Shown here one piece after another: positions 1 through 60,258 of a stretch of 60,258 bases of DNA. The notes under the pieces were generated by a model, which was not told where the DNA came from, did not search any database, and saw only the letters and a list, made by a program, of their open reading frames with translations. The stretch lies in IMG/VR virus record IMGVR_UViG_3300007514_000008, positions 1 to 60,258 of that record. One strand, 5' to 3'. Within the stretch, counting starts at the first letter, position 1. Every line of letters begins with the position of its first letter. The translations under genes and the position numbers were made by a program. The stretch is from a virus (lineage: Duplodnaviria; Caudoviricetes).

Positions 1-119
1 AGGCTCTAGTTAAGGATGCTAAAGAGCAATTTCCTAAGTACGATTTTTACTTAGTTGGTTCAATGGCAAGATTAAATCCACGACCAAATGATATAGATAT
101 AGGAATCATTCCTAATAAG
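1..119. repeat. Terminal direct repeat, copy 1 (circular assembly overlap)
   Basis: Bases 1-119 are identical to 60140-60258 and reading frames continue across the junction. Confidence 0.97.
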
Positions 120-434
120 GGAAAGGTGCAACTAAAAGAATGGGAGAAGGTATTAGAATTTTTTGAAGATAAATATATTGATAATCTTAAAGTAGATGCT
201 CAGATAGTACCTGCTTATAGAAAGTTATTTAACTATAGCGGAGAAACTGTTAGGAAATTATCTAATAGTAAAATATATAGGTATATATATCATACTGAAA
301 TTCCTTCTAATAGTTTAAATGTTAAGTACTCAAGGGCTTGTGGTAATTTATGGAGAAAGAAAGTTCGAGTTGTCTCTGATAAGTATAGAGCAAGAGGATT
401 AATGGGGATGGAATTCACTAATATAAAATTATAA
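63..434 (+). CDS. Minimal nucleotidyltransferase (Pol-beta superfamily); true start lies across the junction, probably GTG 60130 (~147 aa)
   Basis: Extending the frame across the junction gives MTTQALVKDAKEQFPKYDFYLVGSMARLNPRPNDIDIGII...KVDAQIV, i.e. hGS...DxD plus a third Asp in a beta strand. Its stop overlaps the next ATG (TAATG). Confidence 0.75.
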   Translation: MARLNPRPNDIDIGIIPNKGKVQLKEWEKVLEFFEDKYIDNLKVDAQIVPAYRKLFNYSGETVRKLSNSKIYRYIYHTEIPSNSLNVKYSRACGNLWRKKVRVVSDKYRARGLMGMEFTNIKL

Positions 435-1597
435 TGGCTAATAAATCAGTAATAAACCCGGGGCTTTATCATTTAGGATTCTCTTTTGATTTTCCTCCTT
501 ATCATAATGAGGAGTATAGAGACGAGAATGAGATTAAGCAATTAAGATGGAAACACGCAGTTATGTTTAATAGAAGAGCCTATGTTGGTAACGTAGAGGT
601 TACTAATTATGATGGTTCTGTTGAGCATTTATCTGATTCCGTTTTTAAATCTAGGACTAATAAGTTTGATTCATTTAGTAAAGATAGAAGGATAGATGTA
701 GCGGTAGGCGATGGTGAGGATATATCTGCATTAGCTCACTTCGCAGATATGTTATTACAATTTAAACAAACTACTCTACATATTATAAATTGCTCAGGTG
801 CTTCTGAGTTCTTAGAAGGTACATATAAATTTAAAGGAGTTGATAGTTCTACTTCGGTATGCACAACAGCATATGGTGTTGTTTGGGCTAATAAACATGG
901 TTGTTTCTTTTTTGATGGAAGGCAAGTTAAGGATATATTAAATAAAAGAGGCACAAGGAGAGTAAGCCCATCTACTTGGACTGCATTTGCAACAGGAACA
1001 ATTAGAGCTGGGTTTTTCCCTCTTGAGAATCAAGTAGTTTTTATTAATGATGGTGGAGATTGGTTTGTATATGACCTAGTTACCCAATCTCTAGTTAAAG
1101 GAGATGCAAGAGTATCATCTGAGAATAAAACTAATATGATTAATGCTTGGGAAGGTAAACTACTATTAGGTTCTAATAACGGGTCTGATGCATTAGATGT
1201 AGATGCTTTGAAAGCAGTCGCTACAGAAACCAATACATTGGATAGTAAGAAATTTTCAGTATCCACAAGAGAATTAGATGGTGGAATACCGAGTGTGGAA
1301 AAGAAGTGGAAAAAAGTATATGTCACTTATAGAAATGCAGGGAGTGGTAAGTTAAAGATATATTATTCAGGAGTGGCAAAAAGTGGAGAGATTACATGGA
1401 CAGAAATAAGTCAAAGTTCAACCAATGGTCAGTTTGCAAGTTCAGGAAATTGGACTACAACAGGTTTTAAAATAAATACAAATGCCTATAGTATGAGAAT
1501 TAAAATAGAATCAGCCAATCCTGGAACTGATGCAGTACCTTATAATTTTGAGATAAATGATATAACTTTTGTCTATCGCACCAAGACGGTGAAGTAA
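434..1597 (+). CDS. Tail stabilisation/nozzle-like protein, C-terminal part
   Basis: Beta-propeller-like blades (GEDISALAHFADMLLQFK, GVVWANKHGCFFFDG), C-terminal KKWKKVYVTY...FEINDITFVYR of the kind seen at the end of podovirus tail proteins; tail gene context. Confidence 0.6.
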   Translation: MANKSVINPGLYHLGFSFDFPPYHNEEYRDENEIKQLRWKHAVMFNRRAYVGNVEVTNYDGSVEHLSDSVFKSRTNKFDSFSKDRRIDVAVGDGEDISALAHFADMLLQFKQTTLHIINCSGASEFLEGTYKFKGVDSSTSVCTTAYGVVWANKHGCFFFDGRQVKDILNKRGTRRVSPSTWTAFATGTIRAGFFPLENQVVFINDGGDWFVYDLVTQSLVKGDARVSSENKTNMINAWEGKLLLGSNNGSDALDVDALKAVATETNTLDSKKFSVSTRELDGGIPSVEKKWKKVYVTYRNAGSGKLKIYYSGVAKSGEITWTEISQSSTNGQFASSGNWTTTGFKINTNAYSMRIKIESANPGTDAVPYNFEINDITFVYRTKTVK

Positions 1598-4500
1598 TGC
1601 CCCAGTCAGAAGATAGGCGAATACGACACTTAACGAAGTCGGTTACTCTCTCTTACATACCATCATCAGAGTATGGTAAAAATGGTGATACTGTATTTGT
1701 AAAGAGTGAGAAAAGTAATACTATCGAGCAATTTCTAAAGCAAGATGGTAAATGGATTTCTTTGGCTTCAGGTATAGGCGCAAATGATTCTAGGAGAAGA
1801 GCAGGTAAGAGAGGGGCAAGTGATGCTTCTACTACTACTGTTCAGAATATCACTGTTAACCAAGCCGAGTCTACTGGTACGGGAGATGGAACATCTACTA
1901 GTGACCATTCTTTATTAGAGAACCTAGACGATGATGACCATACACAATATGTTCATACTTCGACAGCTAGGACTGTTTCAGCAAATCATACTTATAGTGG
2001 TAATCCCGGATTCTCAGGAACTCCTAATTTCTCAGGACAACCACAATTTACTAAAGCTGATGGTAATACTCCATTTACTGTAACATCTACTACTAAAGTA
2101 GATAATTTAAAATCAAGTGATAGTGATAAATGGGATGGAAACCTATTTTCAAGTTATTTAGACCAAGCAGTTAAGACTTCATCTACTCCTAGCTTTACAG
2201 AGGTGACTTTACCTCAATCTGGTTTTAAGATGAAACATCCATCAGCTTCAAGTTACTATACTATATTAAAACTAGGAGACACTGAGCTTTCGGCTAATAG
2301 AACATTCTCTATTAATACTGGAGCAGATGCTGATATAAGTTTAAATGTTGAATCTGACTCTAAAATAAATCAAGATGTGACTACTGATGGAAGTGTGATA
2401 TTTGGTAATGCTACATTAAGTAATCTTGCGGCTAGTAGGCTTATTGCTTCTAATGGAAGTAAGAAAGTAGTCTCATCAGATTTAGCAAGTTGGGTAGCAG
2501 GTACTAGTAATCAAGTATCGGTAGCAGATGATGGTGATGGCACAATTACTTTATCAACTCCTCAAGATATACATACATCAGCTACTCCTACTTTTGCGAG
2601 TGCCACTTTAGGCACTGTTAGTGCAGGTGCTTCAGCAGGTACATTAACTACTACTACTGGAGATTTAGTTCTTGATGCATATTCTAATACTTTAAAGTTA
2701 AATGCCGATGTTGACATAGAATCTTCACTAGATGTGGGTACAAACCTTAATATTTTAGGCAATACAATATTAGGTGATACTACTGATTTTAGCTCAGGTT
2801 CTCCGGATACTGTTGAAATGAAAGCCAATGTCACCGTTAAGGGTGCATTAACTGTTGACGGAACTACTACTACTATTAATAGCACTACATTAACAGTCGA
2901 TGATAAGAATATTGAATTAGGAACTGTTGATTCTCCTAGTAATACAACGGCTGATGGTGGAGGAATAACGCTTAAAGGGGCTACTGATAAGACTATTAAT
3001 TGGATTAATTCAACAGGTTCTTGGACTTCTAATCAGCCTTTTGAAGTAAGCAATCAATCAAGTCAATTAAAATTAAGTTATGATGGCTCTAATTCTAGTA
3101 CTTTTGGAGTAGATAGTAATAGTATACTTACAATAGGGGCTAGTGATGTAAGATTTAATGCAAGTGGTCAGAATGTAGACCCTTCAGCTACTGTACATAC
3201 TGATTTAGGTGCTTACAATAGAATGTGGCGCAGCCTTTACGCTGCAGAACTTTATGTTGAGACTATCGTTGCTCAAGATGTAATGGCTACTATTGGTGGT
3301 CGCATTGTAGTCGCCCCAACTACAAAGTTAATAGCAGATTTATCTAGTGGTGCTACTACTATAGATGTTGAACATAATAATATAACTAATGCTTATATAA
3401 AAATGCAAACTGCTCCCGGTGGTGTTGCTCAGATAGAAATAATGAAGGTTGCAAGTGGCGCACCTACAACTATTACTGGTGGTTATAGATATGGAATTCA
3501 GAGGAATGAAGATGGTACGGGTGCTAATAGTTGGGTAGAAGGAGATGCAGTTGTTAATCTAGGTGCTGCGGCTGGAGAAGGATTTATAGATTTAACATCT
3601 ACTACTACATCATTAAGTCATCTCGGTCCGAATATGACAATCTACTCAAGGACTGGAACTGCTGATTGGGACGACCTAGAAGCAACAGTTTCAGTAGGAA
3701 ATTTAGAAAGTTGGGTAGACTATAGTTCTGATGAATTTGGAATTGCTATTGGTAGCAATATGCTTAATTCTCCAAATGCTGCGAGTAATCCTTTTCATGG
3801 ATTAACTGCTGATAGAACTAATGGTCTTAGAATGTTTAATACTCCTATTGAATTATATAAAGCAGGAGTTAAGAAGGCTAAGTTTACTGCTGATGGAGGT
3901 ATTAAACTCGGTGACCAGATTGATGGTGGTGGAGAATCTCTTAAATTTCAATGGGATGAGGTAAATAATGAGTTAACAATTACAGGCATTATTCATGTCG
4001 CTAGTGGGAGTACAGGGGTAGGTGATACTATCTCAGATGGTACAACAATATCAGCAGGAGGTATATATGTTAACAGCGGTACTGGGAAGTTTACAATATC
4101 TAATAGCTCAAATGATATTGATTATGGTGATGCTAGTGCTATATTTCTTGGGCTTGATTCTTCTGCTCCTAAATTTTCCTTAAAGGGGGCTGGAACACAA
4201 GGTTTAACGTGGGATGGTTCTAATCTAGGAGTTACCGGTACTGTTACTGTTCAAAATCCTGAAGATTTCGCAGGGAATTCACTACAGGAACAATGGGCAG
4301 GAAACGCATTAGATACTAATGTTTGGACAATCGTCAAAGAGTCTGGTCATACTGACCCTACTGCCACAGTTAGTGGTGGTACAATGCAACTAGCTACTAA
4401 TAATGAAAAATGGCAAGGATTTAGGTCTTCAACAACATTCGCTAGAGCAAATAGACCAGTATTTGAGTGGGATGTTACTATGCATCAAGATGGTAATGTC

Positions 4501-6738
4501 GGAATTATGATTGGTTTAGAAGATTCTGCTAATCAATACGCTGGATATTGGGGTGATTATCTTGTATTCTTTAGAAAAATAAGCAATACTGACGAAAGAA
4601 TTAGACTTTATTATTATAATGGAAGTACATATACTAATAATACAGACTTAGCAACTTCGAGTAATGATTCACTATGGGTGGTTGGAGATACATTTAGAGT
4701 TAGGTGGAAATTACTTGCTACTGGTTGTTATTTAGAAATTTTTAAGAATGGAAACTTTACATCTCCTTTATATACACACACTTTTACAAGTGGAACTGCG
4801 ACTCACTATCATTTAAAGATGACTGCAAATGATAACTCTACTTATCCAGATAATGATTTGACACATAATGGTATCGTAGCACAAGGTCATTTACCAATAG
4901 GCACAGTTATAAGTGGTGCTAATATAACTACTGGTTCCATAGAAAGTACGAATTGGAGTAGTAGTGCAGGTTCTCAAATGGATTTAGACAATGGTACAAT
5001 CAGTCTTGGTGGCTCTAGTTCTCCTAAATTCTCAGTCACGAGCGCAGGTTTAATGACTGCTCGTAGTGGATATATAGGTTCAGCCTCATCTGGTTGGTCT
5101 ATAACTGATGATAGATTATATAATGGTGATGGTGCTACAACAGGTACTGAACCATCTGAACTTCATTTGCAATTTAATACACAAAATTCTGGTAGTGGTA
5201 ATATTTATAGTTGGAATCAAAAATTAGCAGGTCTATCAGCCACTTGGCATAAAGCCGCACACGCAGGTCATATGGTATTTGGTCAAGTTGCAAGTAGTGG
5301 TACTGCAATAAAAACAAATTATTTCGGTATTCAAATGATGGATTATGAGGGTAGAGAATACTTTTGTTTATCTGCTAATGGAGCGGATGATAATAGTGGT
5401 TCGTCAGGTTCTGTTTATAATAAAATAGCAGGTTGGTCTTTCGATGAATCTGGTATATATAAAGATAGTAGTGGTCATATAGGTATAACAACTTCAGGAC
5501 ATTCTGATGTTGGTTCTGTGCCTTCTTTTTTCGCAGGTGCTACTGGTAGTACAGGAGCAGATTCTACTATATCCTTTGGTTCTGATGGTAAGATAAGAGG
5601 TTCTGGAATATACAATAGAGATAATCAAGACTGGGCTATTGAAGCGTCTAGAATATTTGGAGATGGTGGAGATGGTGATATAGAAATAAAGAGAAAAACT
5701 ACAAGTAATACTAACCCGGGTTTTACATGGAAAAAGGATGGGGTTACTCAGTCTGATGTTTATGTAAATGGTTTTATTACAAATGCCTCAGGTGATAATC
5801 TATTTAAGGTTAGCACATATAGATTAGTGCAACAGAGAGATATATATTTAGATACATTTACTGCTGATTTAGATGTTGCTGATTTACACATTGAACCTAA
5901 CGGATTTAGATTTTTCGTTAGGGATAGAATTATATTAAAAAATGGTGCTTCATCTGGTGCCGGTGCGTTGTTAGTGTTTAGGGCGCATGGTTATAATGGT
6001 GGAGCGGGAGGGAATGGTAGTCCAGGTAGTAATTCTGGTTCTGCACCTGTGTCAGGAGGGGGTGGTGGAACTGCAGGTAGTGCAGGAGGTAGACATTATA
6101 GTAATACTACTACACCGACTCCTAATTTATTACATGGTACTTTTGGAGAGACTGGAAGGGCTGGTGGAGACGGAGCATCTGCAATAGGGTTTGGAGCAGG
6201 CGCAGCTGCAGATGGTGACCCCGGTGATGGAGGAAACCCAGGTGACGCTCCTGTTAGCACAAGCAACATCACAGTTTTAGGTTTATCTGGAGCATCAGGA
6301 GGAGCAGGAAGGGAGGGGAAATCGGGTAGTGTTTCCTCAGGAGGGGATGGTGGTTCTCATGGTTCTGGTGGCTCAGGTGGAGCTGCAATCAATGCATCTA
6401 CTAAGATGGCATCTATTGACCCTCATTTAGTTACTACATTTAGAGATATATATACTAATACTGATAATGCTGAAAGAATTGCACCTAATCCCGGTGGTGG
6501 TTCAGGTGGCTCAGGTGGAGGTGGTGGAGCAGGTTGGGATGCACAAGAAGACGAGTATCTGAGTGGTGGCGGTGGAGGAGGCTCTGGAGGTTCTGGAGGT
6601 GGGGGAGGTATAATCATGGTTGTAGCAAGATTAGTAGAAAGGTCTGGGAGTAATTATGGTAAAATTAAATTCTCCAATCACGGTGGAAATGGCGGTGCAG
6701 GTGGAGATGGTGGTTTACCGGGACAAAAAATAGAGTAG
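1597..6738 (+). CDS. Large tail fibre/spike protein (1713 aa) with Gly-rich C-terminus
   Basis: S/T/G-rich beta-repeat composition, fibre module GALTVDGTTTTINSTTLTVDDKNIEL, a putative lectin-like domain (~4270-4890) and terminal GGxGGxGG tracts. Confidence 0.75.
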   Translation: MPQSEDRRIRHLTKSVTLSYIPSSEYGKNGDTVFVKSEKSNTIEQFLKQDGKWISLASGIGANDSRRRAGKRGASDASTTTVQNITVNQAESTGTGDGTSTSDHSLLENLDDDDHTQYVHTSTARTVSANHTYSGNPGFSGTPNFSGQPQFTKADGNTPFTVTSTTKVDNLKSSDSDKWDGNLFSSYLDQAVKTSSTPSFTEVTLPQSGFKMKHPSASSYYTILKLGDTELSANRTFSINTGADADISLNVESDSKINQDVTTDGSVIFGNATLSNLAASRLIASNGSKKVVSSDLASWVAGTSNQVSVADDGDGTITLSTPQDIHTSATPTFASATLGTVSAGASAGTLTTTTGDLVLDAYSNTLKLNADVDIESSLDVGTNLNILGNTILGDTTDFSSGSPDTVEMKANVTVKGALTVDGTTTTINSTTLTVDDKNIELGTVDSPSNTTADGGGITLKGATDKTINWINSTGSWTSNQPFEVSNQSSQLKLSYDGSNSSTFGVDSNSILTIGASDVRFNASGQNVDPSATVHTDLGAYNRMWRSLYAAELYVETIVAQDVMATIGGRIVVAPTTKLIADLSSGATTIDVEHNNITNAYIKMQTAPGGVAQIEIMKVASGAPTTITGGYRYGIQRNEDGTGANSWVEGDAVVNLGAAAGEGFIDLTSTTTSLSHLGPNMTIYSRTGTADWDDLEATVSVGNLESWVDYSSDEFGIAIGSNMLNSPNAASNPFHGLTADRTNGLRMFNTPIELYKAGVKKAKFTADGGIKLGDQIDGGGESLKFQWDEVNNELTITGIIHVASGSTGVGDTISDGTTISAGGIYVNSGTGKFTISNSSNDIDYGDASAIFLGLDSSAPKFSLKGAGTQGLTWDGSNLGVTGTVTVQNPEDFAGNSLQEQWAGNALDTNVWTIVKESGHTDPTATVSGGTMQLATNNEKWQGFRSSTTFARANRPVFEWDVTMHQDGNVGIMIGLEDSANQYAGYWGDYLVFFRKISNTDERIRLYYYNGSTYTNNTDLATSSNDSLWVVGDTFRVRWKLLATGCYLEIFKNGNFTSPLYTHTFTSGTATHYHLKMTANDNSTYPDNDLTHNGIVAQGHLPIGTVISGANITTGSIESTNWSSSAGSQMDLDNGTISLGGSSSPKFSVTSAGLMTARSGYIGSASSGWSITDDRLYNGDGATTGTEPSELHLQFNTQNSGSGNIYSWNQKLAGLSATWHKAAHAGHMVFGQVASSGTAIKTNYFGIQMMDYEGREYFCLSANGADDNSGSSGSVYNKIAGWSFDESGIYKDSSGHIGITTSGHSDVGSVPSFFAGATGSTGADSTISFGSDGKIRGSGIYNRDNQDWAIEASRIFGDGGDGDIEIKRKTTSNTNPGFTWKKDGVTQSDVYVNGFITNASGDNLFKVSTYRLVQQRDIYLDTFTADLDVADLHIEPNGFRFFVRDRIILKNGASSGAGALLVFRAHGYNGGAGGNGSPGSNSGSAPVSGGGGGTAGSAGGRHYSNTTTPTPNLLHGTFGETGRAGGDGASAIGFGAGAAADGDPGDGGNPGDAPVSTSNITVLGLSGASGGAGREGKSGSVSSGGDGGSHGSGGSGGAAINASTKMASIDPHLVTTFRDIYTNTDNAERIAPNPGGGSGGSGGGGGAGWDAQEDEYLSGGGGGGSGGSGGGGGIIMVVARLVERSGSNYGKIKFSNHGGNGGAGGDGGLPGQKIE

Positions 6739-6746
6739 GTAATAAT

Positions 6747-7097
6747 ATGAGATGGATTAATACTAAGGTTATATATTCATGGAATGGTAGTAAGTATATA
6801 GAAAAATATGTAGAGGGCTATTATCACTATGGAGATTTGGCTTTATGTGATGTTTTAGTAGAAGCAGGAGCAGGAGGGGGAGGCGGTGGAGGTGCCGGAG
6901 GAAGTGGTGGAACAGTAGTTTTCATTACAAGTCACTTGACTCAACCACTAATAGATGATAGTAGTATCTATGCAACAGTTAATGGTGGCTCAGGAGGAGC
7001 AGGTGGAGAAACTGGTGGGGATGCTTCGACATATGGTACAACTGGCTATACTGGTGGAACAGGTACAACTGGCAAATATATCAAAATAATATTATAA
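6747..7097 (+). CDS. Small protein: aromatic N-terminal module plus continuation of the Gly-rich fibre domain
   Basis: MRWINTKVIYSWNGSKYIEKYVEGYYHYGDLALC followed by GAGGGGGGGAGGSGGTVVFIT, resembling the end of the upstream ORF; SD-like AGGT upstream. Confidence 0.65.
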   Translation: MRWINTKVIYSWNGSKYIEKYVEGYYHYGDLALCDVLVEAGAGGGGGGGAGGSGGTVVFITSHLTQPLIDDSSIYATVNGGSGGAGGETGGDASTYGTTGYTGGTGTTGKYIKIIL

Positions 7098-7126
7098 TTG
7101 TCTATTCTCAGGGAAACAGTTAAAAT
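7098..7126 (+). promoter_or_regulatory. Sigma70-like promoter upstream of the ejected-protein cluster
   Basis: TTGTCT (7098-7103), 17-bp spacer, TAAAAT (7121-7126), in one of the few intergenic gaps of this block. Confidence 0.6.
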
Positions 7127-7149
7127 TGAAATGGTAAAATGGGCTTAAT

Positions 7150-8913
7150 ATGGCTAGAAGAAGTGGATTAAGAAGCGCAGCTGCGAAGTCTATGACTCGT
7201 CTGAAAGGACATGAGTATGATAGACACGTAGCTGAGTCTTTACGTCAAATAAATCAAAAAGCTTTCGAGGACAAAGAGAAACGAATTGATGAAAGATATG
7301 CTGCGGCTGGGCAGTTTATCAATCTTATGGATAAGATGTCTGCGGCAAGAGAGCAGGACGCTAAGGCTGAGAGAGGCGTAACTCAGATGCAGAAGGAGAC
7401 AGGAACTGAGGTATCGTATAAGAAGGTTGGGCTTGGGGACTGGCTTAAGGGTGAGAGTAAGTTTCGAGATATAGGTAAAGAGACTTTTACTTTTGGTGAT
7501 ACTGAGTATAGTAAAGCAGACATGATAGCTTATGATAAGACTTATAAAAAGAATAAGTGGGAAGATGTTGATTTTGACCAGTCTGATAAAAACCAAGCTG
7601 AAGTTGATGCTCAAGAGACAGATGTTGATGAGAATGAAATCAAGCCGTGGACTTATGAAGGTCAAAAATCTAAAGATAGGGCAATTAAGTTAGAAAAAAG
7701 AAAGCAAAAAGTGGAAGAATACAGAGCAAAGATGGATGAAAATAAGGCATTGAGAGAGGCAAAGAGAGAAGAAAGAAAAAATGCGAGGCTAGAAAAAGCT
7801 GAATTAAAAGAACAAGGTCTTATGTTGGCAGGCAAGGAAGGGAGTGCTTGGGATAAATTTAAAGGTCATTTTGCTAATATGTTTGGAGATGATAAAGATA
7901 TAGATACTATGGACAAGGATAGAAAGGATAGTGGAGTAAGTAATAAAGATACAGAGTATAACCCAGATGTAGAACCTGCGTCTACTGAAGAAATTGTTGA
8001 AAAATATACTGAAGGTACTGAAGAGGACTATACTAAAGCTGTTGACTTAACCGAAGGAGGAGATGTCCCCACAGAAGCACAGTCAGATATTGATTCAGAT
8101 GTTTCAGATGAAAATTTAAATAAACGCCTATCTAAGTCTCCAGATTCAGGAGGTAGTAGAGATTATTGGGGGGAATTCAAAGATAGTTTTACTGATGATA
8201 AAGGTCTTTTTCAAGGGGGAGAAAAGGGTCGTGTACTTGGAAGATTTTTAGATAAATTTGATAAGCCTGACTTAAAGACAGTAGAAACACCTGTTCTTGA
8301 AGAAGAACAAGACCCTCATATTGATGTAGAAGAGCAAGGTGATAAAGGTGATAAAGCAGTAGTCACTAGTTTAGATGCTATAGAAGAAGTAGCTAAGAAA
8401 TCTGTTGCTCAACAATATATTGATAAGAATCAGAAATTTGATGAGAATGTATTGAAACATCACTCTAAAAACCTTCGTGTTGGCTGGAGTGGGAAAGACA
8501 AGAAAGAAGGTACATCTATGTATAGTCTTTATGAAGGGGATAATGTGATAATGGAAAATATGTTTGAAGTTACTATTGACCCCGACACAGGTATGGATAC
8601 TAGAGTATTTGCCTCAAAAAATCCGATGGTAAAGGGTGTAGATTTCTCTATGTTATCCGGTATGGATAAATTAGGTGCGTCAAATAATAAGTGGAGGACT
8701 AAGCCAGATAGAACTCCTGAGAATCAAGCAAAAGCTGATAGCATTGTAACTGCAGCAAATCAACAATTATCTGCAAATTTGGAAGATTTGGATATGACAG
8801 ACTTATTTGATAAAGGAAAAATCACGCAAAGAGAGTTTGAGGATTGGATGGATGGTAAAGTTCCTGCTAGGAGAGGTTACAAACAAGGTGATAATTATGC
8901 ATTTGCTAACTAG
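7150..8913 (+). CDS. Highly charged, acidic protein; putative internal virion/ejection protein
   Basis: 587-aa D/E/K-rich ORF between the tail genes and the giant polymerase gene; function inferred from position. Confidence 0.45.
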   Translation: MARRSGLRSAAAKSMTRLKGHEYDRHVAESLRQINQKAFEDKEKRIDERYAAAGQFINLMDKMSAAREQDAKAERGVTQMQKETGTEVSYKKVGLGDWLKGESKFRDIGKETFTFGDTEYSKADMIAYDKTYKKNKWEDVDFDQSDKNQAEVDAQETDVDENEIKPWTYEGQKSKDRAIKLEKRKQKVEEYRAKMDENKALREAKREERKNARLEKAELKEQGLMLAGKEGSAWDKFKGHFANMFGDDKDIDTMDKDRKDSGVSNKDTEYNPDVEPASTEEIVEKYTEGTEEDYTKAVDLTEGGDVPTEAQSDIDSDVSDENLNKRLSKSPDSGGSRDYWGEFKDSFTDDKGLFQGGEKGRVLGRFLDKFDKPDLKTVETPVLEEEQDPHIDVEEQGDKGDKAVVTSLDAIEEVAKKSVAQQYIDKNQKFDENVLKHHSKNLRVGWSGKDKKEGTSMYSLYEGDNVIMENMFEVTIDPDTGMDTRVFASKNPMVKGVDFSMLSGMDKLGASNNKWRTKPDRTPENQAKADSIVTAANQQLSANLEDLDMTDLFDKGKITQREFEDWMDGKVPARRGYKQGDNYAFAN

Positions 8914-8922
8914 GAGGTATAA

Positions 8923-9423
8923 ATGTTTGCAGCTATAGGCGTAGGATTAACTGCTTTACAGATGATAGGAGGGGCAAGAAGAGGTGCTAAGCAGAGCAGA
9001 CACAATATTGGTGAATGGCAGTCTCAGATTGGTGACATTAATAAGTCTCTTGGTGAATTAGAAACTCAAGCTACTCTTCAAACAGAGGTTGCTAAGTCAG
9101 ACCTTACTGAGGATTTAACAAGGGAAGGGAAGAATCTTGGCAGAACTAAGACTGAAGCTTTAGAGAATGTAGAGGAGGCAAGTACAGAATTTGCATTTAG
9201 TGGAGAAGAGCAAGAGAGATTAACTGATGTCACAGAAAAGATTGATTTAAATTTTGAAGATACAAAGAAGGTAGCTGAGAGGGAATTAGATAAGACACTT
9301 GCGTCCATTGAAGAGTGGAAAGGCTCAGAGAGAAAAAGATTAGAAGGAGAAAGAAAGACCTTGCAAGGGCAGATTGGTGCGGCAAGGAATACTGATTCAT
9401 TTTTAGAAAACTTATTCGGGTAG
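8923..9423 (+). CDS. Putative internal virion (ejection) protein
   Basis: Hydrophobic Gly/Ala N-terminus (MFAAIGVGLTALQMIGG) then coiled coil, like small podovirus ejection proteins; SD AGGAGG. Confidence 0.55.
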   Translation: MFAAIGVGLTALQMIGGARRGAKQSRHNIGEWQSQIGDINKSLGELETQATLQTEVAKSDLTEDLTREGKNLGRTKTEALENVEEASTEFAFSGEEQERLTDVTEKIDLNFEDTKKVAERELDKTLASIEEWKGSERKRLEGERKTLQGQIGAARNTDSFLENLFG

Positions 9424-9429
9424 CATATT

Positions 9430-11229
9430 ATGGCAAATTTATCAGCGACAATCGCAGCATTAAATTCAATGTTAGCATCTCAAGAGAGAAGGCTACAAAC
9501 AGACGTTCAAGCTTCACTCGCGGCTATGGACTTAGGTTTAAAAGAAAGGCAGAGAAAAGATTTAAAAGCCTTTAGAGATAGAACTCTTGCTGATAGAGAG
9601 AAACAAACTAGTATCATGGAGAAGAGACAGCGAGATGAACGCAGGACAATGAGGGCTAATGAGTTTCATAAAAATGCTGAAGAGATACAAAATGTTATCA
9701 CTATGGAGAAGATAGAGTTTGCAAATGATATATGGAGTACTATGTTTTCTGCTACTTACGATAAGATTGTTGGTGGTACTACGAAATTAGAGGATAAGCA
9801 TTATACTAATATGTATAAATATCTATCTGGCGACAATGTTGGATTTAAACAGGAGGATGCTAGGAGAATAGGAAGGGCTATTTTGTCATATGGTAGTTGG
9901 ACAGGAGAACAGGGAGGAAAGCCTGCTTCGGTAATGATTGATATAGCTAGGTATATGGGTGGTAGAATGGCAGACGATACTACTAAAGCTGGATTTTCAT
10001 TCGCAGCTTACAATGCAGGGATGGCTCCAGACCCCAGAGACGTAAGTAAATCTGGGTTAATGAATAGTCATAACAATTTGGTTTTTTATGGTAAAGCCAA
10101 AGAATTGGATGCTATGCAAAAAGATTTAGATAAAGAGATTGAAGAGCTATCATTTGTATCATCTAAGCCGACAGAAGCAGAAAGATATGAAGAAGAAAAT
10201 TTAATTAAATATGATTGGGATAGAGCAAAAACCCAAAAAAGATTAGATTACGTAAGAAACGATGAAAAAGAAAAGAATGACCCCGGTAAAGGTTCATCTG
10301 TTATAGCACCTACTTTGAAAAATATTACTACACAATCATATACACCTATGACTCAAGTGGATAAAGCTAAAAAAGAACTCGATAAAATGATTGAGATGAG
10401 AGAAGCTGGTGACTATTCATATAGGACTACACAACCTTTTCTTGATTTAAACCCATATTTTCAAGGCACATACGATGCTTCAGGTCAAATCACGGGAGTA
10501 AATGTTCAAAGGATGACTGGTGCAAAATTTGACCAGCCTGCGGGTGCATGGGATTATGATATGAAGACTGATGAAAGATTGCAGATGACTGAAGACGAGC
10601 AATATGAATTCCAAGAAAATGTGATGACTGATTTAGGAGACCAAGTTAAAGATGCTCGTGACACTATTATGAAGATGAATAAGGATATGGCTTTGGTAAC
10701 TGAGAACGCTGCAAGAGAAGGTGTCACTACCTTACCTCAAAACTTTCATGCGATGGAAATTACTAGGTTCAGAGAAGAAGAAAGACTTGCTTATCTTGAA
10801 CAACAGCAAATGCAGTTATACGAACAAGTGGCTAATAGAACATTAGAAGGAAAAGATGAGTGGTGGTTTGGAAGAAATGAAAGAGAACTGAGAGAAATGC
10901 TTCCGGGAAAATACTTAACTGAAAGTGAAAGAAAAAGTAGGAAGCATCAAATTCAATCAAAAAGATTTAATACAGGTCTTCCTATCCCATACTCAAGAGC
11001 TAAAGGTATTAATCAACATGGAACTGCAGCTGGTGGCAGTCTTTATGATTATTTAGGGACTGAACCTTATAAAGTGCCTGAGAAAACAGAAGACGTTGGT
11101 AAGAACCAATCAAACGTCTATGACCCTAATAGTTTCGGTAATACAATGAAAAGAGGGTTTGAAAATATGGGACAAGGTCTTTTGACAACAATGGACTTAT
11201 TATCATTTAAACCTCCTTATAAGGGCTAA
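9430..11229 (+). CDS. Putative internal virion (ejection) protein
   Basis: 599-aa helical ORF in the ejection cluster; no catalytic motif recognised. Confidence 0.45.
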   Translation: MANLSATIAALNSMLASQERRLQTDVQASLAAMDLGLKERQRKDLKAFRDRTLADREKQTSIMEKRQRDERRTMRANEFHKNAEEIQNVITMEKIEFANDIWSTMFSATYDKIVGGTTKLEDKHYTNMYKYLSGDNVGFKQEDARRIGRAILSYGSWTGEQGGKPASVMIDIARYMGGRMADDTTKAGFSFAAYNAGMAPDPRDVSKSGLMNSHNNLVFYGKAKELDAMQKDLDKEIEELSFVSSKPTEAERYEEENLIKYDWDRAKTQKRLDYVRNDEKEKNDPGKGSSVIAPTLKNITTQSYTPMTQVDKAKKELDKMIEMREAGDYSYRTTQPFLDLNPYFQGTYDASGQITGVNVQRMTGAKFDQPAGAWDYDMKTDERLQMTEDEQYEFQENVMTDLGDQVKDARDTIMKMNKDMALVTENAAREGVTTLPQNFHAMEITRFREEERLAYLEQQQMQLYEQVANRTLEGKDEWWFGRNERELREMLPGKYLTESERKSRKHQIQSKRFNTGLPIPYSRAKGINQHGTAAGGSLYDYLGTEPYKVPEKTEDVGKNQSNVYDPNSFGNTMKRGFENMGQGLLTTMDLLSFKPPYKG

Positions 11230-11231
11230 CT

Positions 11232-14200
11232 ATGGGATTACCATTATTCGGTAGCACTGTTCAGGAAAAACTCAGGTCTACCACACAAAATGTAACTACA
11301 CCTACTGTTTCTTTAGGAGAATTTGATTTTCCTACTGAACATAAATGGTTCGATGAAATGCCTGAGATTCCTAAAACTGAGGCTTTAGCAGGAGTTCCTA
11401 AGCCACCTCAACCTAGAGAATCTGGTACCGCTAATGAATTTTTAGGTAGATTAATGTGGGGTGCTTTAGATAGTGCCACATTCAATGCTTTGAGATGGGC
11501 AACTGATGATAAGAGTAAGAGCCTTGCTGACACTATGATGGGAGAAGAATCTGGTCAGACAAGAGCTGGAATGTGGGGAGAAGGAATAGGTCAAGCCGCA
11601 GGATTCCTTGTTCCTTTTGGTACATTTGCTAAGGGGGGAAAAGTTTTAGTTTCTAGTGTTGGTAAGTATGGTTCAAAGAATGTAGCAAAGAAAATTACTG
11701 ATGAGATAGCTGAGGCTACTGCTAAGAAAGCAAGTGTTCAATTTACTACCAAATCTGGTAGTATTATGAAGGGTCCGAAGTATACTGAAGAACTTGCTCG
11801 TGATAAATTCCTTAAAATAATGGACAAGCAGTATAGTGGTAAGAAAGTAATGAACCATTATGCTGATGGCATGAAAAGTGTAGCTGAAAGAAATGTATTT
11901 AGAGAAAGAGTTACCAAGAATTTTGCTGAAAATCTTCAGGAAGAGATGGCTAAGAGTGGGTTAAGATTAGATGGGGCAACAGCAAAAGCAATAGAATCTA
12001 CATATGCTAAGTTTTTTACTAAGGCTGAAACAATGCCTGTGTCCAGTATAGCAGGGGCAATACAAAGATTTATGGCTAAGAGAGTTCCCGGTCTTGGATG
12101 GGATAGTAAGTTAGCATCTGCAGGTTCACTAATGATGGAAGAGGCTATTTTATTTGCTGGTGTTGAGTCAATGTTTGAAGGTATCAATGCATCTCAGAAC
12201 GATAGAGAAGCCCATTATGGAGAAACTATATCACACGCTGCGAAGATGGGTATGATGTTAGGTGCTGTTAGATTAATACCGGGTGGTAAAAAAGGTTATA
12301 ATAAGTTAGGATTAGCTGGTCCATTATCTGGTGCTGAGTCTGGTTTTGGTGGTTTTAGAAAGTTAATTCTAAATAGAGAACCATATAAGAATAGAATTAA
12401 TCATACTGTTGAGAAGCTAAAGGGTGGAGGCACTAAGCCTACTGAAGATACACAAGCATTATTTGAAGTATTCAATATGATTCAACAGGGAGGACAAACT
12501 TTAAAAGGTTCACCTGTTAAAGATATATTAATGAGGAGTGCTAAAGATAATCCGTGGGTTAAAAAAGGTATATTTGGTGGAAAGAGTGGGAAGAATTCTG
12601 TTAGTATATCAAACTTTGACGCAGGAGATATAGAGAGGATACTTGGACAGTCAGGTTCAGGTTGGAGAACAATAGGAGGAGTAAGGGTCAATCAAAAAGA
12701 AGTTGCTTCTCAAATTATGGCTGATGGCTTAGATGATGTGTTTAGAAATTTCAAAACATCTTGGCAAAAGAATTTTTTCAAGGAATATGCAGAGGACTTC
12801 TTAAGGTCTTCCCCTCGTATGGTTATTGGTGGCATTACTATGGCAGGAGGACCGGGCATTGTAATGGATGAGAACATAGAGTTTGTTGATAAAGTTTATC
12901 ATATTGCTCTCGGTGGTTTTATGATGAAGCATGGTAAGCAGTTAAAATGGTATGGTAAGGATGGTCGAGCAATAGAAGGTTCTCAGTTCTTCGGTAAAGC
13001 ACAGCCGTGGGGATTCCATGAGAAGTTTAAAGAACAGACTGCTATGATGGAGCTTCTTGGCGGTAACCCTAAAGACCATTATATGTGGCAAAGTTTTAAA
13101 GAGCAGATGGAGGGTAAGCCTTTGGTTTCCTATCTTGATTCTGTTATTAGGTCATCTAAAGAAACAAAAGATATACTTAAAGTTAAAGATGAATTTTTAA
13201 GGGAGAGTAAAGGAAAAAATATATACTTCACAGAAGGCACTCCAAAAGAAATAAAAGATAATAGTGAGATAGCTAATAATAAAGAAAATAAAGATTTGTA
13301 TGAAATATTTGTATCTCATGGTGCTAATAATTTTATGCCAGCAGAAAGTCCCAAGAATGGTAATGTCTTTTCTGTTAAGAAATGGGAACATCTTACTAAT
13401 CGTGAGAAGAAAAACTTCATTAAAAAGATGAAAGAAAAGAATGTTAAAAGCTCAGATGATTATTTAGATATTATTATTGATTCTAATATTGATGTAATCC
13501 ACGACATTCAAAACAGTATTCAAGGTGGTCTAGTTTCAGCATTACAACAGAAGTTTAAGAAAGGGACAAGAGGTGAAGAAGATGGTGCTATGTGGATGGC
13601 TTCCGACACTTCCGATGGTAAGATTAGGCTACCTAAAATAGATGCTGAGACTACAGGTTCTAAGAAGTTAAGCGAGTCTGAGCTTCAATCTGTTGTAAAG
13701 TACAATCAAATGGTTGATTTCTTACATGAAGCTGGTCGAGTAGAGATATTTTCTAAAAATGCTCAGGATACTGGAACTAAAGTCAATATGGATAGTCCTC
13801 GTCTTGGTGAATTTTTAAGTAGCATTGAGAGTGTTCATAAAACAGTTCAAGAAAAGCTTGGTCTAGGTGGGAGCGAGACTCATGAAATAGCCTTAAATGA
13901 CCCTGTATTTGTTACTGCTAATAGATTTTTTAATACACATAACAATATTAAGACCGCAGAGTCTTGGATTGGTAAGGTTATGTATGATAAGAATGTTGGC
14001 AATCGTGATATAACATTTGAAGGAGATACAAAACAAGAGGCTAAGTCTTTATTGAGAAAGATATTCTATGCAAGTGGAGATGGAAGAACAGGTAGGGTTA
14101 GTGAGCTTGATGTAGTACATGATTTAATCAAGGTAGATAAGAAAACTAAACAGAAAGATGGTGATGTACAACTATCTAGAGAACAAGAGTTTGTAGATTC

Positions 14201-17200
14201 ATTACATGAGATAATTAAGTTTCATGGAACATCTAGATTAAAATCTACTGGCAGTAAGGCTAAAGAATTTCATTATCCTGAGATGAAAAAAGATGTCAGG
14301 AGACTTCAAGAGCTTATGCAGCAAGATGGCATTACTCTATTTTCACATTGGAATCAAGGTATAAGAAATGAATTTGTTGACAATCTTAAGAAAGCTACTC
14401 TAAAGCAAAAACTTCAAGGTCAGATAAGAAATTCAGATGGGACTGTTCGTGATGTTGAGGCTTCAGATATTGATAATATTGTTAAACTTATGGATTCAGG
14501 TCTTGTTAATGAAAATTTAACCTTGCTTAATGTAAAAGGTATTTGGGGAGACGTAAGTGGTCAACATACTGAGTCTCTTATCAATTCTTGGAGAGCAGGT
14601 AAGAGAGGTAAACCAATTCAGGGTGTAGATAATAATGTACAATTAGAGTTCAATAAATTCCTAGATGACATCCTTCTTGCAGAGAAGGCTGATAGGAGAG
14701 GTAGGACAGATAAGCAGATTAAAGACGAAATACAGGGGATAGCTTGGGATACTTTTAAGCAGTACCAAGAAGCTGTTGAGCCTTACGTTATTAAAAATAT
14801 TAAAGATAAAAACGGAGACATTAGAAGAAGTGGGATACTCCATCTTAATAAAACCCAAGAGGTTTTTATGGATAGGGCTACCCTTATATCTATTAATGCT
14901 CAAATGCACTGGGCTAACCACAATAAGAAGGCTGGTTCGGTTGAAAATTTTATTAATGACCTAAGAGATGCTTCAAAGAGTGAGAATATAGAGATGAGGA
15001 ATTTCGCTACTAGGTTGCTTAGAAATTTTGCTAGAAGTGATGCTGATTACACAAGAGCATTGGAATTAGCCAATAGATATAAACTTTATGATAGTGGTAA
15101 GAGGAAGTTTAATGAAGCTAAGGCAAAAATAGATGGTACTTTTGTTGAGCCTAGTGAGAGAATGAAGTTGTTTTTAACTCAAGTTGCTCGACCTACCTAT
15201 GGAAGTAAAAAGCAAGTAGAAGCTAATTATGATAAATGGAAAGATATAGAGACTTTAGAGAATGGTAATGAGGGTTTTCACCAAGAGAATATGTCTACAA
15301 TATCTCAAAAATATAACTTCTTTGGTCATTCTTTTAAGGATGGTTCTGAAATTATCTCCTATGGTGAACAGTCTGTTGTAGACCAATTACATCAAATACA
15401 TGACGGTTATGTTAAATCAAATGGGACTATTGACACAGATGGATTTATTCGTGATTTAAGAAAAGCTGCGGAGAAAAATGGTCCAAAGGATAGAGATGGT
15501 GACAAATTTAGTGACAAAGAGCTATCTAATTTAGATTCTGATTTAAATAAATTAAGAATGGATATAGTTAACTCTGAGACTATTCCCTTAGTTACAATTA
15601 ATACAGATAGAACTAATAGAGAAGGCTCTCACTATCATGATTTAAAGAATAAGGTTAAGACGACTCCTGTTACTCTAGGCATAAGGAAAATATTGGAGGG
15701 GGTTGAGATGCCTTCTAACCATATGCTTGGCGACTTTGTTATGATTGAAAGAGACATCATGACTGATGGTAATAAATATAAACCAATATCTGGTGATGGT
15801 GTAAGGGCAGATATAAACAAGCAGTTGTATGACGCAGAGAGAACATCCACAACTAAGGATATGAAGATAGTAGATGAGTCTGGTGTAGAAAGACCAATGA
15901 CTCAAGAGCAACCTAATAGAAAGGTGTTATATAGTTTCGGTTCTTCTAAGCAGTCATTTGGCATTGTTGCTGAAAGAGGTAGTTTAAATGCTATGGCAGG
16001 AAACTATCTTAGTTTTCTAAGGGGGTTAAAAAGATTTAAAGGTAAAGAAGGGGAAGCAGAACTTCAAGCATATCTAAATGAAACTTTTGGTGTACACTCT
16101 AATGGAATTAATTCAAGAATTAAAATTGTAGAGAAAGATGGTGAAGTAAGAATAGAAAGCACAAAAGAAGATGGTCATATCAATGCAGAGTCAGCTCAGC
16201 AGGCAGTAAAGAATATGATAGATGATAGAATCTTCATAGATGTGGTAGGTGCTGATTTCTATTTTAACAATATAAAGACTTTAGATGCTAAGAGTCAATC
16301 TACCTTAAATGGGAGATTGAGTTTATTTAACAATATGAATTCCAATACCTTAAGTAAGGAAATATTAACAGACATATCTAAGTATCAATTAGATTTTGCT
16401 AAAAAGGGAGATACTCAGGCATTATCAAACGCAAAAGCTCTGAAAGACCTTGCTGATGGTAAGTTCGAGATGAAAGTTTTTAGAGATGAATTCGCTCCAG
16501 AGCAAATGAAAAAAGAAGTTCACCATATGCTGAATGAACAGATAAAGCATTATGAGAATGAATTAGCTGACCCAAATTTACCAAAAGATTTAAGAGAAGG
16601 TATAATAGCAGATAGGGATGTTGCGAAGGAATTATTAGCCGATAAGAGTGGTATGGATGGGTTTACACTTGTCAATCCTAGACTATTTGATGCACTGGCG
16701 TCTATTATGGGTGCTGGGGCTGGTGACCACATCGGGGCAATTAAACCTATTATGCTAAGACACGGAGACCAGTTCTTTGTTAATAAAACAGCGTTCCAAA
16801 AAGATGCTACCTACTCAGATTTCTTTAAAGCAAATGAAAATCTTGGTATGGTTACATTTACATCAGCGTCTAAGTCTTTGCTTCCTAAGAATCAAGCCGG
16901 GGAAAGTGTATATCATCCGTGGTTTCAAGATAAGATTATAGAAGTCAATCAAAGCAAGTCATTGATGGATTATATAGCTGACCCTGCTCATGCAGGTAAA
17001 GCTATAAAGATTAGACCAGAAGATATTCAGTTAATGCAAGTAAAGGGCTTTAAAGATAAAGCAAAGATGGCAGTAAATCATGCTTTAGGAATGGAAGGTG
17101 AAGCTAGGAAGGACTTTATAAAGAAGCATTTAATGGGCAAGTGGGAAACAAATGGTGAGGCTATTCTTAAGTTAGTTAATCATGAAGTCGATGCTATTGC

Positions 17201-20200
17201 CTTTAATCAATTAAGAAATAGAGATATGTATGATAGTCTTATTGACACAGAGACTGCAGTCGGTGTATCTCAAAGGTTTGCTAACGAAGGTCTCAATCCG
17301 TGGGCGATGCCAAATATAAGGTCTTGGCAAAATATTTTAAAGTCTCATTTTATAGACCCTATTGCTAATATAGAAACTAATGGTACTATTGCTACCTTAT
17401 CTCCAGATATGCAAGGTAGACTTCGTGGTACTATTATGGTGAAGGGTAATAACCGCTCAGAAATCTATAGAATGGGAGAGAGTTCTCTACCTCATGAGAG
17501 TAGGAATCAAAAGTTTAATCCATCAGAGACAATGATTATTGATGCCATTGGAACTGCTAAAGGTTCTGATAAAGGTCAAATGATTACTGCTAAGGAGTAT
17601 ATGGATAAGCATAACCTTAAGGCAGAGACTCTTGGTGAGTTATATGATGCTATTTCTGGTCCATCTACAACTGCTCCAAAGAAAGGTGGTCGTGTAGAGT
17701 TTACAACTGAGCTAGGTAGTACATATGTAGTAGACGGGACAACAACTAGAAGGACAAAAGTTCCCAAAACTGGTAAAGGACCGGGATTAAAAGAGAGGTC
17801 AACTGTTACTATGTATATGTCTGAAATGTCTGCCAAACAAGCATTTGGTCAACCATTTGGTGCTATGCAAGTATCTGGAGCAAAGAAAATTGAATTTGGT
17901 GAACTAGGTGTTACAATAAATGGTAAAACTTTTAGTGCGCAGAATAAACCTAAAAAGGGTTTACTCCCTGTTGAATTTATGCAGGGAGACACAGGGACAT
18001 CATATCATGTAGGTCATAAGATTATTAAGATAGGCACAGAACAAGTTGTTGTTCCAGCAAAACATAATAAGAGTATTCTAGTAGCTTGGGAAAGAAATCC
18101 TCATACCAAGCCAGATTCAGTTGTATTACTTAGACTTAAAGATTTTAAAGCCGCAGAAGATGGTGCTAATGGTCAAGTGTCATTTTCAGACGGAAGAAGA
18201 GGACTAGAATTTGACCATGATTTAGACACGGGTAATGCTAGATGGGATTTAGGTAGGAATGTAGCAGAGCATTATTTTAATCAAAGAGGGAGAGTTGCTG
18301 ATTCTCAAGCTAGAAAAGGTGTTACATCTGTAAATGAAAAGATGGATATATTTAAAGCAGAAGAACATCAGAATAGATTATCTCAAGAGCATCGAGGTGA
18401 CTTAATGAAGGGTATCGTTATGAAAACCCAGAGGGTCATCGACCATGTTAAGGATATGGTCAATAGAATTCCAAATGAAGATAAATTAATTCATTTAGGT
18501 GGAAACAGATATGCCAAGTTCAGAACAGATAGAGTTGCCATTGATGAGAAATTGCAACAGTTAGCAAACGATATACAGGGAGTCCTTGATTCAAAGAAAG
18601 GATATGACTCTGATTATTATGCTGATATGTATTCTACCGATATAGGAAATAAGTTTTTATTTGGACCAGACGGTTTATTTCAACCTTATGTGAAGAATAA
18701 AGTGGATGGTGGAATCGTAGTTGAACAATCTGGTCGTTTTACAGAAGTTGATTTAACTGCTTTAAGGGCAGGTATTATAGACCCAATAAATAGATTGGCA
18801 AGAATAACAAGTGCTGATTATTCTCAAACAGGAAAAAGAGAGCAGGTTAGCTTTGATGCTATGATGACTGCTATAGAATACTATAATGGTAACATGAGAT
18901 GGCAACATAAGGTCATACAGAAAGCATTAGAGAAGGCAGGTCTTGGTGGAACAAAGGAATGGTCTGGAGATGGTAAGGATTACGCGGCTAGATTTATGGA
19001 GAATGGCGAAAAAGCTAGTATGTTATTAAATCTGCGTGAAGGAGACTTGGGTTCTCATAGCGTTTTTGAGAGACAGATGTCTCTAATGTATGATTTAGGT
19101 AGGAAGGCAAGGATACGCCCACCTGCTAATAGAAATGAGCCAGAGTCTACCTTTATGAATGGTATTGAGAGCATGACACATAATAAGGATGTGTCTGGAT
19201 TTATGACTGAATACGGAAAATCTATTAAAGATACAGCTAGTAAACTTGGTGCTATAGATATGATAGAAAGAAAAATTAAAAGCACTCAGGAATTAGTCAG
19301 GGAATCATCTCTTCATAGTGATTTTAATGGTATGGACTATTTTAGGAACAGACTTGAAAGATTGAAGAGTGTCAAAAAAGGCATACAGGACAAATTAAAA
19401 TACAAGATTGATTCAGATGGTAATTCTATTAGAAAAGATAATGATGGACAATGGAAGACGCAGGGTAGTAGGGCTACTAATTTAGAAAAGGCTATGTGGA
19501 AAGCAGTTATTAGAGAAAAGAGGAGGGGATTATTAAATAGAGCTTTAAAAAAAGCAGATGGCAATAGGGAAAAGGAACTGGAAATCTTTGAGAAATTTGA
19601 AAAAGATAATAAAGATGATGCTCTTGTTATGAAAGAGCTTGAAAAGAATGGGATTGAATTTACTACTATGGGTACTAGAGAAATGATTTCAGCAGTTGCT
19701 ATGCAAAAGGCTTTTGGAACTTTATCTAATGTAGAAATGTTTATGGATGCTGGTTCAAATGTAAGGCAATTACATCATATGACTAGCTTTGTTAATCGTC
19801 AAGCCCGTGAAATGAGAGAATATATTGATTCACGATGGAATGATTTTAATAATAGTGACAAGCCTAATGAATTAGCTACTCAAGTTGCTAAGGACATACA
19901 AGCTTCTATGGAACAGAAATTCCTTACTATTTTTAATGAAAACCCAGATATGGCTAAATTATTTATCTTTAAGGTCATGACTCCTGAAATAAATTATGGT
20001 AAGTTAGTTAAAGCAGGTAATCGTATGATGTTTGCACCTAAAAATGCGAATCACCATAGGTTTGCTACCGCTGGATTTAAGTTCTTTAATGAAACCCAAC
20101 AAATACCTGAAGCTATGAAACAAGTTATATTTAAGGATATGACTGAAGTTATGAATAGTGCTTATAGGGAAATTATCCATCCAACCGAGACTAAATGGGA

Positions 20201-20777
20201 TTACGCTAATGGTGTAACTGATATTTTGGAGGTTTCATTTAATGGTAATGGAGAGCTTACTCATACATTAAGGAAAGGTCAGACTGCTGATGCTAAAATG
20301 GGTTCTATAGGTAAAGAATTGATTGAAGAAACTAATATATTCTATCAGTATGATAACCCACTTATGTATAATAGCACAGGTCTTGTTAGTGATGTTGTAA
20401 GAGAAGTTAATCCTAATCTTGGTAGTAGTAAGTGGGGAGCAGAGTATAGCCAATTAACTCAATATGAGATGATGAGAAAAGTATTTGGCACAGGGGGTAT
20501 ACGAGAAGCAATAAGTAAAAGAAGTATTCCATTCTTTCCAAGTGGAGCAATAGATAAAATGACAAAACATGGTCATGCTTATGGTATTGGTGGTATGGCA
20601 GACTATAGAAGGGCAATAGAGAGGGAGGCTACTGGGCTTTTAGGGGACTTACACGGAAAAGAAGGACTGTTAGGAGAGGGTAGTAATATGGATTTTAATA
20701 CAAATGTCATGCTTGGTAGACACAAGAAAGCAAGAGATGTTGTAAAAGAACAAATAGACAAACTATGTAATAAGTAG
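11232..20777 (+). CDS. Giant virion protein containing a single-chain two-barrel (DPBB) RNA polymerase
   Basis: Ordered motifs MDGF (16653), NKTAF (16782), SASK (16863), ERNPH (18090), catalytic-like DHDLD (18213-18227) and VLDSKKG (~18582) parallel those of QDE-1/RDR-type and crAss-like phage polymerases. Confidence 0.8.
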   Translation: MGLPLFGSTVQEKLRSTTQNVTTPTVSLGEFDFPTEHKWFDEMPEIPKTEALAGVPKPPQPRESGTANEFLGRLMWGALDSATFNALRWATDDKSKSLADTMMGEESGQTRAGMWGEGIGQAAGFLVPFGTFAKGGKVLVSSVGKYGSKNVAKKITDEIAEATAKKASVQFTTKSGSIMKGPKYTEELARDKFLKIMDKQYSGKKVMNHYADGMKSVAERNVFRERVTKNFAENLQEEMAKSGLRLDGATAKAIESTYAKFFTKAETMPVSSIAGAIQRFMAKRVPGLGWDSKLASAGSLMMEEAILFAGVESMFEGINASQNDREAHYGETISHAAKMGMMLGAVRLIPGGKKGYNKLGLAGPLSGAESGFGGFRKLILNREPYKNRINHTVEKLKGGGTKPTEDTQALFEVFNMIQQGGQTLKGSPVKDILMRSAKDNPWVKKGIFGGKSGKNSVSISNFDAGDIERILGQSGSGWRTIGGVRVNQKEVASQIMADGLDDVFRNFKTSWQKNFFKEYAEDFLRSSPRMVIGGITMAGGPGIVMDENIEFVDKVYHIALGGFMMKHGKQLKWYGKDGRAIEGSQFFGKAQPWGFHEKFKEQTAMMELLGGNPKDHYMWQSFKEQMEGKPLVSYLDSVIRSSKETKDILKVKDEFLRESKGKNIYFTEGTPKEIKDNSEIANNKENKDLYEIFVSHGANNFMPAESPKNGNVFSVKKWEHLTNREKKNFIKKMKEKNVKSSDDYLDIIIDSNIDVIHDIQNSIQGGLVSALQQKFKKGTRGEEDGAMWMASDTSDGKIRLPKIDAETTGSKKLSESELQSVVKYNQMVDFLHEAGRVEIFSKNAQDTGTKVNMDSPRLGEFLSSIESVHKTVQEKLGLGGSETHEIALNDPVFVTANRFFNTHNNIKTAESWIGKVMYDKNVGNRDITFEGDTKQEAKSLLRKIFYASGDGRTGRVSELDVVHDLIKVDKKTKQKDGDVQLSREQEFVDSLHEIIKFHGTSRLKSTGSKAKEFHYPEMKKDVRRLQELMQQDGITLFSHWNQGIRNEFVDNLKKATLKQKLQGQIRNSDGTVRDVEASDIDNIVKLMDSGLVNENLTLLNVKGIWGDVSGQHTESLINSWRAGKRGKPIQGVDNNVQLEFNKFLDDILLAEKADRRGRTDKQIKDEIQGIAWDTFKQYQEAVEPYVIKNIKDKNGDIRRSGILHLNKTQEVFMDRATLISINAQMHWANHNKKAGSVENFINDLRDASKSENIEMRNFATRLLRNFARSDADYTRALELANRYKLYDSGKRKFNEAKAKIDGTFVEPSERMKLFLTQVARPTYGSKKQVEANYDKWKDIETLENGNEGFHQENMSTISQKYNFFGHSFKDGSEIISYGEQSVVDQLHQIHDGYVKSNGTIDTDGFIRDLRKAAEKNGPKDRDGDKFSDKELSNLDSDLNKLRMDIVNSETIPLVTINTDRTNREGSHYHDLKNKVKTTPVTLGIRKILEGVEMPSNHMLGDFVMIERDIMTDGNKYKPISGDGVRADINKQLYDAERTSTTKDMKIVDESGVERPMTQEQPNRKVLYSFGSSKQSFGIVAERGSLNAMAGNYLSFLRGLKRFKGKEGEAELQAYLNETFGVHSNGINSRIKIVEKDGEVRIESTKEDGHINAESAQQAVKNMIDDRIFIDVVGADFYFNNIKTLDAKSQSTLNGRLSLFNNMNSNTLSKEILTDISKYQLDFAKKGDTQALSNAKALKDLADGKFEMKVFRDEFAPEQMKKEVHHMLNEQIKHYENELADPNLPKDLREGIIADRDVAKELLADKSGMDGFTLVNPRLFDALASIMGAGAGDHIGAIKPIMLRHGDQFFVNKTAFQKDATYSDFFKANENLGMVTFTSASKSLLPKNQAGESVYHPWFQDKIIEVNQSKSLMDYIADPAHAGKAIKIRPEDIQLMQVKGFKDKAKMAVNHALGMEGEARKDFIKKHLMGKWETNGEAILKLVNHEVDAIAFNQLRNRDMYDSLIDTETAVGVSQRFANEGLNPWAMPNIRSWQNILKSHFIDPIANIETNGTIATLSPDMQGRLRGTIMVKGNNRSEIYRMGESSLPHESRNQKFNPSETMIIDAIGTAKGSDKGQMITAKEYMDKHNLKAETLGELYDAISGPSTTAPKKGGRVEFTTELGSTYVVDGTTTRRTKVPKTGKGPGLKERSTVTMYMSEMSAKQAFGQPFGAMQVSGAKKIEFGELGVTINGKTFSAQNKPKKGLLPVEFMQGDTGTSYHVGHKIIKIGTEQVVVPAKHNKSILVAWERNPHTKPDSVVLLRLKDFKAAEDGANGQVSFSDGRRGLEFDHDLDTGNARWDLGRNVAEHYFNQRGRVADSQARKGVTSVNEKMDIFKAEEHQNRLSQEHRGDLMKGIVMKTQRVIDHVKDMVNRIPNEDKLIHLGGNRYAKFRTDRVAIDEKLQQLANDIQGVLDSKKGYDSDYYADMYSTDIGNKFLFGPDGLFQPYVKNKVDGGIVVEQSGRFTEVDLTALRAGIIDPINRLARITSADYSQTGKREQVSFDAMMTAIEYYNGNMRWQHKVIQKALEKAGLGGTKEWSGDGKDYAARFMENGEKASMLLNLREGDLGSHSVFERQMSLMYDLGRKARIRPPANRNEPESTFMNGIESMTHNKDVSGFMTEYGKSIKDTASKLGAIDMIERKIKSTQELVRESSLHSDFNGMDYFRNRLERLKSVKKGIQDKLKYKIDSDGNSIRKDNDGQWKTQGSRATNLEKAMWKAVIREKRRGLLNRALKKADGNREKELEIFEKFEKDNKDDALVMKELEKNGIEFTTMGTREMISAVAMQKAFGTLSNVEMFMDAGSNVRQLHHMTSFVNRQAREMREYIDSRWNDFNNSDKPNELATQVAKDIQASMEQKFLTIFNENPDMAKLFIFKVMTPEINYGKLVKAGNRMMFAPKNANHHRFATAGFKFFNETQQIPEAMKQVIFKDMTEVMNSAYREIIHPTETKWDYANGVTDILEVSFNGNGELTHTLRKGQTADAKMGSIGKELIEETNIFYQYDNPLMYNSTGLVSDVVREVNPNLGSSKWGAEYSQLTQYEMMRKVFGTGGIREAISKRSIPFFPSGAIDKMTKHGHAYGIGGMADYRRAIEREATGLLGDLHGKEGLLGEGSNMDFNTNVMLGRHKKARDVVKEQIDKLCNK

Positions 20778-20783
20778 GTATTT

Positions 20784-23528
20784 ATGAGAAGATGTATAAC
20801 ATTAGATAAATCTGAGAAATCTAGAAAAGAAAATTGGCTAGATATAGCACTTGAGTTTGATAAAGATTCTGCCGTTAAAGCATATGGTTTTGGACATCAT
20901 CACTTTAATAGGTTATTTAAGGCATCTACTGGAAGAAATATGGAAGGGTCTAAGACACCTACAGTTGAAGAACTGAAATTATTAAAGAGAAATGTTGGTG
21001 ATTTTGTTAAAAGAATTAATAAGGGAGAATTGAGTTCTGCTCAAAAATTATTTTATCTAACTAAAGAAGTGGCAAAGCAATTCCCAGCATCAGAGAGATG
21101 GTATTCAGAAATGGAAGGTGCTAATGCAAGATTTAAGGGTGACAATCAAGCATTTTCTATATTAATGAGAGATATACATGGTAAGTTATCAAATGAGGCA
21201 GGTTCTAGCGTTTTGTCTACTATGTTTGGTGGTAAAAGTAATGCTCAAAAAGAATTAATAAAAAGAGAAGCCAAGTTTAAACAGCACGTCAAAGATGGTA
21301 ATTATGATTTGGCTATGAAATACAGAGAAAAGGAAATAGAGCCTTTTGTTAAAGAGGGGGAGGGTAAAGTATTCAAGGACTTTCTTGAACTAGCTACTAA
21401 TGATTCTAAATGGAATAATAACCCATCTAGATATTACTCTGCTAATGTTGTCAATGCTGTTGCCGTTTGGAGGAATAAGCTATTACCTCACCTTGATAGA
21501 TTAATTAAGACTGGTATGAAAAACTATATGGCTACCTACAAAGATGGCTATAGTGCTTTGGGTAGTTTTAAAGGGTATGGAGAAATACAAAACAAGCTAG
21601 AGACTATTGAGGCATATATTAATAAAATAGGTAAGGAAGGCTCTTCTTTCCCCATAAAAAACTTAGATATTCTACCTACTTTAGGTAAGACTAATGAATT
21701 AATAGCAGAGGGAACAAAAGATTCTATACTTGAAGCAAGTAAAGGATTGGATAAGCTAATAGAGACTGTTATAACAAATGATGTTGGTATTAATCAGTTT
21801 ATAACTAACGCTGAAGCTAAGAATGGAATGGTATCTTACAATGTCTTAGGTATTATGGATACATATACAAAGTCTGTTTCTAGATTTAACTTCGCAGCTT
21901 ATAATACAAGGTCTTATATAAAGGCTATTAAAGAATTAAGTAGGATGCAGGATAAGGCTGGTAAAGATACTGAGTTTGGGAAGGCTGTTGATTCTATGGT
22001 CGATTACATGAGTGATACATACTCAACTGCTATGGGATTAAAGGCTGATAAGAATACATCAAATGTGTCAAGAGCATTAACTGCTTGGCAGGCTATATCA
22101 AAATTAGGCTTTCCTAATTTAAAGTCACCTGCTAAGAACGCTACTCAATCATTACAAAATTGGGTTTACTTTGGTTGGAAGGGAATTAGAGAGACTCAAG
22201 CTGAGATGAAGAATACAGATATGTTGTCAAGGGTGAATGAAGGACTGGCTGACAATGGTATTCTGTTTCCTAATATTACTGAGGTATATAGTAAAGATTT
22301 CATGCCTAATAGAATAAAAGACCCTGAGACTGGTTTATGGGTAGATAGGATTGATACAAGTATAGGTGATGCATTTGTAGAGAGGATTGCTAGAGCTGCA
22401 GAGATTACTAATAAGCCAATGACTTGGGTTGAGAACAAGATTAACAGACGTTCAACATATAAAATGGCATACGTTCAGAAATGGAAAGCAGATAACGCAG
22501 ACATAGCATATTTGCAGCAGAGGTTTGAAAGACCTTTAAGTGAAAATAGGGTTAAGGAAATGATTGGGAAGGATAATTATAATCCAGATATGACTCCTGT
22601 AGAGAACTTAAGGGCAGGGCAGGATATTCTATTTGGGGAGAAGACATCTTCCTATGAAATGCAATTTGAGATGTATAGAAGAAAAAGGGCTGACCAATTT
22701 GCTAGAGACGCAGTAACTGAGCTTCATTATGATTATGATGTATCTGCTAAGCCCAATATCATGACTGGTCCTGTTGGTGCAGTAGCTACTCAGTTTCAAA
22801 CATTTTCGGTTAATTTCTTTAACTACCAACGTAAGATACTAAAACAAGGTAAGAATGAAGTTATGTCTGGTATGTGGGGAGGTGAAGGTGCTTGGAGAAT
22901 GTATAGACTTGGTATGCTATACACTATATTAGGTGGGTTAATATCTCCTATGATTAATAGTGACCTATTGAACCTAGTTGAGAATGATACGGCTAATAGA
23001 ATATTAGACATGAATGATTTCCTTTTCTCAGATGATGAAAAAAAGAGAGAAAGAGCTATGTTTGGAAGAGGTTTATCATCATTTGCTGGTCCAACTGTAA
23101 GTGACGCATTGAAGTTGGGTCAAATAGCAGGGTATATGAACCTTGATGACCAAGATTGGAAAAACTATGTATTTGGATATGAGAATTTTGCTGACCTTAC
23201 TAAAGATGAAAGAGCAGAGCAACTAGTAAGAACAATTTCTGTAGGAGCAGGTAGAACTCTATATGACCATATACCAAGAACTATTAATGGTCAAAATATA
23301 GGCACTACATTTACAAATGAATTAGGATTATATGATACTAAGTCCAATAAGGCTATGAAACATATAATAACAACTAGTGATTGGTCACCTGTCAAGCCTA
23401 TTTACGAAAAGGTTATAAAACCGTTTAAGAAACCATCTAAAGCAGAACAAAAGATAGCATTACAAAGAAGAGGTGGGGCAGGCTCTAGAGAAGATATTCT
23501 CAAGTCCTTAGGGAACTTTCAAAGATAA
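20784..23528 (+). CDS. Large helical internal virion/ejection protein (914 aa)
   Basis: Last gene of the ejection cluster; C-terminal ELHYDY...TQFQTF pattern resembles large ejected proteins of podoviruses. Confidence 0.5.
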   Translation: MRRCITLDKSEKSRKENWLDIALEFDKDSAVKAYGFGHHHFNRLFKASTGRNMEGSKTPTVEELKLLKRNVGDFVKRINKGELSSAQKLFYLTKEVAKQFPASERWYSEMEGANARFKGDNQAFSILMRDIHGKLSNEAGSSVLSTMFGGKSNAQKELIKREAKFKQHVKDGNYDLAMKYREKEIEPFVKEGEGKVFKDFLELATNDSKWNNNPSRYYSANVVNAVAVWRNKLLPHLDRLIKTGMKNYMATYKDGYSALGSFKGYGEIQNKLETIEAYINKIGKEGSSFPIKNLDILPTLGKTNELIAEGTKDSILEASKGLDKLIETVITNDVGINQFITNAEAKNGMVSYNVLGIMDTYTKSVSRFNFAAYNTRSYIKAIKELSRMQDKAGKDTEFGKAVDSMVDYMSDTYSTAMGLKADKNTSNVSRALTAWQAISKLGFPNLKSPAKNATQSLQNWVYFGWKGIRETQAEMKNTDMLSRVNEGLADNGILFPNITEVYSKDFMPNRIKDPETGLWVDRIDTSIGDAFVERIARAAEITNKPMTWVENKINRRSTYKMAYVQKWKADNADIAYLQQRFERPLSENRVKEMIGKDNYNPDMTPVENLRAGQDILFGEKTSSYEMQFEMYRRKRADQFARDAVTELHYDYDVSAKPNIMTGPVGAVATQFQTFSVNFFNYQRKILKQGKNEVMSGMWGGEGAWRMYRLGMLYTILGGLISPMINSDLLNLVENDTANRILDMNDFLFSDDEKKRERAMFGRGLSSFAGPTVSDALKLGQIAGYMNLDDQDWKNYVFGYENFADLTKDERAEQLVRTISVGAGRTLYDHIPRTINGQNIGTTFTNELGLYDTKSNKAMKHIITTSDWSPVKPIYEKVIKPFKKPSKAEQKIALQRRGGAGSREDILKSLGNFQR

Positions 23529-23571
23529 TGGGCTAAGGCTGTGTTTTGCATGGTCGACCTACCTCAGCCCA
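23529..23571 (-). terminator. Hairpin at the convergence of the two transcription blocks
   Basis: TGGGCTAAGG (23529-38) pairs with CCTCAGCCCA (23562-71): 10 bp with one G-U on the - strand. No clear U tract. Confidence 0.45.
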
Positions 23572-23595
23572 CTACCATTCCCTTGTAAAGGATAA

Positions 23596-23826
23596 TTAAT
23601 TTAAATACTTGCTTCCAATTTGACCATTTATCATATTATGTTTTTTAACATCAGTGTATCTAGGTAAGTTTTTTTTATCAATCCAATCTTTAGCTTCTTT
23701 TATCATAGCTTCTATCATTTTCAAATGAGTAATTAAATCTAAATGTGCTTTTCTTCCTTCAGTCGTTAGATTCAAATAATTTCTTAAGACTTTGGCATCT
23801 CTCAACTTCGTACTCTTGGTGTCCAT
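23596..23826 (-). CDS. Hypothetical protein
   Basis: ORF with SD-like GGAAGG, overlapping the resolvase gene. Confidence 0.55.
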   Translation of the reverse strand: MDTKSTKLRDAKVLRNYLNLTTEGRKAHLDLITHLKMIEAMIKEAKDWIDKKNLPRYTDVKKHNMINGQIGSKYLN

Positions 23827-24269
23827 TTTCCTTCCTTATATCCTTTATTAATATACCATTGACCAATACAAATGGCATCCGCATTAACTAGTGTGACCTT
23901 AACTCCATTGGCAACTTTATTGGCTTCTGCCTTAAAGAAGTTCTTTCTGTCTTTCTTATCTTTAGGTACATTATCCCAGTTCTTCTGCCACATCTGAGGC
24001 GATACTAACATCGTCTCTTTTGATACAGATGCAAGGAATCCGTTCCACATACCATAATTATATCCAAATTTGAACGTACTGGCTACTCCTTGTCCGGGCA
24101 TACTGTGAACCCATTCTAATATTGCTATGTTTGATTTGATTATATCGTCTCTTACAAGTTCCCATGTCTCTGTTGATGTTGGCATACATTTATGAGTTGC
24201 TATTAGTTTTTCGTTTTTATATACTGCCATAGCCCCTTTCCATCCGGGGTCTATTGCTACAAATCTCAT
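23802..24269 (-). CDS. RuvC-like Holliday junction resolvase
   Basis: FVAIDPGWKGAMA, ILEWVHSMPGQGVASTFKFG, VSPQMWQK, NADAICI motifs. Confidence 0.85.
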   Translation of the reverse strand: MRFVAIDPGWKGAMAVYKNEKLIATHKCMPTSTETWELVRDDIIKSNIAILEWVHSMPGQGVASTFKFGYNYGMWNGFLASVSKETMLVSPQMWQKNWDNVPKDKKDRKNFFKAEANKVANGVKVTLVNADAICIGQWYINKGYKEGKWTPRVRS

Positions 24270-24469
24270 ACTAGTTCTCCTTTAAACTTTTGTATTAAAT
24301 ATCGCACATTTTCATCTATTTCAATCCCTTCATATCTGGATTTTCTAAATTTACATCCGACATTATATATTTCTTTTGGGATAATCCTTCCACGATTAAA
24401 CCAATGACACTTATTTTTATATCTAAAAGAACACCCTGCACAAGTCGTAAACTCCTTTACCTGTTGCAC
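24266..24469 (-). CDS. Small Cys-rich hypothetical protein
   Basis: CAGC...C...C; GTG start; ATGA overlap with the next gene. Confidence 0.5.
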   Translation of the reverse strand: MQQVKEFTTCAGCSFRYKNKCHWFNRGRIIPKEIYNVGCKFRKSRYEGIEIDENVRYLIQKFKGELV

Positions 24470-24482
24470 AGGGTGAACTTAT

Positions 24483-25814
24483 TTAAGAGATAGCTGGTTT
24501 TAGGTTTTTAGAAGCGACCTTAACAGCGTCTGCTCTACTGTAATACATACGGCATTTGTCACCATTGAATCCCATAACATATGAACCTAATTGCCCGAAT
24601 CTAGATTTCTGACAAATAATTTCAGTTTCATAAGGGTCATTTTCTTCATCATCCACTGCATAGCCATAGTAAATAAAGAACGCTGATTCTGCCGTTTGTT
24701 CAATAACTCCACTTTCAGCAAAGTCACTTAACTTAGGCTTTCCATCTATTCTTCTCTCGATTTCACGATTTAACTGGCTCACGAGTATAGCTGAACAATT
24801 TAGCTTCTTACAAAGCCATTTATAATCCAGCATTATCTCTTCCAATTCAAATCGCCTATCGGGTTTTTGGTCATCTAGTTGAATAAGTTGAATGTAGTCA
24901 TCAATAACTACGTCTGGTTTTTCTCTCCCTAACTCTTTCATAGCATCGGCTAAAGTCCGAACATCATCATACATAATGAGGTTCTTATACTTTTCTTTCA
25001 AATCGTCTAGGTTTAATTCAACCGTAGTCAATTCTCCGTTAAGTTGGTCAGCCTTTCTAATTGCACCATAAGAGAGTTCTTGATGTTCCATTACTAATAT
25101 CTTTTTGAACATTTCAGTATTGCTCATTTCTCTATTGAACAGACACACCTTGTATCCTTGTTCAATTAATCTACGAGCTATATTGATTACAAGAGTAGTT
25201 TTACCATGTCCGGGACGACCACCAATAACTGTTACTTCCTTGCGAGTCATCCCACCAGCTGATTCATCTAGCTGTTCCATTCCAAATGGTATTATATTTG
25301 AGCTTGATTTCAATGCATCAATAGTTTCATCTATAATATCTGATGTATCCGTCTTTAATGCAGGCGAAATCAATTTTAATTCTTCTATTATTCTTTCATG
25401 TTCATGTAATATTTCAGTTATGTCTTTATTATCTTCTAACGATGTATCATATAGTTTATGTGCTGATTTAACTGCTTCTCTTTGTATAAATCTATGCCAT
25501 ACAATCTTACACCAATGTTCGATGTTTGCAGTTGTTACTACTGTTTCTGGTAATCCTGTTATATAATATGCATTTAAACTTTGATTAAATTGTTCTTTTA
25601 GTTCTGCTGATAGTATTATTATGTCTATTGGTTTGTTTGTCCTATTCAAATTTTTCATACAGAGCCATATTTTTTTATTAGCTTCAGAGTAAAATGCCTC
25701 TTCATCTCTAATCCAAGACTCGACAGTTGATATAATGTCATTGTCTTTTATTATAGAACCTAATATGGCTTCTTCTGCGTCTATAGCACTGGGCTGTACT
25801 TTCAGTTTTGGCAT
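24483..25814 (-). CDS. dnaB: Replicative DNA helicase, DnaB family
   Basis: N-terminal AEEAILGSII, Walker A GGRPGHGKTT, IDDYIQLI, SQLNREIE, ESGVIEQTA. Confidence 0.95.
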   Translation of the reverse strand: MPKLKVQPSAIDAEEAILGSIIKDNDIISTVESWIRDEEAFYSEANKKIWLCMKNLNRTNKPIDIIILSAELKEQFNQSLNAYYITGLPETVVTTANIEHWCKIVWHRFIQREAVKSAHKLYDTSLEDNKDITEILHEHERIIEELKLISPALKTDTSDIIDETIDALKSSSNIIPFGMEQLDESAGGMTRKEVTVIGGRPGHGKTTLVINIARRLIEQGYKVCLFNREMSNTEMFKKILVMEHQELSYGAIRKADQLNGELTTVELNLDDLKEKYKNLIMYDDVRTLADAMKELGREKPDVVIDDYIQLIQLDDQKPDRRFELEEIMLDYKWLCKKLNCSAILVSQLNREIERRIDGKPKLSDFAESGVIEQTAESAFFIYYGYAVDDEENDPYETEIICQKSRFGQLGSYVMGFNGDKCRMYYSRADAVKVASKNLKPAIS

Positions 25815-25823
25815 AGGCTTCTC

Positions 25824-26663
25824 CTAAAATAGTTGGTGTTGAATACCAACTGGTTCATAATTGGTAATTACCAATTCATTCTTTACGTTTTTATTGAATA
25901 ACTGACCAGCATATCTACAGGGAATCTTGTGAATATTATATTGAGAAAATGCATCGGTTACTTCCTTCCTATCATCATACGAAACCATGAACATTCCGTT
26001 TTCCGCATGAATCTGGTTACATAAATTTACAAAATCTTCGTGGTCTTTCTTATTGAAATCGTAAAAATAGTAGTCATTTCTCTCTCCTGCAACAACGTAT
26101 GGAGGGTCGAGATACCAAAAGTCAGTTCTCTTAATAGGGTATCTTTTTGGTAGTTCCCTAAAATCCAAATTTTCAATCATTACATTATCTAATTGTTTTC
26201 TAGAATGAGCAAGGTCTTCTAACATATTAACATTCCAATCTGCCTGTTTGGCAATAGGATTATTAAAATTATTATTAAAAGCACACTTTATGACATAGTA
26301 ATAAACTGCAGCTCTCTTAGGGTCAGGTAATTCAAATTCTTTATCTTTTAATTCTAATCTAAATCTGTCAAATATTTCTCTGGATTTTATTAACCATTTT
26401 GCATAATCACAAAACTCATCATAGTGACCAGCAACACTCAAATACAAGTTAACAACATCATTGTCTTTATCATTTAATATAGATTCCTTAACCTTTTTCT
26501 TCCGAAAGAACATAGAGGCTCCACCTGCGAATACCTCTATGTATCTCTCGTGGTTTGGTATCATTGGAACTAATTTTCTTGATAATTCAAACTTGCCACC
26601 CATATATGGAATGATGACTGGACATTCTAGCCATCTAAAATCCACTAAGCAACTCCTGCCCAT
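25824..26663 (-). CDS. N6-adenine DNA methyltransferase, Dam/D12 class
   Basis: PYMGGK, YIEVFAGGAS, LND and catalytic DPPY motifs. Target site unknown. Confidence 0.92.
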   Translation of the reverse strand: MGRSCLVDFRWLECPVIIPYMGGKFELSRKLVPMIPNHERYIEVFAGGASMFFRKKKVKESILNDKDNDVVNLYLSVAGHYDEFCDYAKWLIKSREIFDRFRLELKDKEFELPDPKRAAVYYYVIKCAFNNNFNNPIAKQADWNVNMLEDLAHSRKQLDNVMIENLDFRELPKRYPIKRTDFWYLDPPYVVAGERNDYYFYDFNKKDHEDFVNLCNQIHAENGMFMVSYDDRKEVTDAFSQYNIHKIPCRYAGQLFNKNVKNELVITNYEPVGIQHQLF

Positions 26664-27421
26664 TTAGTTATGGTAGGATATATACTCTGTTCTAACTTAT
26701 GAGTTGCTTCATTACTTCTTTTCATACTATGTGTAGCAATCCAAGTAGCTGAGTTAAGCAAATCCCAATAGTTCTTAGGCTTATCTTTCATTAGATATTG
26801 AGTAAATGCTTCCATTTGATTACTAGGAATCATTTCTATTAACTCAACCAAGTGCTTTTCTTTTACTTTAGTATCTTTAAGTTTTGGTAAATCATCATTA
26901 AAGATACCTTTAGTAGCAAGAACAGTTTCTTGAATTGAAGGTTCTATGTCTTTTAAGTCCATATTGTAAACACTATGTTTATAGTTTTTTCTTGATATTA
27001 CAGTTCCTATTACAAGTCCATTAGAACATATGAATCTAAATGCACCTGCCAATATGTGTAATCCCCATTGACCATTATAAGAGTTCTTCAGGGTAATTTC
27101 AGGAGAGACTACATCTCCATCTCCTAAATCAACCTTAGTACCTTTTAAAGTCCATTTGAATTGAGTCTTAGCACCATTGGAAAATGATTCAACTTCTGTT
27201 AGTTCTGCATCCATTCCATTCATAACATCACTTGCTGTTTCATATATGTCATTATTTTGTATTAGTTTATATTCATCTGTCATGCAACTAAGTACTGCAC
27301 CTGTATCTTCCCTTACAATGAATTTAAATCCATTGTTTACTACTTCTTTATCATCTTGAAAGTAAATAGCATCTTTCTCTATTACAGGAACAAGTGCTTC
27401 ATTTAAACTGACATTAGCCAT
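26645..27421 (-). CDS. DUF932/DUF945-family protein
   Basis: REDTGAVL...YKLIQN, NSYNG, RFICSNGL motifs. Confidence 0.8.
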   Translation of the reverse strand: MANVSLNEALVPVIEKDAIYFQDDKEVVNNGFKFIVREDTGAVLSCMTDEYKLIQNNDIYETASDVMNGMDAELTEVESFSNGAKTQFKWTLKGTKVDLGDGDVVSPEITLKNSYNGQWGLHILAGAFRFICSNGLVIGTVISRKNYKHSVYNMDLKDIEPSIQETVLATKGIFNDDLPKLKDTKVKEKHLVELIEMIPSNQMEAFTQYLMKDKPKNYWDLLNSATWIATHSMKRSNEATHKLEQSIYPTITKWAGVA

Positions 27422-27821
27422 TATTATACTCCTTTTTGTTGACTTCTTTTAGCGCAGGCGTTCTACCATAACGCTTAATTTCATTTTCTAATTGTTTCTC
27501 AGCATTTGTGTCTGTTCTTCTAATGATTCCACCTAGATAAGCGAAACCAAGTTGTCTGTCATATGTTTTTCTATGTAAGTATTCTCCTATGCCCTTACGA
27601 ACAAGCTTGTCGTCTATGTGAGAAATTCCTTGAAGAAACCTGTAATAATGAGTTATTGTTTCACTAGGTATCTCTTTAACAATGTAAACTTTTGCTTCTT
27701 TTATCAATTTTCTAGTTTGTTTACTTCGTTCTCTCAGTAATAATTGAATTTGACCAGAAGGATTAAATTCTAATTTCTCACTCCATCCACAACAAGGACA
27801 CTTCAATGATGGTCTTCCCAT
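27414..27821 (-). CDS. Hypothetical protein with N-terminal Zn knuckle
   Basis: KCPCCGW; C-terminal FAYLGGII loosely resembles helicase loader/initiator C-termini. Confidence 0.55.
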   Translation of the reverse strand: MGRPSLKCPCCGWSEKLEFNPSGQIQLLLRERSKQTRKLIKEAKVYIVKEIPSETITHYYRFLQGISHIDDKLVRKGIGEYLHRKTYDRQLGFAYLGGIIRRTDTNAEKQLENEIKRYGRTPALKEVNKKEYNNG

Positions 27822-28036
27822 GATTGTTGGTCAACCACCTTTTGCATTTCATCATGTATCTCATTTAGTTTTTTATATTCAGGTTTATCTTTATTGTCTC
27901 TTATTGTTCTCGCAGCTTCAATGAATCCTCTAGCCATTTGTTCATCTCCTAACTCTTCAGTTAGTTCTTCCAAGTCTCCTTTCTCTGCTAAGTGAGCTAT
28001 CCACGGCATTTTGCTCATGATATTCCTCCATTTCAT
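27803..28036 (-). CDS. Hypothetical protein
   Basis: ORF in a tightly packed operon; the start may be the second Met (SD GGAGG). Confidence 0.55.
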   Translation of the reverse strand: MKWRNIMSKMPWIAHLAEKGDLEELTEELGDEQMARGFIEAARTIRDNKDKPEYKKLNEIHDEMQKVVDQQSWEDHH

Positions 28037-28329
28037 TTTAATTTACCTTTTTGGACTTCAGTTTTATTAGCCCAAAATCTTTTTCCTAACCCAGATGTTT
28101 CTGGACATTCAGTAACTATAACTGTGGTTTGTCCTTCACTTTCTGCTATTTTAATTGCTTCCATTTGAATATTAGGAATCCTCACAACACTCCCAACTTC
28201 TACATCCTTTAGATATACATATCCTTTAGGGGGTTTCCATTTTGGTTTATCTTTAAGTGCTTTATTCGCAAGTTTCGCAATATGCTGGGTCTTGACTCCG
28301 TATGTATGATTCGGTTTCCTCTTTGCCAT
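28033..28329 (-). CDS. Hypothetical protein
   Basis: SD AGGAGG upstream; ATGA overlap downstream. Confidence 0.6.
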   Translation of the reverse strand: MAKRKPNHTYGVKTQHIAKLANKALKDKPKWKPPKGYVYLKDVEVGSVVRIPNIQMEAIKIAESEGQTTVIVTECPETSGLGKRFWANKTEVQKGKLK

Positions 28330-28516
28330 TAGTTTCCTCCTTTTCTTTATCTAAACATTGTTGTTTTATTCTTTTTAAATCTTTTAACAATGACTCATAA
28401 GGCTTTTTCCATAATCCATTATCTTCTGTTGGTACTTGCGTTGTACAAGTCATTGTTAAACTGTTGATAAGTAATTCAAGTTCTTGTCTAGTGTATTTTA
28501 TTGTTACTGTAATCAT
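28262..28516 (-). CDS. Hypothetical protein
   Basis: Start refined to the ATG at 28516, which overlaps the upstream stop (ATGA). Confidence 0.5.
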   Translation of the reverse strand: MITVTIKYTRQELELLINSLTMTCTTQVPTEDNGLWKKPYESLLKDLKRIKQQCLDKEKEETNGKEETESYIRSQDPAYCETCE

Positions 28517-28824
28517 TCTTCTTCCTCTTTGGATTTCCATAAGTTCACGTGTTTCATATTTTTATTTTCCCAGTATCCATCTCGTGAACCTTTAATTTGT
28601 TGTTCTTTTTGAAGTTCTTCTTCATTTTTGTAAAATCTTTCATCAGCAAGTTCTATCAACGTTGCGGCAAGATATACAACTAAATCAAATATTTCTTCAA
28701 GTGCTTCCTTAAGGTTGTCTCTTCCACCTTCACCTGCTAATGGTATACTCTGTCCATATTTTTCTTGTCCAAGATTTAATCTTTTTTTAATTAAGCTGAG
28801 TACTCTTTTATTATTATTCATCAT
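28513..28824 (-). CDS. All-helical MazG-like/nucleotide pyrophosphatase-like protein
   Basis: RLNLGQEKYG...EALEEIFDLVVYL (EExxD) motif; start refined using SD GGAG. Confidence 0.5.
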   Translation of the reverse strand: MMNNNKRVLSLIKKRLNLGQEKYGQSIPLAGEGGRDNLKEALEEIFDLVVYLAATLIELADERFYKNEEELQKEQQIKGSRDGYWENKNMKHVNLWKSKEEEE

Positions 28825-29089
28825 TACTCCACCATAGTACTGGTATAGTATCACTTTTACCGCCTTTATACCAAGCTAATGCACCACCATCATTTCCTTC
28901 ATCATCAGACATAGGGAAAATCCATGTTCCATCTGTAAATTTTATACATAAGGGTTTTTGATTCCACATCATTCCCTCCATTTCATCATCGCTCATATAT
29001 TCAACTGTTTCAACTGTCTTGCCTTTCAAATATTCAAGTGCTTTAGCTACCCAGATAGCTTCTGTTGATTTATCATCTTTATTAGACAT
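28814..29089 (-). CDS. Hypothetical phage protein
   Basis: SD AGGAG; distinctive MSDDEGNDGGAL motif. Confidence 0.65.
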   Translation of the reverse strand: MSNKDDKSTEAIWVAKALEYLKGKTVETVEYMSDDEMEGMMWNQKPLCIKFTDGTWIFPMSDDEGNDGGALAWYKGGKSDTIPVLWWSNDE

Positions 29090-29109
29090 AAAAACTCCTT
29101 TATATAAAA

Positions 29110-29177
29110 ATGGGGAGAAACCGGATGCGGATGTGTGGAAGGAGTTGCTTGTTCTTTAGAGGATAGCCTCTCCCCAT
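29110..29177 (-). other. Stem-closed element with anti-SD-like interior
   Basis: ATGGGGAGA (29110-18) and TCTCCCCAT (29169-77) form a perfect 9-bp stem; on the - strand the interior contains CUCCUUCC and repeated CAUCCG. Confidence 0.5.
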
Positions 29178-29188
29178 GAAAGAATTTA

Positions 29189-29226
29189 AGAAAAAGGAGA
29201 ACATCTTACAACATCCTCCTTTCTCT
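29189..29226 (-). terminator. Intrinsic terminator-like hairpin after the SSB gene
   Basis: - strand AGAGAAAGGAGG / UCUCCUUUUUCU, 12 bp with two G-U pairs. Confidence 0.6.
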
Positions 29227-29248
29227 ATCACTCTCTTACCAAATCGGG

Positions 29249-29824
29249 TTAAAATGGTACATCATCAGATGATAATTCATCCGCTGATAAACGAGTGCCA
29301 TCGTTCCAAGGAAAGACTGAGGCTACTTTCATAGCTGTACGTTCTTCCCCCTCCTTATTCTTGAACGATTGCTGTTTAACATCGACTAAGCAAGGAAGTC
29401 CAATCACATCGGATTCTTCTACTTCTGCTAGTGTAACTTTACCTTCGCTTGAAGGAAAATCAACACCAAGAGCTTCAAAGAATTCCTTGTATCTACGATT
29501 CTTCCAACTTTCTCCAGCTTTCGGTTTTGGAGTTAGCCAGACACCGTTGTTCTTGAACTTTTTTCCTACCATATAATTACCGGGTACAGTAATTGGTTTG
29601 TTGTCACTATCTACCTGCTGAACAAATCCTCCATTACCATCACTAGCTAGTTTAGGTATTTTAAGAGCTTTTGCTTCATCTGCGATAGTAAATGTTAGGT
29701 TAAAGATTTTACTCTCTTTCCAATCATTAACATTGAATTCGCTACAATGAGCAGGGTAAGTGCCTTCAGCGACAGGTGTAAATCCATCAACGGCTTCATC
29801 GAATACTGCATCTATGCTTTTCAT
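29249..29824 (-). CDS. Single-stranded DNA-binding protein (DUF669-like)
   Basis: FTPVAEGTYPA N-terminus, acidic C-terminal SSDDVPF tail, close to the annealase gene. Confidence 0.8.
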   Translation of the reverse strand: MKSIDAVFDEAVDGFTPVAEGTYPAHCSEFNVNDWKESKIFNLTFTIADEAKALKIPKLASDGNGGFVQQVDSDNKPITVPGNYMVGKKFKNNGVWLTPKPKAGESWKNRRYKEFFEALGVDFPSSEGKVTLAEVEESDVIGLPCLVDVKQQSFKNKEGEERTAMKVASVFPWNDGTRLSADELSSDDVPF

Positions 29825-29840
29825 TAGGGTTCTCCTATTT

Positions 29841-30116
29841 TTATTTTGTTGTTTGTTTGGTTACTGTATGTTTTCTAATTACATCATTAACTGCTTGTCT
29901 TAAGGTGTTCATATCTTCGGAATAAGTCTTACCATTTAAACCTTGAAAGTATAACTGAGGTGATACCCAAGTTCCTTCCTTAGTTTTAATGAATCGTCTT
30001 TCTCCTCTTTTACGAGTACCAACAAGCCCATCTTTTTGCATCTTATTAAAAGCAGACTTAGATAAGACTCCTTTTTCTACAAGACCTTCAGCCTCTGTTA
30101 GTGTGATTTTACCCAT
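29841..30116 (-). CDS. Hypothetical protein
   Basis: SD GAGG upstream; TAATG coupling. Confidence 0.6.
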   Translation of the reverse strand: MGKITLTEAEGLVEKGVLSKSAFNKMQKDGLVGTRKRGERRFIKTKEGTWVSPQLYFQGLNGKTYSEDMNTLRQAVNDVIRKHTVTKQTTK

Positions 30117-30388
30117 TATTTTTCCTCCTCATGAGTTTCATTTACTTCATTCAAATAGAAAACTTCGGGGTTCTCTAATGTATATGAATGATAGCTTGGG
30201 TTTATTGTGAGTTGTTGTTTGTTCTGTGTTGTAAAAACCATGATATGTTTGCCATTGTATAGTCTTGTACCTTTATAGATTACATTTCTAAAACAACATC
30301 CATCATTAGTTCCTACTGTGTATTCTTGCCCTTCGGCTAGAACATTTTCATTATAACTTCCATCATTTTGTTTTGGCAGTGGTTTCAT
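30116..30388 (-). CDS. Hypothetical protein
   Basis: SD AGGAG upstream. Confidence 0.6.
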   Translation of the reverse strand: MKPLPKQNDGSYNENVLAEGQEYTVGTNDGCCFRNVIYKGTRLYNGKHIMVFTTQNKQQLTINPSYHSYTLENPEVFYLNEVNETHEEEK

Positions 30389-30980
30389 TAGTCTTCTCCT
30401 TTACTAATCGTTCAAGTTTTGCTTTAGATGCTGCGTAGTTACTTCTTCCAATCTGTCCATTATCAATCATATCTGCAATACTTACATATTTACTTTTATC
30501 ACCTGTTTGTTCTGCAAGTGCAAGTATGTCTTTAATTTCTTCTTTAGTCAAAGGGTCATCTTTAGGTAAGTCCTCACCTGCAAAGATATATAGACCTAAA
30601 CCATGAAGTGCAATAGCCTTAGCTAAACATCTTTGTATCGATGTATTAATGTGAAAGGCATTTGGTTTTTCAATAGGTTGATTTCTATTGTCTAATACAG
30701 GATGTATTTGAGTTCTTTCAATAGGCTCACTTTCTCCTGTGGGTATGGATACAGTTACCTGAACAAAGTATCCAGCATCTGTTTTCATATAAGGTTGTTC
30801 TTTCTCAAGTTCTCCAAACTTATGTACTACCCACGTAGCATCTGGAGAAACTTTTAGTAATTCACGAACTGCCCAAGCCCAGCTAAGATATGTAAAGTTA
30901 CCTTTTTTCTTTGTGTATTCATTTACATTTAAATCATTCAGTTGTTCAAACGTTTTCTGTATTTTCGATTTTGTTGGCAT
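30363..30980 (-). CDS. Sak-type single-strand annealing protein (DUF1071, Rad52-like)
   Basis: KKGNFTYLSWAWA, PVLDNRN, INTSIQRCLAKAIALHGLGLYIFAGEDLP. Confidence 0.9.
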   Translation of the reverse strand: MPTKSKIQKTFEQLNDLNVNEYTKKKGNFTYLSWAWAVRELLKVSPDATWVVHKFGELEKEQPYMKTDAGYFVQVTVSIPTGESEPIERTQIHPVLDNRNQPIEKPNAFHINTSIQRCLAKAIALHGLGLYIFAGEDLPKDDPLTKEEIKDILALAEQTGDKSKYVSIADMIDNGQIGRSNYAASKAKLERLVKEKTNETTAKTK

Positions 30981-31149
30981 TTGTCACCTCCTTTGAGTTT
31001 TCAAAAACTAATTTTACTGTATCTGATGTATTATACATTGTTTGCACAAATACTTTAGTATGTTTTGTTAATCCATTAGCCTTCAGAAAAGATTTAGGTA
31101 ATGTTAATCTTCCCCTTTCATCTATGCTACATTCTGCTATCCACATCAT
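30946..31149 (-). CDS. AbrB/MraZ-like swapped-hairpin DNA-binding protein
   Basis: SIDERGRLTLPKSF motif. Confidence 0.7.
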   Translation of the reverse strand: MMWIAECSIDERGRLTLPKSFLKANGLTKHTKVFVQTMYNTSDTVKLVFENSKEVTNANKIENTENV

Positions 31150-31406
31150 TCTTCTTCCTCCAGTGATATTATTCTTAGGTTATCTCCAAATTCAGGGTCA
31201 GTTGTATCCGTTATTTTAAGTTTGAATTGTTCCATCCATGCTGACACAAGCTTTATTGCCGTCATCTTATCCAATCCCATATCTTCCATAAGATACTGAT
31301 GTGCGACAAACATATTAGTAAATCCACTTTCCCTTAAATCATCAAGATATGGAAAAGCTTCTTCTGCTAATCCATCAAATATTACATCATTTTCTGTTGT
31401 TGCCAT
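31146..31406 (-). CDS. Conserved-looking small phage protein
   Basis: FPYLDDLRESGFTNMF motif; start refined to the ATG at 31406 (SD AGGAG). Confidence 0.6.
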   Translation of the reverse strand: MATTENDVIFDGLAEEAFPYLDDLRESGFTNMFVAHQYLMEDMGLDKMTAIKLVSAWMEQFKLKITDTTDPEFGDNLRIISLEEEE

Positions 31407-31407
31407 G

Positions 31408-31533
31408 TTATCTCCTTCTTTCAAATCTGTTAGCAAACCATAATGCTAAATGAAGAAATACCACTATTAATACAAGTGATGATAAAGTCCATATAGTATT
31501 GATTTGCCATTGTTCTAAACTAAATATAATCAT
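31408..31533 (-). CDS. Small membrane protein (41 aa), absent from the ORF track
   Basis: MIIIFSLEQWQINTIWTLSSLVLIVVFLHLALWFANRFERRR; ATGA overlap with the upstream gene. Confidence 0.55.
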   Translation of the reverse strand: MIIFSLEQWQINTIWTLSSLVLIVVFLHLALWFANRFERRR

Positions 31534-32285
31534 CTCGTTAAGCCCTCACATAAAACTCCTTGATATTCACAATATCTACATTCCCAATTTTCAAAAGGAA
31601 CACCAACATCACCAACTTCAAGGTCTTCAGGTTCATCTGCTTCATCAGAGATTTCTTGTAATTCAGTCCAATATTCAAATGCATCATCAATATAAGAATC
31701 TGGTATATACTCTTTCTTAATAGAACTAGTATCTTTATTATACCATAATAATCCAAGAGTACTATGTTTAACATCAAGTTCTTCCATCATACCCATACCA
31801 TAAGTAGATACTTGCATAGCATATCTTTTATCTAGTTTATTGATAGCACCTCTTCCATATTTCAACCTCCATTTATATGTTCCACAGGTTTTATAATCCC
31901 ATATCTCAAGATTAGAGATTTCATTTTCTTCATCCATATAAGTACATAAATCAAGATGACCAAGAACATTTAAATCTTTTAAAACAACTTTATGTTCTGT
32001 GATAACTTTAAGATTATTAAGCTCATCTAATTCAGCAACTGCTATATAATCTTTTACTGCTTGTTCTATATCATTATGTACTATAGTGCCAAGCCTAAGA
32101 AGTCTCATATTTCTAGGTTTTAATTCTGTCCTTGAGTCCCCTCGTGCTTTATGTAATTGCTTTCTATAACAACTCCCAGCAGATGATGCACTAAACCATC
32201 CTTTGTACTTTTCATACTTTTTACTGTTTAATTCTTGTTCTTTTTGCAGGTAAGTATGATATACCTGTTCAATATCAAAATTCAT
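31530..32285 (-). CDS. Cas4/AddB-like PD-(D/E)xK exonuclease with Fe-S cysteines
   Basis: SASSAGSCYRK, GTIVH, GHLDL, WDYKT, QVSTY, WECRYCEY...C. Confidence 0.88.
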   Translation of the reverse strand: MNFDIEQVYHTYLQKEQELNSKKYEKYKGWFSASSAGSCYRKQLHKARGDSRTELKPRNMRLLRLGTIVHNDIEQAVKDYIAVAELDELNNLKVITEHKVVLKDLNVLGHLDLCTYMDEENEISNLEIWDYKTCGTYKWRLKYGRGAINKLDKRYAMQVSTYGMGMMEELDVKHSTLGLLWYNKDTSSIKKEYIPDSYIDDAFEYWTELQEISDEADEPEDLEVGDVGVPFENWECRYCEYQGVLCEGLTR

Positions 32286-32309
32286 AAAATCTCCTTCAAC
32301 ACACCTCTA

Positions 32310-32338
32310 AAGTTAATAATATCAAGGGTTAAAGACAA
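32310..32338 (-). promoter_or_regulatory. Sigma70-like promoter for the recombination/replication genes
   Basis: - strand TTGTCT (32338-33), 17-bp spacer, TAACTT (32315-10), then SD AAGGAG and ATG. Confidence 0.55.
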
Positions 32339-32366
32339 GGGGAAAGTTGCCCATCCCCCTATCTTT
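32331..32366 (-). terminator. Terminator-like hairpin overlapping the -35 box
   Basis: AAAGAUAGGGGGA / UCCCCUUGUCUUU, 13 bp with two G-U pairs on the - strand. Confidence 0.6.
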
Positions 32367-32374
32367 GCGTACTC

Positions 32375-32590
32375 TCAAGGTATTAATCTATATTCGGCAT
32401 ATCTTTTTTTACCTTTACGGTTTTTATTGATAATTTTGTAACCTTCATCTCGTAAATCATGAATAATCGCAGCTAATCGCATACTTCTAATATTAGGATT
32501 GTTCATAGCATCAGCTGGGGTTAATGGTAGTCCACTTTTAAGATACCTTAATACTGCATCTTTTTGACTTTCTGTTCTTTTCTTTAGCAT
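32375..32590 (-). CDS. Helix-turn-helix protein
   Basis: SQKDAVLRYLKSG..LTPADA...RLAAIIHDLRDEGYKI...YAEYRL pattern. Confidence 0.8.
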   Translation of the reverse strand: MLKKRTESQKDAVLRYLKSGLPLTPADAMNNPNIRSMRLAAIIHDLRDEGYKIINKNRKGKKRYAEYRLIP

Positions 32591-33171
32591 ACCTGAAATC
32601 CTCCTGACTCTTCAATAAATTTTCTAAATTGAACTGCGACTTCAGCTTTGAATGGATAATTTGCCATAAAACTTTTTGTTGTACCCTTTCCTCTACATCC
32701 ATTACAAGTATAGTTAGGGTCTTCCTTTCTTGCTTCTCTTCCAAGTTTATCATTTCTCAATCCAGTTCCATCACAACAATGACAAGTTTCTTCAGGTAAT
32801 TGATTCATCCATTTTGTATGATTCTTTTCATATTCTTCATGATATTTATTTTTTTCAGCTTTTTTTAATTTTCTCACCATCTTCACAGCAGTAGTTTTAG
32901 GAACTGTATTCCCAGAATTGTCAGCACCTGCATCCATATGTTTAACTGTCATAACATCTTGACATACTTCACAAGTATATGCCCATAATGTTCTCCACCA
33001 CCATACGTTACTTCTCCAGTAATTACCCGGAACAGCTTTTTCATAAGCATCTAATTCAATCCAATATGCTTCCTTTGCTTCTTCAGATAAATCAGAGAAC
33101 CCTTCTGGGAAAATAGGTCTTTCTACATTAAGTTTGTTTATTGGGTTTAATCCATATACATCGAATCCCAT
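32584..33171 (-). CDS. Hypothetical protein with DnaJ-type Zn finger
   Basis: Two CxxCxGxG repeats (CHCCDGTG, CNGCRGKG). Confidence 0.7.
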   Translation of the reverse strand: MGFDVYGLNPINKLNVERPIFPEGFSDLSEEAKEAYWIELDAYEKAVPGNYWRSNVWWWRTLWAYTCEVCQDVMTVKHMDAGADNSGNTVPKTTAVKMVRKLKKAEKNKYHEEYEKNHTKWMNQLPEETCHCCDGTGLRNDKLGREARKEDPNYTCNGCRGKGTTKSFMANYPFKAEVAVQFRKFIEESGGFQVC

Positions 33172-33192
33172 GTTTAACTCCTTTATGTTAAA

Positions 33193-33237
33193 GGTAACGA
33201 CCCTACTAACTCAACAATCGAGGATTCAGGTCGCACC
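33193..33237 (-). other. Small stem-closed intergenic element
   Basis: GGT-aa-CGACC pairs with GGTCG-c-ACC. Confidence 0.35.
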
Positions 33238-33245
33238 AGCTTCAA

Positions 33246-33911
33246 TTAACTACCTACAGAAAACTCAGTAATAATTTGCTTTCTTTCATTAACACACTTA
33301 ACCAGTGTATCAACAGGAATGAAATTGGCTATTGCCGCTTTCACTCTAAAGCAATTTTCCACATTTAATAGGTAATAAGCTACTTTTCTCGCATGAGAAC
33401 TAGTCACTTTACCAGTATATGTTCTGTAGATTCCAATACACATTTGATACGTATTAGCAGAATGACCGTTATCCAGTATTCTCTTAAACATACCAGTAGC
33501 ATATTTCTTACCCAACCACTTCTCAAGGCATTTAATCCTATTGAGATGTGTTTTAGGTATTTCAGCACCTTTCATGTATCTCCATAAATATTGATGACCA
33601 TTTAATAACATGGTATCTTTATTCGATGAGATAAATAAGGCATCATACAGTTCCTCAGACGTACTATTGTGCTGAACAATAGATACTTTTACATCACTGT
33701 ATTTAATACCATCCGATTTCGCTATCTGTTGCAAAGCAGACTTTCGCCTATGACCATCAATAATAGTCATTTTATCAGCAACTACGATAGGTTGCAGTAA
33801 TCCATTCTTCCTTATATTTGTAGCTAAGGAACTAATCCCTTTATCCGTCCGTTGTGGGGGATTATATGGAGAACTGACTAATTCACTTAAAGCGCAGATT
33901 CTGTACTTCAT
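33246..33911 (-). CDS. ParB/Srx N-terminal domain protein
   Basis: SPYNP, LATNIRKNGLLQPIVV, IIDGHRR. Confidence 0.85.
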   Translation of the reverse strand: MKYRICALSELVSSPYNPPQRTDKGISSLATNIRKNGLLQPIVVADKMTIIDGHRRKSALQQIAKSDGIKYSDVKVSIVQHNSTSEELYDALFISSNKDTMLLNGHQYLWRYMKGAEIPKTHLNRIKCLEKWLGKKYATGMFKRILDNGHSANTYQMCIGIYRTYTGKVTSSHARKVAYYLLNVENCFRVKAAIANFIPVDTLVKCVNERKQIITEFSVGS

Positions 33912-33996
33912 AATGAACTCTCCTTCTGTTTATGGTTATGAAAATCTTTATGAGTAATATAAGATATATCTGATGATACTAATATATGATACTAAA

Positions 33997-34059
33997 GAGA
34001 GGATAAAAGGCTGAGTTTTATATGCAAGACCACAGGTACCATTGTCTGCTAAACCTCTC
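33997..34059 (-). ncRNA. Structured unit A (three-way junction, 63 nt)
   Basis: + strand: GAGAGG/CCTCTC closing stem, ATAAAA/TTTTAT hairpin, GC(A)AGAC/GTCTGC hairpin. Strand taken from flanking genes. Confidence 0.55.
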
Positions 34060-34064
34060 AAATA

Positions 34065-34152
34065 TGAACTATGTGTACACGAAAGGATATTTCAGCCCTT
34101 CCACCACTGCCTACCACTACTATGCTTAATGCATCCCCCTCTACATAGTTCA
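34065..34152 (-). ncRNA. Structured unit B (88 nt)
   Basis: Perfect 10-bp closing stem TGAACTATGT/ACATAGTTCA; internal AAGG/CCTT and ATGC/GCAT hairpins. Confidence 0.6.
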
Positions 34153-34156
34153 AAAA

Positions 34157-34231
34157 CGGGGTATACTGGTCCGTTGTTTGGAATCATCCAGTTTCTTGGT
34201 TGCCTATAGGACTAACACCTCGAATACCCCG
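34157..34231 (-). ncRNA. Structured unit C (three-way junction, 75 nt)
   Basis: 8-bp closing stem CGGGGTAT/ATACCCCG, adjacent ACTGG/CCAGT stem and a second hairpin around CCTATAGG. Confidence 0.6.
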
Positions 34232-34239
34232 AAATTTTA

Positions 34240-34384
34240 TGCGGGTGCAATCTCAGTTTTGCCAACCGCCACTTGCCAACCTTTGTGTTCTATTTCCATA
34301 TCGCACACCAATTCATCCAGCTTGGTTATGTATTCGCCTTACTGGTTTAATTGTCTTTAAGTTGTTTAGTTTATCACACCCGCA
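34240..34384 (-). ncRNA. Structured unit D (145 nt)
   Basis: 8-bp closing stem TGCGGGTG/CACCCGCA; internal TTGCCAACC twice and an ACCAA/TTGGT hairpin. Confidence 0.55.
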
Positions 34385-34417
34385 CACAGGAGATGATATA
34401 TGAATACCATCAATCCT

Positions 34418-34750
34418 TTAGTCAAATCCATATTCTTGTTGAATTTTTGATAAATGGTCGCCTTCTACAAGTTGGTCATAATTATATCCGTACATGACCT
34501 TTAATCTGTCGTATGCATCAGTATATTCATCGTGGTATCTCTCATCACCATTTGGCAGACCATCAAATTCTTCTATAATGTATTCATGAGCAAATATATT
34601 CCTAAGAACAGAAGTAAATTCTGTTGCACTAGGTTTGGCTTGTTGAGAGTTAAAATCAAACCAATTTTTTAATGTACGAGAAATATGTATCTCTCTTCCA
34701 TTCTTATTGACTTGATATTCAAATTGGTTAATTGGTTGATGTTTATCCAT
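34418..34750 (-). CDS. Hypothetical early protein
   Basis: SD AGGAG; 110 aa. Confidence 0.65.
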   Translation of the reverse strand: MDKHQPINQFEYQVNKNGREIHISRTLKNWFDFNSQQAKPSATEFTSVLRNIFAHEYIIEEFDGLPNGDERYHDEYTDAYDRLKVMYGYNYDQLVEGDHLSKIQQEYGFD

Positions 34751-34788
34751 AATATCTCCTGTATTTTATGATATGTGGTTTGGTTTAG

Positions 34789-35220
34789 TCAAGCAGTTAC
34801 TTCATGATACCCCCAGATACCTTTCCATTTAATTAACTTAGGCAATTTAACATAGCCGTCCATATTGGGTTTATCTTTGTATGACTCAAGCATATATTTT
34901 GATAAAATAATGCCTGCTTGTACTGGTGCTTTATTCACACCATGAGTCAAGGTAATGTGTAAAGGAATATCAGTATTACCATGTTGATACCTTAATGTTT
35001 GTTTCTTCAAGCCCTCTCCAAAGTAAGTATAACAAGAGAGTGCGTTCATATCTTCTGCACAACACATTCCATAGATATATACATCAGCAGGTTGCCCATC
35101 TTTAATACCAATGGGAAACTTTGATTTTTCCAAACTATAATCATATGTAACATGAAGTGGGGAAGTTTTAGCACTATCTGGGAAAAATATTCCTGTGTAA
35201 ATGACTTTATTTGCCATCAC
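34789..35220 (-). CDS. 2H phosphoesterase superfamily protein
   Basis: Two HxT motifs (PLHVTY, PLHITL) ~65 aa apart, followed by APVQAG, as in cyclic-phosphodiesterase domains; SD AGGAGG. Confidence 0.65.
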   Translation of the reverse strand: MMANKVIYTGIFFPDSAKTSPLHVTYDYSLEKSKFPIGIKDGQPADVYIYGMCCAEDMNALSCYTYFGEGLKKQTLRYQHGNTDIPLHITLTHGVNKAPVQAGIILSKYMLESYKDKPNMDGYVKLPKLIKWKGIWGYHEVTA

Positions 35221-35404
35221 GCACCTCCTTTGTCTTCTTTGATGACTTTTTAGGTAATGCTTTTAGTGTAAGAAACACTGGTTGAGGAGCAGTATATTTT
35301 TTCTTCTTTCCATCTTTCCATATCCATCCACGTTTACGAGACTTACTAATCTGTCTTGATGTAACGCCTTGTTCTCTTCCGAGTTCTTTATTTGTTTTGT
35401 TCAC
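35207..35404 (-). CDS. Small basic hypothetical protein
   Basis: K/R-rich 65 aa; GTG start with SD GGAGG. Confidence 0.55.
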   Translation of the reverse strand: MNKTNKELGREQGVTSRQISKSRKRGWIWKDGKKKKYTAPQPVFLTLKALPKKSSKKTKEVRDGK

Positions 35405-35579
35405 GTTTCCTCCAGTGGTTATAACACAATGTTGGTGGATAATCTTTCTGTATTGTTAATCTCGTCTTTATAAATTTTCCACATAAATCTCCATCTTTAT
35501 TAACAACCTGTCTACATTTATGAGATTTACTCACATCTGTGTAAGGATGCTCTCTTTTAAGTTTTTTAGTATTCGACAT
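35388..35579 (-). CDS. Small Cys-containing hypothetical protein
   Basis: SD AGGAG; C...C...C..H spacing. Confidence 0.55.
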   Translation of the reverse strand: MSNTKKLKREHPYTDVSKSHKCRQVVNKDGDLCGKFIKTRLTIQKDYPPTLCYNHWRKREQNK

Positions 35580-35606
35580 TATTGTCTCCTGTTTGTTTTA
35601 AAATTA

Positions 35607-36072
35607 GAGAGTTGCTCTGTCCCGCCTTTGGTTAGATTACTCTACTACAGAGCTTCATATCAATCAAGGATAGCCCAGTTAAGACATAACCTTGAGTACA
35701 TCTGGAATACAAAAGACATAGGTAATTAATCCACATCTTAGGCATCCCGTTTGCCGATGCCTGCAAGACACGATAATCTTACAGTAACCTCCCGTCTCTA
35801 ATTCACAATGTTCGCACACTGCTAGGTCTTTTTTTAGGATAGACCAAATTCTCCACCTTTCTCTGGTTACAGAGCTTGAATACCCATATATCTGATACTA
35901 TGTACCAGACCTGTCCTTTAGGGACTGCAAATTTGATATTCTATCCTACCACAGGATGAAAGTGTTTGCTTAATAGCCGAGAAGACCTAAGCGAGAATAC
36001 CCTAACTGTTCGTTATCTTTGTTTAACGGTTAGCTTGATAATCTGATAGTTACTTCAATCAAAGCAACTCTC
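35607..36072 (-). ncRNA. Large structured non-coding RNA candidate (~466 nt)
   Basis: Perfect 10-bp terminal stem 35607-16/36063-72 enclosing nested stems 35823-30/35982-89, 35835-43/35940-48, 35845-50/35930-35 and 35862-67/35904-09, plus hairpins 35664-95, 35740-62 and 36002-33. No credible ORF. Strand taken from context; G-U evidence is mixed. Confidence 0.75.
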
Positions 36073-36086
36073 AAGTTTGAAAATTT

Positions 36087-36159
36087 TGGGGAATGGATGA
36101 CATACCGGGCTAATTACCGTCATCATGCAATAGTAATACACCGAATTGCTCATTCCCCA
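36087..36159 (-). ncRNA. 73-nt three-way junction with complementary loops
   Basis: TGGGGAATG/CATTCCCCA (9 bp), GATGAC/GTCATC, GCAAT/ATTGC; loop segments ATTAC and GTAAT are complementary. Confidence 0.65.
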
Positions 36160-36168
36160 TTGTATCCA

Positions 36169-36270
36169 TTAATGGAACGGTGCCCCATCTAAAATGAACA
36201 TAATAACCATCAAGAAATACATAAGCACAACCAATATGATTGCGCCTAGTACTTCTTTCACCTTATCCAT
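36169..36270 (-). CDS. Small membrane protein (33 aa), absent from the ORF track
   Basis: MDKVKEVLGAIILVVLMYFLMVIMFILDGAPFH, overlapping the upstream stop. Confidence 0.5.
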   Translation of the reverse strand: MDKVKEVLGAIILVVLMYFLMVIMFILDGAPFH

Positions 36271-36490
36271 GAATCGTCACCCAATCACTTAACCAATCTC
36301 TGCACTTGCGGAGTCCAGATGGTCCAACGCCTTTATAACGCTTCAGGTCCAATGGATTAGTATTAGCGATTGCCCACCAACAAGCATTTATATCGCTGTG
36401 GTTCAATTCAATTTGATGATGTCTCTCAACCGCTTTAATGATAGCTGGAGAAACATATCGAGTGATGGTATCTTTCACGGGTTTATACAT
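36263..36490 (-). CDS. Hypothetical early protein with HhH-like motif
   Basis: DLKRYKGVGPSG; SD AGGAGG. Confidence 0.65.
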   Translation of the reverse strand: MYKPVKDTITRYVSPAIIKAVERHHQIELNHSDINACWWAIANTNPLDLKRYKGVGPSGLRKCRDWLSDWVTIHG

Positions 36491-36512
36491 GAAGACCTCC
36501 TGTTTATGGTTT

Positions 36513-36662
36513 TAGGGAACAGAGGGGATGGAACAGCCTAATCCACTCTTACCAGAACTAAATCTTCATCCACTTAATCAATATGTGGAGAGGTGTGATT
36601 AGCACTAATAGACTGAACTCATATGCCTCTGTATGTTATTGCCCATGTTATTGGGTTTCCTA
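36513..36662. ncRNA. Structured intergenic element (~150 nt)
   Basis: TAGGGAAC/GTTTCCTA, ACAGAGG/CCTCTGT, TCCAC/GTGGA and GCCCA/TGGGT stems. Confidence 0.45.
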
Positions 36663-36736
36663 TATATATATATGAGATAGTATGTACACATATATCCCAT
36701 TAATAATAAGGAATAAAAGATAAAAAGAATAAAAGC

Positions 36737-36759
36737 GGTGACAGTAGGACACTGCCACC
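36737..36759 (-). terminator. Intrinsic terminator after the first early gene
   Basis: - strand GGUGGCAGU-GUCCU-ACUGUCACC followed by GCUUUUAUUCUUUUU. Confidence 0.7.
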
Positions 36760-36765
36760 TAACTT

Positions 36766-37074
36766 CTACTTAACCTTAGCCTGCAATAGCTTTATCTCTT
36801 CCTGTAACTCAAGGATAGTAGGCTCATTGGAAGGTTTATCATCTTTCTTTATTTCATCTGTACCAGAGACAAGCATTTCTTTCATGATTTCAGTAAGCAT
36901 AGCTTTCATCTTGGATTTCTGGTCATCAGACGTATCAAGGTCACTTTGCAGTGCTTGAATAAAGTTTGATGTTTGTTGAGGGGATGCACCAAATCTACGT
37001 GTTTTACGCTCCCACGCTGCCATGTGTGCTTGGATAGTTAGAGCTTTCATGAGTTTATCTGTGTTTACACTCAT
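36766..37074 (-). CDS. First gene of the leftward early block, hypothetical
   Basis: SD AAGGAGG; 102 aa. Confidence 0.7.
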   Translation of the reverse strand: MSVNTDKLMKALTIQAHMAAWERKTRRFGASPQQTSNFIQALQSDLDTSDDQKSKMKAMLTEIMKEMLVSGTDEIKKDDKPSNEPTILELQEEIKLLQAKVK

Positions 37075-37204
37075 AGTTGTTATACCTCCTTTACAAGGTG
37101 TTTAGTATTGATTGACTTCTAACTTGATAAGTTATTATCAGAAACCTCATAAAGACCGGGGCGTGTGTATATATGGTTGTCTATCAAAATGCTATAAATT
37201 TTTG

Positions 37205-37233
37205 TTGTAAATAACCTGGGCAACCTCTACATT
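37205..37233 (+). promoter_or_regulatory. Sigma70-like promoter for the packaging/structural block
   Basis: TTGTAA, 17-bp spacer, TACATT, then SD AAGGAG before 37256. Confidence 0.55.
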
Positions 37234-37255
37234 CTTTTAAATAAAGGAGTTAATT

Positions 37256-37450
37256 ATGACTATTACATCAAAAGATTTATCTGGTCCAGAAGCTCATACA
37301 GGAGTGGCTAGAGATGAACACGATAAAAAGTTAAAAGAACTACAGGAACTTCAGGCAAAGATAGATAAATTAAAGCCTAAGTTTGAAGGTCCACATGACC
37401 CGGGTGACGAGGATGACTCTAAAAAGAAAAGTAAGCAAAAGAAAAAGTAA
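37256..37450 (+). CDS. Hypothetical protein
   Basis: SD AAGGAG; charged 64 aa. Confidence 0.6.
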   Translation: MTITSKDLSGPEAHTGVARDEHDKKLKELQELQAKIDKLKPKFEGPHDPGDEDDSKKKSKQKKK

Positions 37451-37514
37451 TAAAGTATTATATAATATATATAATATAATATATATATATGTAATAGGCT
37501 GTCGGTAGGTTCTT

Positions 37515-37763
37515 ATGGCAGTTAAAATAGAAGCGTTAAGTGATTTAAGCTTGGAGGAACAATCAGAAGTTCTAGAAAAAATGGCAGAATATTTTTTGGA
37601 TAGTAATAAGTGGAAAACTTTTAATAATGAATCCGAAAGCATGACAGTAGATATAGAAGTTGATGGCACTGTCTATAAAGTCCCTAAACCAGTAAATGAA
37701 CTACTAAATGCTATCTATAGGATGTATGAACGAGAAGTAATGCTTAGGGATAAAAAAGATTAA
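37515..37763 (+). CDS. Hypothetical protein
   Basis: ORF abutting the putative TerS gene. Confidence 0.55.
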   Translation: MAVKIEALSDLSLEEQSEVLEKMAEYFLDSNKWKTFNNESESMTVDIEVDGTVYKVPKPVNELLNAIYRMYEREVMLRDKKD

Positions 37764-38528
37764 ATGGAATACAGGGAGATAAAGAGGGTAAAACATTATG
37801 TATATGATGATATTGAAGAATTCCCACACAAGGATGTTGAACCTGTTAAAAATTGGAGAGAGGGTAAACAAGGTGACTGGGTTTACTCAGACGATAATAG
37901 GATAGTTCAATTACTTAAAGTAAGCGAAAAGCTGAAACATCCTCATGACCGACCAAACTATAGTCATAGTAAAGGTTATGTTAGGACTATCGTTGGCACT
38001 TTCCTACGAAATGATAAGACGCAAATGGATACCAACTTTGAAGAACATCCTAACAGGTATACTTTCTCGAAAAAAATTAAAAACACCAATTCACGAGTTA
38101 GAGAGAGAAAGAACGCAACGAATAAAGAAAAATTATTTGCAACAACTGTGGCGGTTGGAACTGACGCAGTTAAAGCATACATGGAAGCTTTTGAAGAAGA
38201 TAATAGGGATAAAGCTAGGAAAAAAGCCGTAGTCCTGTTAAAACAAAGGAGAGTTATGGAAGAGATACAGAAGAGTGTAAAGGATGTCGCAGAAAATCTA
38301 GGCATCAATCACGAATATGTACTTCGTTCTCTGAAGCACTTAGCTGATTTTAGTGAGGATGAGAATATATCTCTGCAATCACTAAAGGAATTAGGAAAAG
38401 CAGTAGGAACTTTAGGAGGTGGACCAAAAAGAATTGAAACCGGGGTGGTCGGTATGTTTCAAGGTTTTTCTCCTGAGCAGATACAGGGAGCAAGAAGAGA
38501 GCTTAAAGACACAAATGAGGTTGAATAA
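37764..38528 (+). CDS. Putative terminase small subunit
   Basis: HTH-like TNKEKLFA...AVKAYMEAF...AVVLLKQRRVMEEI followed by oligomerisation-type helices; upstream of TerL. Confidence 0.6.
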   Translation: MEYREIKRVKHYVYDDIEEFPHKDVEPVKNWREGKQGDWVYSDDNRIVQLLKVSEKLKHPHDRPNYSHSKGYVRTIVGTFLRNDKTQMDTNFEEHPNRYTFSKKIKNTNSRVRERKNATNKEKLFATTVAVGTDAVKAYMEAFEEDNRDKARKKAVVLLKQRRVMEEIQKSVKDVAENLGINHEYVLRSLKHLADFSEDENISLQSLKELGKAVGTLGGGPKRIETGVVGMFQGFSPEQIQGARRELKDTNEVE

Positions 38529-39596
38529 ATGGGTATCAATGAACATCTCGATAACGAGACTTTCACTACAGACAATGATGATAATATTATCGGTTGTCCT
38601 CACTGTGGGACTCGTCACTTAAGGAGGGATGGATGGAACTATTACAAAGACTCGAAGAAACAAATGTGGCTTTGTTATGGTTGTCATAGAAAAACATTAA
38701 AACCAAAAATACTACAACCAAGTCCCTTCAAAAAGGAAGTCCCCATTACTGAGGATTTACCAGTTGAAGATATTATAAAGCACAGGAGTAAACAATATAC
38801 TCAAAAAGTAAAAGGAAGGGGCAGTAAGAAATTAATTAACGTGGATGTTAATATAGATGGACCAATAGGAATTGCCCATTTTGGCGACCCTCACGTTGAT
38901 GATGATGGAACAAATATTGCACAAATCATTCAATACACAAATATTATCAACAAGACAGAAGGATTGTTTGCTGGGAATCTCGGTGATATTCAGAACAACT
39001 GGGTTGGTCGTCTTTCTCACCTATATGGACAACAATCCACATCAGCCAAAGAGTCTTGGAGGTTATCTGAGTATTTCGTGAATAGTGTAGAATGGCTATA
39101 TCTAATTGCAGGTAATCATGATGTATGGTCAGGAGATGGTGACCCATTGGATTTTCTGATGCGTGACCACAAAGGAGTATATGAAAAATGGGGAGCGAGA
39201 ATGAATATAAGATTCCCTAATGGCAAGGAGGTAAGAATAAATGCTAGGCACACATTCAAGGGGAATTCTATATGGAATACTGCACACGGAGTTTCAAGAG
39301 CTATCCAAACTGGATGGCGTGACCATTTGCTTACTTGTGGTCATACTCATGTATCTGGCTATCAAGTACTCAAAGACCCATCAACAGGGTTAATAAGTCA
39401 CGGACTGCAAGTGGCATCATTTAAGATTATTGATAATTATGCAGATAAATTAGGACTAGATGATAAGAATATTTTCAACTGTCCTATAACTATAATCGAC
39501 CCTCAGTATGAGGATTACGATAATAGACTAATAACAGTCATATTCAATCCAGAAATTGGAGCAGAATATCTAACCTTCTTGAGGAATAGGAAATGA
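38529..39596 (+). CDS. Calcineurin-like metallophosphoesterase with N-terminal Zn ribbon
   Basis: CPHC...CYGC, then GDPH, GD, GNHD, RH and GHTH motifs. Confidence 0.88.
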   Translation: MGINEHLDNETFTTDNDDNIIGCPHCGTRHLRRDGWNYYKDSKKQMWLCYGCHRKTLKPKILQPSPFKKEVPITEDLPVEDIIKHRSKQYTQKVKGRGSKKLINVDVNIDGPIGIAHFGDPHVDDDGTNIAQIIQYTNIINKTEGLFAGNLGDIQNNWVGRLSHLYGQQSTSAKESWRLSEYFVNSVEWLYLIAGNHDVWSGDGDPLDFLMRDHKGVYEKWGARMNIRFPNGKEVRINARHTFKGNSIWNTAHGVSRAIQTGWRDHLLTCGHTHVSGYQVLKDPSTGLISHGLQVASFKIIDNYADKLGLDDKNIFNCPITIIDPQYEDYDNRLITVIFNPEIGAEYLTFLRNRK

Positions 39597-39748
39597 TGAG
39601 ATACTATTGGGAAGCAATATTCAGCACAGAGTATTTCCCCTATTGGGAATTTACAATGTTGATGATGTTAATGATGCTTCTTAGTGTTCTATGGAGATTA
39701 AATCGCATAGAAAAAAAGATAGATGGAAGTTGGTGGGCTAAGTCCTAA
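39593..39748 (+). CDS. Small membrane protein (51 aa), absent from the ORF track
   Basis: MMRYYWEAIFSTEYFPYWEFTMLMMLMMLLSVLWRLNRIEKKIDGSWWAKS; ATGA and TAATG couplings on either side. Confidence 0.6.
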   Translation: MMRYYWEAIFSTEYFPYWEFTMLMMLMMLLSVLWRLNRIEKKIDGSWWAKS

Positions 39749-39987
39749 TGCCGACTCCATTTATGTGTCACGAGTGTGACAAACCAACAATGAATAACAC
39801 AGGAATCTGTGATAGTTGCGTAGAACCAACAACCGCAGACGAATACAATGAGGAGTATTATGAGTATAAAGAGAAAGGGCGTGACAAAAGGCGAGATAGT
39901 CTCAAACTTAAAAGGTCTTATAGAAACGCAGGACAAGATAGTTCAATGGTTAAAAGCTATAAACGAAAAGCTAAGTTTGGTAGATAA
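39748..39987 (+). CDS. Small Zn-finger protein
   Basis: CHEC...CDSC; TAATG coupling; its 3' half overlaps the next ORF. Confidence 0.5.
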   Translation: MPTPFMCHECDKPTMNNTGICDSCVEPTTADEYNEEYYEYKEKGRDKRRDSLKLKRSYRNAGQDSSMVKSYKRKAKFGR

Positions 39988-40132
39988 TGTTCTTGGGGCT
40001 TATGTAGGATTTAAAGGAGATAGTGATGAGTTCACAAAATACATCGAAGAAAAAAATAAGGAAGCCGAAAAAGAAGAACCAAAGCCAAAAAAAGGTAAGG
40101 GTCGTGCTGGGCTATCTAAGTCAAAGAAGTAG
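39860..40132 (+). CDS. Hypothetical coiled-coil protein
   Basis: Start refined to the ATG at 39860 after SD GAGGAG. Confidence 0.65.
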   Translation: MSIKRKGVTKGEIVSNLKGLIETQDKIVQWLKAINEKLSLVDNVLGAYVGFKGDSDEFTKYIEEKNKEAEKEEPKPKKGKGRAGLSKSKK

Positions 40133-40159
40133 TATTACTACGACTCCATATCCCGGTCC

Positions 40160-41719
40160 GTGGCAAATATAAATACACAGAATGTAAGTGAAGCTGAAGA
40201 GATACTTGAGTTAGCTAGTAAAGACCTTATTGCTTTCGGAAAGTTATTTCTGCCAGATGACTTCATGAGAAGTGAAACACCTGCCTTCCATTTTGAGATG
40301 GCAGATGCGATTGACGATGCTCAATGTAAGCAACTGGCGATTATACTCCCCAGAGGTCATGGTAAAACGGTGCTTACAAAGGCTAGTATCATTAAAGACT
40401 TTTGTTTTTTAGATACTGATATGCATTTCTATGCTTGGGTATCTGCTACACAAAGACTATCCGTAGGGAATATGGATTACATTAAACACCATTTCGAGTA
40501 CAATGAAAAACTCATTTATTATTTTGGGAGACTCAAAGGGAAGAAATGGACAGAGGAAGATATAGAGTTAACAAATGGATGTAAACTTATTAGTAAGAGC
40601 AATGTCGCAGGAATCAGAGGTGGAGCGAAACTTCATAAACGATACGACCTCATCATCCTTGACGACTTTGAACACGAACAAAACACAATCACGCCAGAAG
40701 CAAGGGCAAAAAATGCGAATCTTGTTACTGCCGTTGTCTATCCTGCTCTTGAGCCTCACACTGGTCGCCTTCGTGTCAATGGTACTCCTGTACATTATGA
40801 TTCTTTCATCAATAATCTTCTTACTAGTAATGCAAAGGCTCTTAAAGGGGATAAAGAATTTGCTTGGAGGGTGATTACTTATAGAGCTATTCGAGATGAT
40901 GGAACTGCATTATGGGATAGTTGGTTTCCATTAAGCAAATTAGAAGAAAAGAAGAAGTTTTATAGAGATTCTGGAACTCCTTCTAAATTTTACCAAGAAT
41001 ATATGATGGAGGTACAGAGTGAAGAAGATGCAGTCTGGACTTATAAACATATTAAATACTATGAAGGATTTTATACCCACGAGGATGGAGTCAACTACAT
41101 TAGTATTGATGGCGAAAGGATTCCTGTTAATACCTTTATTGGCTGTGACCCTGCTACTGACATTGACACTAAGGAGTCTGACTTTTCTGTTATCATGGTT
41201 GTTGCGGTGGATGTCAATAATAATTTATACGTCTTAGAATATGAAAGGCATAGGAGTATACCTACTCTAGGTGCAAAGGATAAGGATAACAAGATAATCG
41301 ATAAGAAGGGAGTTTGTGATTATATTATGGAACTTCATGAGAAGTATCATTGTACAAGCTCTTGTGTTGAAGACGTTGCTATGAATAGGTCTATTTTCCA
41401 AGCATTAAATGACGAGAGAAGAAGGCTTAATAAGTATAATATTGCAGTAATCCCAGAGAAGCCCGGAGGTACACAGAAGAGAAATCGTATTTATAGTGGA
41501 CTTTCTGGTAGATTTTCACTAGGCGCAATATTTGTTAGAGAAAACCAGTTTGATTTAATTAACGAAATAGTTACATTTGGACCTAGAATGGCTCATGATG
41601 ATACCATTGAGGCACTTTATTATGCTAATTTATACGCATTTCCTGCTAATTTGACGCAAAATAAGGAAAAAAAGTGGTATAAAAAGAAAAAAAGAGCAAA
41701 AAGTTGGATAATAGCTTAA
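40160..41719 (+). CDS. terL: Terminase large subunit
   Basis: Walker A PRGHGKT, Walker B IILDDFE, GTP coupling motif, FYQEYM, nuclease GCDPA and HDDTIEAL. Confidence 0.95.
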   Translation: MANINTQNVSEAEEILELASKDLIAFGKLFLPDDFMRSETPAFHFEMADAIDDAQCKQLAIILPRGHGKTVLTKASIIKDFCFLDTDMHFYAWVSATQRLSVGNMDYIKHHFEYNEKLIYYFGRLKGKKWTEEDIELTNGCKLISKSNVAGIRGGAKLHKRYDLIILDDFEHEQNTITPEARAKNANLVTAVVYPALEPHTGRLRVNGTPVHYDSFINNLLTSNAKALKGDKEFAWRVITYRAIRDDGTALWDSWFPLSKLEEKKKFYRDSGTPSKFYQEYMMEVQSEEDAVWTYKHIKYYEGFYTHEDGVNYISIDGERIPVNTFIGCDPATDIDTKESDFSVIMVVAVDVNNNLYVLEYERHRSIPTLGAKDKDNKIIDKKGVCDYIMELHEKYHCTSSCVEDVAMNRSIFQALNDERRRLNKYNIAVIPEKPGGTQKRNRIYSGLSGRFSLGAIFVRENQFDLINEIVTFGPRMAHDDTIEALYYANLYAFPANLTQNKEKKWYKKKKRAKSWIIA

Positions 41720-41734
41720 AAAAGAGGAGGAAAA

Positions 41735-42127
41735 ATGTATAAATACGGAAAACGGTCTAAAAGTAGGATGAAGGGGATTGACCCTAGATTAAAAGAAGTC
41801 CTTGACCATTTGATTGAAATAATGGATGTCACAATTATCGAGGGAGTTAGAAGTGCTAAGAAACAAGCAGAGTACTTTAAAAATGGTAAAAGTAAAATTG
41901 ATGGAAAGTCTAAGAAGTCTCAACATCAAAAAGGTAAAGCCGTTGACCTTGCTCCATATCCTATTGACTGGGATGACCGTGATAGGATGCATTATATGGG
42001 AGGTATGCTCAGAGGTATAGGGCATATGTTAGGCTATAAACTCCGTTACGGAGGAGACTGGGATGGTGATGGTGTGACAAAAGACAATAAATTTGATGAT
42101 TTAGTTCATATTGAGATAAGAGATTGA
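41735..42127 (+). CDS. Endolysin, M15 (L-Ala-D-Glu-type) peptidase
   Basis: EGVRS, SQHQKGKAVDLAP, GGDW, DLVHIE. Confidence 0.9.
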   Translation: MYKYGKRSKSRMKGIDPRLKEVLDHLIEIMDVTIIEGVRSAKKQAEYFKNGKSKIDGKSKKSQHQKGKAVDLAPYPIDWDDRDRMHYMGGMLRGIGHMLGYKLRYGGDWDGDGVTKDNKFDDLVHIEIRD

Positions 42128-42303
42128 AGTCTCTTAACATACAAAAGCCGTGGAGGGTTACAAAAAATTGGAAATATCCGTATTCTGGTTTAAATGACCC
42201 AAACTATATAAAAGATAGGAACGAGCTTTTTAGAGAAAATGGTAACGGATGGTGGTGGGGAATGGACTCAGACTTAAAACCTATAATAAAAAAGAGGTCT
42301 TAA
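42124..42303 (+). CDS. Possible small protein (59 aa, TTG start)
   Basis: Open frame exactly filling the gap between endolysin and portal: MKSLNIQKPWRVTKNWKYPYSGLNDPNYIKDRNELFRENGNGWWWG... Confidence 0.4.
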   Translation: MKSLNIQKPWRVTKNWKYPYSGLNDPNYIKDRNELFRENGNGWWWGMDSDLKPIIKKRS

Positions 42304-44535
42304 ATGCCAAGAGGTAGAAACAAGAAAGCTGATGTAGTGAGGGACTTATGGAAAAAGACTAATACATTTCATAGAAGGAAATGGTATAATGATAGTCAAC
42401 AGGGAGTAGACTTCTATTTAAATGACCAATTATCACAGGCTGAAAAAGACTCTTTAACAGAATCCGGGATGCCAGATTTTGTTATTAATAGAATTACACC
42501 AGCTATTGATATTATGAAGTACTTTGTAACAGCCAATAACCCAAGATGGCAGGCTGTAGGGGCAGAGGGTAGTGATTCAGATATTGCTCATATTCATGGT
42601 GCTATTTCTGAGTATTGTTGGCATAGGTCAGGTGGTAAGAGCCTTTTTGGTCAAGTAATTCATGATTCATTATCAAAGGGTATTGGTTTTTTTGCAGTTA
42701 CAGTTGATACTAATGCGGACCAAGGGCAGGGTGAAGTTGTATTTTCATCTGTTGACCCTTATGATGTTTATGTAGACCCTACATCTAGAGATATTCAGTT
42801 TAGGGATGCTAATTATATTATTATTCAGAAGAATATGTCTAAAGAAGCATTAAAGAAATTAATGCCTCAGTATAAAAATAAGATTTCTAGGGCAACTGGA
42901 AGCCCTGAGGCGAAACAAACTTCCAATAGGGATAAAGACGCAAGTTATTCTATACAACATTCTGATATAGATTTTGCTGATACATTCAAGCCAGATGATG
43001 GAGAAAGAGATGACACTCTTGATTTTTATGAGTGTTACCAAAGAGTATCTGTCCCATTTATTTCTGCTTTAGTGAAAATACCTCCCTCTCCTGCTGAGAT
43101 GGAAATTATTCAACAACAAGTCCAACAAGAAATGGAAATGGCTAAGGCTGAGTTACAAGTTTCTATGCAAGAAAGGCAGTTAGAGTTAGAAACCGCTGTT
43201 CAGCAAGGAGATATGATTCAAGAAAGGGCAGAACTTGAGATGACTAAAGCCCAACAGGAGATGCAGTCTCAACTTGAACAACTTCAAAAAAGTATGGAAG
43301 CTAAACTTGTTGAAGCAAAAACTGCCACAGATACTCAGATTCATGAGAAATCAGTATTTGATAATTTTATGGAAGAAAAGGGTTACGCAGAAAATGTCAT
43401 AAGTTATAATGAATTTTACGAACAACGAATAAAGCTTACTTGTGTTGCAGGGGATATGTTCTTATACGAACAAAGACTTGCTGTTGATAACTATCCTCTT
43501 GTCCCTATTTGTTATACACATACTGGGACTCCATATCCGATGAGCGCAGTGACTCCTATGATAGGTAAACAACAAGAATTAAATAAATCCCATCAAGTTA
43601 TGTTACATAATGCTAACCTCGCTTCTAATCTAAGGTTTGTTTACCAAGAAGGTTCTATTGACGAGGATGAATGGGAGCAGTATTCATCTGCCCCCGGTGC
43701 ATTGTTGAAGACTAGACAAGGATTTGAAGTTCCAACAGTAATAAATCCTCAGCCAATTAATAATGCATTTTTTACTATAACACAACAAGGTAAAGAGGAC
43801 TTAGAACATATTTCTGGTGTTACAGGTCAGATGCAGGGAGTTGGGCAACCCCAACATGAAACTTATAGAGGTATGTTAGCATTAGATGAATACGGAACTA
43901 GAAGAATTAGACAGTGGACAAATAATGTTGTAGAACCAGCTCTTGAGAGCTTAGGTAAGGTTTTTATGCAGGTTGCTCAAATTGTATACAGTTCTAATAG
44001 GGTGTTTAGAATTGTTCAACCAGAAGAAGGAATGTCTGAGCCTGAGGTTAGTCAAGTAGAGATAAATATCCCAGTTTATAATGATTATGGTCAAGTAATA
44101 AAAAGATGGAATGACTATGCTAGTTCAAAATTTGACGTAAGGATTATTGCAGGTTCTACACAACCAGTCAATAGATGGGCTTTACAAGACGAATATTTTA
44201 AGTTTTTTGAAGCAGGTCTTATTGATGATATTGCCATGATTCAACAAACTGATATAAGAAATAAAAAACAAATACTTCAAAGAAAGTCTTTATATTCTCA
44301 ACTACAAAATACTATACAACAACTTGAAGGAACAGTTAAAGACCAACAGGGAACTATACAGACCCTTGAACGTCAAGTAGTTCAGGCAGGGATAAAAGAT
44401 AAAGTTAGAACTGCTGATGTTGAGATTAATAAAGCGGTTAATGAGACAACTGCTCAGCAAAAACTGGTGCAGAATATCATGAAGACGGAACTTAGTTCTG
44501 CTAAGAAAGAACAAGTTGCAAAAGAAAAAGGGTAA
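42304..44535 (+). CDS. Portal protein (P22-like)
   Basis: FYLNDQ, INRITPAI, DPYDVYVDP, YPLVP, QQELNK, FDVRIIAGS; Gln-rich C-terminal barrel; follows TerL. Confidence 0.9.
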   Translation: MPRGRNKKADVVRDLWKKTNTFHRRKWYNDSQQGVDFYLNDQLSQAEKDSLTESGMPDFVINRITPAIDIMKYFVTANNPRWQAVGAEGSDSDIAHIHGAISEYCWHRSGGKSLFGQVIHDSLSKGIGFFAVTVDTNADQGQGEVVFSSVDPYDVYVDPTSRDIQFRDANYIIIQKNMSKEALKKLMPQYKNKISRATGSPEAKQTSNRDKDASYSIQHSDIDFADTFKPDDGERDDTLDFYECYQRVSVPFISALVKIPPSPAEMEIIQQQVQQEMEMAKAELQVSMQERQLELETAVQQGDMIQERAELEMTKAQQEMQSQLEQLQKSMEAKLVEAKTATDTQIHEKSVFDNFMEEKGYAENVISYNEFYEQRIKLTCVAGDMFLYEQRLAVDNYPLVPICYTHTGTPYPMSAVTPMIGKQQELNKSHQVMLHNANLASNLRFVYQEGSIDEDEWEQYSSAPGALLKTRQGFEVPTVINPQPINNAFFTITQQGKEDLEHISGVTGQMQGVGQPQHETYRGMLALDEYGTRRIRQWTNNVVEPALESLGKVFMQVAQIVYSSNRVFRIVQPEEGMSEPEVSQVEINIPVYNDYGQVIKRWNDYASSKFDVRIIAGSTQPVNRWALQDEYFKFFEAGLIDDIAMIQQTDIRNKKQILQRKSLYSQLQNTIQQLEGTVKDQQGTIQTLERQVVQAGIKDKVRTADVEINKAVNETTAQQKLVQNIMKTELSSAKKEQVAKEKG

Positions 44536-44558
44536 TCGTAGATTAAAAGGAGTAAATA

Positions 44559-45428
44559 ATGAGTGAAGCAATAAAAAAGGACAACGCAGAGGTTGATTTA
44601 GAGAATCTGCCCCCTGAGACTGATACTCAGAAAATAACAAAACAGGACGATTTTTTCGACCAGCTTGATAGACAGGTCATGGGTTCGGCTCTTAGTGAGC
44701 CTTCGGAATCTCATCCAAAACAGCAAGTTGAGACAACTTCTCCTCAGGAGAACCCTCAAAACGCTGAGGTCGATTACGACCAACTTGAGAAAAGGTATAG
44801 TGATTCTTCTCGTGAAGCAAAACGACTTAACACTCGTTTAAAAGAGTTAGAACCATATTTACCAGTTCTTGAAGCGATGAAAGAAGACCCCAATCTAGTT
44901 TCTCATGTGAGAGGCTACTTTGAGGGTGGTGGTTCAGCCCCTAAAAGCCTTAAGGAAGAACTTAATTTAGGAGAAGACTTTATGTTTGATTATGATGACG
45001 CAGTTTCAGACCCAAATTCTGATAGTGCTAAATTATTTCAAGCAACTGTTGATGGTGTAGTTCAGAAAAGAATCAGGCAGTTTTCAGATGAGCAATCTCG
45101 TCAAAACCAGAAATTAGCTGATGAGCAGGATTTTCGTGCTAAGTATCAGTTGACAGATGGCGACTATGATGACCTTGTAGAATTTGCAAAGCAGAAGAAA
45201 TTGACTCTTGAAGATGTATACTATCTAAAGAACCGTGAAAGCCGGGACAAAAGTATTGCCGATAATGTTAGGCAAGAACAAGTCCAGCAATATGATAGGG
45301 TCCGACAAGGAACTCCTCAGAGTATTGCTAGTGTAGGTAACGAGGTTCGAGAAGAGACTTCTCTTGATGACCAAGTATTCGACCAATTATTAGGCGTAGG
45401 GGAGCGAATCAACGACATCGGATTATAG
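44559..45428 (+). CDS. Capsid scaffolding protein
   Basis: Acidic N-terminus, EKRYSDSSREAKRL coiled coil; lies between portal and capsid genes. Confidence 0.75.
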   Translation: MSEAIKKDNAEVDLENLPPETDTQKITKQDDFFDQLDRQVMGSALSEPSESHPKQQVETTSPQENPQNAEVDYDQLEKRYSDSSREAKRLNTRLKELEPYLPVLEAMKEDPNLVSHVRGYFEGGGSAPKSLKEELNLGEDFMFDYDDAVSDPNSDSAKLFQATVDGVVQKRIRQFSDEQSRQNQKLADEQDFRAKYQLTDGDYDDLVEFAKQKKLTLEDVYYLKNRESRDKSIADNVRQEQVQQYDRVRQGTPQSIASVGNEVREETSLDDQVFDQLLGVGERINDIGL

Positions 45429-45439
45429 CTAATAAAACC

Positions 45440-45454
45440 GTGGGTTTATCCCAC
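45440..45454 (+). promoter_or_regulatory. Small hairpin just upstream of the capsid RBS
   Basis: GTGGG-TTTAT-CCCAC, then AAGGA. Confidence 0.35.
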
Positions 45455-45471
45455 ACATAAAGGAAAATAAC

Positions 45472-47010
45472 ATGGCTGACACAAGTTATCCTCAGAATAC
45501 CCCTCTGAAACTAGCTACCAGCTCAGGACTTTCCGAAAACAGTAAAGCTATTGCCGCGTCTGGTCTATCAACTGGTGACCTCAGGAGACGATATGACTTC
45601 TCCGAAAGGTTTGCAGAATTAGCAATCGACCAAACACCATTCTTCCGTTTGGTGTCAGGTCTTGCAAAATCCCCAGTAGACGACCCGCAGTTTAAGTTCA
45701 CAGAAAAAAGACAATCATGGATGAAGCGTTATGCTTACGTGGTTGGTCATGTAATTACAGGTAGTGTTGATAAATTTGACAATGCTGGTTTCTGTAATTT
45801 CAATGATTCAGAATCAAGCGCAGCGAATGAAGCGATTGCTCTCCAAGATACTGTGAAATTATACATGGCTACTGATTATAAGTCCGCTGGTAATTTACAA
45901 AACATCTCCGGTCAAGCGAACGGAGCTATTGCGATAGGTGCGGCAGGAACAGCACCTGAATTCCTAATGCCTAACCAAATTCTTAGAATTAATCTCTCTG
46001 CAACTGCTGGTGGTGGAACTGCGATTAGTGATTATGCACTAGTTAAAGTTTCCTCTGTTGGCGCAGAAGTAACTAAGAATAGTATGCAAGTTAAACTTGT
46101 TACTGGTGAGGTTGTAAGAGCTGCAAGTGGAGAGTATTGCTCATATGCGAGTAACGCACCTCTAACTGATGCTTACGACAAAGACATCGCTACTCAATTA
46201 GAGGCTATGCGTTCTTATGTCGCTGGTACTTCTTACGAAGAAGGTAGTAGCTTACTTGGAAAATCATGGAAAGATAATCCATATAGTACAGGTTATGGAC
46301 AAACTCAGATTTTTAGGTCTGAATTTGGTATGACCAATACTGCAAGAGCAACAGCACTCAAATACGAGCCTAACGAATGGGCGCGTGTATGGCGTGATAA
46401 GTTGATTGAACACAAGTGGGAAATTGAATATGCTGGACTTTTTGGTTCGCAGGTTGAAGATGCCGCAGGTGTAGGTCACACACAAGGTGCAGTTGATTAT
46501 ATCTTGAAGTATGGAAACATCTTCTCTTGGAATACATCAAAAACTGTTGATAGTTTCCTTGATGATATGTCTAAGTATGTTGACCCTCGTTACAACCAAT
46601 CAAAAGCAACTGTCTACTTCTGTAGCACGGATGTGTATAACTGGATTCATAAACTAGGTGGATATTTTAAACAGAATATCGGCATTGATGACCAGTTTCG
46701 TGCAGACCTTGCAGTTACAGGAAGAAAGAAAGTTATGGGCTTAGATGTTAGTACTGTTAGTACTGTCTATGGCGACATGAATCTTTCTAGATGTATTGCT
46801 CTTGATGGCTCAGCAGTTAAGATTCTTGGTATTAACATGAATCATGTCAAATATCGTCCATTGGTCGGTAATGGTGTGAATCGTGATACCGCTATCTACG
46901 CAGGAGTTCAATCACTAGAGAATTCTGGTATTGATAAAAGAGTAGATATGATTCTAACTGAAGCTGGTTTCGAGTGGCAAATGCCTGAAGCACACGCAGT
47001 TTGGAAATAA
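45472..47010 (+). CDS. Major capsid protein (HK97 fold, inferred)
   Basis: TPFFRL, GQTQIFR, HKWEIEYAGLFG, TVYGDM, TEAGFEW...PEAHA; follows the scaffold gene. Confidence 0.88.
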   Translation: MADTSYPQNTPLKLATSSGLSENSKAIAASGLSTGDLRRRYDFSERFAELAIDQTPFFRLVSGLAKSPVDDPQFKFTEKRQSWMKRYAYVVGHVITGSVDKFDNAGFCNFNDSESSAANEAIALQDTVKLYMATDYKSAGNLQNISGQANGAIAIGAAGTAPEFLMPNQILRINLSATAGGGTAISDYALVKVSSVGAEVTKNSMQVKLVTGEVVRAASGEYCSYASNAPLTDAYDKDIATQLEAMRSYVAGTSYEEGSSLLGKSWKDNPYSTGYGQTQIFRSEFGMTNTARATALKYEPNEWARVWRDKLIEHKWEIEYAGLFGSQVEDAAGVGHTQGAVDYILKYGNIFSWNTSKTVDSFLDDMSKYVDPRYNQSKATVYFCSTDVYNWIHKLGGYFKQNIGIDDQFRADLAVTGRKKVMGLDVSTVSTVYGDMNLSRCIALDGSAVKILGINMNHVKYRPLVGNGVNRDTAIYAGVQSLENSGIDKRVDMILTEAGFEWQMPEAHAVWK

Positions 47011-47024
47011 TCTAAACTAATAAT

Positions 47025-47085
47025 AGATGGCAAGGCTTCCTTCCGCTTTTAACCCTCCTTTCTCCGGTTGGAAGCTGCGCCGTCT
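47025..47085 (+). other. Long hairpin after the capsid gene with an anti-SD loop
   Basis: AGATGGC/GCCGTCT, GGCTTCC/GGAAGCT and CCG/CGG stems (G-U on the + strand); loop contains CCCTCCTTT (47053-61). Confidence 0.65.
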
Positions 47086-47098
47086 TGTGAGGACTTAA

Positions 47099-50000
47099 AT
47101 GAAACTTTGGGAAAAAGTAAATAATTTTACTGGTCATAATACTAAGGCTAGATATTTAGTAGAGCATATTAATGCAGGTGCTAAGTTTATTCTTAGTGCG
47201 TTACCTGAAAAGTTCCTATGGACTGTTGCTGATGAAGTAGAGATAGACGGTTTTGATTCAACGGGTGCATCTCTTATAGGTAATGGTTCTCCTGTGGCTT
47301 ATGATAAAATATTAGCAGTTTATCGTTATGACAATGGTAAGAAAAGAGTGTGTGCTGAAGCACCAGATAAGAGTATACATATCTTTGATGAAGGCAATAG
47401 TCTTCTTAGGGCTACCGAGATGTTTCCAAAGTTCTATAAATTATCTGGAAAGATTTATATTAAACCCGACCCTGACTATAATGCTCATGTTGGAAGTGGT
47501 AATGCTTTTCAACACGCTTATACTGACCTTGATGGAAATACCATTACTGTAGACTCAGAAGAGGGTGATAAAGGAGTGGTTGTTTATTCAGCACCTCCAG
47601 TAGTAGATGCCAATACAGATACTTGGATATTGGTTGAATATGAGAATATTGCATTGTTATACGCAGCATCTTTAGATGCATTGAGACTCGTTCAGTCTTA
47701 TAGGAGTAAATGTGAAGATGAAATAAAGGAAATTACCACTGCGAGTACAGGGCTTTTATCTCTTTTTAGAACTAATTTTGAAGCAATAGATTTGACTAAA
47801 GATACAAGTGGGGCTACAATTACTATTCCCACTCCTAACTTTACTTTCTCAACATCTCAATCTTTACCAAGTTTTAGTTTTTCTGAGACTCTCCCAACAT
47901 TCTCATTTAGTGAGTCTGTTCCAAGTGCTATTAATTTAAGTTTAAGTCTTCCTTCGTTAGATATTACTAGCCTCTCAGAACCAACAGGATTATCTATTAC
48001 ATCACCATTACCAACGGCTATTAATGTAGCTACATCATTACCAAGTTTAACTGGTATGCCTAGTTCATTACCAAATGCGTTTACATTAACTGAGACATTT
48101 CCTACTTTTGCTTTTGCTAGGGCTATTCCAGATGGTATTAATGTAACTAAATCATTACCTTCTGACTTTGAATTAACTAGACCATTTCCAGTTCCAATTC
48201 AAATAACATCTGATTTTCCTACGGATTTTTCAATTTCTCAAGAGTTTCCTGAGTTTACTTTTACTGGTGTCCCTCCTAGTTCTTTACAGTCAACTAAGCA
48301 ACTACCAGATAGTATGACGAATGAGATGACGACTCCATTACCTTCTTGGGCATTATCAACTACTATCCCTAGTGAAGTTAATGTAGAGGCTAATTTACCC
48401 AGTGCTTTCAGTATAACTAGCTTATTCCCAACGGATTTAGCTATAGGAAGTAGTCTTCCAAGTGCTTTTGATGTTGGCGAACTTACATTACCATCTGGAT
48501 TAACTGTAACAACCCCTAAGCCTGAATGGAATCCTTCTTTCTTAGATTTAGATTCATCGGCAATCACAACTAAGATAAATAATGCAAATGATTTATTATT
48601 AGGAGGGCTTGATAGCACTGATTCAACATCTGTGACATCGACTTCTGCAATCTCTTGGTTAGATGAAGAAGACCCTGACATGGTTAATTCAACCTTACAA
48701 ACTGTTAACTCAGCTATCGGTCTAGCAAGTGGAGAGATTCAAAAACAAGCACATTTTATAGATAAGTATAGAGGGGAAGTGCAAAGTGAGGTTTCAAGAT
48801 TTAGTAATTTAGTACAAATGTTTAACACAGAACATCAAACTGAGGCTACAAGAGTAACAACCGATGCTAATCTATATAAGACTGCAGTTGAGACTGAAAG
48901 GTCTAGAATCAATGCTGAAATAGAGAAGTATAATGGTGAGTTATCTAAAGAAGCCAAGAGAATTGATAGTCAATTACAGAGATACTCTATAGAATCACAA
49001 TCAGAAAAGACTAGAATTGATGCAGAATCTACCAAATATCAATTAGAGCTTGAGAAAGAGAAGACAAGAATTAACTCAGGATTAAAAGTATTGGAAACCG
49101 ATGTTTCTAAAGAGTCTACAAGATTACAAACTGAATTAGGCAAGTATCAAGCTGAAGTAGGGTTCTTAACTGCTAAGAGTGAGCAAGATATTAAAATATT
49201 CTTAGGAGAGATTGATGGAGAAAAAACGAGAATAGAAGCTGAAGTCACTAAATATGGTAAAGATTTAGATGCTGCAGTTGCAGTTCACAAGCAAGAAGCT
49301 GAACAATATGCCTTAGATTTACAGAAAGAGACTAGTAGAATTGAGAATGGTATTAAGAAGTATCAAATTGAGATGGAGAGTGAAGTTTCTAGATATAAGG
49401 CTGAATTAGATGCTTATAGTGCAGAAGTGGCTAAGGAATCAGCTAAGAGTAATGTAGATGTTCAAGCATACTCAGCAGAACTTCAAAAAGAAAGTACTCG
49501 TATTGATTCTGATTTAAAGATTTGGACTAATGATTTTCAAAAAGCAGTTCAGGAGTTTCAGGCTAAATTACAGGCATTTACCACAGAGGTAGAGAAAGAA
49601 AGTGCTAGGTTTAATGCAGATTTAGCAAGATACAATGCTGAAACAAATAAAGCTCTTCAGGAGTTTGGAAGTGATGTGCAGAAATATCAAGCAGAGTTAG
49701 GGAAAGAAGCTAATCGACATCAAGCTGAATCATCTAATTATCAACTTGAACTCGGCAAGGAATCGGCTAGATTACAAAGTGCTATCTCTTCATACCAAGC
49801 CGAATTAGGTAAGTTAGCTCAAAAATTCACAACAGATATAAATGCATATTCAACAGAATTGGGTAAAGAAGTACAAAGAGTAAATACTGAACTTGGTAAA
49901 TACCAAGCAGGATTAGGTAAGGAACAGCAAAGGGTACAAACTGAATTATCTAAGTACCAAGCTGAGTTAGGAAGAGAAACTCAAAGATTTAATGGAGAAA

Positions 50001-50335
50001 TTGGGAGATATAACGCAGAATTAGGGTTGAAAGTTCAAGATTTGCAAAAACAAGTAAATCAATATACTAGTGAGATGACTAAATACACTACATTAATACA
50101 AGCCAAAACATCTAAATGGAGTTCAGATTCTCAGAAAGCTAAAGGATATTTAGAAGAAGCTGGTATGAGATTACAAACTGCAGGCACTTATATGCAGAAG
50201 AGTCAAAGTTTCTTTGCAAATTCTAGGGATTTTTACCAAAGAGCATTACAAGAACTATCAGCAATTAGTGGTGCCGTTACTGCTCCTCCTCAAAAACAAG
50301 CCACTCAAAGACAAGAGCAAGGAGCGACATCATAA
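47099..50335 (+). CDS. Structural (head-tail connector-like) protein with two internal repeat tracts
   Basis: About 11-aa Pro/Ser/Thr repeats (e.g. LPSFSFSETLP) and about 18-aa helical repeats (ELGKYQAELGKEQQRVQT); follows the capsid gene. Confidence 0.6.
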   Translation: MKLWEKVNNFTGHNTKARYLVEHINAGAKFILSALPEKFLWTVADEVEIDGFDSTGASLIGNGSPVAYDKILAVYRYDNGKKRVCAEAPDKSIHIFDEGNSLLRATEMFPKFYKLSGKIYIKPDPDYNAHVGSGNAFQHAYTDLDGNTITVDSEEGDKGVVVYSAPPVVDANTDTWILVEYENIALLYAASLDALRLVQSYRSKCEDEIKEITTASTGLLSLFRTNFEAIDLTKDTSGATITIPTPNFTFSTSQSLPSFSFSETLPTFSFSESVPSAINLSLSLPSLDITSLSEPTGLSITSPLPTAINVATSLPSLTGMPSSLPNAFTLTETFPTFAFARAIPDGINVTKSLPSDFELTRPFPVPIQITSDFPTDFSISQEFPEFTFTGVPPSSLQSTKQLPDSMTNEMTTPLPSWALSTTIPSEVNVEANLPSAFSITSLFPTDLAIGSSLPSAFDVGELTLPSGLTVTTPKPEWNPSFLDLDSSAITTKINNANDLLLGGLDSTDSTSVTSTSAISWLDEEDPDMVNSTLQTVNSAIGLASGEIQKQAHFIDKYRGEVQSEVSRFSNLVQMFNTEHQTEATRVTTDANLYKTAVETERSRINAEIEKYNGELSKEAKRIDSQLQRYSIESQSEKTRIDAESTKYQLELEKEKTRINSGLKVLETDVSKESTRLQTELGKYQAEVGFLTAKSEQDIKIFLGEIDGEKTRIEAEVTKYGKDLDAAVAVHKQEAEQYALDLQKETSRIENGIKKYQIEMESEVSRYKAELDAYSAEVAKESAKSNVDVQAYSAELQKESTRIDSDLKIWTNDFQKAVQEFQAKLQAFTTEVEKESARFNADLARYNAETNKALQEFGSDVQKYQAELGKEANRHQAESSNYQLELGKESARLQSAISSYQAELGKLAQKFTTDINAYSTELGKEVQRVNTELGKYQAGLGKEQQRVQTELSKYQAELGRETQRFNGEIGRYNAELGLKVQDLQKQVNQYTSEMTKYTTLIQAKTSKWSSDSQKAKGYLEEAGMRLQTAGTYMQKSQSFFANSRDFYQRALQELSAISGAVTAPPQKQATQRQEQGATS

Positions 50336-50616
50336 TGACCGTATTAGAAATGATGGAACGAGCAAACACCAGAGAAACTAATCTGGCTATTGCATTTATT
50401 AAAGATGCTATTGTAAAGATACAAAGCACTCATGAGGTTACTCTAGAGAATGAAAAGCAAAATGTCGTCAAAGACCAAAGGGATTATATATTACCAACTA
50501 AGTTAATTGCACTTGAAGGTGTTTCTATACTAGATACTGAGGATGGTAATAAATATAAAAGGATTAGAAGATTGACACATGACCCTCTAGTAGCAGAAGA
50601 TAAGGATTTAGGTTAA
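50335..50616 (+). CDS. Putative connector/adaptor protein
   Basis: MTVLEMMERA...VVKDQRDYILP pattern; TAATG coupling. Confidence 0.5.
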   Translation: MTVLEMMERANTRETNLAIAFIKDAIVKIQSTHEVTLENEKQNVVKDQRDYILPTKLIALEGVSILDTEDGNKYKRIRRLTHDPLVAEDKDLG

Positions 50617-51077
50617 TGAGCTACGATACTAATAAGCACTATTTTTACAAAAGGCATGGTAAGGTTCTAAGATTATACAGATTAAGAAAGAATTCATCTA
50701 GAGTTGTCGATAATGAAGGAAGAGTAGAGCCTTCTAATTCTGATGAATTGAAATACCCCGATGAGAATATTACATTAGGGTTAAGACTTGAATTTACAAC
50801 TTTAAAGAAACCATTTGTTGAATCGGACCCAGATGTGACAGCTGATGCTTCAAATAATGAAGTTACTAGCCCAAAAGAGGGTTCACATATTAATTTGAAC
50901 AGAGTTCTTTCTTTAGCAGTTGTAGAATACCTAAAGGCACAGTTCGCAGAACGTAATGGCGATGTGCAGGGAAAAGAGTATTTTATGAGAGAATTTCATA
51001 ATAAATTAGCAGATAACGAGAGCAACAGGAATGACATTTTCGTAGCAATTCCAGTATCTCCATATGCAATTAGATAG
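50616..51077 (+). CDS. Putative connector/adaptor protein
   Basis: LAVVEYLKAQFAE...YFMREF helical end; TAATG coupling. Confidence 0.5.
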   Translation: MSYDTNKHYFYKRHGKVLRLYRLRKNSSRVVDNEGRVEPSNSDELKYPDENITLGLRLEFTTLKKPFVESDPDVTADASNNEVTSPKEGSHINLNRVLSLAVVEYLKAQFAERNGDVQGKEYFMREFHNKLADNESNRNDIFVAIPVSPYAIR

Positions 51078-51086
51078 GAGTAATCT

Positions 51087-51590
51087 ATGGCAAATATAAA
51101 AGCAAGGGTTGACGTTAGTATAAGTCCTTATTTGACAATACCAACAGCCGCGAATCAACCTGAAATAACAAGTGGGCTAACATCAGCCACATTTCCTTCA
51201 GGATATATCGGTGGAGGTAGTTATTTAGCTACCATTGATGCATCTGATAATAATATCTCTGTTACAGATGTAAGCGCAGTATTAGTTTCTAATTCTGCCA
51301 CTAGAGTGCAAATTAGTGCATTAGGTAAGCAGGGTACTTTAATATTAAAGAATAGTGGTTTTGAAGAAGCCGCGAAAACAAATGCAGCAAATGCAGGTTC
51401 AGATGTTCTAGTATATGTGACAGATGCTGAAACCACAATCATAACAAAGTTAACGGTTGAGAATAAAGATGTTTTCGTTATTCCATATACTGGTCTGAAT
51501 ATTTCGTCTTATTATTTTAGGAATGTCAATTCAACTGCTTCTAAACCTGTGTATGTTGAAGGCTTTTTTATGCACGATACTAATACTTAA
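51087..51590 (+). CDS. Virion structural protein
   Basis: Beta-rich composition; SD AGGAG. Confidence 0.5.
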   Translation: MANIKARVDVSISPYLTIPTAANQPEITSGLTSATFPSGYIGGGSYLATIDASDNNISVTDVSAVLVSNSATRVQISALGKQGTLILKNSGFEEAAKTNAANAGSDVLVYVTDAETTIITKLTVENKDVFVIPYTGLNISSYYFRNVNSTASKPVYVEGFFMHDTNT

Positions 51591-51600
51591 GGAGTAAAAT

Positions 51601-51840
51601 ATGGCTAAAACAATACAAGATTATACTGTAAGTGAAAGTGTTTCACCTTACGTTAAAGTAGTTGTTTCAACTACAAGCGATATGGATGTTTGTAGAGGAG
51701 TTATGCTAAGTGGCGCGGCTTCTGGAGCGATTACATTAACAGTAGGTGGCTCAGATGTTTCAGTATATATGCTAAGGGGTCATGTTTATCCCATAGCTTG
51801 TACAAAATCTAGTTCAGCAAACGTACTACATTTATATTAG
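51601..51840 (+). CDS. Small virion protein
   Basis: CRGVML...GHVYPI; SD AAGGAG. Confidence 0.5.
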   Translation: MAKTIQDYTVSESVSPYVKVVVSTTSDMDVCRGVMLSGAASGAITLTVGGSDVSVYMLRGHVYPIACTKSSSANVLHLY

Positions 51841-52230
51841 ATGATAACAGCAGAAGCATACCAAGATATTCAAATCCTTCAGGATAGTGACTTTGAGAAC
51901 ATTATAACATTTGATAGTTCTCACGATATGAATGGAAAATCATATAAAGCCTACATCTCTAAGGATTATGTTCCCACATCTTTTAATGGTCCAAAACATG
52001 ATGGTAGTTCTTGGTCTACAGATACAATCACTAGATTTGCATTTACCATAGCGACTGGTGCTAATTCAGTAACCCTTACTATTCCAGCTGAAGTTACTTC
52101 TTTCTTTGAAGATGGTTGGGAAGGTGTATGGGATTTACTAGAGAAGGACTCTGATGATACTTCTTACAAAAGACAAATACAAGGAGATGTTGTTATTTCT
52201 AATTCTGTAGCTAAGGTGTCTGACTTCTAA
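51841..52230 (+). CDS. Tail/fibre adaptor-like protein
   Basis: IQILQDSDF...VTLTIPAEVTS...VWDL...QGDVVIS pattern. Confidence 0.5.
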   Translation: MITAEAYQDIQILQDSDFENIITFDSSHDMNGKSYKAYISKDYVPTSFNGPKHDGSSWSTDTITRFAFTIATGANSVTLTIPAEVTSFFEDGWEGVWDLLEKDSDDTSYKRQIQGDVVISNSVAKVSDF

Positions 52231-52568
52231 TGCCTATTACTACAAAAATTACTAGTACATCAGCTACTAAGTCATTTGGGACTCAAACTGCTTCAAAGGC
52301 TTCAGAAACTTTTAGTATAGATGCAAGTGAGATACCAATTACCTTATCGTCTCTTCCAAGCTCAAAGAATGTGCAAGATGCACTAGAAGCGTTACAGGGA
52401 GCAAAGGGAGTATCAGTACAAGCATCAGCACCATCATCACCAGTAGAAGGAGACTTATGGTTTGAAACTGGGACTGATAAATTATATGTTAGAGATGATG
52501 ACTCATGGAATCATCTAACGGACGCAACAACTCAAGTTAACAATGTAGACGGAGGGACATTCACGTAA
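52230..52568 (+). CDS. Tail fibre-associated protein
   Basis: APSSPVEGDLWFET...LYVR module; C-terminal DGGTF. Confidence 0.6.
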   Translation: MPITTKITSTSATKSFGTQTASKASETFSIDASEIPITLSSLPSSKNVQDALEALQGAKGVSVQASAPSSPVEGDLWFETGTDKLYVRDDDSWNHLTDATTQVNNVDGGTFT

Positions 52569-52579
52569 AGGAATAAATT

Positions 52580-53686
52580 ATGGCTATTCAAATTAAAAGA
52601 GCAAACAGCAACACCTCAACTAGCTTACCCGGCAGTCTTGCATCTGGCGAACTTGCTCTCGTACAAGCTGCGAAGAAGTTATTTATTGGAAGACACAATA
52701 ATTCAGATGTAGAGGTATTCCACCTATCTACATTAAATGATTTAACTGGTGGGGTAGGTATTACATCAACTATACCTGCTTCTGCTGATGATAATAGTGC
52801 TACTTTAGCAGTTGATTTAACTGACTCTAATGCATGGGGAAATACTACTAGAAAAGGTCTATTACAAGCTGACTCTGATGTATTTCAGGTCACTGCAGGT
52901 GTAATTGATATAAAAGATGATGCTATAGATGATTCACATATAGATTTTGGAACAAGTGCTGGGCAAGTTGATACCGATGTTGTCCCTGAGGGAAGTACTA
53001 ATCTTTTTCATACAACTGCAAGGGCAAGAGGTGCGGTATCAGCATCAGATGCAGGTGGAGATGGTTCATTCGCATACAATTCTAGCACAGGTGCTTTTAC
53101 ATACACTGGTCCATCAGCCGCGGAAGTCCGTGCCCATTTCTCAGGAGGAACTGGTGTTACAATCAGTAATGGTTCGGTAGCAATAGGTCAAGCAGTAGCT
53201 ACTAGTGATTCTCCTCAGTTCGCAGGATTAGATATTAATGGAAGTGCAACAGTAACTGGAAACCTGACATTTGACCACGCTTCAGCCGATTCGACAATAG
53301 CATCCACTAATGGTAAAGTTTTTGTAGAGGGAATGGAGTTTGATGGAAATAATTTAAAAATCCCCGGAAATCTAACTGTCGAGGGTGCTACTACAACTGT
53401 TGAATCCAATACTGTAGTTATTGATGACCCGACATTCTCCTTAGGTGCAGTCGATGGAGCCGCACCTTCAAGTGATGATAATAAAGATAGAGGAATAATG
53501 GCTCATTATTACTCAGGTTCTGCTAAACAAGCATTTTTTGGTCTTGATGACTCTACTGGTAGATTTGTATTTATTCCAGACGCTACAGATACTCTTGGTG
53601 TAATGAGTGGTACTTTAGGTCATGCTCAATTTGAAGAAGTAACAGCAACTACACTTAATGGCACTCTTGATGGAGGTACTTTCTAA
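52580..53686 (+). CDS. Tail fibre protein
   Basis: N-terminal IQIKR...LASGELA, fibre module GNLTVEGATTTVESNTVVIDD, C-terminal DGGTF. Confidence 0.75.
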   Translation: MAIQIKRANSNTSTSLPGSLASGELALVQAAKKLFIGRHNNSDVEVFHLSTLNDLTGGVGITSTIPASADDNSATLAVDLTDSNAWGNTTRKGLLQADSDVFQVTAGVIDIKDDAIDDSHIDFGTSAGQVDTDVVPEGSTNLFHTTARARGAVSASDAGGDGSFAYNSSTGAFTYTGPSAAEVRAHFSGGTGVTISNGSVAIGQAVATSDSPQFAGLDINGSATVTGNLTFDHASADSTIASTNGKVFVEGMEFDGNNLKIPGNLTVEGATTTVESNTVVIDDPTFSLGAVDGAAPSSDDNKDRGIMAHYYSGSAKQAFFGLDDSTGRFVFIPDATDTLGVMSGTLGHAQFEEVTATTLNGTLDGGTF

Positions 53687-54072
53687 TGCCTGGGGCGACT
53701 ATTAAACATTATCGCACCGGAGTAGCAGGAAGAGTACCAAGTGCAAGTAATGTAGAAGTTGGTACTATTGCTATAAATTACAATGATGGAAAACTTTTCT
53801 ATAAAAATTCTAGTAACGCTATAGCTGAAATTTCTGGTGGTGGAAGTGGTAATACTTTAACTAAAACTACTGATAGTAATGGATGGTTAGAATTTGCTGA
53901 TACCACTACGGCTGTTGCTGGTGTTTTATTTAAAATTAAAAATAATAATGTTACAAAATTTGAAGTTACCTATGATGGTCAGTTAACAATGGATAAGGTT
54001 AATAGTAAAGGAACAGCAAGAGAAGGTGGATTCGTTTACGATGGCGATGACTTTTGGGTAGGAGTAGAGTAA
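53686..54072 (+). CDS. Tail fibre-associated protein
   Basis: RVPSASNVEVGTIAINYNDGKLFYK head module. Confidence 0.65.
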   Translation: MPGATIKHYRTGVAGRVPSASNVEVGTIAINYNDGKLFYKNSSNAIAEISGGGSGNTLTKTTDSNGWLEFADTTTAVAGVLFKIKNNNVTKFEVTYDGQLTMDKVNSKGTAREGGFVYDGDDFWVGVE

Positions 54073-54090
54073 TGAAAAAGGAGAAAAATA

Positions 54091-54282
54091 ATGTCAAATA
54101 TCACAAAAATTGCAGAAGAGCCTCGAAAGAATATGAGTTTCACTGCAAAGGAGATAGGGTTTCTAATTAGTATGATTGAAGAAATGGCAATCTCAGGTAA
54201 AGTCCTAGAGTTGGCTTACTCTACTAAGGTTAAGCTTCAGGCAAAATTAAATAAAATAGCAAATAAGGAAATGGAGTTCTAA
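54091..54282 (+). CDS. Small helical protein preceding a fibre gene (possible chaperone)
   Basis: SD AAGGAG; FTAKEIGFLISMIEEMAISG. Confidence 0.5.
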   Translation: MSNITKIAEEPRKNMSFTAKEIGFLISMIEEMAISGKVLELAYSTKVKLQAKLNKIANKEMEF

Positions 54283-54283
54283 T

Positions 54284-55855
54284 ATGGCAACATGGAAAAA
54301 GGTCTTAACAAGTGACCACTCAGATAGTCATCCTGTACCTACCAATCGAGATACTCGAAATCAAGTTGCAGGGACTTACAACACAGTAATAGGCACCGAT
54401 ACCGATATAGATTGCGGTCCGGCAGAACACATTGACCAAATCAATGTAACTGATGGTGTTATCACATCTATGTCAAAACAAACATTAACTGCTTCAGAGC
54501 TTGGAGCTTGGGTATCTACTGGCACCACCGATGATAGTGAGTTTATGGTAACAGATGATATTAACACTAAGGAGTTCGCTACCAAAAGCGCAGCTGAAGT
54601 GAGAACTATGCTGAATGTCGCAAATGGTGCAACTGCAAACACAGGTGATATAACTGCTGTAACTGCAGGTACGGGAATGAGTGGTGGTGGCACAAGTGGA
54701 GATGTTACTCTAAATTGTACTATCACAAATAATAATCAACTTACCAATGGTGCTGGTTATACAACTAATTCAGGTGATATAACAGGAGTTACTGCTGGCA
54801 CAGGATTGTCTGGTGGTGGTTCATCCGGTGGTGTCACACTAGCCTTAGATTTCTCTGAATTAACAGATATGACAGGAGGTATTTCAGGCACAACTGAATT
54901 TATCGTACAAGATGGTACAACTGAAAGTAGGAAAGCCGCATCTGAAATAGCATTATCTAATTTTAGTAATGATTCAGGTTGGACATCAAATTCAGGAGAT
55001 ATTACTGGGGTGACCGCAGGAACAGGTTTATCTGGGGGTGGTAGTTCTGGTAGTGTAACTTTAAATGTTTCTGGTGTAACAGTTTCAGAACTTGCAGGTT
55101 CAGCTATACAACTTAGTTCTGAATCATTTGCAGATAACGATACAAGTTTAATGACTTCTGCGGCAATACAAGATAAGATAACAAGTTATGGATACACATC
55201 CAACTCTGGAGATATAACTGGAGTTACCGCAGGCACTGGGCTGACTGGTGGAGGTAGTAGTGGGGGAGTAACTCTCGCTGTTAATACAGGTGCAGTAGCA
55301 AACAACGCAGTAACTATTCCAACTGGTGACCATGTTTATGATTGGGTAACGGCTCAGGGCTATACATCCAATTCTGGAGACATTACGGGAGTAACAGCAG
55401 GTACTGGATTAAATGGTGGCGGTTCAAGTGGTGGAGTTACATTGAATGTAGATGCAACTCAGAACGGCATTACCACGATAGGTCCGGCATCTGGTGTATT
55501 AACAGTTGATGATGACCTCACGGTTCAAGGTGATTTAATTGTATCCGGGGCAACGACTACTGTTAATACTGAAACTGTTACAATCAATGATAACATTATG
55601 GTATTGAATAACAATGCTTCAGGTACTCCATCAGAAGATGCTGGTATTGAGATAGAAAGAGGTAGTTCAACTAATGTTAAGATGTATTGGAATGAAGCTA
55701 AAAATCAATGGTTTGGTGAAAATGAGACAGGTAATGGTCAAATCATGATGGCTAACCGCAAACAAGGCGCACCAACTTCAAGTGATGATGGAGCAGGAGT
55801 TGGTCAGTTTCTTTACGATACTTCCAATCAAGCTTTCTACATTAGAACGGCTTAA
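54284..55855 (+). CDS. Tail fibre protein with five GDITxVTAGTGxxGGGxSGxVTL repeats
   Basis: Repeats visible in the translation; fibre module GDLIVSGATTTVNTETVTIND. Confidence 0.8.
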   Translation: MATWKKVLTSDHSDSHPVPTNRDTRNQVAGTYNTVIGTDTDIDCGPAEHIDQINVTDGVITSMSKQTLTASELGAWVSTGTTDDSEFMVTDDINTKEFATKSAAEVRTMLNVANGATANTGDITAVTAGTGMSGGGTSGDVTLNCTITNNNQLTNGAGYTTNSGDITGVTAGTGLSGGGSSGGVTLALDFSELTDMTGGISGTTEFIVQDGTTESRKAASEIALSNFSNDSGWTSNSGDITGVTAGTGLSGGGSSGSVTLNVSGVTVSELAGSAIQLSSESFADNDTSLMTSAAIQDKITSYGYTSNSGDITGVTAGTGLTGGGSSGGVTLAVNTGAVANNAVTIPTGDHVYDWVTAQGYTSNSGDITGVTAGTGLNGGGSSGGVTLNVDATQNGITTIGPASGVLTVDDDLTVQGDLIVSGATTTVNTETVTINDNIMVLNNNASGTPSEDAGIEIERGSSTNVKMYWNEAKNQWFGENETGNGQIMMANRKQGAPTSSDDGAGVGQFLYDTSNQAFYIRTA

Positions 55856-55875
55856 TAAAATGAAAAGGAGGAAAC

Positions 55876-56040
55876 ATGAAGGCTATAGAATCAAGTGAAT
55901 GGCAATATATATTAAAGGCTTTATTATCTCTACAGATAAACGCTGCAGATGCAAAAGCTTTTGTAGTATTAATTGAGAAAATTGAGCATCAAGGTGAGTT
56001 GTCAATTAAAAGAGAACAAAAAAAGATGGAGAGTACATAA
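55876..56040 (+). CDS. Small helical protein (54 aa), absent from the ORF track
   Basis: SD AAGGAGG; MKAIESSEWQYILKALLSLQINAADAKAFVVLIEKIEHQ... Confidence 0.6.
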   Translation: MKAIESSEWQYILKALLSLQINAADAKAFVVLIEKIEHQGELSIKREQKKMEST

Positions 56041-56805
56041 TTGGCGACATTTAAAAAGATAATAGCAGGGACTGAATTACAATGGGAAGATAATGCACCT
56101 GCTGCGGATTTAACTGTTGGAGATAGAACAATCACTCTCAACGAGGGTCCGGGCATTTCTTGGGACGCAGCCTCTGATGATTCTTGTACTCCAACAGTCT
56201 CAATAAGTAATCAACATTGGTCTGGAACTGATTTATCTATTGCAAATGGAGGAACAGGTGCTTCAACTGCTAGTTCTGCTAGGGGAAATTTAGGTACAAA
56301 TAACGCAGCTAATCTAACGGCAGGGACAGTCGCCACAGCTAGGCTAGGGTCTGGTACTGCAAATTCAGGAGTATTTCTAAGAGGTGATTCTACATGGGCT
56401 TCGGCTGGTGGTAGTTCGATTTATATTTCTGCTCATGTTGATTTTAGAGGGGCTTCATCTGAAAGGTGGTTGCCTTTAGTTGGTGCAGTCTCTCAAAGTG
56501 GGGATGATTATGGCAATAAGATGGCTAATGGTATATATTATGTTTGTCCTGAAGCTGGGACTTTAGATGCATTTCGTGTGCATACAGAATCATCGCTAGG
56601 TTCATCTTGTCAGGTAAAGATTTATAAGAACGATAGTTTACAACAAACAATAACTAAAAGTATGACATCTTCTGGAGCTTCTAATGACTATTCTGATACT
56701 AGTGCAAATGTAAGCTTTGCAGCAGGAGATTCTATGACTATAAGAATTAACCCGTCTACTGGAACACAGGCTTCTAGTTGGACTTTTACATACGACCTTT
56801 CATAA
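56041..56805 (+). CDS. Tail fibre protein (TTG start)
   Basis: LSIANGGTGASTASSARGNLG, GTVATARLGSGTANSGVFLRGDSTW fibre motifs. Confidence 0.75.
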   Translation: MATFKKIIAGTELQWEDNAPAADLTVGDRTITLNEGPGISWDAASDDSCTPTVSISNQHWSGTDLSIANGGTGASTASSARGNLGTNNAANLTAGTVATARLGSGTANSGVFLRGDSTWASAGGSSIYISAHVDFRGASSERWLPLVGAVSQSGDDYGNKMANGIYYVCPEAGTLDAFRVHTESSLGSSCQVKIYKNDSLQQTITKSMTSSGASNDYSDTSANVSFAAGDSMTIRINPSTGTQASSWTFTYDLS

Positions 56806-56897
56806 TGACTGAAAAGTATAAAGATTATTGGAGAGCAGTAGGTGTAGTAATATTTATTTTACTATTTGCTTTACTACTTATTCCGGGGTGTAAGTGA
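56805..56897 (+). CDS. Tiny membrane peptide (30 aa)
   Basis: MTEKYKDYWRAVGVVIFILLFALLLIPGCK; TAATG and GTGA couplings. Confidence 0.4.
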   Translation: MTEKYKDYWRAVGVVIFILLFALLLIPGCK

Positions 56898-57196
56898 GTG
56901 AAGGCGGTAAACCTAAGACAGCCCGGTCGTACCGTGGGAGTGTCGTGGATGATAACGCCATCATTAGTATTAATATTAAGTGGCTTATTCAGATGTGCGT
57001 GGTTATCGCTGGTATTGTGTATGGATACTTTACGATTGAAATGCGAATTAGAAGTCTTGAGTCAAGATTGGCAGAAGCTGATACCACAATTACAGAGCTT
57101 GTCGAAAAGCATATAATTGAGGAACAAGCAAGATATGATGAAATGGAGGAAGAATTAAAATGGCATCAAAAATTATTGAAAAAGAAGAAGAAATAA
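56894..57196 (+). CDS. Single-TM coiled-coil protein (lysis cluster)
   Basis: TM segment WLIQMCVVIAGIVYGYF followed by coiled coil. Confidence 0.6.
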   Translation: MSEGGKPKTARSYRGSVVDDNAIISINIKWLIQMCVVIAGIVYGYFTIEMRIRSLESRLAEADTTITELVEKHIIEEQARYDEMEEELKWHQKLLKKKKK

Positions 57197-57514
57197 ATGG
57201 AAAATTTTTTAGAATTATACGCAGAAGCAGGAATGATAGGAGTCGTAGGGGCAATGTTTGTCTTTATGGTATATCAAAATGCTAAGAGAGCAGAGTCACA
57301 AGCTGAGGCTATACAGAATCTTAAAATTGAAAATGAAGCACAGTCAAAAGATTTAGAGAATATTGAGTCGATTGTGCTTAAATTCTTAGATAGATGGAAC
57401 AGGTCTGATGAAGTCAGAGACAGACGACATGAAGATATGATTAAAGAGATTAATGATTTGTCTGATGTAATGATGGAAGTAAAAGGCTCAGTTTCTAGAA
57501 TAAATGGTAAGTAA
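57197..57514 (+). CDS. Holin-like protein (BhlA-type topology)
   Basis: N-terminal TM GMIGVVGAMFVFMVY plus coiled coil. Confidence 0.55.
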   Translation: MENFLELYAEAGMIGVVGAMFVFMVYQNAKRAESQAEAIQNLKIENEAQSKDLENIESIVLKFLDRWNRSDEVRDRRHEDMIKEINDLSDVMMEVKGSVSRINGK

Positions 57515-57526
57515 AGGAGAGTTGAA

Positions 57527-57712
57527 ATGAAAAGTAAAAGTAAAATGGCAACTGCACAAGCAGAGCAAAAACAAATTAATCTTGATGAACAGATGAAGGC
57601 AATAGAGAATCAGATAGCAGAGCTAAGGGGAGTCTATAATTACTTAAAGTCTCTTTCTGAACAAGGTGCTTCTGTCTCAATATCTAGTAATGGCTCAGAA
57701 GAAACAAACTAA
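57527..57712 (+). CDS. Small coiled-coil protein
   Basis: SD AAGGAG. Confidence 0.55.
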   Translation: MKSKSKMATAQAEQKQINLDEQMKAIENQIAELRGVYNYLKSLSEQGASVSISSNGSEETN

Positions 57713-57935
57713 AGAATGGGAATGGAGATATGGTCTTGAAGGCGTTCTTGGAGAGTTGAACGCCCATAATAAGAATGTCTATCATCACATTAAAAGAATT
57801 GATAAGCATCTCGCAGAGATAAATGGCTCTGTTAGAAAGCATGATATTATCATTTCAAAATGGAAAGGCGTAGCTATTGGTGTAATAGCAGTATCTACAC
57901 TTGTTTCAAGTATAGTTGGACTAATAATAAAATAA
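57690..57935 (+). CDS. Coiled coil plus C-terminal TM protein (XhlA/holin-like topology)
   Basis: Start refined to the ATG at 57690; C-terminal GVAIGVIAVSTLVSSIVGLII. Confidence 0.55.
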   Translation: MAQKKQTKEWEWRYGLEGVLGELNAHNKNVYHHIKRIDKHLAEINGSVRKHDIIISKWKGVAIGVIAVSTLVSSIVGLIIK

Positions 57936-57945
57936 GGAGTAAATA

Positions 57946-58107
57946 ATGGATATTTCACAATGGTTAGTGGAAAATTGGGAATACGTAGCAATTGGAATCC
58001 TCCTGCTAGATAAGGCAGTTGCACTATCCCCGATGAAACAAGATGACTTAATTTGGGCATCTGTTAAGGGAGCAGTAATGAAACTAGCAGGAAAGGACAA
58101 AAAATAA
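57946..58107 (+). CDS. Small holin-like membrane protein (53 aa), absent from the ORF track
   Basis: SD AAGGAG; MDISQWLVENWEYVAIGILLLDKAVALSPMKQDDLIW... Confidence 0.6.
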   Translation: MDISQWLVENWEYVAIGILLLDKAVALSPMKQDDLIWASVKGAVMKLAGKDKK

Positions 58108-58346
58108 TGTTAAAATCTTATAAATTACTTGGAAGATTCATCGCAAGGCAAAAGCATAACATGGGTATTGCTAAAGCAGTTGTTGAGTTTGCTGAATTCG
58201 CAGCTAAGATGACTCCATCTAAGAAAGATGACAAGTTTGTTGAAGACCTCAAGAAGTTTGTTGGCAAAGCTAGTAAGTCCGTTTCAAAAGCTTCTAAAGT
58301 TAAAAAAGAAGTTGATGACGTAGTAAAAGCAGTAAAAAAGAAGTAA
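58107..58346 (+). CDS. Basic protein sharing a (S/T)PxKxDD motif with the upstream ORF
   Basis: MTPSKKDD versus LSPMKQDD; TAATG coupling. Confidence 0.55.
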   Translation: MLKSYKLLGRFIARQKHNMGIAKAVVEFAEFAAKMTPSKKDDKFVEDLKKFVGKASKSVSKASKVKKEVDDVVKAVKKK

Positions 58347-58352
58347 TGTTTA

Positions 58353-60152
58353 ATGGCAAACAAGGCAGAAAAGTTAGTAGCCTTTCATGGGGGCTTAAAC
58401 GATAATACTGACCCTAAAGACATATCTGAAGATGAATTATCTGATGTTGTAGATTGTTCTGTTAGTAGAGTTGGTAGAATAGGAGTTCTTGGAGGTTCTG
58501 GCGGTACTTTAACTAGTCTTAACGACGCTACTGTCAAACCTGTAAAGGATTATGGATTATTTTACTTTAGTACAGACAGGGATAAAGATGGGGCGCAGAA
58601 ATCTGAAGATTGGTTAGCTTTGTATGATTCTGCTGATGGTGAAATTAAGTTCTATTACAGGGATAAGCAGGGAAGTTCCCCAGCTATATCCTCAACCATA
58701 AAAGATTCATTTGTAGAGGAAGGAGGTTGGGCATCTGCCAAGCCTTCATTTTATTTAGCCGATGGTATATTAAGATATTCTAATGGTGACTTTGGTTCAA
58801 GCACCAATAATAGGGTACATCAATACTCTGATAGAAAATTTTTTGAAAAAGATACTGTTACTCCTCATTTAGAAACTACAGGTAATTGGGATGCTACTAG
58901 TTCTGAGGTTACTAATTTAGCAAGTGTAAGTGGATTAAATGTCGGAGATTTAGCCGTGGGGACTGGGATACCTGCAGACACAACAGTATTATCTATTGAT
59001 GGTTCTTCTTGTGTTCTCTCTAATGTTCCTACATCAACACAAACTGGAGGTGATATAGATTTTTCTAATCCAGCTATCGTTTTAAGACAAGGATGGAATA
59101 ATTTCGACCAAGAATTAAAATCATTTGATAGTATTGGAGTTTCTCTTGCAATAGATAATTCCCAAGATGAAGGTCCAGATGATGCTACTGTTGGTACTGC
59201 TTTAGGAAAAATTATATTATCTTATTGGACAAGTGCAGATGGACAATGGAATGGCTCATTTCAATTTGCAGCATCTCCAATATATCATCAAGGTGGAATC
59301 GGTCCATTGTCTGAATTTGGCACTACTGTTAATTTTCACGAGAACAAGGTATCGTTTCAGTTACATATTTCTAGAACTAATTCTACATCGGCTACTGTCC
59401 ATCCATTTTCAGATGATAGAATTATTGGAGTAAGGGTTCACTTTAGAAGTCATGGTGCTGATAAATGGCATAAATTAAAAGATTTTGATATGTTAAAGGG
59501 GGGAAAATTTAATTGGCTTGAGTATGATGGGGCTTCAGATAAGGCAAAGGGTATCTTTAATGGGAATATCTCTGATGTTACTATTGCAAATAATACTTTA
59601 ACAAATTATACAAGGTCTTGTAGTTATAATAATTCTTCTTCTACTATAACGCATAGTGAAGATTCTAATATCATAAAAGGTCTTGATGTTGATGGGACTG
59701 ATATTCCTGCTAACGCTACTATTAGCAGTATTATTTCTCCTGTTCAATTCTCTATAGCACCTTATACAACCACAGCTGCGTCAGGTAGTGCAACTTTAAC
59801 CTTTAATGATTTACCTGCTCAGAAAAGGTCTTATACTTCGTCTGTGGCTAGTTTTACCGTTACTAATAGTGCTAGTGGGTTTTCAGGCAGACAGGGCTTC
59901 TTAAGATTATGGGGTCCACACAATGAACCCATATGGAAAAATATTAATGATGATGGTACTCCTATTCCTTTATCTGGAGCATCTCATTCAATGAATATTA
60001 CTACACCGGGAGAGGGGTCAAGGGAGTTTCAAGTTGAATTACTTGATGAAACTTTTGCGGTTGTGGCTAAAAGCGATAAGGTCAAAATTGTCATTTCTGA
60101 TTCAGGAAACACACCACCACCAGTATATAGTGACAACACAGGCTCTAGTTAA
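58353..60152 (+). CDS. Tail stabilisation/nozzle-like protein, N-terminal part
   Basis: N-terminal FHGGLNDNTDPKDI...DC...GRI signature of podovirus tail proteins; two inserted VxGTxIPAxxT modules. Confidence 0.65.
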   Translation: MANKAEKLVAFHGGLNDNTDPKDISEDELSDVVDCSVSRVGRIGVLGGSGGTLTSLNDATVKPVKDYGLFYFSTDRDKDGAQKSEDWLALYDSADGEIKFYYRDKQGSSPAISSTIKDSFVEEGGWASAKPSFYLADGILRYSNGDFGSSTNNRVHQYSDRKFFEKDTVTPHLETTGNWDATSSEVTNLASVSGLNVGDLAVGTGIPADTTVLSIDGSSCVLSNVPTSTQTGGDIDFSNPAIVLRQGWNNFDQELKSFDSIGVSLAIDNSQDEGPDDATVGTALGKIILSYWTSADGQWNGSFQFAASPIYHQGGIGPLSEFGTTVNFHENKVSFQLHISRTNSTSATVHPFSDDRIIGVRVHFRSHGADKWHKLKDFDMLKGGKFNWLEYDGASDKAKGIFNGNISDVTIANNTLTNYTRSCSYNNSSSTITHSEDSNIIKGLDVDGTDIPANATISSIISPVQFSIAPYTTTAASGSATLTFNDLPAQKRSYTSSVASFTVTNSASGFSGRQGFLRLWGPHNEPIWKNINDDGTPIPLSGASHSMNITTPGEGSREFQVELLDETFAVVAKSDKVKIVISDSGNTPPPVYSDNTGSS

Positions 60153-60258
60153 GGATGCTAAAGAGCAATTTCCTAAGTACGATTTTTACTTAGTTGGTTC
60201 AATGGCAAGATTAAATCCACGACCAAATGATATAGATATAGGAATCATTCCTAATAAG
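60130..60258 (+). CDS. 5' part of the junction-spanning nucleotidyltransferase (continues to 434)
   Basis: GTG ACA ACA CAG GCT... is in frame with ORF 63..434 and encodes FYLVGS...DIDI. The SD is weak, so the start codon is uncertain. Confidence 0.65.
   Translation, partial: MTTQALVKDAKEQFPKYDFYLVGSMARLNPRPNDIDIGIIPNK
60140..60258. repeat. Terminal direct repeat, copy 2
   Basis: Identical to 1-119. Confidence 0.97.

Follow-up and report, generated by a model that had tools for sequence, protein, structure and literature searches.

The early region of this genome contains non-coding gaps holding elements whose ends pair to form closing stems, which raises the question of whether the early transcript gives rise to stable RNAs. 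The window, by which we mean the whole stretch of 60,258 nucleotides analysed, is the complete 60-kb genome of an uncultured seawater phage. A preliminary description of it proposed that an early polycistronic transcript, possibly the product of an injected polymerase, is cut into several stable RNAs, and that a neighbouring 2H phosphoesterase acts on RNA ends or cyclic nucleotides. Among the flagged elements, that at 35607-36072, of 466 nt, is the only well-supported RNA. The small modules are a mixed set of an intrinsic terminator, a conserved leader motif, an overlooked 33-aa gene and tandem units.

Layout of the early region

The minus strand carries every gene across approximately 23.8-37.1 kb. 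The claimed non-coding gaps and stems were all present, the stems lying at or a few bases from where they had been placed, but their weight was uneven. The gaps held no open frame even with one stop codon read through, save for a single frame in gap B, in which TGA read-through left 122 of 168 codons open and which had no other support. The gaps and the elements within them are as follows.

33172-33245, non-coding gap
33912-34417, non-coding gap B
35580-36168, non-coding gap C
36491-36765, non-coding gap D
33193-33237, minus strand, 45-nt hairpin-in-hairpin, imperfect closing stem
33997-34059, minus strand, 63-nt unit, 6-bp closing stem
34065-34152, minus strand, 88-nt unit, 10-bp closing stem
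34157-34233, minus strand, 77-nt unit, 8-bp closing stem (34157-34231)
34240-34386, minus strand, 146-nt unit, 8-bp closing stem (34240-34384)
35607-36072, minus strand, highly structured non-coding RNA of 466 nt, 10-bp closing stem
36087-36159, minus strand, 73-nt Y-shaped unit, 9-bp closing stem
36513-36662, minus strand, 150-nt leader of a 75-aa gene, imperfect closing stem with an additional inner 7-bp stem
36737-36759, minus strand, intrinsic terminator with a 10-bp stem, 3-nt loop and U-rich tail

Comparable stem-closed units at 28384-28460 and 29110-29178 fall outside the range that was flagged. A 3181-aa ORF had no match to any Pfam or PHROG family.

A 466-nt RNA in gap C

Contigs from four seawater metatranscriptome runs, each of a different study, were mapped to 32000-38000; the runs were selected for sharing words with this stretch, and the comparison is one of RNA runs. 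The 466-nt element was covered by RNA contigs in four of the four runs, all inside 35607-36075: X1 (35717-36075), X9 (35624-36008), X12 (35607-35966) and X13 (four pieces inside 35615-36017). None of these contigs ran beyond 35607 or 36075, the two ends of the closing stem being 35607 and 36072; as assembled contigs, they do not reveal the strand, the true ends or the level of the RNA. Contig depth, which is unfit for ranking parts, was 125.9 for the element in X1 and 2.4, 2.7, 6.6 and 15.5 for four other phage contigs; in X9 it was 62.3 compared to 3 and 4.95 for other phage contigs. The element was the sole piece recovered from 32000-38000 in X12, and X1 had a further contig at 36404-36671, overlapping the leader of the 75-aa gene. 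That 35607-36072 acts as a discrete, stable and abundant RNA is supported.

The ends of the RNA are joined by a terminal stem of 10-13 bp, and the predicted fold has many helices, roughly 24 in an MFE model built from the single sequence rather than by comparison. The element folded with a z score of -4.23 on the minus strand (0 of 100 shuffles) compared to -2.47 on the plus strand, and gap C as a whole reached -5.79 (0 of 20 shuffles). An Rfam search returned no family match for the 466-nt RNA, and the ROOL and GOLLD models gave no match even at E values up to 10. Judged by its sequence, this is a new large non-coding RNA without a named Rfam family. The prospect that all the elements would match Rfam families or terminators was not borne out, the terminator of gap D being the single exception.

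The element is set within a series of genes sharing its orientation. Immediately upstream, the minus strand showed no sigma-70-like site, and no terminator-like site was found inside or after the element, which is not itself a terminator.

Conservation of the RNA and its syntenic counterpart

A homologue of 433 nt is present at the syntenic position of the closest sibling genome, L010 (3751-4183, minus strand), whose TerS-like protein is 82% identical. It is stem-closed across about 430 nt, folds with a z score of -3.40 and aligns with the window RNA by nhmmer at an E value of 1.1e-5, with 61.6% identity across 372 columns. In a flank-anchored alignment six of eight pairs of the outer closing stem were changed on both sides, yet all eight pair in both RNAs. 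The helix preceding the conserved GGCAUCGGCAA hairpin carried three double and two single compatible changes, and two other helices carried two and one double changes. On an alignment made from sequence only, 70 of the 103 MFE pairs of the window RNA could form in L010, compared to 35-44 when columns were slid by 1-3, and 12 double changes were counted, compared to 3-7 when slid; the other 33 pairs fail in L010. Conservation with L010, at 62% identity, extends past the closing stem to helices and unpaired blocks inside the element, although the two genomes cannot be aligned in the DNA of their other gaps.

A population variant in X13 differed at 12 positions in 132 nt. One pair (35892/35908) was changed in a compensatory way and two A-U pairs had become G-U, which can form on the minus strand only; several of the variant's changes disrupt low-probability pairs of the MFE model. 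Three pattern scans and 167 loci around related genes gave no further family members, and the covariation thus rests on two diverged members, that is, one pairwise comparison plus one microvariant. Within that scope the predicted structure of the 466-nt RNA is conserved in its L010 homologue, and the compensatory changes there answer the concern that homologues would show no covariation.

In a sister subclade the position of the 466-nt RNA is occupied by a different block of conserved non-coding sequence, about 870 nt long. Its 104 + 95 predicted pairs showed compensatory changes in 33 + 34, with 98% of cells paired. The 33 double changes compare with 11.9 ± 2.3 in shuffles (0 of 500) and with 1-5 when the alignment was slid. 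The substitution pattern indicates that this block is under strong structural selection in the sister clade.

A leader motif and an overlooked gene in and beside gap D

The terminator (36759-36737) opens gap D, after the first early gene (36766-37074). The module at 36513-36662 has its imperfect stem, but its folding z score on the minus strand was -0.78, and its 5' part is instead a motif conserved among the three closest relatives. This motif, AACATGGGCAWTAAC (36635-36652), is single-copy in the window, L010 and L011/L012; L001/L008 and L088, where this is also the case, duplicate the window and the L010 contig. As a stand-alone RNA, 36513-36662 is not convincing.

The stretch between 36159 and 36263 holds a small gene that the preliminary description overlooked.

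36169-36270, minus strand, gene for a 33-aa hydrophobic, membrane-type small protein

Besides its open frame, this gene has DNA homology to L089 (76% identity over 102 nt) and to L011/L012, and a conserved C-terminal peptide is found in the L012 sequence. In both L089 and L012 the AACATGGGCAWTAAC motif immediately precedes the small membrane-type gene, and 36270-36633 is therefore an insertion in the window.

Small stem-closed units compared with chance

The modules other than the 466-nt RNA might be inverted repeats that arose by chance in rapidly evolving, mosaic filler DNA, the residue of genes gained and lost in an accessory region, a reading that is possible though we doubt it. Perfect inverted repeats of at least 8 bp, 30-520 nt apart, were counted against 300 dinucleotide shuffles. 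Gap B had 3 stems compared to 1.76 expected (75 of 300 shuffles reach 3) and gap D had 0 compared to 0.70, and gap C had 6 compared to 2.96 (23 of 300), or 4 compared to 0.81 at 9 bp or more (4 of 300). Simple stem counting in gaps B and D thus gave the shuffle expectation and is not above chance. The folding z scores of gap B (-0.60) and gap D (-1.63) were likewise small.

Taken singly on the minus strand, three of the seven small modules reached a z score of about -2.6 or better and beat their shuffles, and the remaining four folded no better than shuffled sequence, so that the objection on folding holds for these four. The three are the 45-nt unit at the junction of the ParB-like gene with its neighbour (-2.99, 1 of 200), the 146-nt unit, which is the first of the gap B chain (-3.06, 1 of 200), and the 73-nt unit (-2.62, 1 of 200). 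The 88-nt and 77-nt units, in the same chain of three, scored -1.21 and -1.31. The 63-nt unit was the weakest (-0.18, 71 of 200 shuffles folding equally), and its closing stem is lost in the fold of the whole of gap B, in which the fold of the 146-nt unit is retained.

Several further observations fit an origin by chance. The units are unconserved even where the flanking genes of relatives have 85% DNA identity, and indels are seen among close relatives, e.g. 36270-36633 is missing from L089. Identical copies aside, the four units at 33997-34384 had no alignable homologue in 167 fetched loci and no RNA contig in the four runs; this holds for the 146-nt unit individually, and the 73-nt unit also had no RNA contig in any run. 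The missing contigs on small units prove nothing, because short RNAs are poorly retained in such libraries and contigs. As RNAs, then, the four gap B units have neither contigs nor homologues behind them, and one of the four beats shuffles.

Against chance stands the arrangement of the stems. Gap B has three stems of at least 8 bp chained head-to-tail with linkers of at most 12 nt, matched by 2 of 2000 shuffles, and the syntenic site in L010 has two tandem stem-closed units. This statistic was picked post hoc on gap B and then applied to 59 early-region gaps of relatives (23.7 kb, window excluded, some loci mutually related), which had 162 stems compared to 118.9 ± 12 and 20 adjacent module pairs compared to 7.0 ± 3.1, neither reached in 200 shuffles. 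Coding controls (22 kb) showed no such enrichment (97 stems compared to 99.6; 2 adjacent pairs compared to 3.7). The arrangement of stems exceeds chance, and the gap B tandem units are candidates for further RNAs or for cis-acting stability or insulator structures.

Cis-acting, tRNA-derived and DNA-level readings

The structures could also be cis-acting parts of the early mRNA, such as intercistronic stabilisers, insulators, leaky terminators or nuclease sites, in the manner of the RNase III hairpins among the T7 early genes, with the 466-nt species a functionless, long-lived by-product of decay or processing. The units are exactly intercistronic, on the sense strand and flanked by A/U-rich linkers; most of the small ones are marginally stable, and a true terminator opens one gap. 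Their sequences are replaced quickly, yet units of this architecture reappear at syntenic junctions: a different stem-closed unit stands in L010 at the spot of the 73-nt unit, and non-homologous ones stand in L002 and L003 at the junction of the 45-nt unit. Turnover of this kind fits a need for any stable stem. We nevertheless consider this account unlikely, since a domain of 466 nt and roughly 24 helices far exceeds the size any stabiliser needs, its internal helices and unpaired blocks are kept with L010 while other gaps are unalignable, and about 870 nt are under strong structural selection in the sister clade.

It is improbable that the small units of gap B, 36087-36159 and 33193-33237 are decayed or highly derived tRNA genes or tRNA-like structures, left over from a tRNA island beside a large phage RNA and possibly serving as RNase P/Z punctuation. 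In size (63-146 nt), terminal stems (7-10 bp), head-to-tail order and short linkers they resemble a tRNA array, but ARAGORN found no tRNA in the window, the Rfam tRNA model had no match at E values up to 10 in 32800-37300, and the units show no readable T-loop or D-arm. G-rich 5' arms were preferred 8 to 1 in the window but only 28 to 17 among relatives (p = 0.14). In L012 the position of the 73-nt unit is taken by a tRNA-like element that has a T-arm and an anticodon-type loop with CAU; it scored 17.7 bits with the Rfam tRNA model, below the cut-off of 29. Of 168 loci, 3 carried canonical tRNA genes on the early strand (L004, one of these, is DNA of the window itself), and tRNA islands often lie near ROOL and GOLLD, according to PMC12286853.

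Very improbable is a role of the inverted repeats as DNA (a replication origin, ParB-binding sites or miniature inverted-repeat mobile elements), suggested by the ParB-N-domain gene that adjoins gap B and by terminal inverted repeats with A/T-rich flanks: the repeats differ from unit to unit with no repeated copies in the genome, with arms 60-450 nt apart they do not resemble parS palindromes or iterons, the G-U pairs and one-sided changes fit one RNA strand better than the other, and the large element is abundant as RNA.

The 2H phosphoesterase

The 2H gene and two small neighbours are placed as follows.

34789-35220, minus strand, 2H phosphoesterase of 143 aa, CNPase / tRNA-ligase-CPDase type
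35207-35579, minus strand, two small genes (63 aa and 65 aa) that separate the 2H gene from the RNA, with Shine-Dalgarno sites upstream

The two small genes had no family match. The 2H protein matched no Pfam model, but its assignment to the 2H fold was right by motifs, AF2, Foldseek and profile search. Across 49 homologues only H23 and H88 are invariant, T25 and T90 being nearly so, and the AF2 model has a pLDDT of 94. The top PDB matches by Foldseek were all the CNPase catalytic domain (E 6e-4, TMq about 0.6), two unnamed viral proteins matched at E 1e-7, and 20 of 20 weak matches of a profile search against PDB were 2H enzymes. The protein shares two H-x-T motifs and its fold with CNPase and Trl1-CPDase. 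Like phage Acb1 it is a small phage-encoded 2H enzyme, but it fits the Acb1 models worse (E 0.11-0.39, TMq 0.34-0.45) than CNPase or Trl1 (E 6e-4). Motifs and modelled fold mark it as a real enzyme of the accessory region. The suggested functional tie to the RNAs was not supported: a 2H homologue occurred in 3 of 29 scanned early regions (the window, L010 and L012), compared to 24 of 29 with non-coding gaps of at least 250 nt, and co-occurrence across the clade is absent. The enzyme is probably a module independent of the RNAs.

Known systems and a proposed origin of the RNA

In the early region of T7, hairpins that lie between cistrons and are processed by RNase III set the ends of the pieces of a polycistronic RNA. 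The window's structures also lie between early cistrons, but each T7 site is one hairpin, about 50-60 nt long, that remains on the messages and not a free RNA of hundreds of nucleotides. The tRNA region of T4 yields small stable RNAs of unknown function, about 120-140 nt, which lie among true tRNA genes and are excised with tRNA-sized units from a polycistronic transcript by host nucleases; the main RNA of the window is 466 nt, without a true tRNA. Like ROOL and GOLLD, two large 'ornate' RNAs, the window RNA is large, many-helixed and phage-encoded. It is abundant in RNA data, and relatives carry tRNA genes or a tRNA-like element in this early region. According to PMC12286853, ROOL and GOLLD are phage- or prophage-encoded RNAs of several hundred nucleotides with many helices and unknown function, often beside tRNA genes, and GOLLD expression increases in lysis. 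The window differs in having no tRNA gene and in placing its RNA inside the early operon of a lytic-type genome, and the known members of the 466-nt RNA family so far come from two sibling phages only.

The proposal of several stable RNAs is thus supported for one element, 35607-36072, by its contigs, conserved structure and lack of an Rfam match. We consider it on balance probable that the leftward early operon yields at least one stable non-coding RNA of approximately 466 nt, processed from the early transcript and possibly acting in trans. The polycistronic transcript would begin past the terminator at 36737-36759, host endonucleases would cleave the A/U-rich linkers flanking the element, and exonucleases would then trim to the closing stem, the compact fold shielding the RNA so that it accumulates. 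The 73-nt unit, 14 nt upstream of the 466-nt RNA, is a candidate processing or end-defining element and probably marks the 5' processing site of that RNA. Tentatively, the RNA may serve as a trans-acting protein- or RNA-binding scaffold or decoy in host takeover or counter-defence, or might, as other large phage RNAs do, assemble with itself.

The early block and its relatives

The phage genome, 60,258 bp long and bearing direct terminal repeats, is complete. A rightward structural block carries the following genes.

37764, TerS-like gene
40160, TerL
42304, portal
45472, major head protein

The leftward block, from ~37.1 kb down to 23.6 kb, encodes a DnaB-like helicase, a Dam-type methylase, a Sak annealing protein, a PD-(D/E)XK nuclease, a ParB-N-domain protein and many small ORFs. 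Since the region under study is the promoter-proximal part of this leftward operon, any RNA made from it is minus strand. In the phage GenBank collection, 33000-37200 had no DNA match and the TerS-like protein had no counterpart, and TerL was less than 25% identical to that of cultured phages; judged by these comparisons, the phage is without a close cultured relative. IMG/VR yielded 115 uncultured relatives of the TerS-like protein and the metagenome contigs 162, and 80 loci were kept from each set. The sole non-coding stretch conserved widely in the clade was the divergent early/late intergenic region at 37075-37255 (blastn matches in ~40 loci, 66-89% identity), probably a shared promoter or control region. 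Outside the early block, ORFs of 3181 aa (11232-20777) and 1713 aa (1597-6738) were without Pfam or PHROG match, and so no family match supports the larger one as a virion RNA polymerase.

A well-supported 466-nt RNA in the early block

A preliminary description of this region had proposed that stem-closed elements in the early gaps give rise to stable structured RNAs. For the largest of them, this proposal was supported by folding, by base pairs kept in a homologue and by RNA contigs in all four of the runs mapped.

35607-36072, minus strand, 466-nt element (closing stem arms at 35607-35616 and 36063-36072)

The minus strand of the element folded at -140.8 kcal/mol compared to -116.6 ± 5.7 in shuffles (z -4.23, 0/100), and the plus strand gave a z of -2.47. 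Parts of 33100-37300 were found in 14 RNA-labelled runs from five studies, all with seawater or marine labels and none containing more than 0.23 of the sampled words of that stretch. The contigs of one metatranscriptome run from each of four studies were mapped on 32000-38000, and the element was covered in every run.

Contigs on the 466-nt element in four seawater RNA runs
X1, 35717-36075
X9, 35624-36008
X12, 35607-35966
X13, four pieces within 35615-36017

None of these contigs crossed 35607 or 36075 in any of the four runs, and contigs of this kind reveal neither strand nor exact ends. Contig depth on the element was 125.9 in X1, compared to 2.4, 2.7, 6.6 and 15.5 for other parts of the phage, and 62.3 in X9, compared to 3 and 4.95; these depths are not suited to ranking the parts, and the runs were selected because they contain query words. 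A 10- to 50-fold step in depth inside one 6-kb stretch nevertheless cannot be explained by uniform DNA carry-over. Pattern scans of IMG/VR found no other contig carrying the element that could add to its depth. We regard the 466-nt element as a genuine RNA.

A homologue in the closest sibling phage

When the gaps were compared with all of the relatives' loci by blastn, nothing was alignable save identical copies of the same DNA. The closest sibling genome, L010 (a 60,294-bp contig with a TerS-like protein 82% identical), was reached through a shared 11-mer. At the same position it carries a 433-nt stretch whose outer helix closes ~430 nt, following a small membrane-type gene and a ~66-nt stem-closed unit and preceding the next Shine-Dalgarno site. 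The two elements matched by nhmmer (E 1.1e-5, 61.6% identity over 372 columns), and the L010 element folded with a z of -3.40 (0/100 shuffles). The flanks were conserved: AAACUU precedes the stem, CUUUGA follows its 5' arm and UUUUAAA its 3' arm. With the closing stem aligned on these flanks, six of the eight outer pairs differed on both sides and all eight paired in both RNAs. Similar changes were seen inside: three double and two single compatible changes in a 9-10 bp helix before an invariant GGCAUCGGCAA hairpin, two double changes in a helix reading UCAAGG/CCUUGA in one RNA and UUAUGG/CCAUAA in the other, and one double change in the hairpin GCUCUG/UAGAGU.

A blind test, in which the minimum-free-energy pairs of our phage were read on L010 through the sequence-only nhmmer alignment, gave the same picture. 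Seventy of the 103 pairs held, compared to 35-44 with the partners slid by 1-3 columns, and 12 double changes were counted as against 3-7. In a population variant from X13, one pair had changed in a compensatory way and two A-U pairs had become G-U, a change that keeps pairing on the minus strand only; three further changes break pairs already of low probability. Drawn from two species and one variant, the comparative support for the 466-nt RNA is real but thin; the smaller units have no homologues. A third family member was not found by nhmmer over 167 loci of relatives; a 20-mer and a three-anchor pattern retrieved from IMG/VR only a near-identical fragment of the same phage and the L010 contig, and the three-anchor pattern was found in none of the metagenome contigs. 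The nearest new relative, L089, ends 92 nt short of the expected position of the RNA.

Comparison with known RNAs

The preliminary description recognized no named family among the elements, and Rfam agreed. Rfam 15 gave no match to the whole genome at gathering thresholds, and a search of 32800-37300 at E up to 10 returned only two chance-level matches (a vertebrate lncRNA and REN-SRE). Twelve related loci gave a single match, a tRNA in L045, and L012, a near relative, gave only a sub-threshold tRNA-like match at E up to 10.

The nearest known kind is that of ROOL and GOLLD, large phage/prophage RNAs of unknown function, often near tRNA islands (PMC12286853). The 466-nt RNA lies in a phage genome in which neither ARAGORN nor the Rfam tRNA model found a tRNA gene, but related loci have a tRNA-like element or, in a few cases, tRNA genes (see below). 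Because neither the ROOL nor the GOLLD model matched, the element is assigned to neither family, and a new family of the same general kind describes it best. A retron ncRNA was considered for its terminal stem but rejected, as a reverse transcriptase was absent among the 38 proteins scanned (Pfam and/or PHROGs). A description of the 466-nt RNA was not found in titles and abstract openings, a thin basis for calling it new, and a prior description may exist.

A second large RNA in sister phages

At the equivalent early position of a sister subclade lies a conserved non-coding block.

L013:1751-2622, minus strand, conserved non-coding block of ~870 nt

The block was carried by L013, L015, L016, L018 and L020-L024 and, more distantly, by L030 and L032. 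In its first 380 nt, 33 of the 104 predicted pairs had compensatory changes and 98% of cells were paired; the 33 double changes compare to 11.9 ± 2.3 in shuffles (0/500) and to 1-5 when the partners were slid. Compensatory changes were present in 34 of the 95 pairs of the remaining ~500 nt. Rfam gave no match. An nhmmer profile of the first 380 nt found nothing in our phage, and on this sequence comparison the block was not placed in one family with the 466-nt RNA. Its covariation is very strong, and the ~870-nt block probably represents a separate, new giant RNA of phages. The presence of a 466-nt RNA in one lineage and a ~870-nt RNA in the sister subclade makes large structured early-region RNAs a property of the clade, with different lineages carrying different ones.

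Genes for tRNA were rare in the early region (3 of 168 loci, one of which is the DNA of our own phage). Two non-coding units were observed in L012.

L012:3185-3275, minus strand, tRNA-like element
L012:2540-2880, minus strand, non-coding unit of ~330 nt

The first has a CAU anticodon-type loop, a T-arm and oversized D and variable regions; it scored 17.7 bits with the Rfam tRNA model against a cut-off of 29, was not called by ARAGORN, and occupies the position of a 73-nt stem-closed unit (36087-36159) in our phage. The second lies between two hairpins that resemble intrinsic terminators by eye, upstream of an arginine-rich small ORF and a 2H phosphoesterase gene, and looks like an independent ncRNA gene.

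Small stem-closed units

Seven smaller units had been listed alongside the 466-nt element.

33193-33237, small unit
33997-34059, small unit in gap B (33912-34417)
34065-34152, small unit in gap B
34157-34233, small unit in gap B
34240-34386, small unit in gap B
36087-36159, 73-nt unit in gap C (35580-36262)
36513-36662, small unit in gap D (36491-36765)

The gaps and closing stems were found at the places given for them, so that the positions of the modules stand, but for most of the small units taken singly an excess over chance does not, and long-range stems chosen by eye are a weak criterion. Inverted repeats were counted with arms of at least 8 bp and a spacing of 30-520 nt and compared to dinucleotide shuffles. 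Their number in gaps B and D was that expected, and among the three gaps only gap C showed an excess, with four repeats of at least 9 bp against 0.81 expected (reached in 4 of 300 shuffles). Folding against dinucleotide shuffles, clear for the 466-nt element, was mixed for the small units: three of seven had a z of about -2.6 or better and four were no better than shuffles. Whole-gap values were -0.60 for B, -1.63 for D and -5.79 for C. RNA contigs over 33997-34386 or 36087-36159 were found in none of the four runs, which is no evidence of absence.

Gap B did exceed chance in its arrangement. Each of its three stems of at least 8 bp encloses one unit, and the units follow one another without overlap, joined by linkers of 4 and 8 nt; such a chain arose in only 2 of 2000 shuffles, by a statistic picked after the data were seen. 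The same measures were then run on 59 early-region gaps of relatives (23.7 kb, our phage excluded). Long-range stems numbered 162 against 118.9 ± 12 expected and head-to-tail pairs 20 against 7.0 ± 3.1 (0/200 shuffles each), in a sample whose effective size is smaller than nominal, as several loci are mutually related. Coding controls gave 97 stems against 99.6 and 2 head-to-tail pairs against 3.7. By eye, the syntenic junctions of L002, L003 and L010 had a like architecture with unrelated sequences, and so did 28384-28460 and 29110-29178 in the early block of our phage. Sense-strand folding of six gaps of relatives gave z values of -3.07, -0.56, -2.13, -4.84, -1.50 and -4.37, and other gaps of the early block of our phage also had stem-closed or long-hairpin structures.

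Stem-closed or long-hairpin structures in other gaps of the early block
28384-28460, closing stem of 17 bp, z -2.84
29110-29248, 17-bp hairpin and a 13-bp-closed unit, z -3.51
32286-32374, 13-bp hairpin, z -2.29

Alternative genetic codes gave no convincing open frame in the gaps. Readings of the repeats as a replication origin/parS or as MITEs were tried and rejected. A stem polarity, with the G-rich arm 5', was 8 to 1 in our phage but 28 to 17 in the relatives (p 0.14) and was dropped. The gap B units, individually indistinguishable from chance, may be further RNAs or cis-acting structures; the 73-nt unit at 36087-36159 probably helps to define the 5' end of the 466-nt RNA.

A small gene, a terminator and turnover of the early region

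Three points of the earlier reading call for correction. The stretch at 36169-36270 is a real gene of 33 aa, of membrane type. The start of gap D is an intrinsic terminator, with a G+C-rich hairpin followed by a U tract at 36737-36759. In the module at 36513-36662, the 5' part is a motif that the three nearest relatives share.

Positions of the single-copy motif AACATGGGCAWTAAC
36635-36652, our phage
L010:4811-4825, closest sibling phage
L012:3441-3455, near relative

The motif stands a short way behind a TATATATAG run, with the first early terminator upstream of it, and may be a promoter-proximal or leader signal. In two of the three nearest relatives it directly precedes the small gene, which indicates that the rest of the 36513-36662 module, together with a 75-aa gene, is an insertion in our phage. 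Alignment of 36270-36633 with L089:194-222, from a relative with 89% identity in the TerS-like protein, places this insertion at ~364 nt, holding the 75-aa gene and most of the gap D leader. Around ParB-like genes that are 85% identical in DNA, the flanks are unalignable. As judged from these alignments, the early region shows mosaic turnover.

The 2H phosphoesterase gene

The preliminary description had called the protein encoded at 34789-35220 a 2H phosphoesterase and had suggested that it acts on RNA ends or cyclic nucleotides. Sequence-only searches (Pfam, PHROGs, phmmer against the PDB, and a six-sequence profile) gave nothing, and an AF2 model from six sequences (pLDDT 51) was set aside. 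HMMER searches of 1.84 billion proteins found 57 representatives at E up to 1e-3, a small family without a Pfam model. In an alignment of 49 sequences, H23 and H88 were the sole invariant residues and T25 and T90 were at least 90% conserved, forming two H-x-T/S motifs. All 20 weak matches of the profile in the PDB were 2H enzymes. The AF2 model of the protein (pLDDT 94, pTM 0.87) found, among the Foldseek PDB matches listed, CNPase catalytic domains, then Trl1 and RICH. The nearest viral models were two unnamed proteins and an RNA-ligase fusion; Acb1 models in BFVD were far weaker (ranks 14, 28 and 37, E 0.11-0.39), and Acb1 gave no sequence match. The motifs and the predicted fold agree, and on that model the 2H call is correct. 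The nearest relatives have 2',3'-cyclic phosphate ends as their substrates. Among the 38 proteins scanned, neither an RNA ligase nor a kinase was found.

A partnership with the RNAs did not fare as well. Of 29 early regions, three had a 2H homologue no more than 6 kb from the TerS-like gene, compared to 24 with gaps of at least 250 nt, so that a required enzyme-RNA partnership is unsupported. The three 2H-bearing regions belong to our phage or its nearest relatives, and in each the gene comes shortly after a large non-coding block.

Proposed origin and possible role of the 466-nt RNA

The 466-nt RNA lies inside a co-oriented operon, and promoter-like or terminator-like sites of its own were not found. 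It is flanked by A/U-rich linkers, its closing stem is under selection, and in the RNA contigs it stands as a piece apart, far deeper than the rest. Transcription would restart after the terminator at 36737-36759, host endonucleases would cut the A/U-rich linkers, exonucleases would halt at the closing stem, and the compact 466-nt RNA would outlive the messages. Given how large the RNA is, that it has conserved unpaired blocks and that it lies amid accessory early genes, we favor, with modest confidence, a trans-acting role as scaffold, decoy or self-assembling RNA rather than that of a simple stabilizer of messenger.

A wider reading, which we consider rather unlikely, is that the early region of the clade serves as an RNA toolbox. 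Lineage-specific, fast-evolving, stem-closed RNAs (the 466-nt RNA, the ~870-nt RNA and tRNA-like or tRNA-sized units) would be punched out of the early transcript at A/U-rich linkers and would act in trans against the host: as decoys for RNA-targeting defenses or tRNA nucleases, by soaking up host proteins as sponges, or as self-assembling particles like the ROOL and GOLLD cages. If this were true, the 466-nt RNA would be the first of its sort for which there is direct evidence that it is very abundant in the open ocean.

GOLLD, ROOL and other large structured phage RNAs are among the least understood classes of RNA, and few families are known. The present work supplies a new RNA family with exact coordinates and a homologue that marks the helices under selection; in seawater RNA data from four studies this RNA is set apart from the messages of the phage itself, and sister phages carry a second, larger covarying RNA at that genomic position. 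These results raise the question of what role abundant phage RNAs play during infection in the sea, and whether the early accessory region, usually mined for anti-defense proteins, may also be a reservoir of RNA functions.

What the first reader, a model, noticed from the sequence alone, without database searches (positions are those of the whole stretch)
35607..36072. ~466-nt highly structured non-coding RNA candidate
Seen: a perfect 10-bp terminal stem (13 bp with a G-U on the - strand) encloses a long nested arm (TAGGTCTT/AAGACCTA, TAGGATAGA/TCTATCCTA, CAAATT/AATTTG, TCTGGT/ACCAGA) and several hairpins. A 10-mer TACAGAGCTT occurs twice (35646-55, 35868-77) and each copy can pair with GCTCTGT (35614-20), overlapping the terminal stem, which suggests alternative folds or intermolecular pairing. 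Size and phage location recall large ornate RNAs such as ROOL and GOLLD, but I cannot assign it to either. RNase P, tmRNA and group I intron signatures were not found. G-U evidence for strand is mixed.
Basis: partly seen in the sequence, partly recalled or inferred. Interest (0 to 1): 0.82.

Follow-up and report, generated by a model that had tools for sequence, protein, structure and literature searches.

The report
Orphan structured RNA in marine phage
An uncultured 60-kb marine phage carries a roughly 470-base gene-free stretch that folds unusually well on one strand and turns up as its own piece in ocean RNA libraries from several studies, so it is most likely a new stable non-coding RNA of unknown function.

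Summary
All stems and repeats are at the stated coordinates. The element (35607-36075) fills an ORF-free gap in the leftward (minus-strand) early operon of a complete 60,258-bp virus record.

- **Fold:** the minus strand folds at -140.8 kcal/mol (z -4.2, 0 of 100 shuffles). The plus strand gives -108.4 (z -2.5). The minus fold has 26 G-U pairs that break on the plus strand.
- **Known families:** Rfam 15 (4227 families) gives no credible match. ARAGORN finds no tRNA or tmRNA.
- **Transcripts:** contigs from four marine RNA-labelled libraries (four studies, one of doubtful RNA/DNA status) cover 35607-35966, 35717-36075, 35625-36012 and 35624-36008 without a single difference. None runs into a neighbouring gene.
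- **Homologues:** none found except a 99.8% identical fragment. Searched: GenBank phages, plasmids, IMG/VR, JGI metagenomes, GTDB genomes, 80 TerL-related loci and 5 near-complete relatives. Covariation therefore cannot be tested.

Best reading: a discrete, stable, structured minus-strand ncRNA closed by a 13-bp terminal stem, released from the early transcript and acting in trans. Its function is unknown. It belongs to no known family. The fold statistics and the terminal stem are not unique within this genome.

The parts
35607..36075 (-). Proposed mature RNA, about 469 nt, 40% G+C
   Evidence: Outermost ends of RNA-library contigs are 35607 (X12) and 36075 (X3). Fold z is -4.2 on this strand. 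No Rfam match.
36060..36072 (-). P1, 5' strand of the 13-bp terminal stem (GAGAGUUGCUUUG)
   Evidence: Pairs with 35607-35619, mean pair probability 0.99, one G-U.
35607..35619 (-). P1, 3' strand (CAGAGCAACUCUC)
   Evidence: X12's contig starts at 35607.
35596..36083 (.). Extended inverted repeat with 24-nt arms (35596-35619 / 36060-36083), 83% complementary. It reaches beyond the RNA ends and could be a double-stranded processing site in a precursor.
   Evidence: and rank 2 of 16 genome-wide. The processing role is inferred.
35990..35996 (-). P1b 5' strand (UCUCGCU), pairing with 35620-35626 (GGCGGGA). Stacks on P1 and closes the multi-branch core.
   Evidence: 7-8 bp, probability 0.81-0.87.
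35998..36040 (-). 5' arm: weak outer helices and a 5-bp hairpin (36024-36028 / 36011-36015)
   Evidence: inner helix probability 0.93, outer helices 0.58-0.62.
35823..35989 (-). Central long arm: three stacked helices (8, 9 and 8 bp) carrying three hairpins (35913-35925, 35890-35910, 35861-35874)
Evidence: MEA fold (probabilities 0.50, 0.78, 0.76; hairpins 0.99, 0.98, 0.76). The MFE fold pairs this part differently.
35805..35822 (-). 7-bp hairpin with a GCGA (GNRA-type) tetraloop
   Evidence: probability 0.96.
35785..35804 (-). Purine-rich linker GAAUUAGAGACGGGAGGUUA, unpaired in the MEA fold
   Evidence: In the MFE, 7 of its bases pair with 35978-35984 at probability 0.25.
35761..35784 (-). 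9-bp hairpin with 2 G-U pairs
   Evidence: probability 0.99.
35704..35748 (-). Long hairpin (7 + 9 bp, 5 G-U pairs) with a 9-nt loop UUAAUUACC that contains the self-complementary UAAUUA
   Evidence: probabilities 0.98 and 0.95. A loop-loop pairing role is speculation.
35664..35695 (-). Hairpin (6 + 4 bp)
   Evidence: probability 0.98.
35639..35653 (-). Small hairpin whose 5' half is one copy of the 10-mer (plus strand TACAGAGCTT, 35646-35655). The other copy (35868-35877) likewise starts the hairpin at 35861-35874.
36087..36159 (-). Upstream hairpin (9-bp perfect stem, 55 nt enclosed) between the stop of the 33-aa gene and the RNA 5' end
   Evidence: I5. Role unknown (terminator of upstream genes, or leader of a precursor).
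36169..36270 (-). Upstream neighbour: 33-aa hydrophobic peptide gene
   Evidence: A 54% identical relative is in L005.
35388..35579 (-). Downstream neighbour: 63-aa Cys-rich protein gene with an AGGAGA ribosome-binding site 14 nt after the RNA
   Evidence: A 46% identical relative is in L013.

Best explanation
The stretch 35607-36075 encodes a discrete, stable, structured non-coding RNA of about 470 nt, read from the minus strand as part of the phage's leftward early operon.

**Shown**
- The stretch has no credible ORF.
- It folds far better than shuffles on the minus strand only.
- Sequence from RNA libraries of several marine studies assembles into pieces that cover this stretch and stop at or inside its ends.

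**Inferred**
- Transcription starts at the divergent promoter zone near 37.1-37.5 kb, or at an unrecognised promoter just upstream of the RNA.
- The transcript is cut or terminated at the long terminal inverted repeat. A 24-bp imperfect duplex in the precursor, an RNase III-like substrate, leaves a 13-bp closing stem. The stem is followed on the 3' side by UAAUUUU.
- The two paired ends and about 150 base pairs protect the RNA from exonucleases, so it accumulates.

**Speculative**
- It acts in trans early in infection as a protein- or RNA-binding scaffold or decoy (host take-over or counter-defence), or as an RNA-only assembly in the manner of ROOL and GOLLD.
- This rests only on its position in the hypervariable early region, where relatives carry other non-coding cargo.
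For: **Non-coding**
- The gap between the 33-aa gene (stop at 36169) and the 63-aa gene (start at 35579) holds only TTG- or GTG-started ORFs of 44-46 aa on the minus strand.
- 0 of the 4 ORFs tested have PHROG matches.

**Structure and strand**
- Minus strand: -140.8 kcal/mol, z -4.23, 0 of 100 shuffles. Repeat: z -4.1, 0 of 60.
- Plus strand: -108.4 kcal/mol, z -2.47.
- The minus MFE has 148 pairs, 26 of them G-U. Mirrored on the plus strand those 26 break and the energy falls to -52.7. The plus MFE has 132 pairs, 9 of them G-U.
- 142 positions have pair probability above 0.9, against 72 +/- 42 in shuffles; 5 of 60 shuffles do as well.
- All neighbouring genes from 23.6 to 37.1 kb are on the minus strand.

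**RNA libraries**
- 12 of the 20 listed runs that hold part of 35300-36500 are on record as RNA.
- Four runs were laid, one from each of four studies. Three are RNA-Seq; X4 is marked 'RNA? (probably DNA)'.
- The element is covered by one contig per run: 35607-35966 (X12), 35717-36075 (X3), 35625-36012 (X4) and 35624-36008 (X9). All four have 0 other letters, 0 gaps and no loose ends.
- None of the 9 laid pieces bridges an end of the element into a neighbouring gene. X3 and X4 hold neighbouring genes as separate contigs.
- X4 and X9 stop within 1-4 nt of each other at both ends. DNA runs X1 and X2 hold all sampled words of the 1201-nt query. By the tool's own standard this is a weak hint of RNA ends.
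- The libraries that assembled it are small, 43 to 243 million letters.

**Not a known family**
- Rfam 15 gives 0 matches at gathering score in the whole window.
- At E up to 10 only chance-level hits appear: 4 in 901 nt and 1 in 501 nt, none to a large RNA, RNase P, tmRNA or an intron.
- ARAGORN gives 0.

**Context**
- The early leftward region is swapped out even in a phage whose TerL is 90% identical.
- Relatives hold ORF-free gaps of 300-970 nt at the same place. 4 of the 10 folded gaps reach z of -3.4 or below on the minus strand.
Against: - **No homologue, so no covariation.** Only a 99.76% identical fragment exists, with 0 of its 13 differences in the RNA. Conserved structure, the usual standard for a structured RNA, is untested.
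- **Fold stability is not unique.** It is high within this genome but not the highest: the top window of the scan lies elsewhere, and three windows at 33.2-33.5 kb score alike.
- **The terminal stem is not unique.** It is one of 16 comparable inverted repeats.
- **Limits of contigs.** They cannot show strand, true ends or level. The tool warns that DNA can be present in RNA libraries and that holders cover what they were found with. One of the four laid runs is of doubtful RNA/DNA status.
- **No promoter or terminator.** No sigma-70-type promoter was found upstream of 36075, and no canonical terminator at either end. Promoter-like sites in 34500-38000 number 9, against 13.9 +/- 3.7 in shuffles.
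- **Function.** Nothing bears on function. No excess pairing to phage translation-start regions was found.
Confidence: 0.55

Rival explanations
1. It is a cis-acting leader or terminator region. On this reading the stretch is the structured end of the immediate-early leftward transcript. It stops transcription before the replication genes (the 63-aa gene, ParB-like, Cas4-like exonuclease, DnaB) until a phage factor allows read-through. The RNA seen in libraries would be the exonuclease-resistant 3' remnant, with no trans function.
For: - The element lies about 1 kb downstream of the divergent promoter zone and directly upstream of the replication module.
- The closing stem is followed by UAAUUUU.
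- No laid contig bridges from the element into the downstream gene.
Against: - 470 nt with about 150 predicted pairs is far more than a terminator needs in a compact phage genome.
- The closing stem encloses 440 nt, which is unlike an intrinsic terminator. The terminator scan lists nothing at either end.
- Relatives lack it yet keep the same gene order.
- The RNA-library contigs cover the 5' part as well, not only a 3' hairpin.
Confidence: 0.2
2. It is the same RNA read from the plus strand. That makes it an antisense-oriented transcript inside the leftward operon, starting near 35607 downstream of TAAAAT (35599-35604).
For: - A TAAAAT hexamer lies just before 35607 and TCGACA lies 20 nt upstream of it (read).
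- Contigs cannot tell the strand.
- The plus strand still folds at z -2.47.
Against: - The hexamer spacing (20 nt) and the distance to 35607 (2 nt) are wrong for a sigma-70 promoter, and the scan does not list it.
- The plus fold is 32 kcal/mol weaker and not better defined than shuffles: 34 positions with probability above 0.9, against 62 +/- 37.
- 26 minus-strand G-U pairs become mismatches on the plus strand.
Confidence: 0.1
3. It is a DNA-level element, either a miniature inverted-repeat mobile element or a replication origin. On this reading its transcription is incidental, and the contigs stop at its ends because it is a repeat found in many contexts.
For: - 24-nt terminal inverted repeats.
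- It sits in a replaceable cassette position.
- It lies next to the replication module.
- Assemblers break contigs at the borders of repeats.
Against: - It is not multi-copy. There is one copy in the genome.
- A 21-mer from it occurs in 1 IMG/VR stretch, the near-identical fragment.
- A second 21-mer occurs in 0 JGI metagenome stretches.
- The 11 metagenome loci and 1 GTDB locus that match the first 21-mer share only those 21-24 nt.
- No loose ends lead into other contexts.
- There is no directly adjacent target-site duplication (read).
- No iteron array is present: only two-copy repeats.
- The strand asymmetry of the fold points to RNA rather than DNA.
Confidence: 0.07
4. It is a messenger for one or more very small proteins that the ORF lists missed.
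For: Small ORFs exist: 44 aa (TTG start) and 46 aa (GTG start) on the minus strand. Phage early regions are rich in tiny genes; the 33-aa gene next door is an example.
Against: - There is no ATG start and no ribosome-binding site at the right distance. GGGAGG lies 22 nt before the TTG (read).
- No PHROG match at E up to 1.
- The start regions lie inside helices of probability above 0.95.
Confidence: 0.05

Closest known systems
GOLLD and ROOL large phage and prophage RNAs
   Same: Both are large (hundreds of nt), predicted to be richly branched, encoded by phages, of unknown function, and not tied to a protein partner. GOLLD was first seen in marine metagenomic sequence downstream of a Met-tRNA (PMC12286853, passages read). 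A close relative of this phage carries a degenerate tRNA-Met-like sequence in the same slot.
   Different: There is no sequence or structure match. Rfam holds profiles of both (PMC12286853 methods passage), and neither appears at E up to 10. The element is shorter (about 470 nt, against GOLLD's more than 800 nt; ROOL's roughly 580 nt is recalled). The window has no tRNA genes. There is no covariation support, and multimer formation is untested.
The ~800-nt most abundant transcript of Vibrio phage ICP1 (ORF-less space between gp139 and gp140)
   Same: It is a phage-encoded, ORF-less, highly represented transcript of several hundred nt with unknown role and no nearby tRNA (PMC7567579, passages read).
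   Different: It comes from a different phage group. GenBank phages give no DNA match. It sits at the start of the lysis cluster rather than in the early operon. Expression was measured there in culture; here it is inferred from metatranscriptome contigs.
PLE 'inter-inverted-repeat' transcript, and processed regulatory RNAs of P1/P7 (c4), P4 (CI) and N15
   Same: These are non-coding transcripts bounded by inverted repeats and released from a longer transcript. The authors suggest an origin from MITE-like elements (PMC7567579, passage read).
   Different: Those RNAs have antisense matches to leaders of genes in the same element. Here the best duplex with any of 94 phage translation-start regions (-33.7 kcal/mol) is weaker than the best of 19 of 20 shuffled RNAs. 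Those RNAs are also much smaller (recalled).
Candidate structured RNAs of viruses from the IMG/VR-wide covariation screen (PMC10690425)
   Same: They come from the same data source (IMG/VR intergenic regions).
   Different: That screen needed non-identical homologues and reported motifs of 29-151 bases (passages read). An orphan of about 470 nt would not pass it. Its supplementary tables and alignments could not be opened, so I cannot exclude that a sub-motif of this RNA, or of the relatives' gaps, is listed there.

Membership tests
ROOL / GOLLD / OLE / HEARO / raiA and all other Rfam 15 families | Match to the family covariance model at or above its gathering score | tested here: not met
   There are 0 matches in the whole window at gathering score. 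At E up to 10 the only match on the element is PVT1_5, at 19.7 bits against a gathering score of 60.
ROOL / GOLLD | Location beside tRNA genes in a phage or prophage (frequent, not obligatory) | tested here: not met
   ARAGORN finds 0 tRNA genes in the window.
ROOL / GOLLD | Homo-oligomeric cage formation | not testable with these tools
   This needs native gels, mass photometry or cryo-EM.
RNase P RNA, tmRNA, tRNA | Covariance-model or ARAGORN detection | tested here: not met
   With the ARAGORN threshold relaxed and introns allowed, only two implausible calls appear. One of them spans 35798-36148 and runs past the RNA end.
Group I / group II intron | Match to intron models, and an interrupted host gene whose exons join into one frame | tested here: not met
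   There is no intron model hit at E up to 10. The downstream gene has its own ribosome-binding site and start at 35579, with a similar start region in L005. The upstream gene ends at 36169.
Miniature inverted-repeat transposable element | Terminal inverted repeats | tested here: met
   The arms are 24 nt at 83% complementarity. Such repeats are not rare here: this one ranks 2 of 16.
Miniature inverted-repeat transposable element | Many copies in different contexts, with target-site duplications | tested here: not met
   There is a single copy in the genome. The only other context found is the near-identical fragment. No adjacent duplication is seen.
Intrinsic (Rho-independent) terminator | Compact G+C-rich hairpin followed directly by a U run | tested here: not met
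   The scan lists no terminator at 35607 or 36075. The closing stem encloses 440 nt, and UAAUUUU follows it.
Structured ncRNA in the strict comparative sense | Compensatory base changes across homologues | tested here: inconclusive
   No homologues were available. The one other copy has no differences in the RNA.

The most novel reading that the evidence does not exclude
This is the founding member of a new class of large phage RNA. It would be made early and in great excess over phage messengers in the open ocean, fold into a closed multi-arm particle, and work without a dedicated protein. It could act as a decoy or sponge against a host defence or host RNA-binding factor, or as a self-assembling RNA body like ROOL and GOLLD. 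It would also be one example of a wider habit in this very common, uncultured marine phage group (at least 598 TerL relatives in IMG/VR) of carrying interchangeable non-coding RNA cargo at one slot of the early operon.
Probability: 0.3. Interest if true: 0.8.

Novelty: new variant of a known kind. Interest (0 to 1): 0.6.

Why it matters
Large structured phage RNAs such as GOLLD and ROOL are few, and their roles are unknown. Each new, unrelated example that is demonstrably present in RNA from nature widens the set that can be probed for a common function.

This one comes from a phage group that is very widespread in marine viromes and has no cultured relative. Its RNA assembles from small ocean metatranscriptomes of several studies. 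That makes it a cheap target for in vitro work: about 470 nt with defined ends.

If the 'RNA cargo slot' idea holds, comparing what different relatives carry there would give a natural experiment on what early phage RNAs are for. So far that cargo includes this RNA, a tRNA-like piece and other well-folding gaps.

Tried and rejected
**Homologue searches (all negative)**
- blastn 'distant' against GenBank phages and plasmids: no match.
- IMG/VR exact 21-mer scan: 1 stretch, the 99.76% identical fragment.
- JGI metagenome contigs: one 21-mer gave 0 stretches. A second gave 11 stretches, and GTDB genomes gave 1. All 12 share only 21-24 nt and count as chance.
- Flanking proteins as anchors in IMG/VR (143 aa, 75 aa, 63 aa): each found only the same fragment.
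- nhmmer of the gap against 83 loci at E up to 0.01: only the 3 loci that are the window itself or the fragment.
- nhmmer --max at E up to 200 against the window plus 80 TerL-related loci: nothing beyond self.
- blastn-short: 98 short hits scattered in coding regions, read as chance.
- Whole records of 5 long relatives: only 14-16-nt matches.

**Steps not taken**
- No covariance model was built from the single sequence, because nhmmer --max was already blank.

- No contig of the four runs lies on 34600-35606 or on 36076-36174.
- Contig word depths were 125.9 (element) against 2.7-15.5 (upstream genes) in X3, and 48.6 against 5.3-5.5 in X4. X9 and X12 gave 62.3 and 8.19 on the element.
- Depth of contigs is a poor measure and absence of cover proves nothing.

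**Function tests**
- Pairing of the RNA to 94 phage translation-start regions was no better than shuffled RNA.
- No 12-mer upstream motif is shared in a meaningful way with other regions.
- No sigma-70 promoter or terminator lies at the ends.
- GGA motifs (7) are near chance by my own count, so a CsrA-type sponge is not indicated.
- CCUAAG and UAUGG both occur but are not in one helix, so there is no tetraloop receptor.

**Host**
- The best TerL match to a cultured phage is about 24% identical.
- Portal gave 4 weak matches, and DnaB was below 30% identity.
- The host remains unknown.

Full report
**Setting**

The window is a complete virus record of 60,258 bp with direct terminal repeats. Its G+C content is about 36%.

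- Genes from about 23.6 to 37.1 kb run on the minus strand. They include DnaB-like helicase, DNA methyltransferase, Cas4-like exonuclease, a ParB-like protein and many small unknown ORFs.
- From 37.5 kb onward, small terminase, an exonuclease, large terminase, portal and head genes run on the plus strand.
- The finding therefore lies about 1 kb into the leftward early operon. It sits between a 33-aa hydrophobic peptide gene (36270-36169) and a 63-aa Cys-rich protein gene (35579-35388).
- The phage has no cultured relative. The best large-terminase match in GenBank phages is about 24% identical, and all 433 matching records are below 60%.
- It does belong to a very large uncultured group. 598 of 599 candidate IMG/VR stretches encode a TerL relative, and the 80 kept are 75-90% identical.

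**Observation**

- Folded alone, the minus strand gives -140.8 kcal/mol (z -4.23, 0 of 100 shuffles).
- The plus strand gives -108.4 kcal/mol (z -2.47, 1 of 100).
- The minus fold has 148 pairs, 26 of them G-U. These become mismatches on the other strand, where the mirrored structure is worth only -52.7 kcal/mol. The plus fold has 132 pairs and 9 G-U.
- The minus fold is also better defined than shuffles: 142 positions with pair probability above 0.9, against 72 +/- 42, with 5 of 60 shuffles as good. The plus fold is not better defined.

Two cautions apply.

- In a scan of 660 windows across the genome (stopped at 49350 for time), the candidate's windows rank 2nd, 8th, 10th, 12th and 14th. The first place and several others lie elsewhere.
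- The terminal inverted repeat ranks 2nd of 16 comparable repeats.

Thermodynamics and the stem alone would not carry the claim.

**Anatomy**

These details come and are given in window coordinates on the minus strand.

- A 13-bp closing stem P1 (36072-36060 / 35619-35607, probability 0.99) stacks on a 7-8-bp P1b.
- Inside lie a weak 5' arm and a long central arm of three stacked helices. The arm bears three hairpins.
- Next come a 7-bp hairpin with a GCGA tetraloop and a 20-nt purine-rich unpaired linker.
- Then follow four further hairpins, three of them with helix probabilities of 0.95-0.99.
- The MFE and MEA folds disagree on the central arm.
- The two copies of the 10-mer each form the 5' half of a small hairpin.
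- The inverted repeat continues beyond the RNA ends to 24 nt per arm at 83%.

**Not a known family**

- Rfam 15 (4227 models) gives nothing at gathering score in the window or in 8 relatives' loci.
- At E up to 10 there are only chance-level matches to unrelated small or eukaryotic families.
- Rfam includes the GOLLD, ROOL and OLE profiles (PMC12286853 methods passage).
- ARAGORN finds no tRNA or tmRNA.
- No ATG-started ORF of 20 aa or more lies inside on the minus strand. None of the 4 small ORFs tested matches PHROGs at E up to 1.
- It is not an intron in a protein gene. The downstream gene has its own ribosome-binding site and start, with a similar start region in L005.

**RNA libraries**

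The index of public runs lists 20 runs holding part of 35300-36500. Of these, 12 are on record as RNA, 4 are 'RNA? (probably DNA)', and 2 DNA runs holding every word may be the source.

I laid four runs from four studies on 34600-37100. Of the 9 pieces laid, the four that lie on the element are:

| Run | Contig span | Differences |
|---|---|---|
| X12 | 35607-35966 | 0 |
| X3 | 35717-36075 | 0 |
| X4 (doubtful RNA/DNA) | 35625-36012 | 0 |
| X9 | 35624-36008 | 0 |

- None of these has a gap or a loose end, and none bridges into a neighbouring gene.
- The other five pieces, from X3 and X4, lie on upstream genes as separate contigs.
- The outermost ends, 35607 and 36075, fall on the first base of the closing stem and 3 nt beyond its last base.
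- X4 and X9 stop within 1-4 nt of each other at both ends.

By the tool's own rules this is presence in RNA libraries plus a weak hint of ends. It is not proof of strand, level or termini. Depth figures and uncovered flanks are listed under Tried and rejected.

My inference is that an RNA of this extent exists and is well represented. It rests on two points: libraries of only 43-243 million letters assembled it, and it assembled as an isolated piece.

**Relatives**

No homologue was found.

- The only other copy is a 5361-bp IMG/VR fragment 99.76% identical to the window. Its 13 differences all lie between 36685 and 39227.
- Every other search was blank or gave chance matches of 24 nt or less.
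- In L005, whose TerL is 90% identical, DNA similarity to the window starts only at 37117 and runs rightward. The leftward early region is replaced, apart from a 34-nt block at the 33-aa gene.
- At the matching place L005 has a 778-nt stretch that folds at z -6.4. It begins with a degenerate tRNA-Met-like sequence that ARAGORN calls only at a relaxed threshold.
- 18 relatives have between them 25 ORF-free gaps of 268-969 nt upstream of the small terminase gene.
- Of the 10 gaps I folded, 4 reach z of -3.4 or below on the minus strand.
- None resembles the window's RNA.

This suggests, but does not show, that the slot often holds non-coding cargo.

**Mechanism**

Shown:
- A non-coding stretch.
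- A fold specific to the minus strand.
- Presence in RNA libraries as a piece of its own.

Inferred:
- It is transcribed with the early leftward genes, or from an unrecognised promoter. No sigma-70-type site was found.
- It is released by cutting in the 24-bp imperfect duplex formed by the extended inverted repeat, or by termination at the closing stem followed by UAAUUUU.
- It is stabilised by paired ends.

Speculative:
- A trans role in host take-over or counter-defence, or self-assembly.

I found no sign of antisense targeting of phage start regions.

The main rival is a cis-acting early terminator or leader whose stable remnant is what the libraries hold. Lesser rivals are a plus-strand transcript, a DNA element and a tiny-protein messenger.

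**Comparison and novelty**

In kind it resembles three known cases:
- GOLLD and ROOL.
- The ~800-nt most abundant ICP1 transcript.
- The inverted-repeat-bounded PLE transcript (PMC7567579 and PMC12286853, passages read).

It is a member of none.

- The IMG/VR-wide covariation screen (PMC10690425, passages read) required non-identical homologues and reported motifs of 29-151 bases. Its supplements could not be opened.
- My literature searches listed no paper on this RNA. They are word searches and cannot find a sequence.

I rate it a new, unrelated example of a known kind of thing. It is real as a non-coding, RNA-library-supported element. It is unproven as a conserved structure, and its function is unknown.

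Noticed in passing
L005:987-1075 (minus strand), within the ORF-free stretch L005:321-1098: A close relative (TerL 90% identical) carries a degenerate tRNA-Met(CAU)-like sequence at the slot matching the window's RNA. It has an oversized D-loop and a long variable region and ends in ACCA. ARAGORN calls it only at a relaxed threshold, and Rfam gives nothing at E up to 1. The whole 778-nt stretch folds at z -6.4.
   Followed up: partly
L056:2169-2581, L015:6026-6406, L034:3563-4154, L025:5717-6055 and other gaps listed: TerL-related phages have ORF-free gaps of about 300-970 nt, 1-2 kb upstream of the small terminase gene. 4 of the 10 folded reach z of -3.4 to -4.3 on the operon's strand. They form small mosaic families among themselves but are unlike the window's RNA. 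This may be a recurrent non-coding cargo slot.
   Followed up: partly
window 39301-39766 (+); also 33151-33916 (-): These windows fold as well as or better than the candidate relative to composition (residuals -3.27 SD and about -2.7 to -2.8 SD) in the genome-wide scan. The first spans the end of the exonuclease gene and the gap before small ORFs upstream of large terminase.
   Followed up: no
window 11232-20777 (+) and 1597-6738 (+): Giant ORFs of 3181 aa and 1713 aa have no PHROG or Pfam match at the thresholds used. Their role (tail, injected protein, virion enzyme) is open.
   Followed up: no
window 37075-37514: This is the roughly 440-nt zone where the minus and plus gene blocks diverge. 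From 37117 rightward it is about 70% identical in DNA to L005, although the leftward genes next to it are not conserved. It is likely the shared control region with divergent promoters.
   Followed up: no
window 36169-36270 (-): A 33-aa strongly hydrophobic peptide gene lies directly upstream of the RNA, with a 54% identical relative in L005. A terminator-like hairpin predicted at 36248-36222 lies inside it.
   Followed up: no
window 35388-35579 (-) and 35207-35404 (-): The two small genes just downstream encode a 63-aa protein with Cys/His spacing that could bind zinc and a 65-aa very basic protein. Neither has a Pfam or PHROG match. They could be nucleic-acid binders, but nothing ties them to the RNA.
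   Followed up: no
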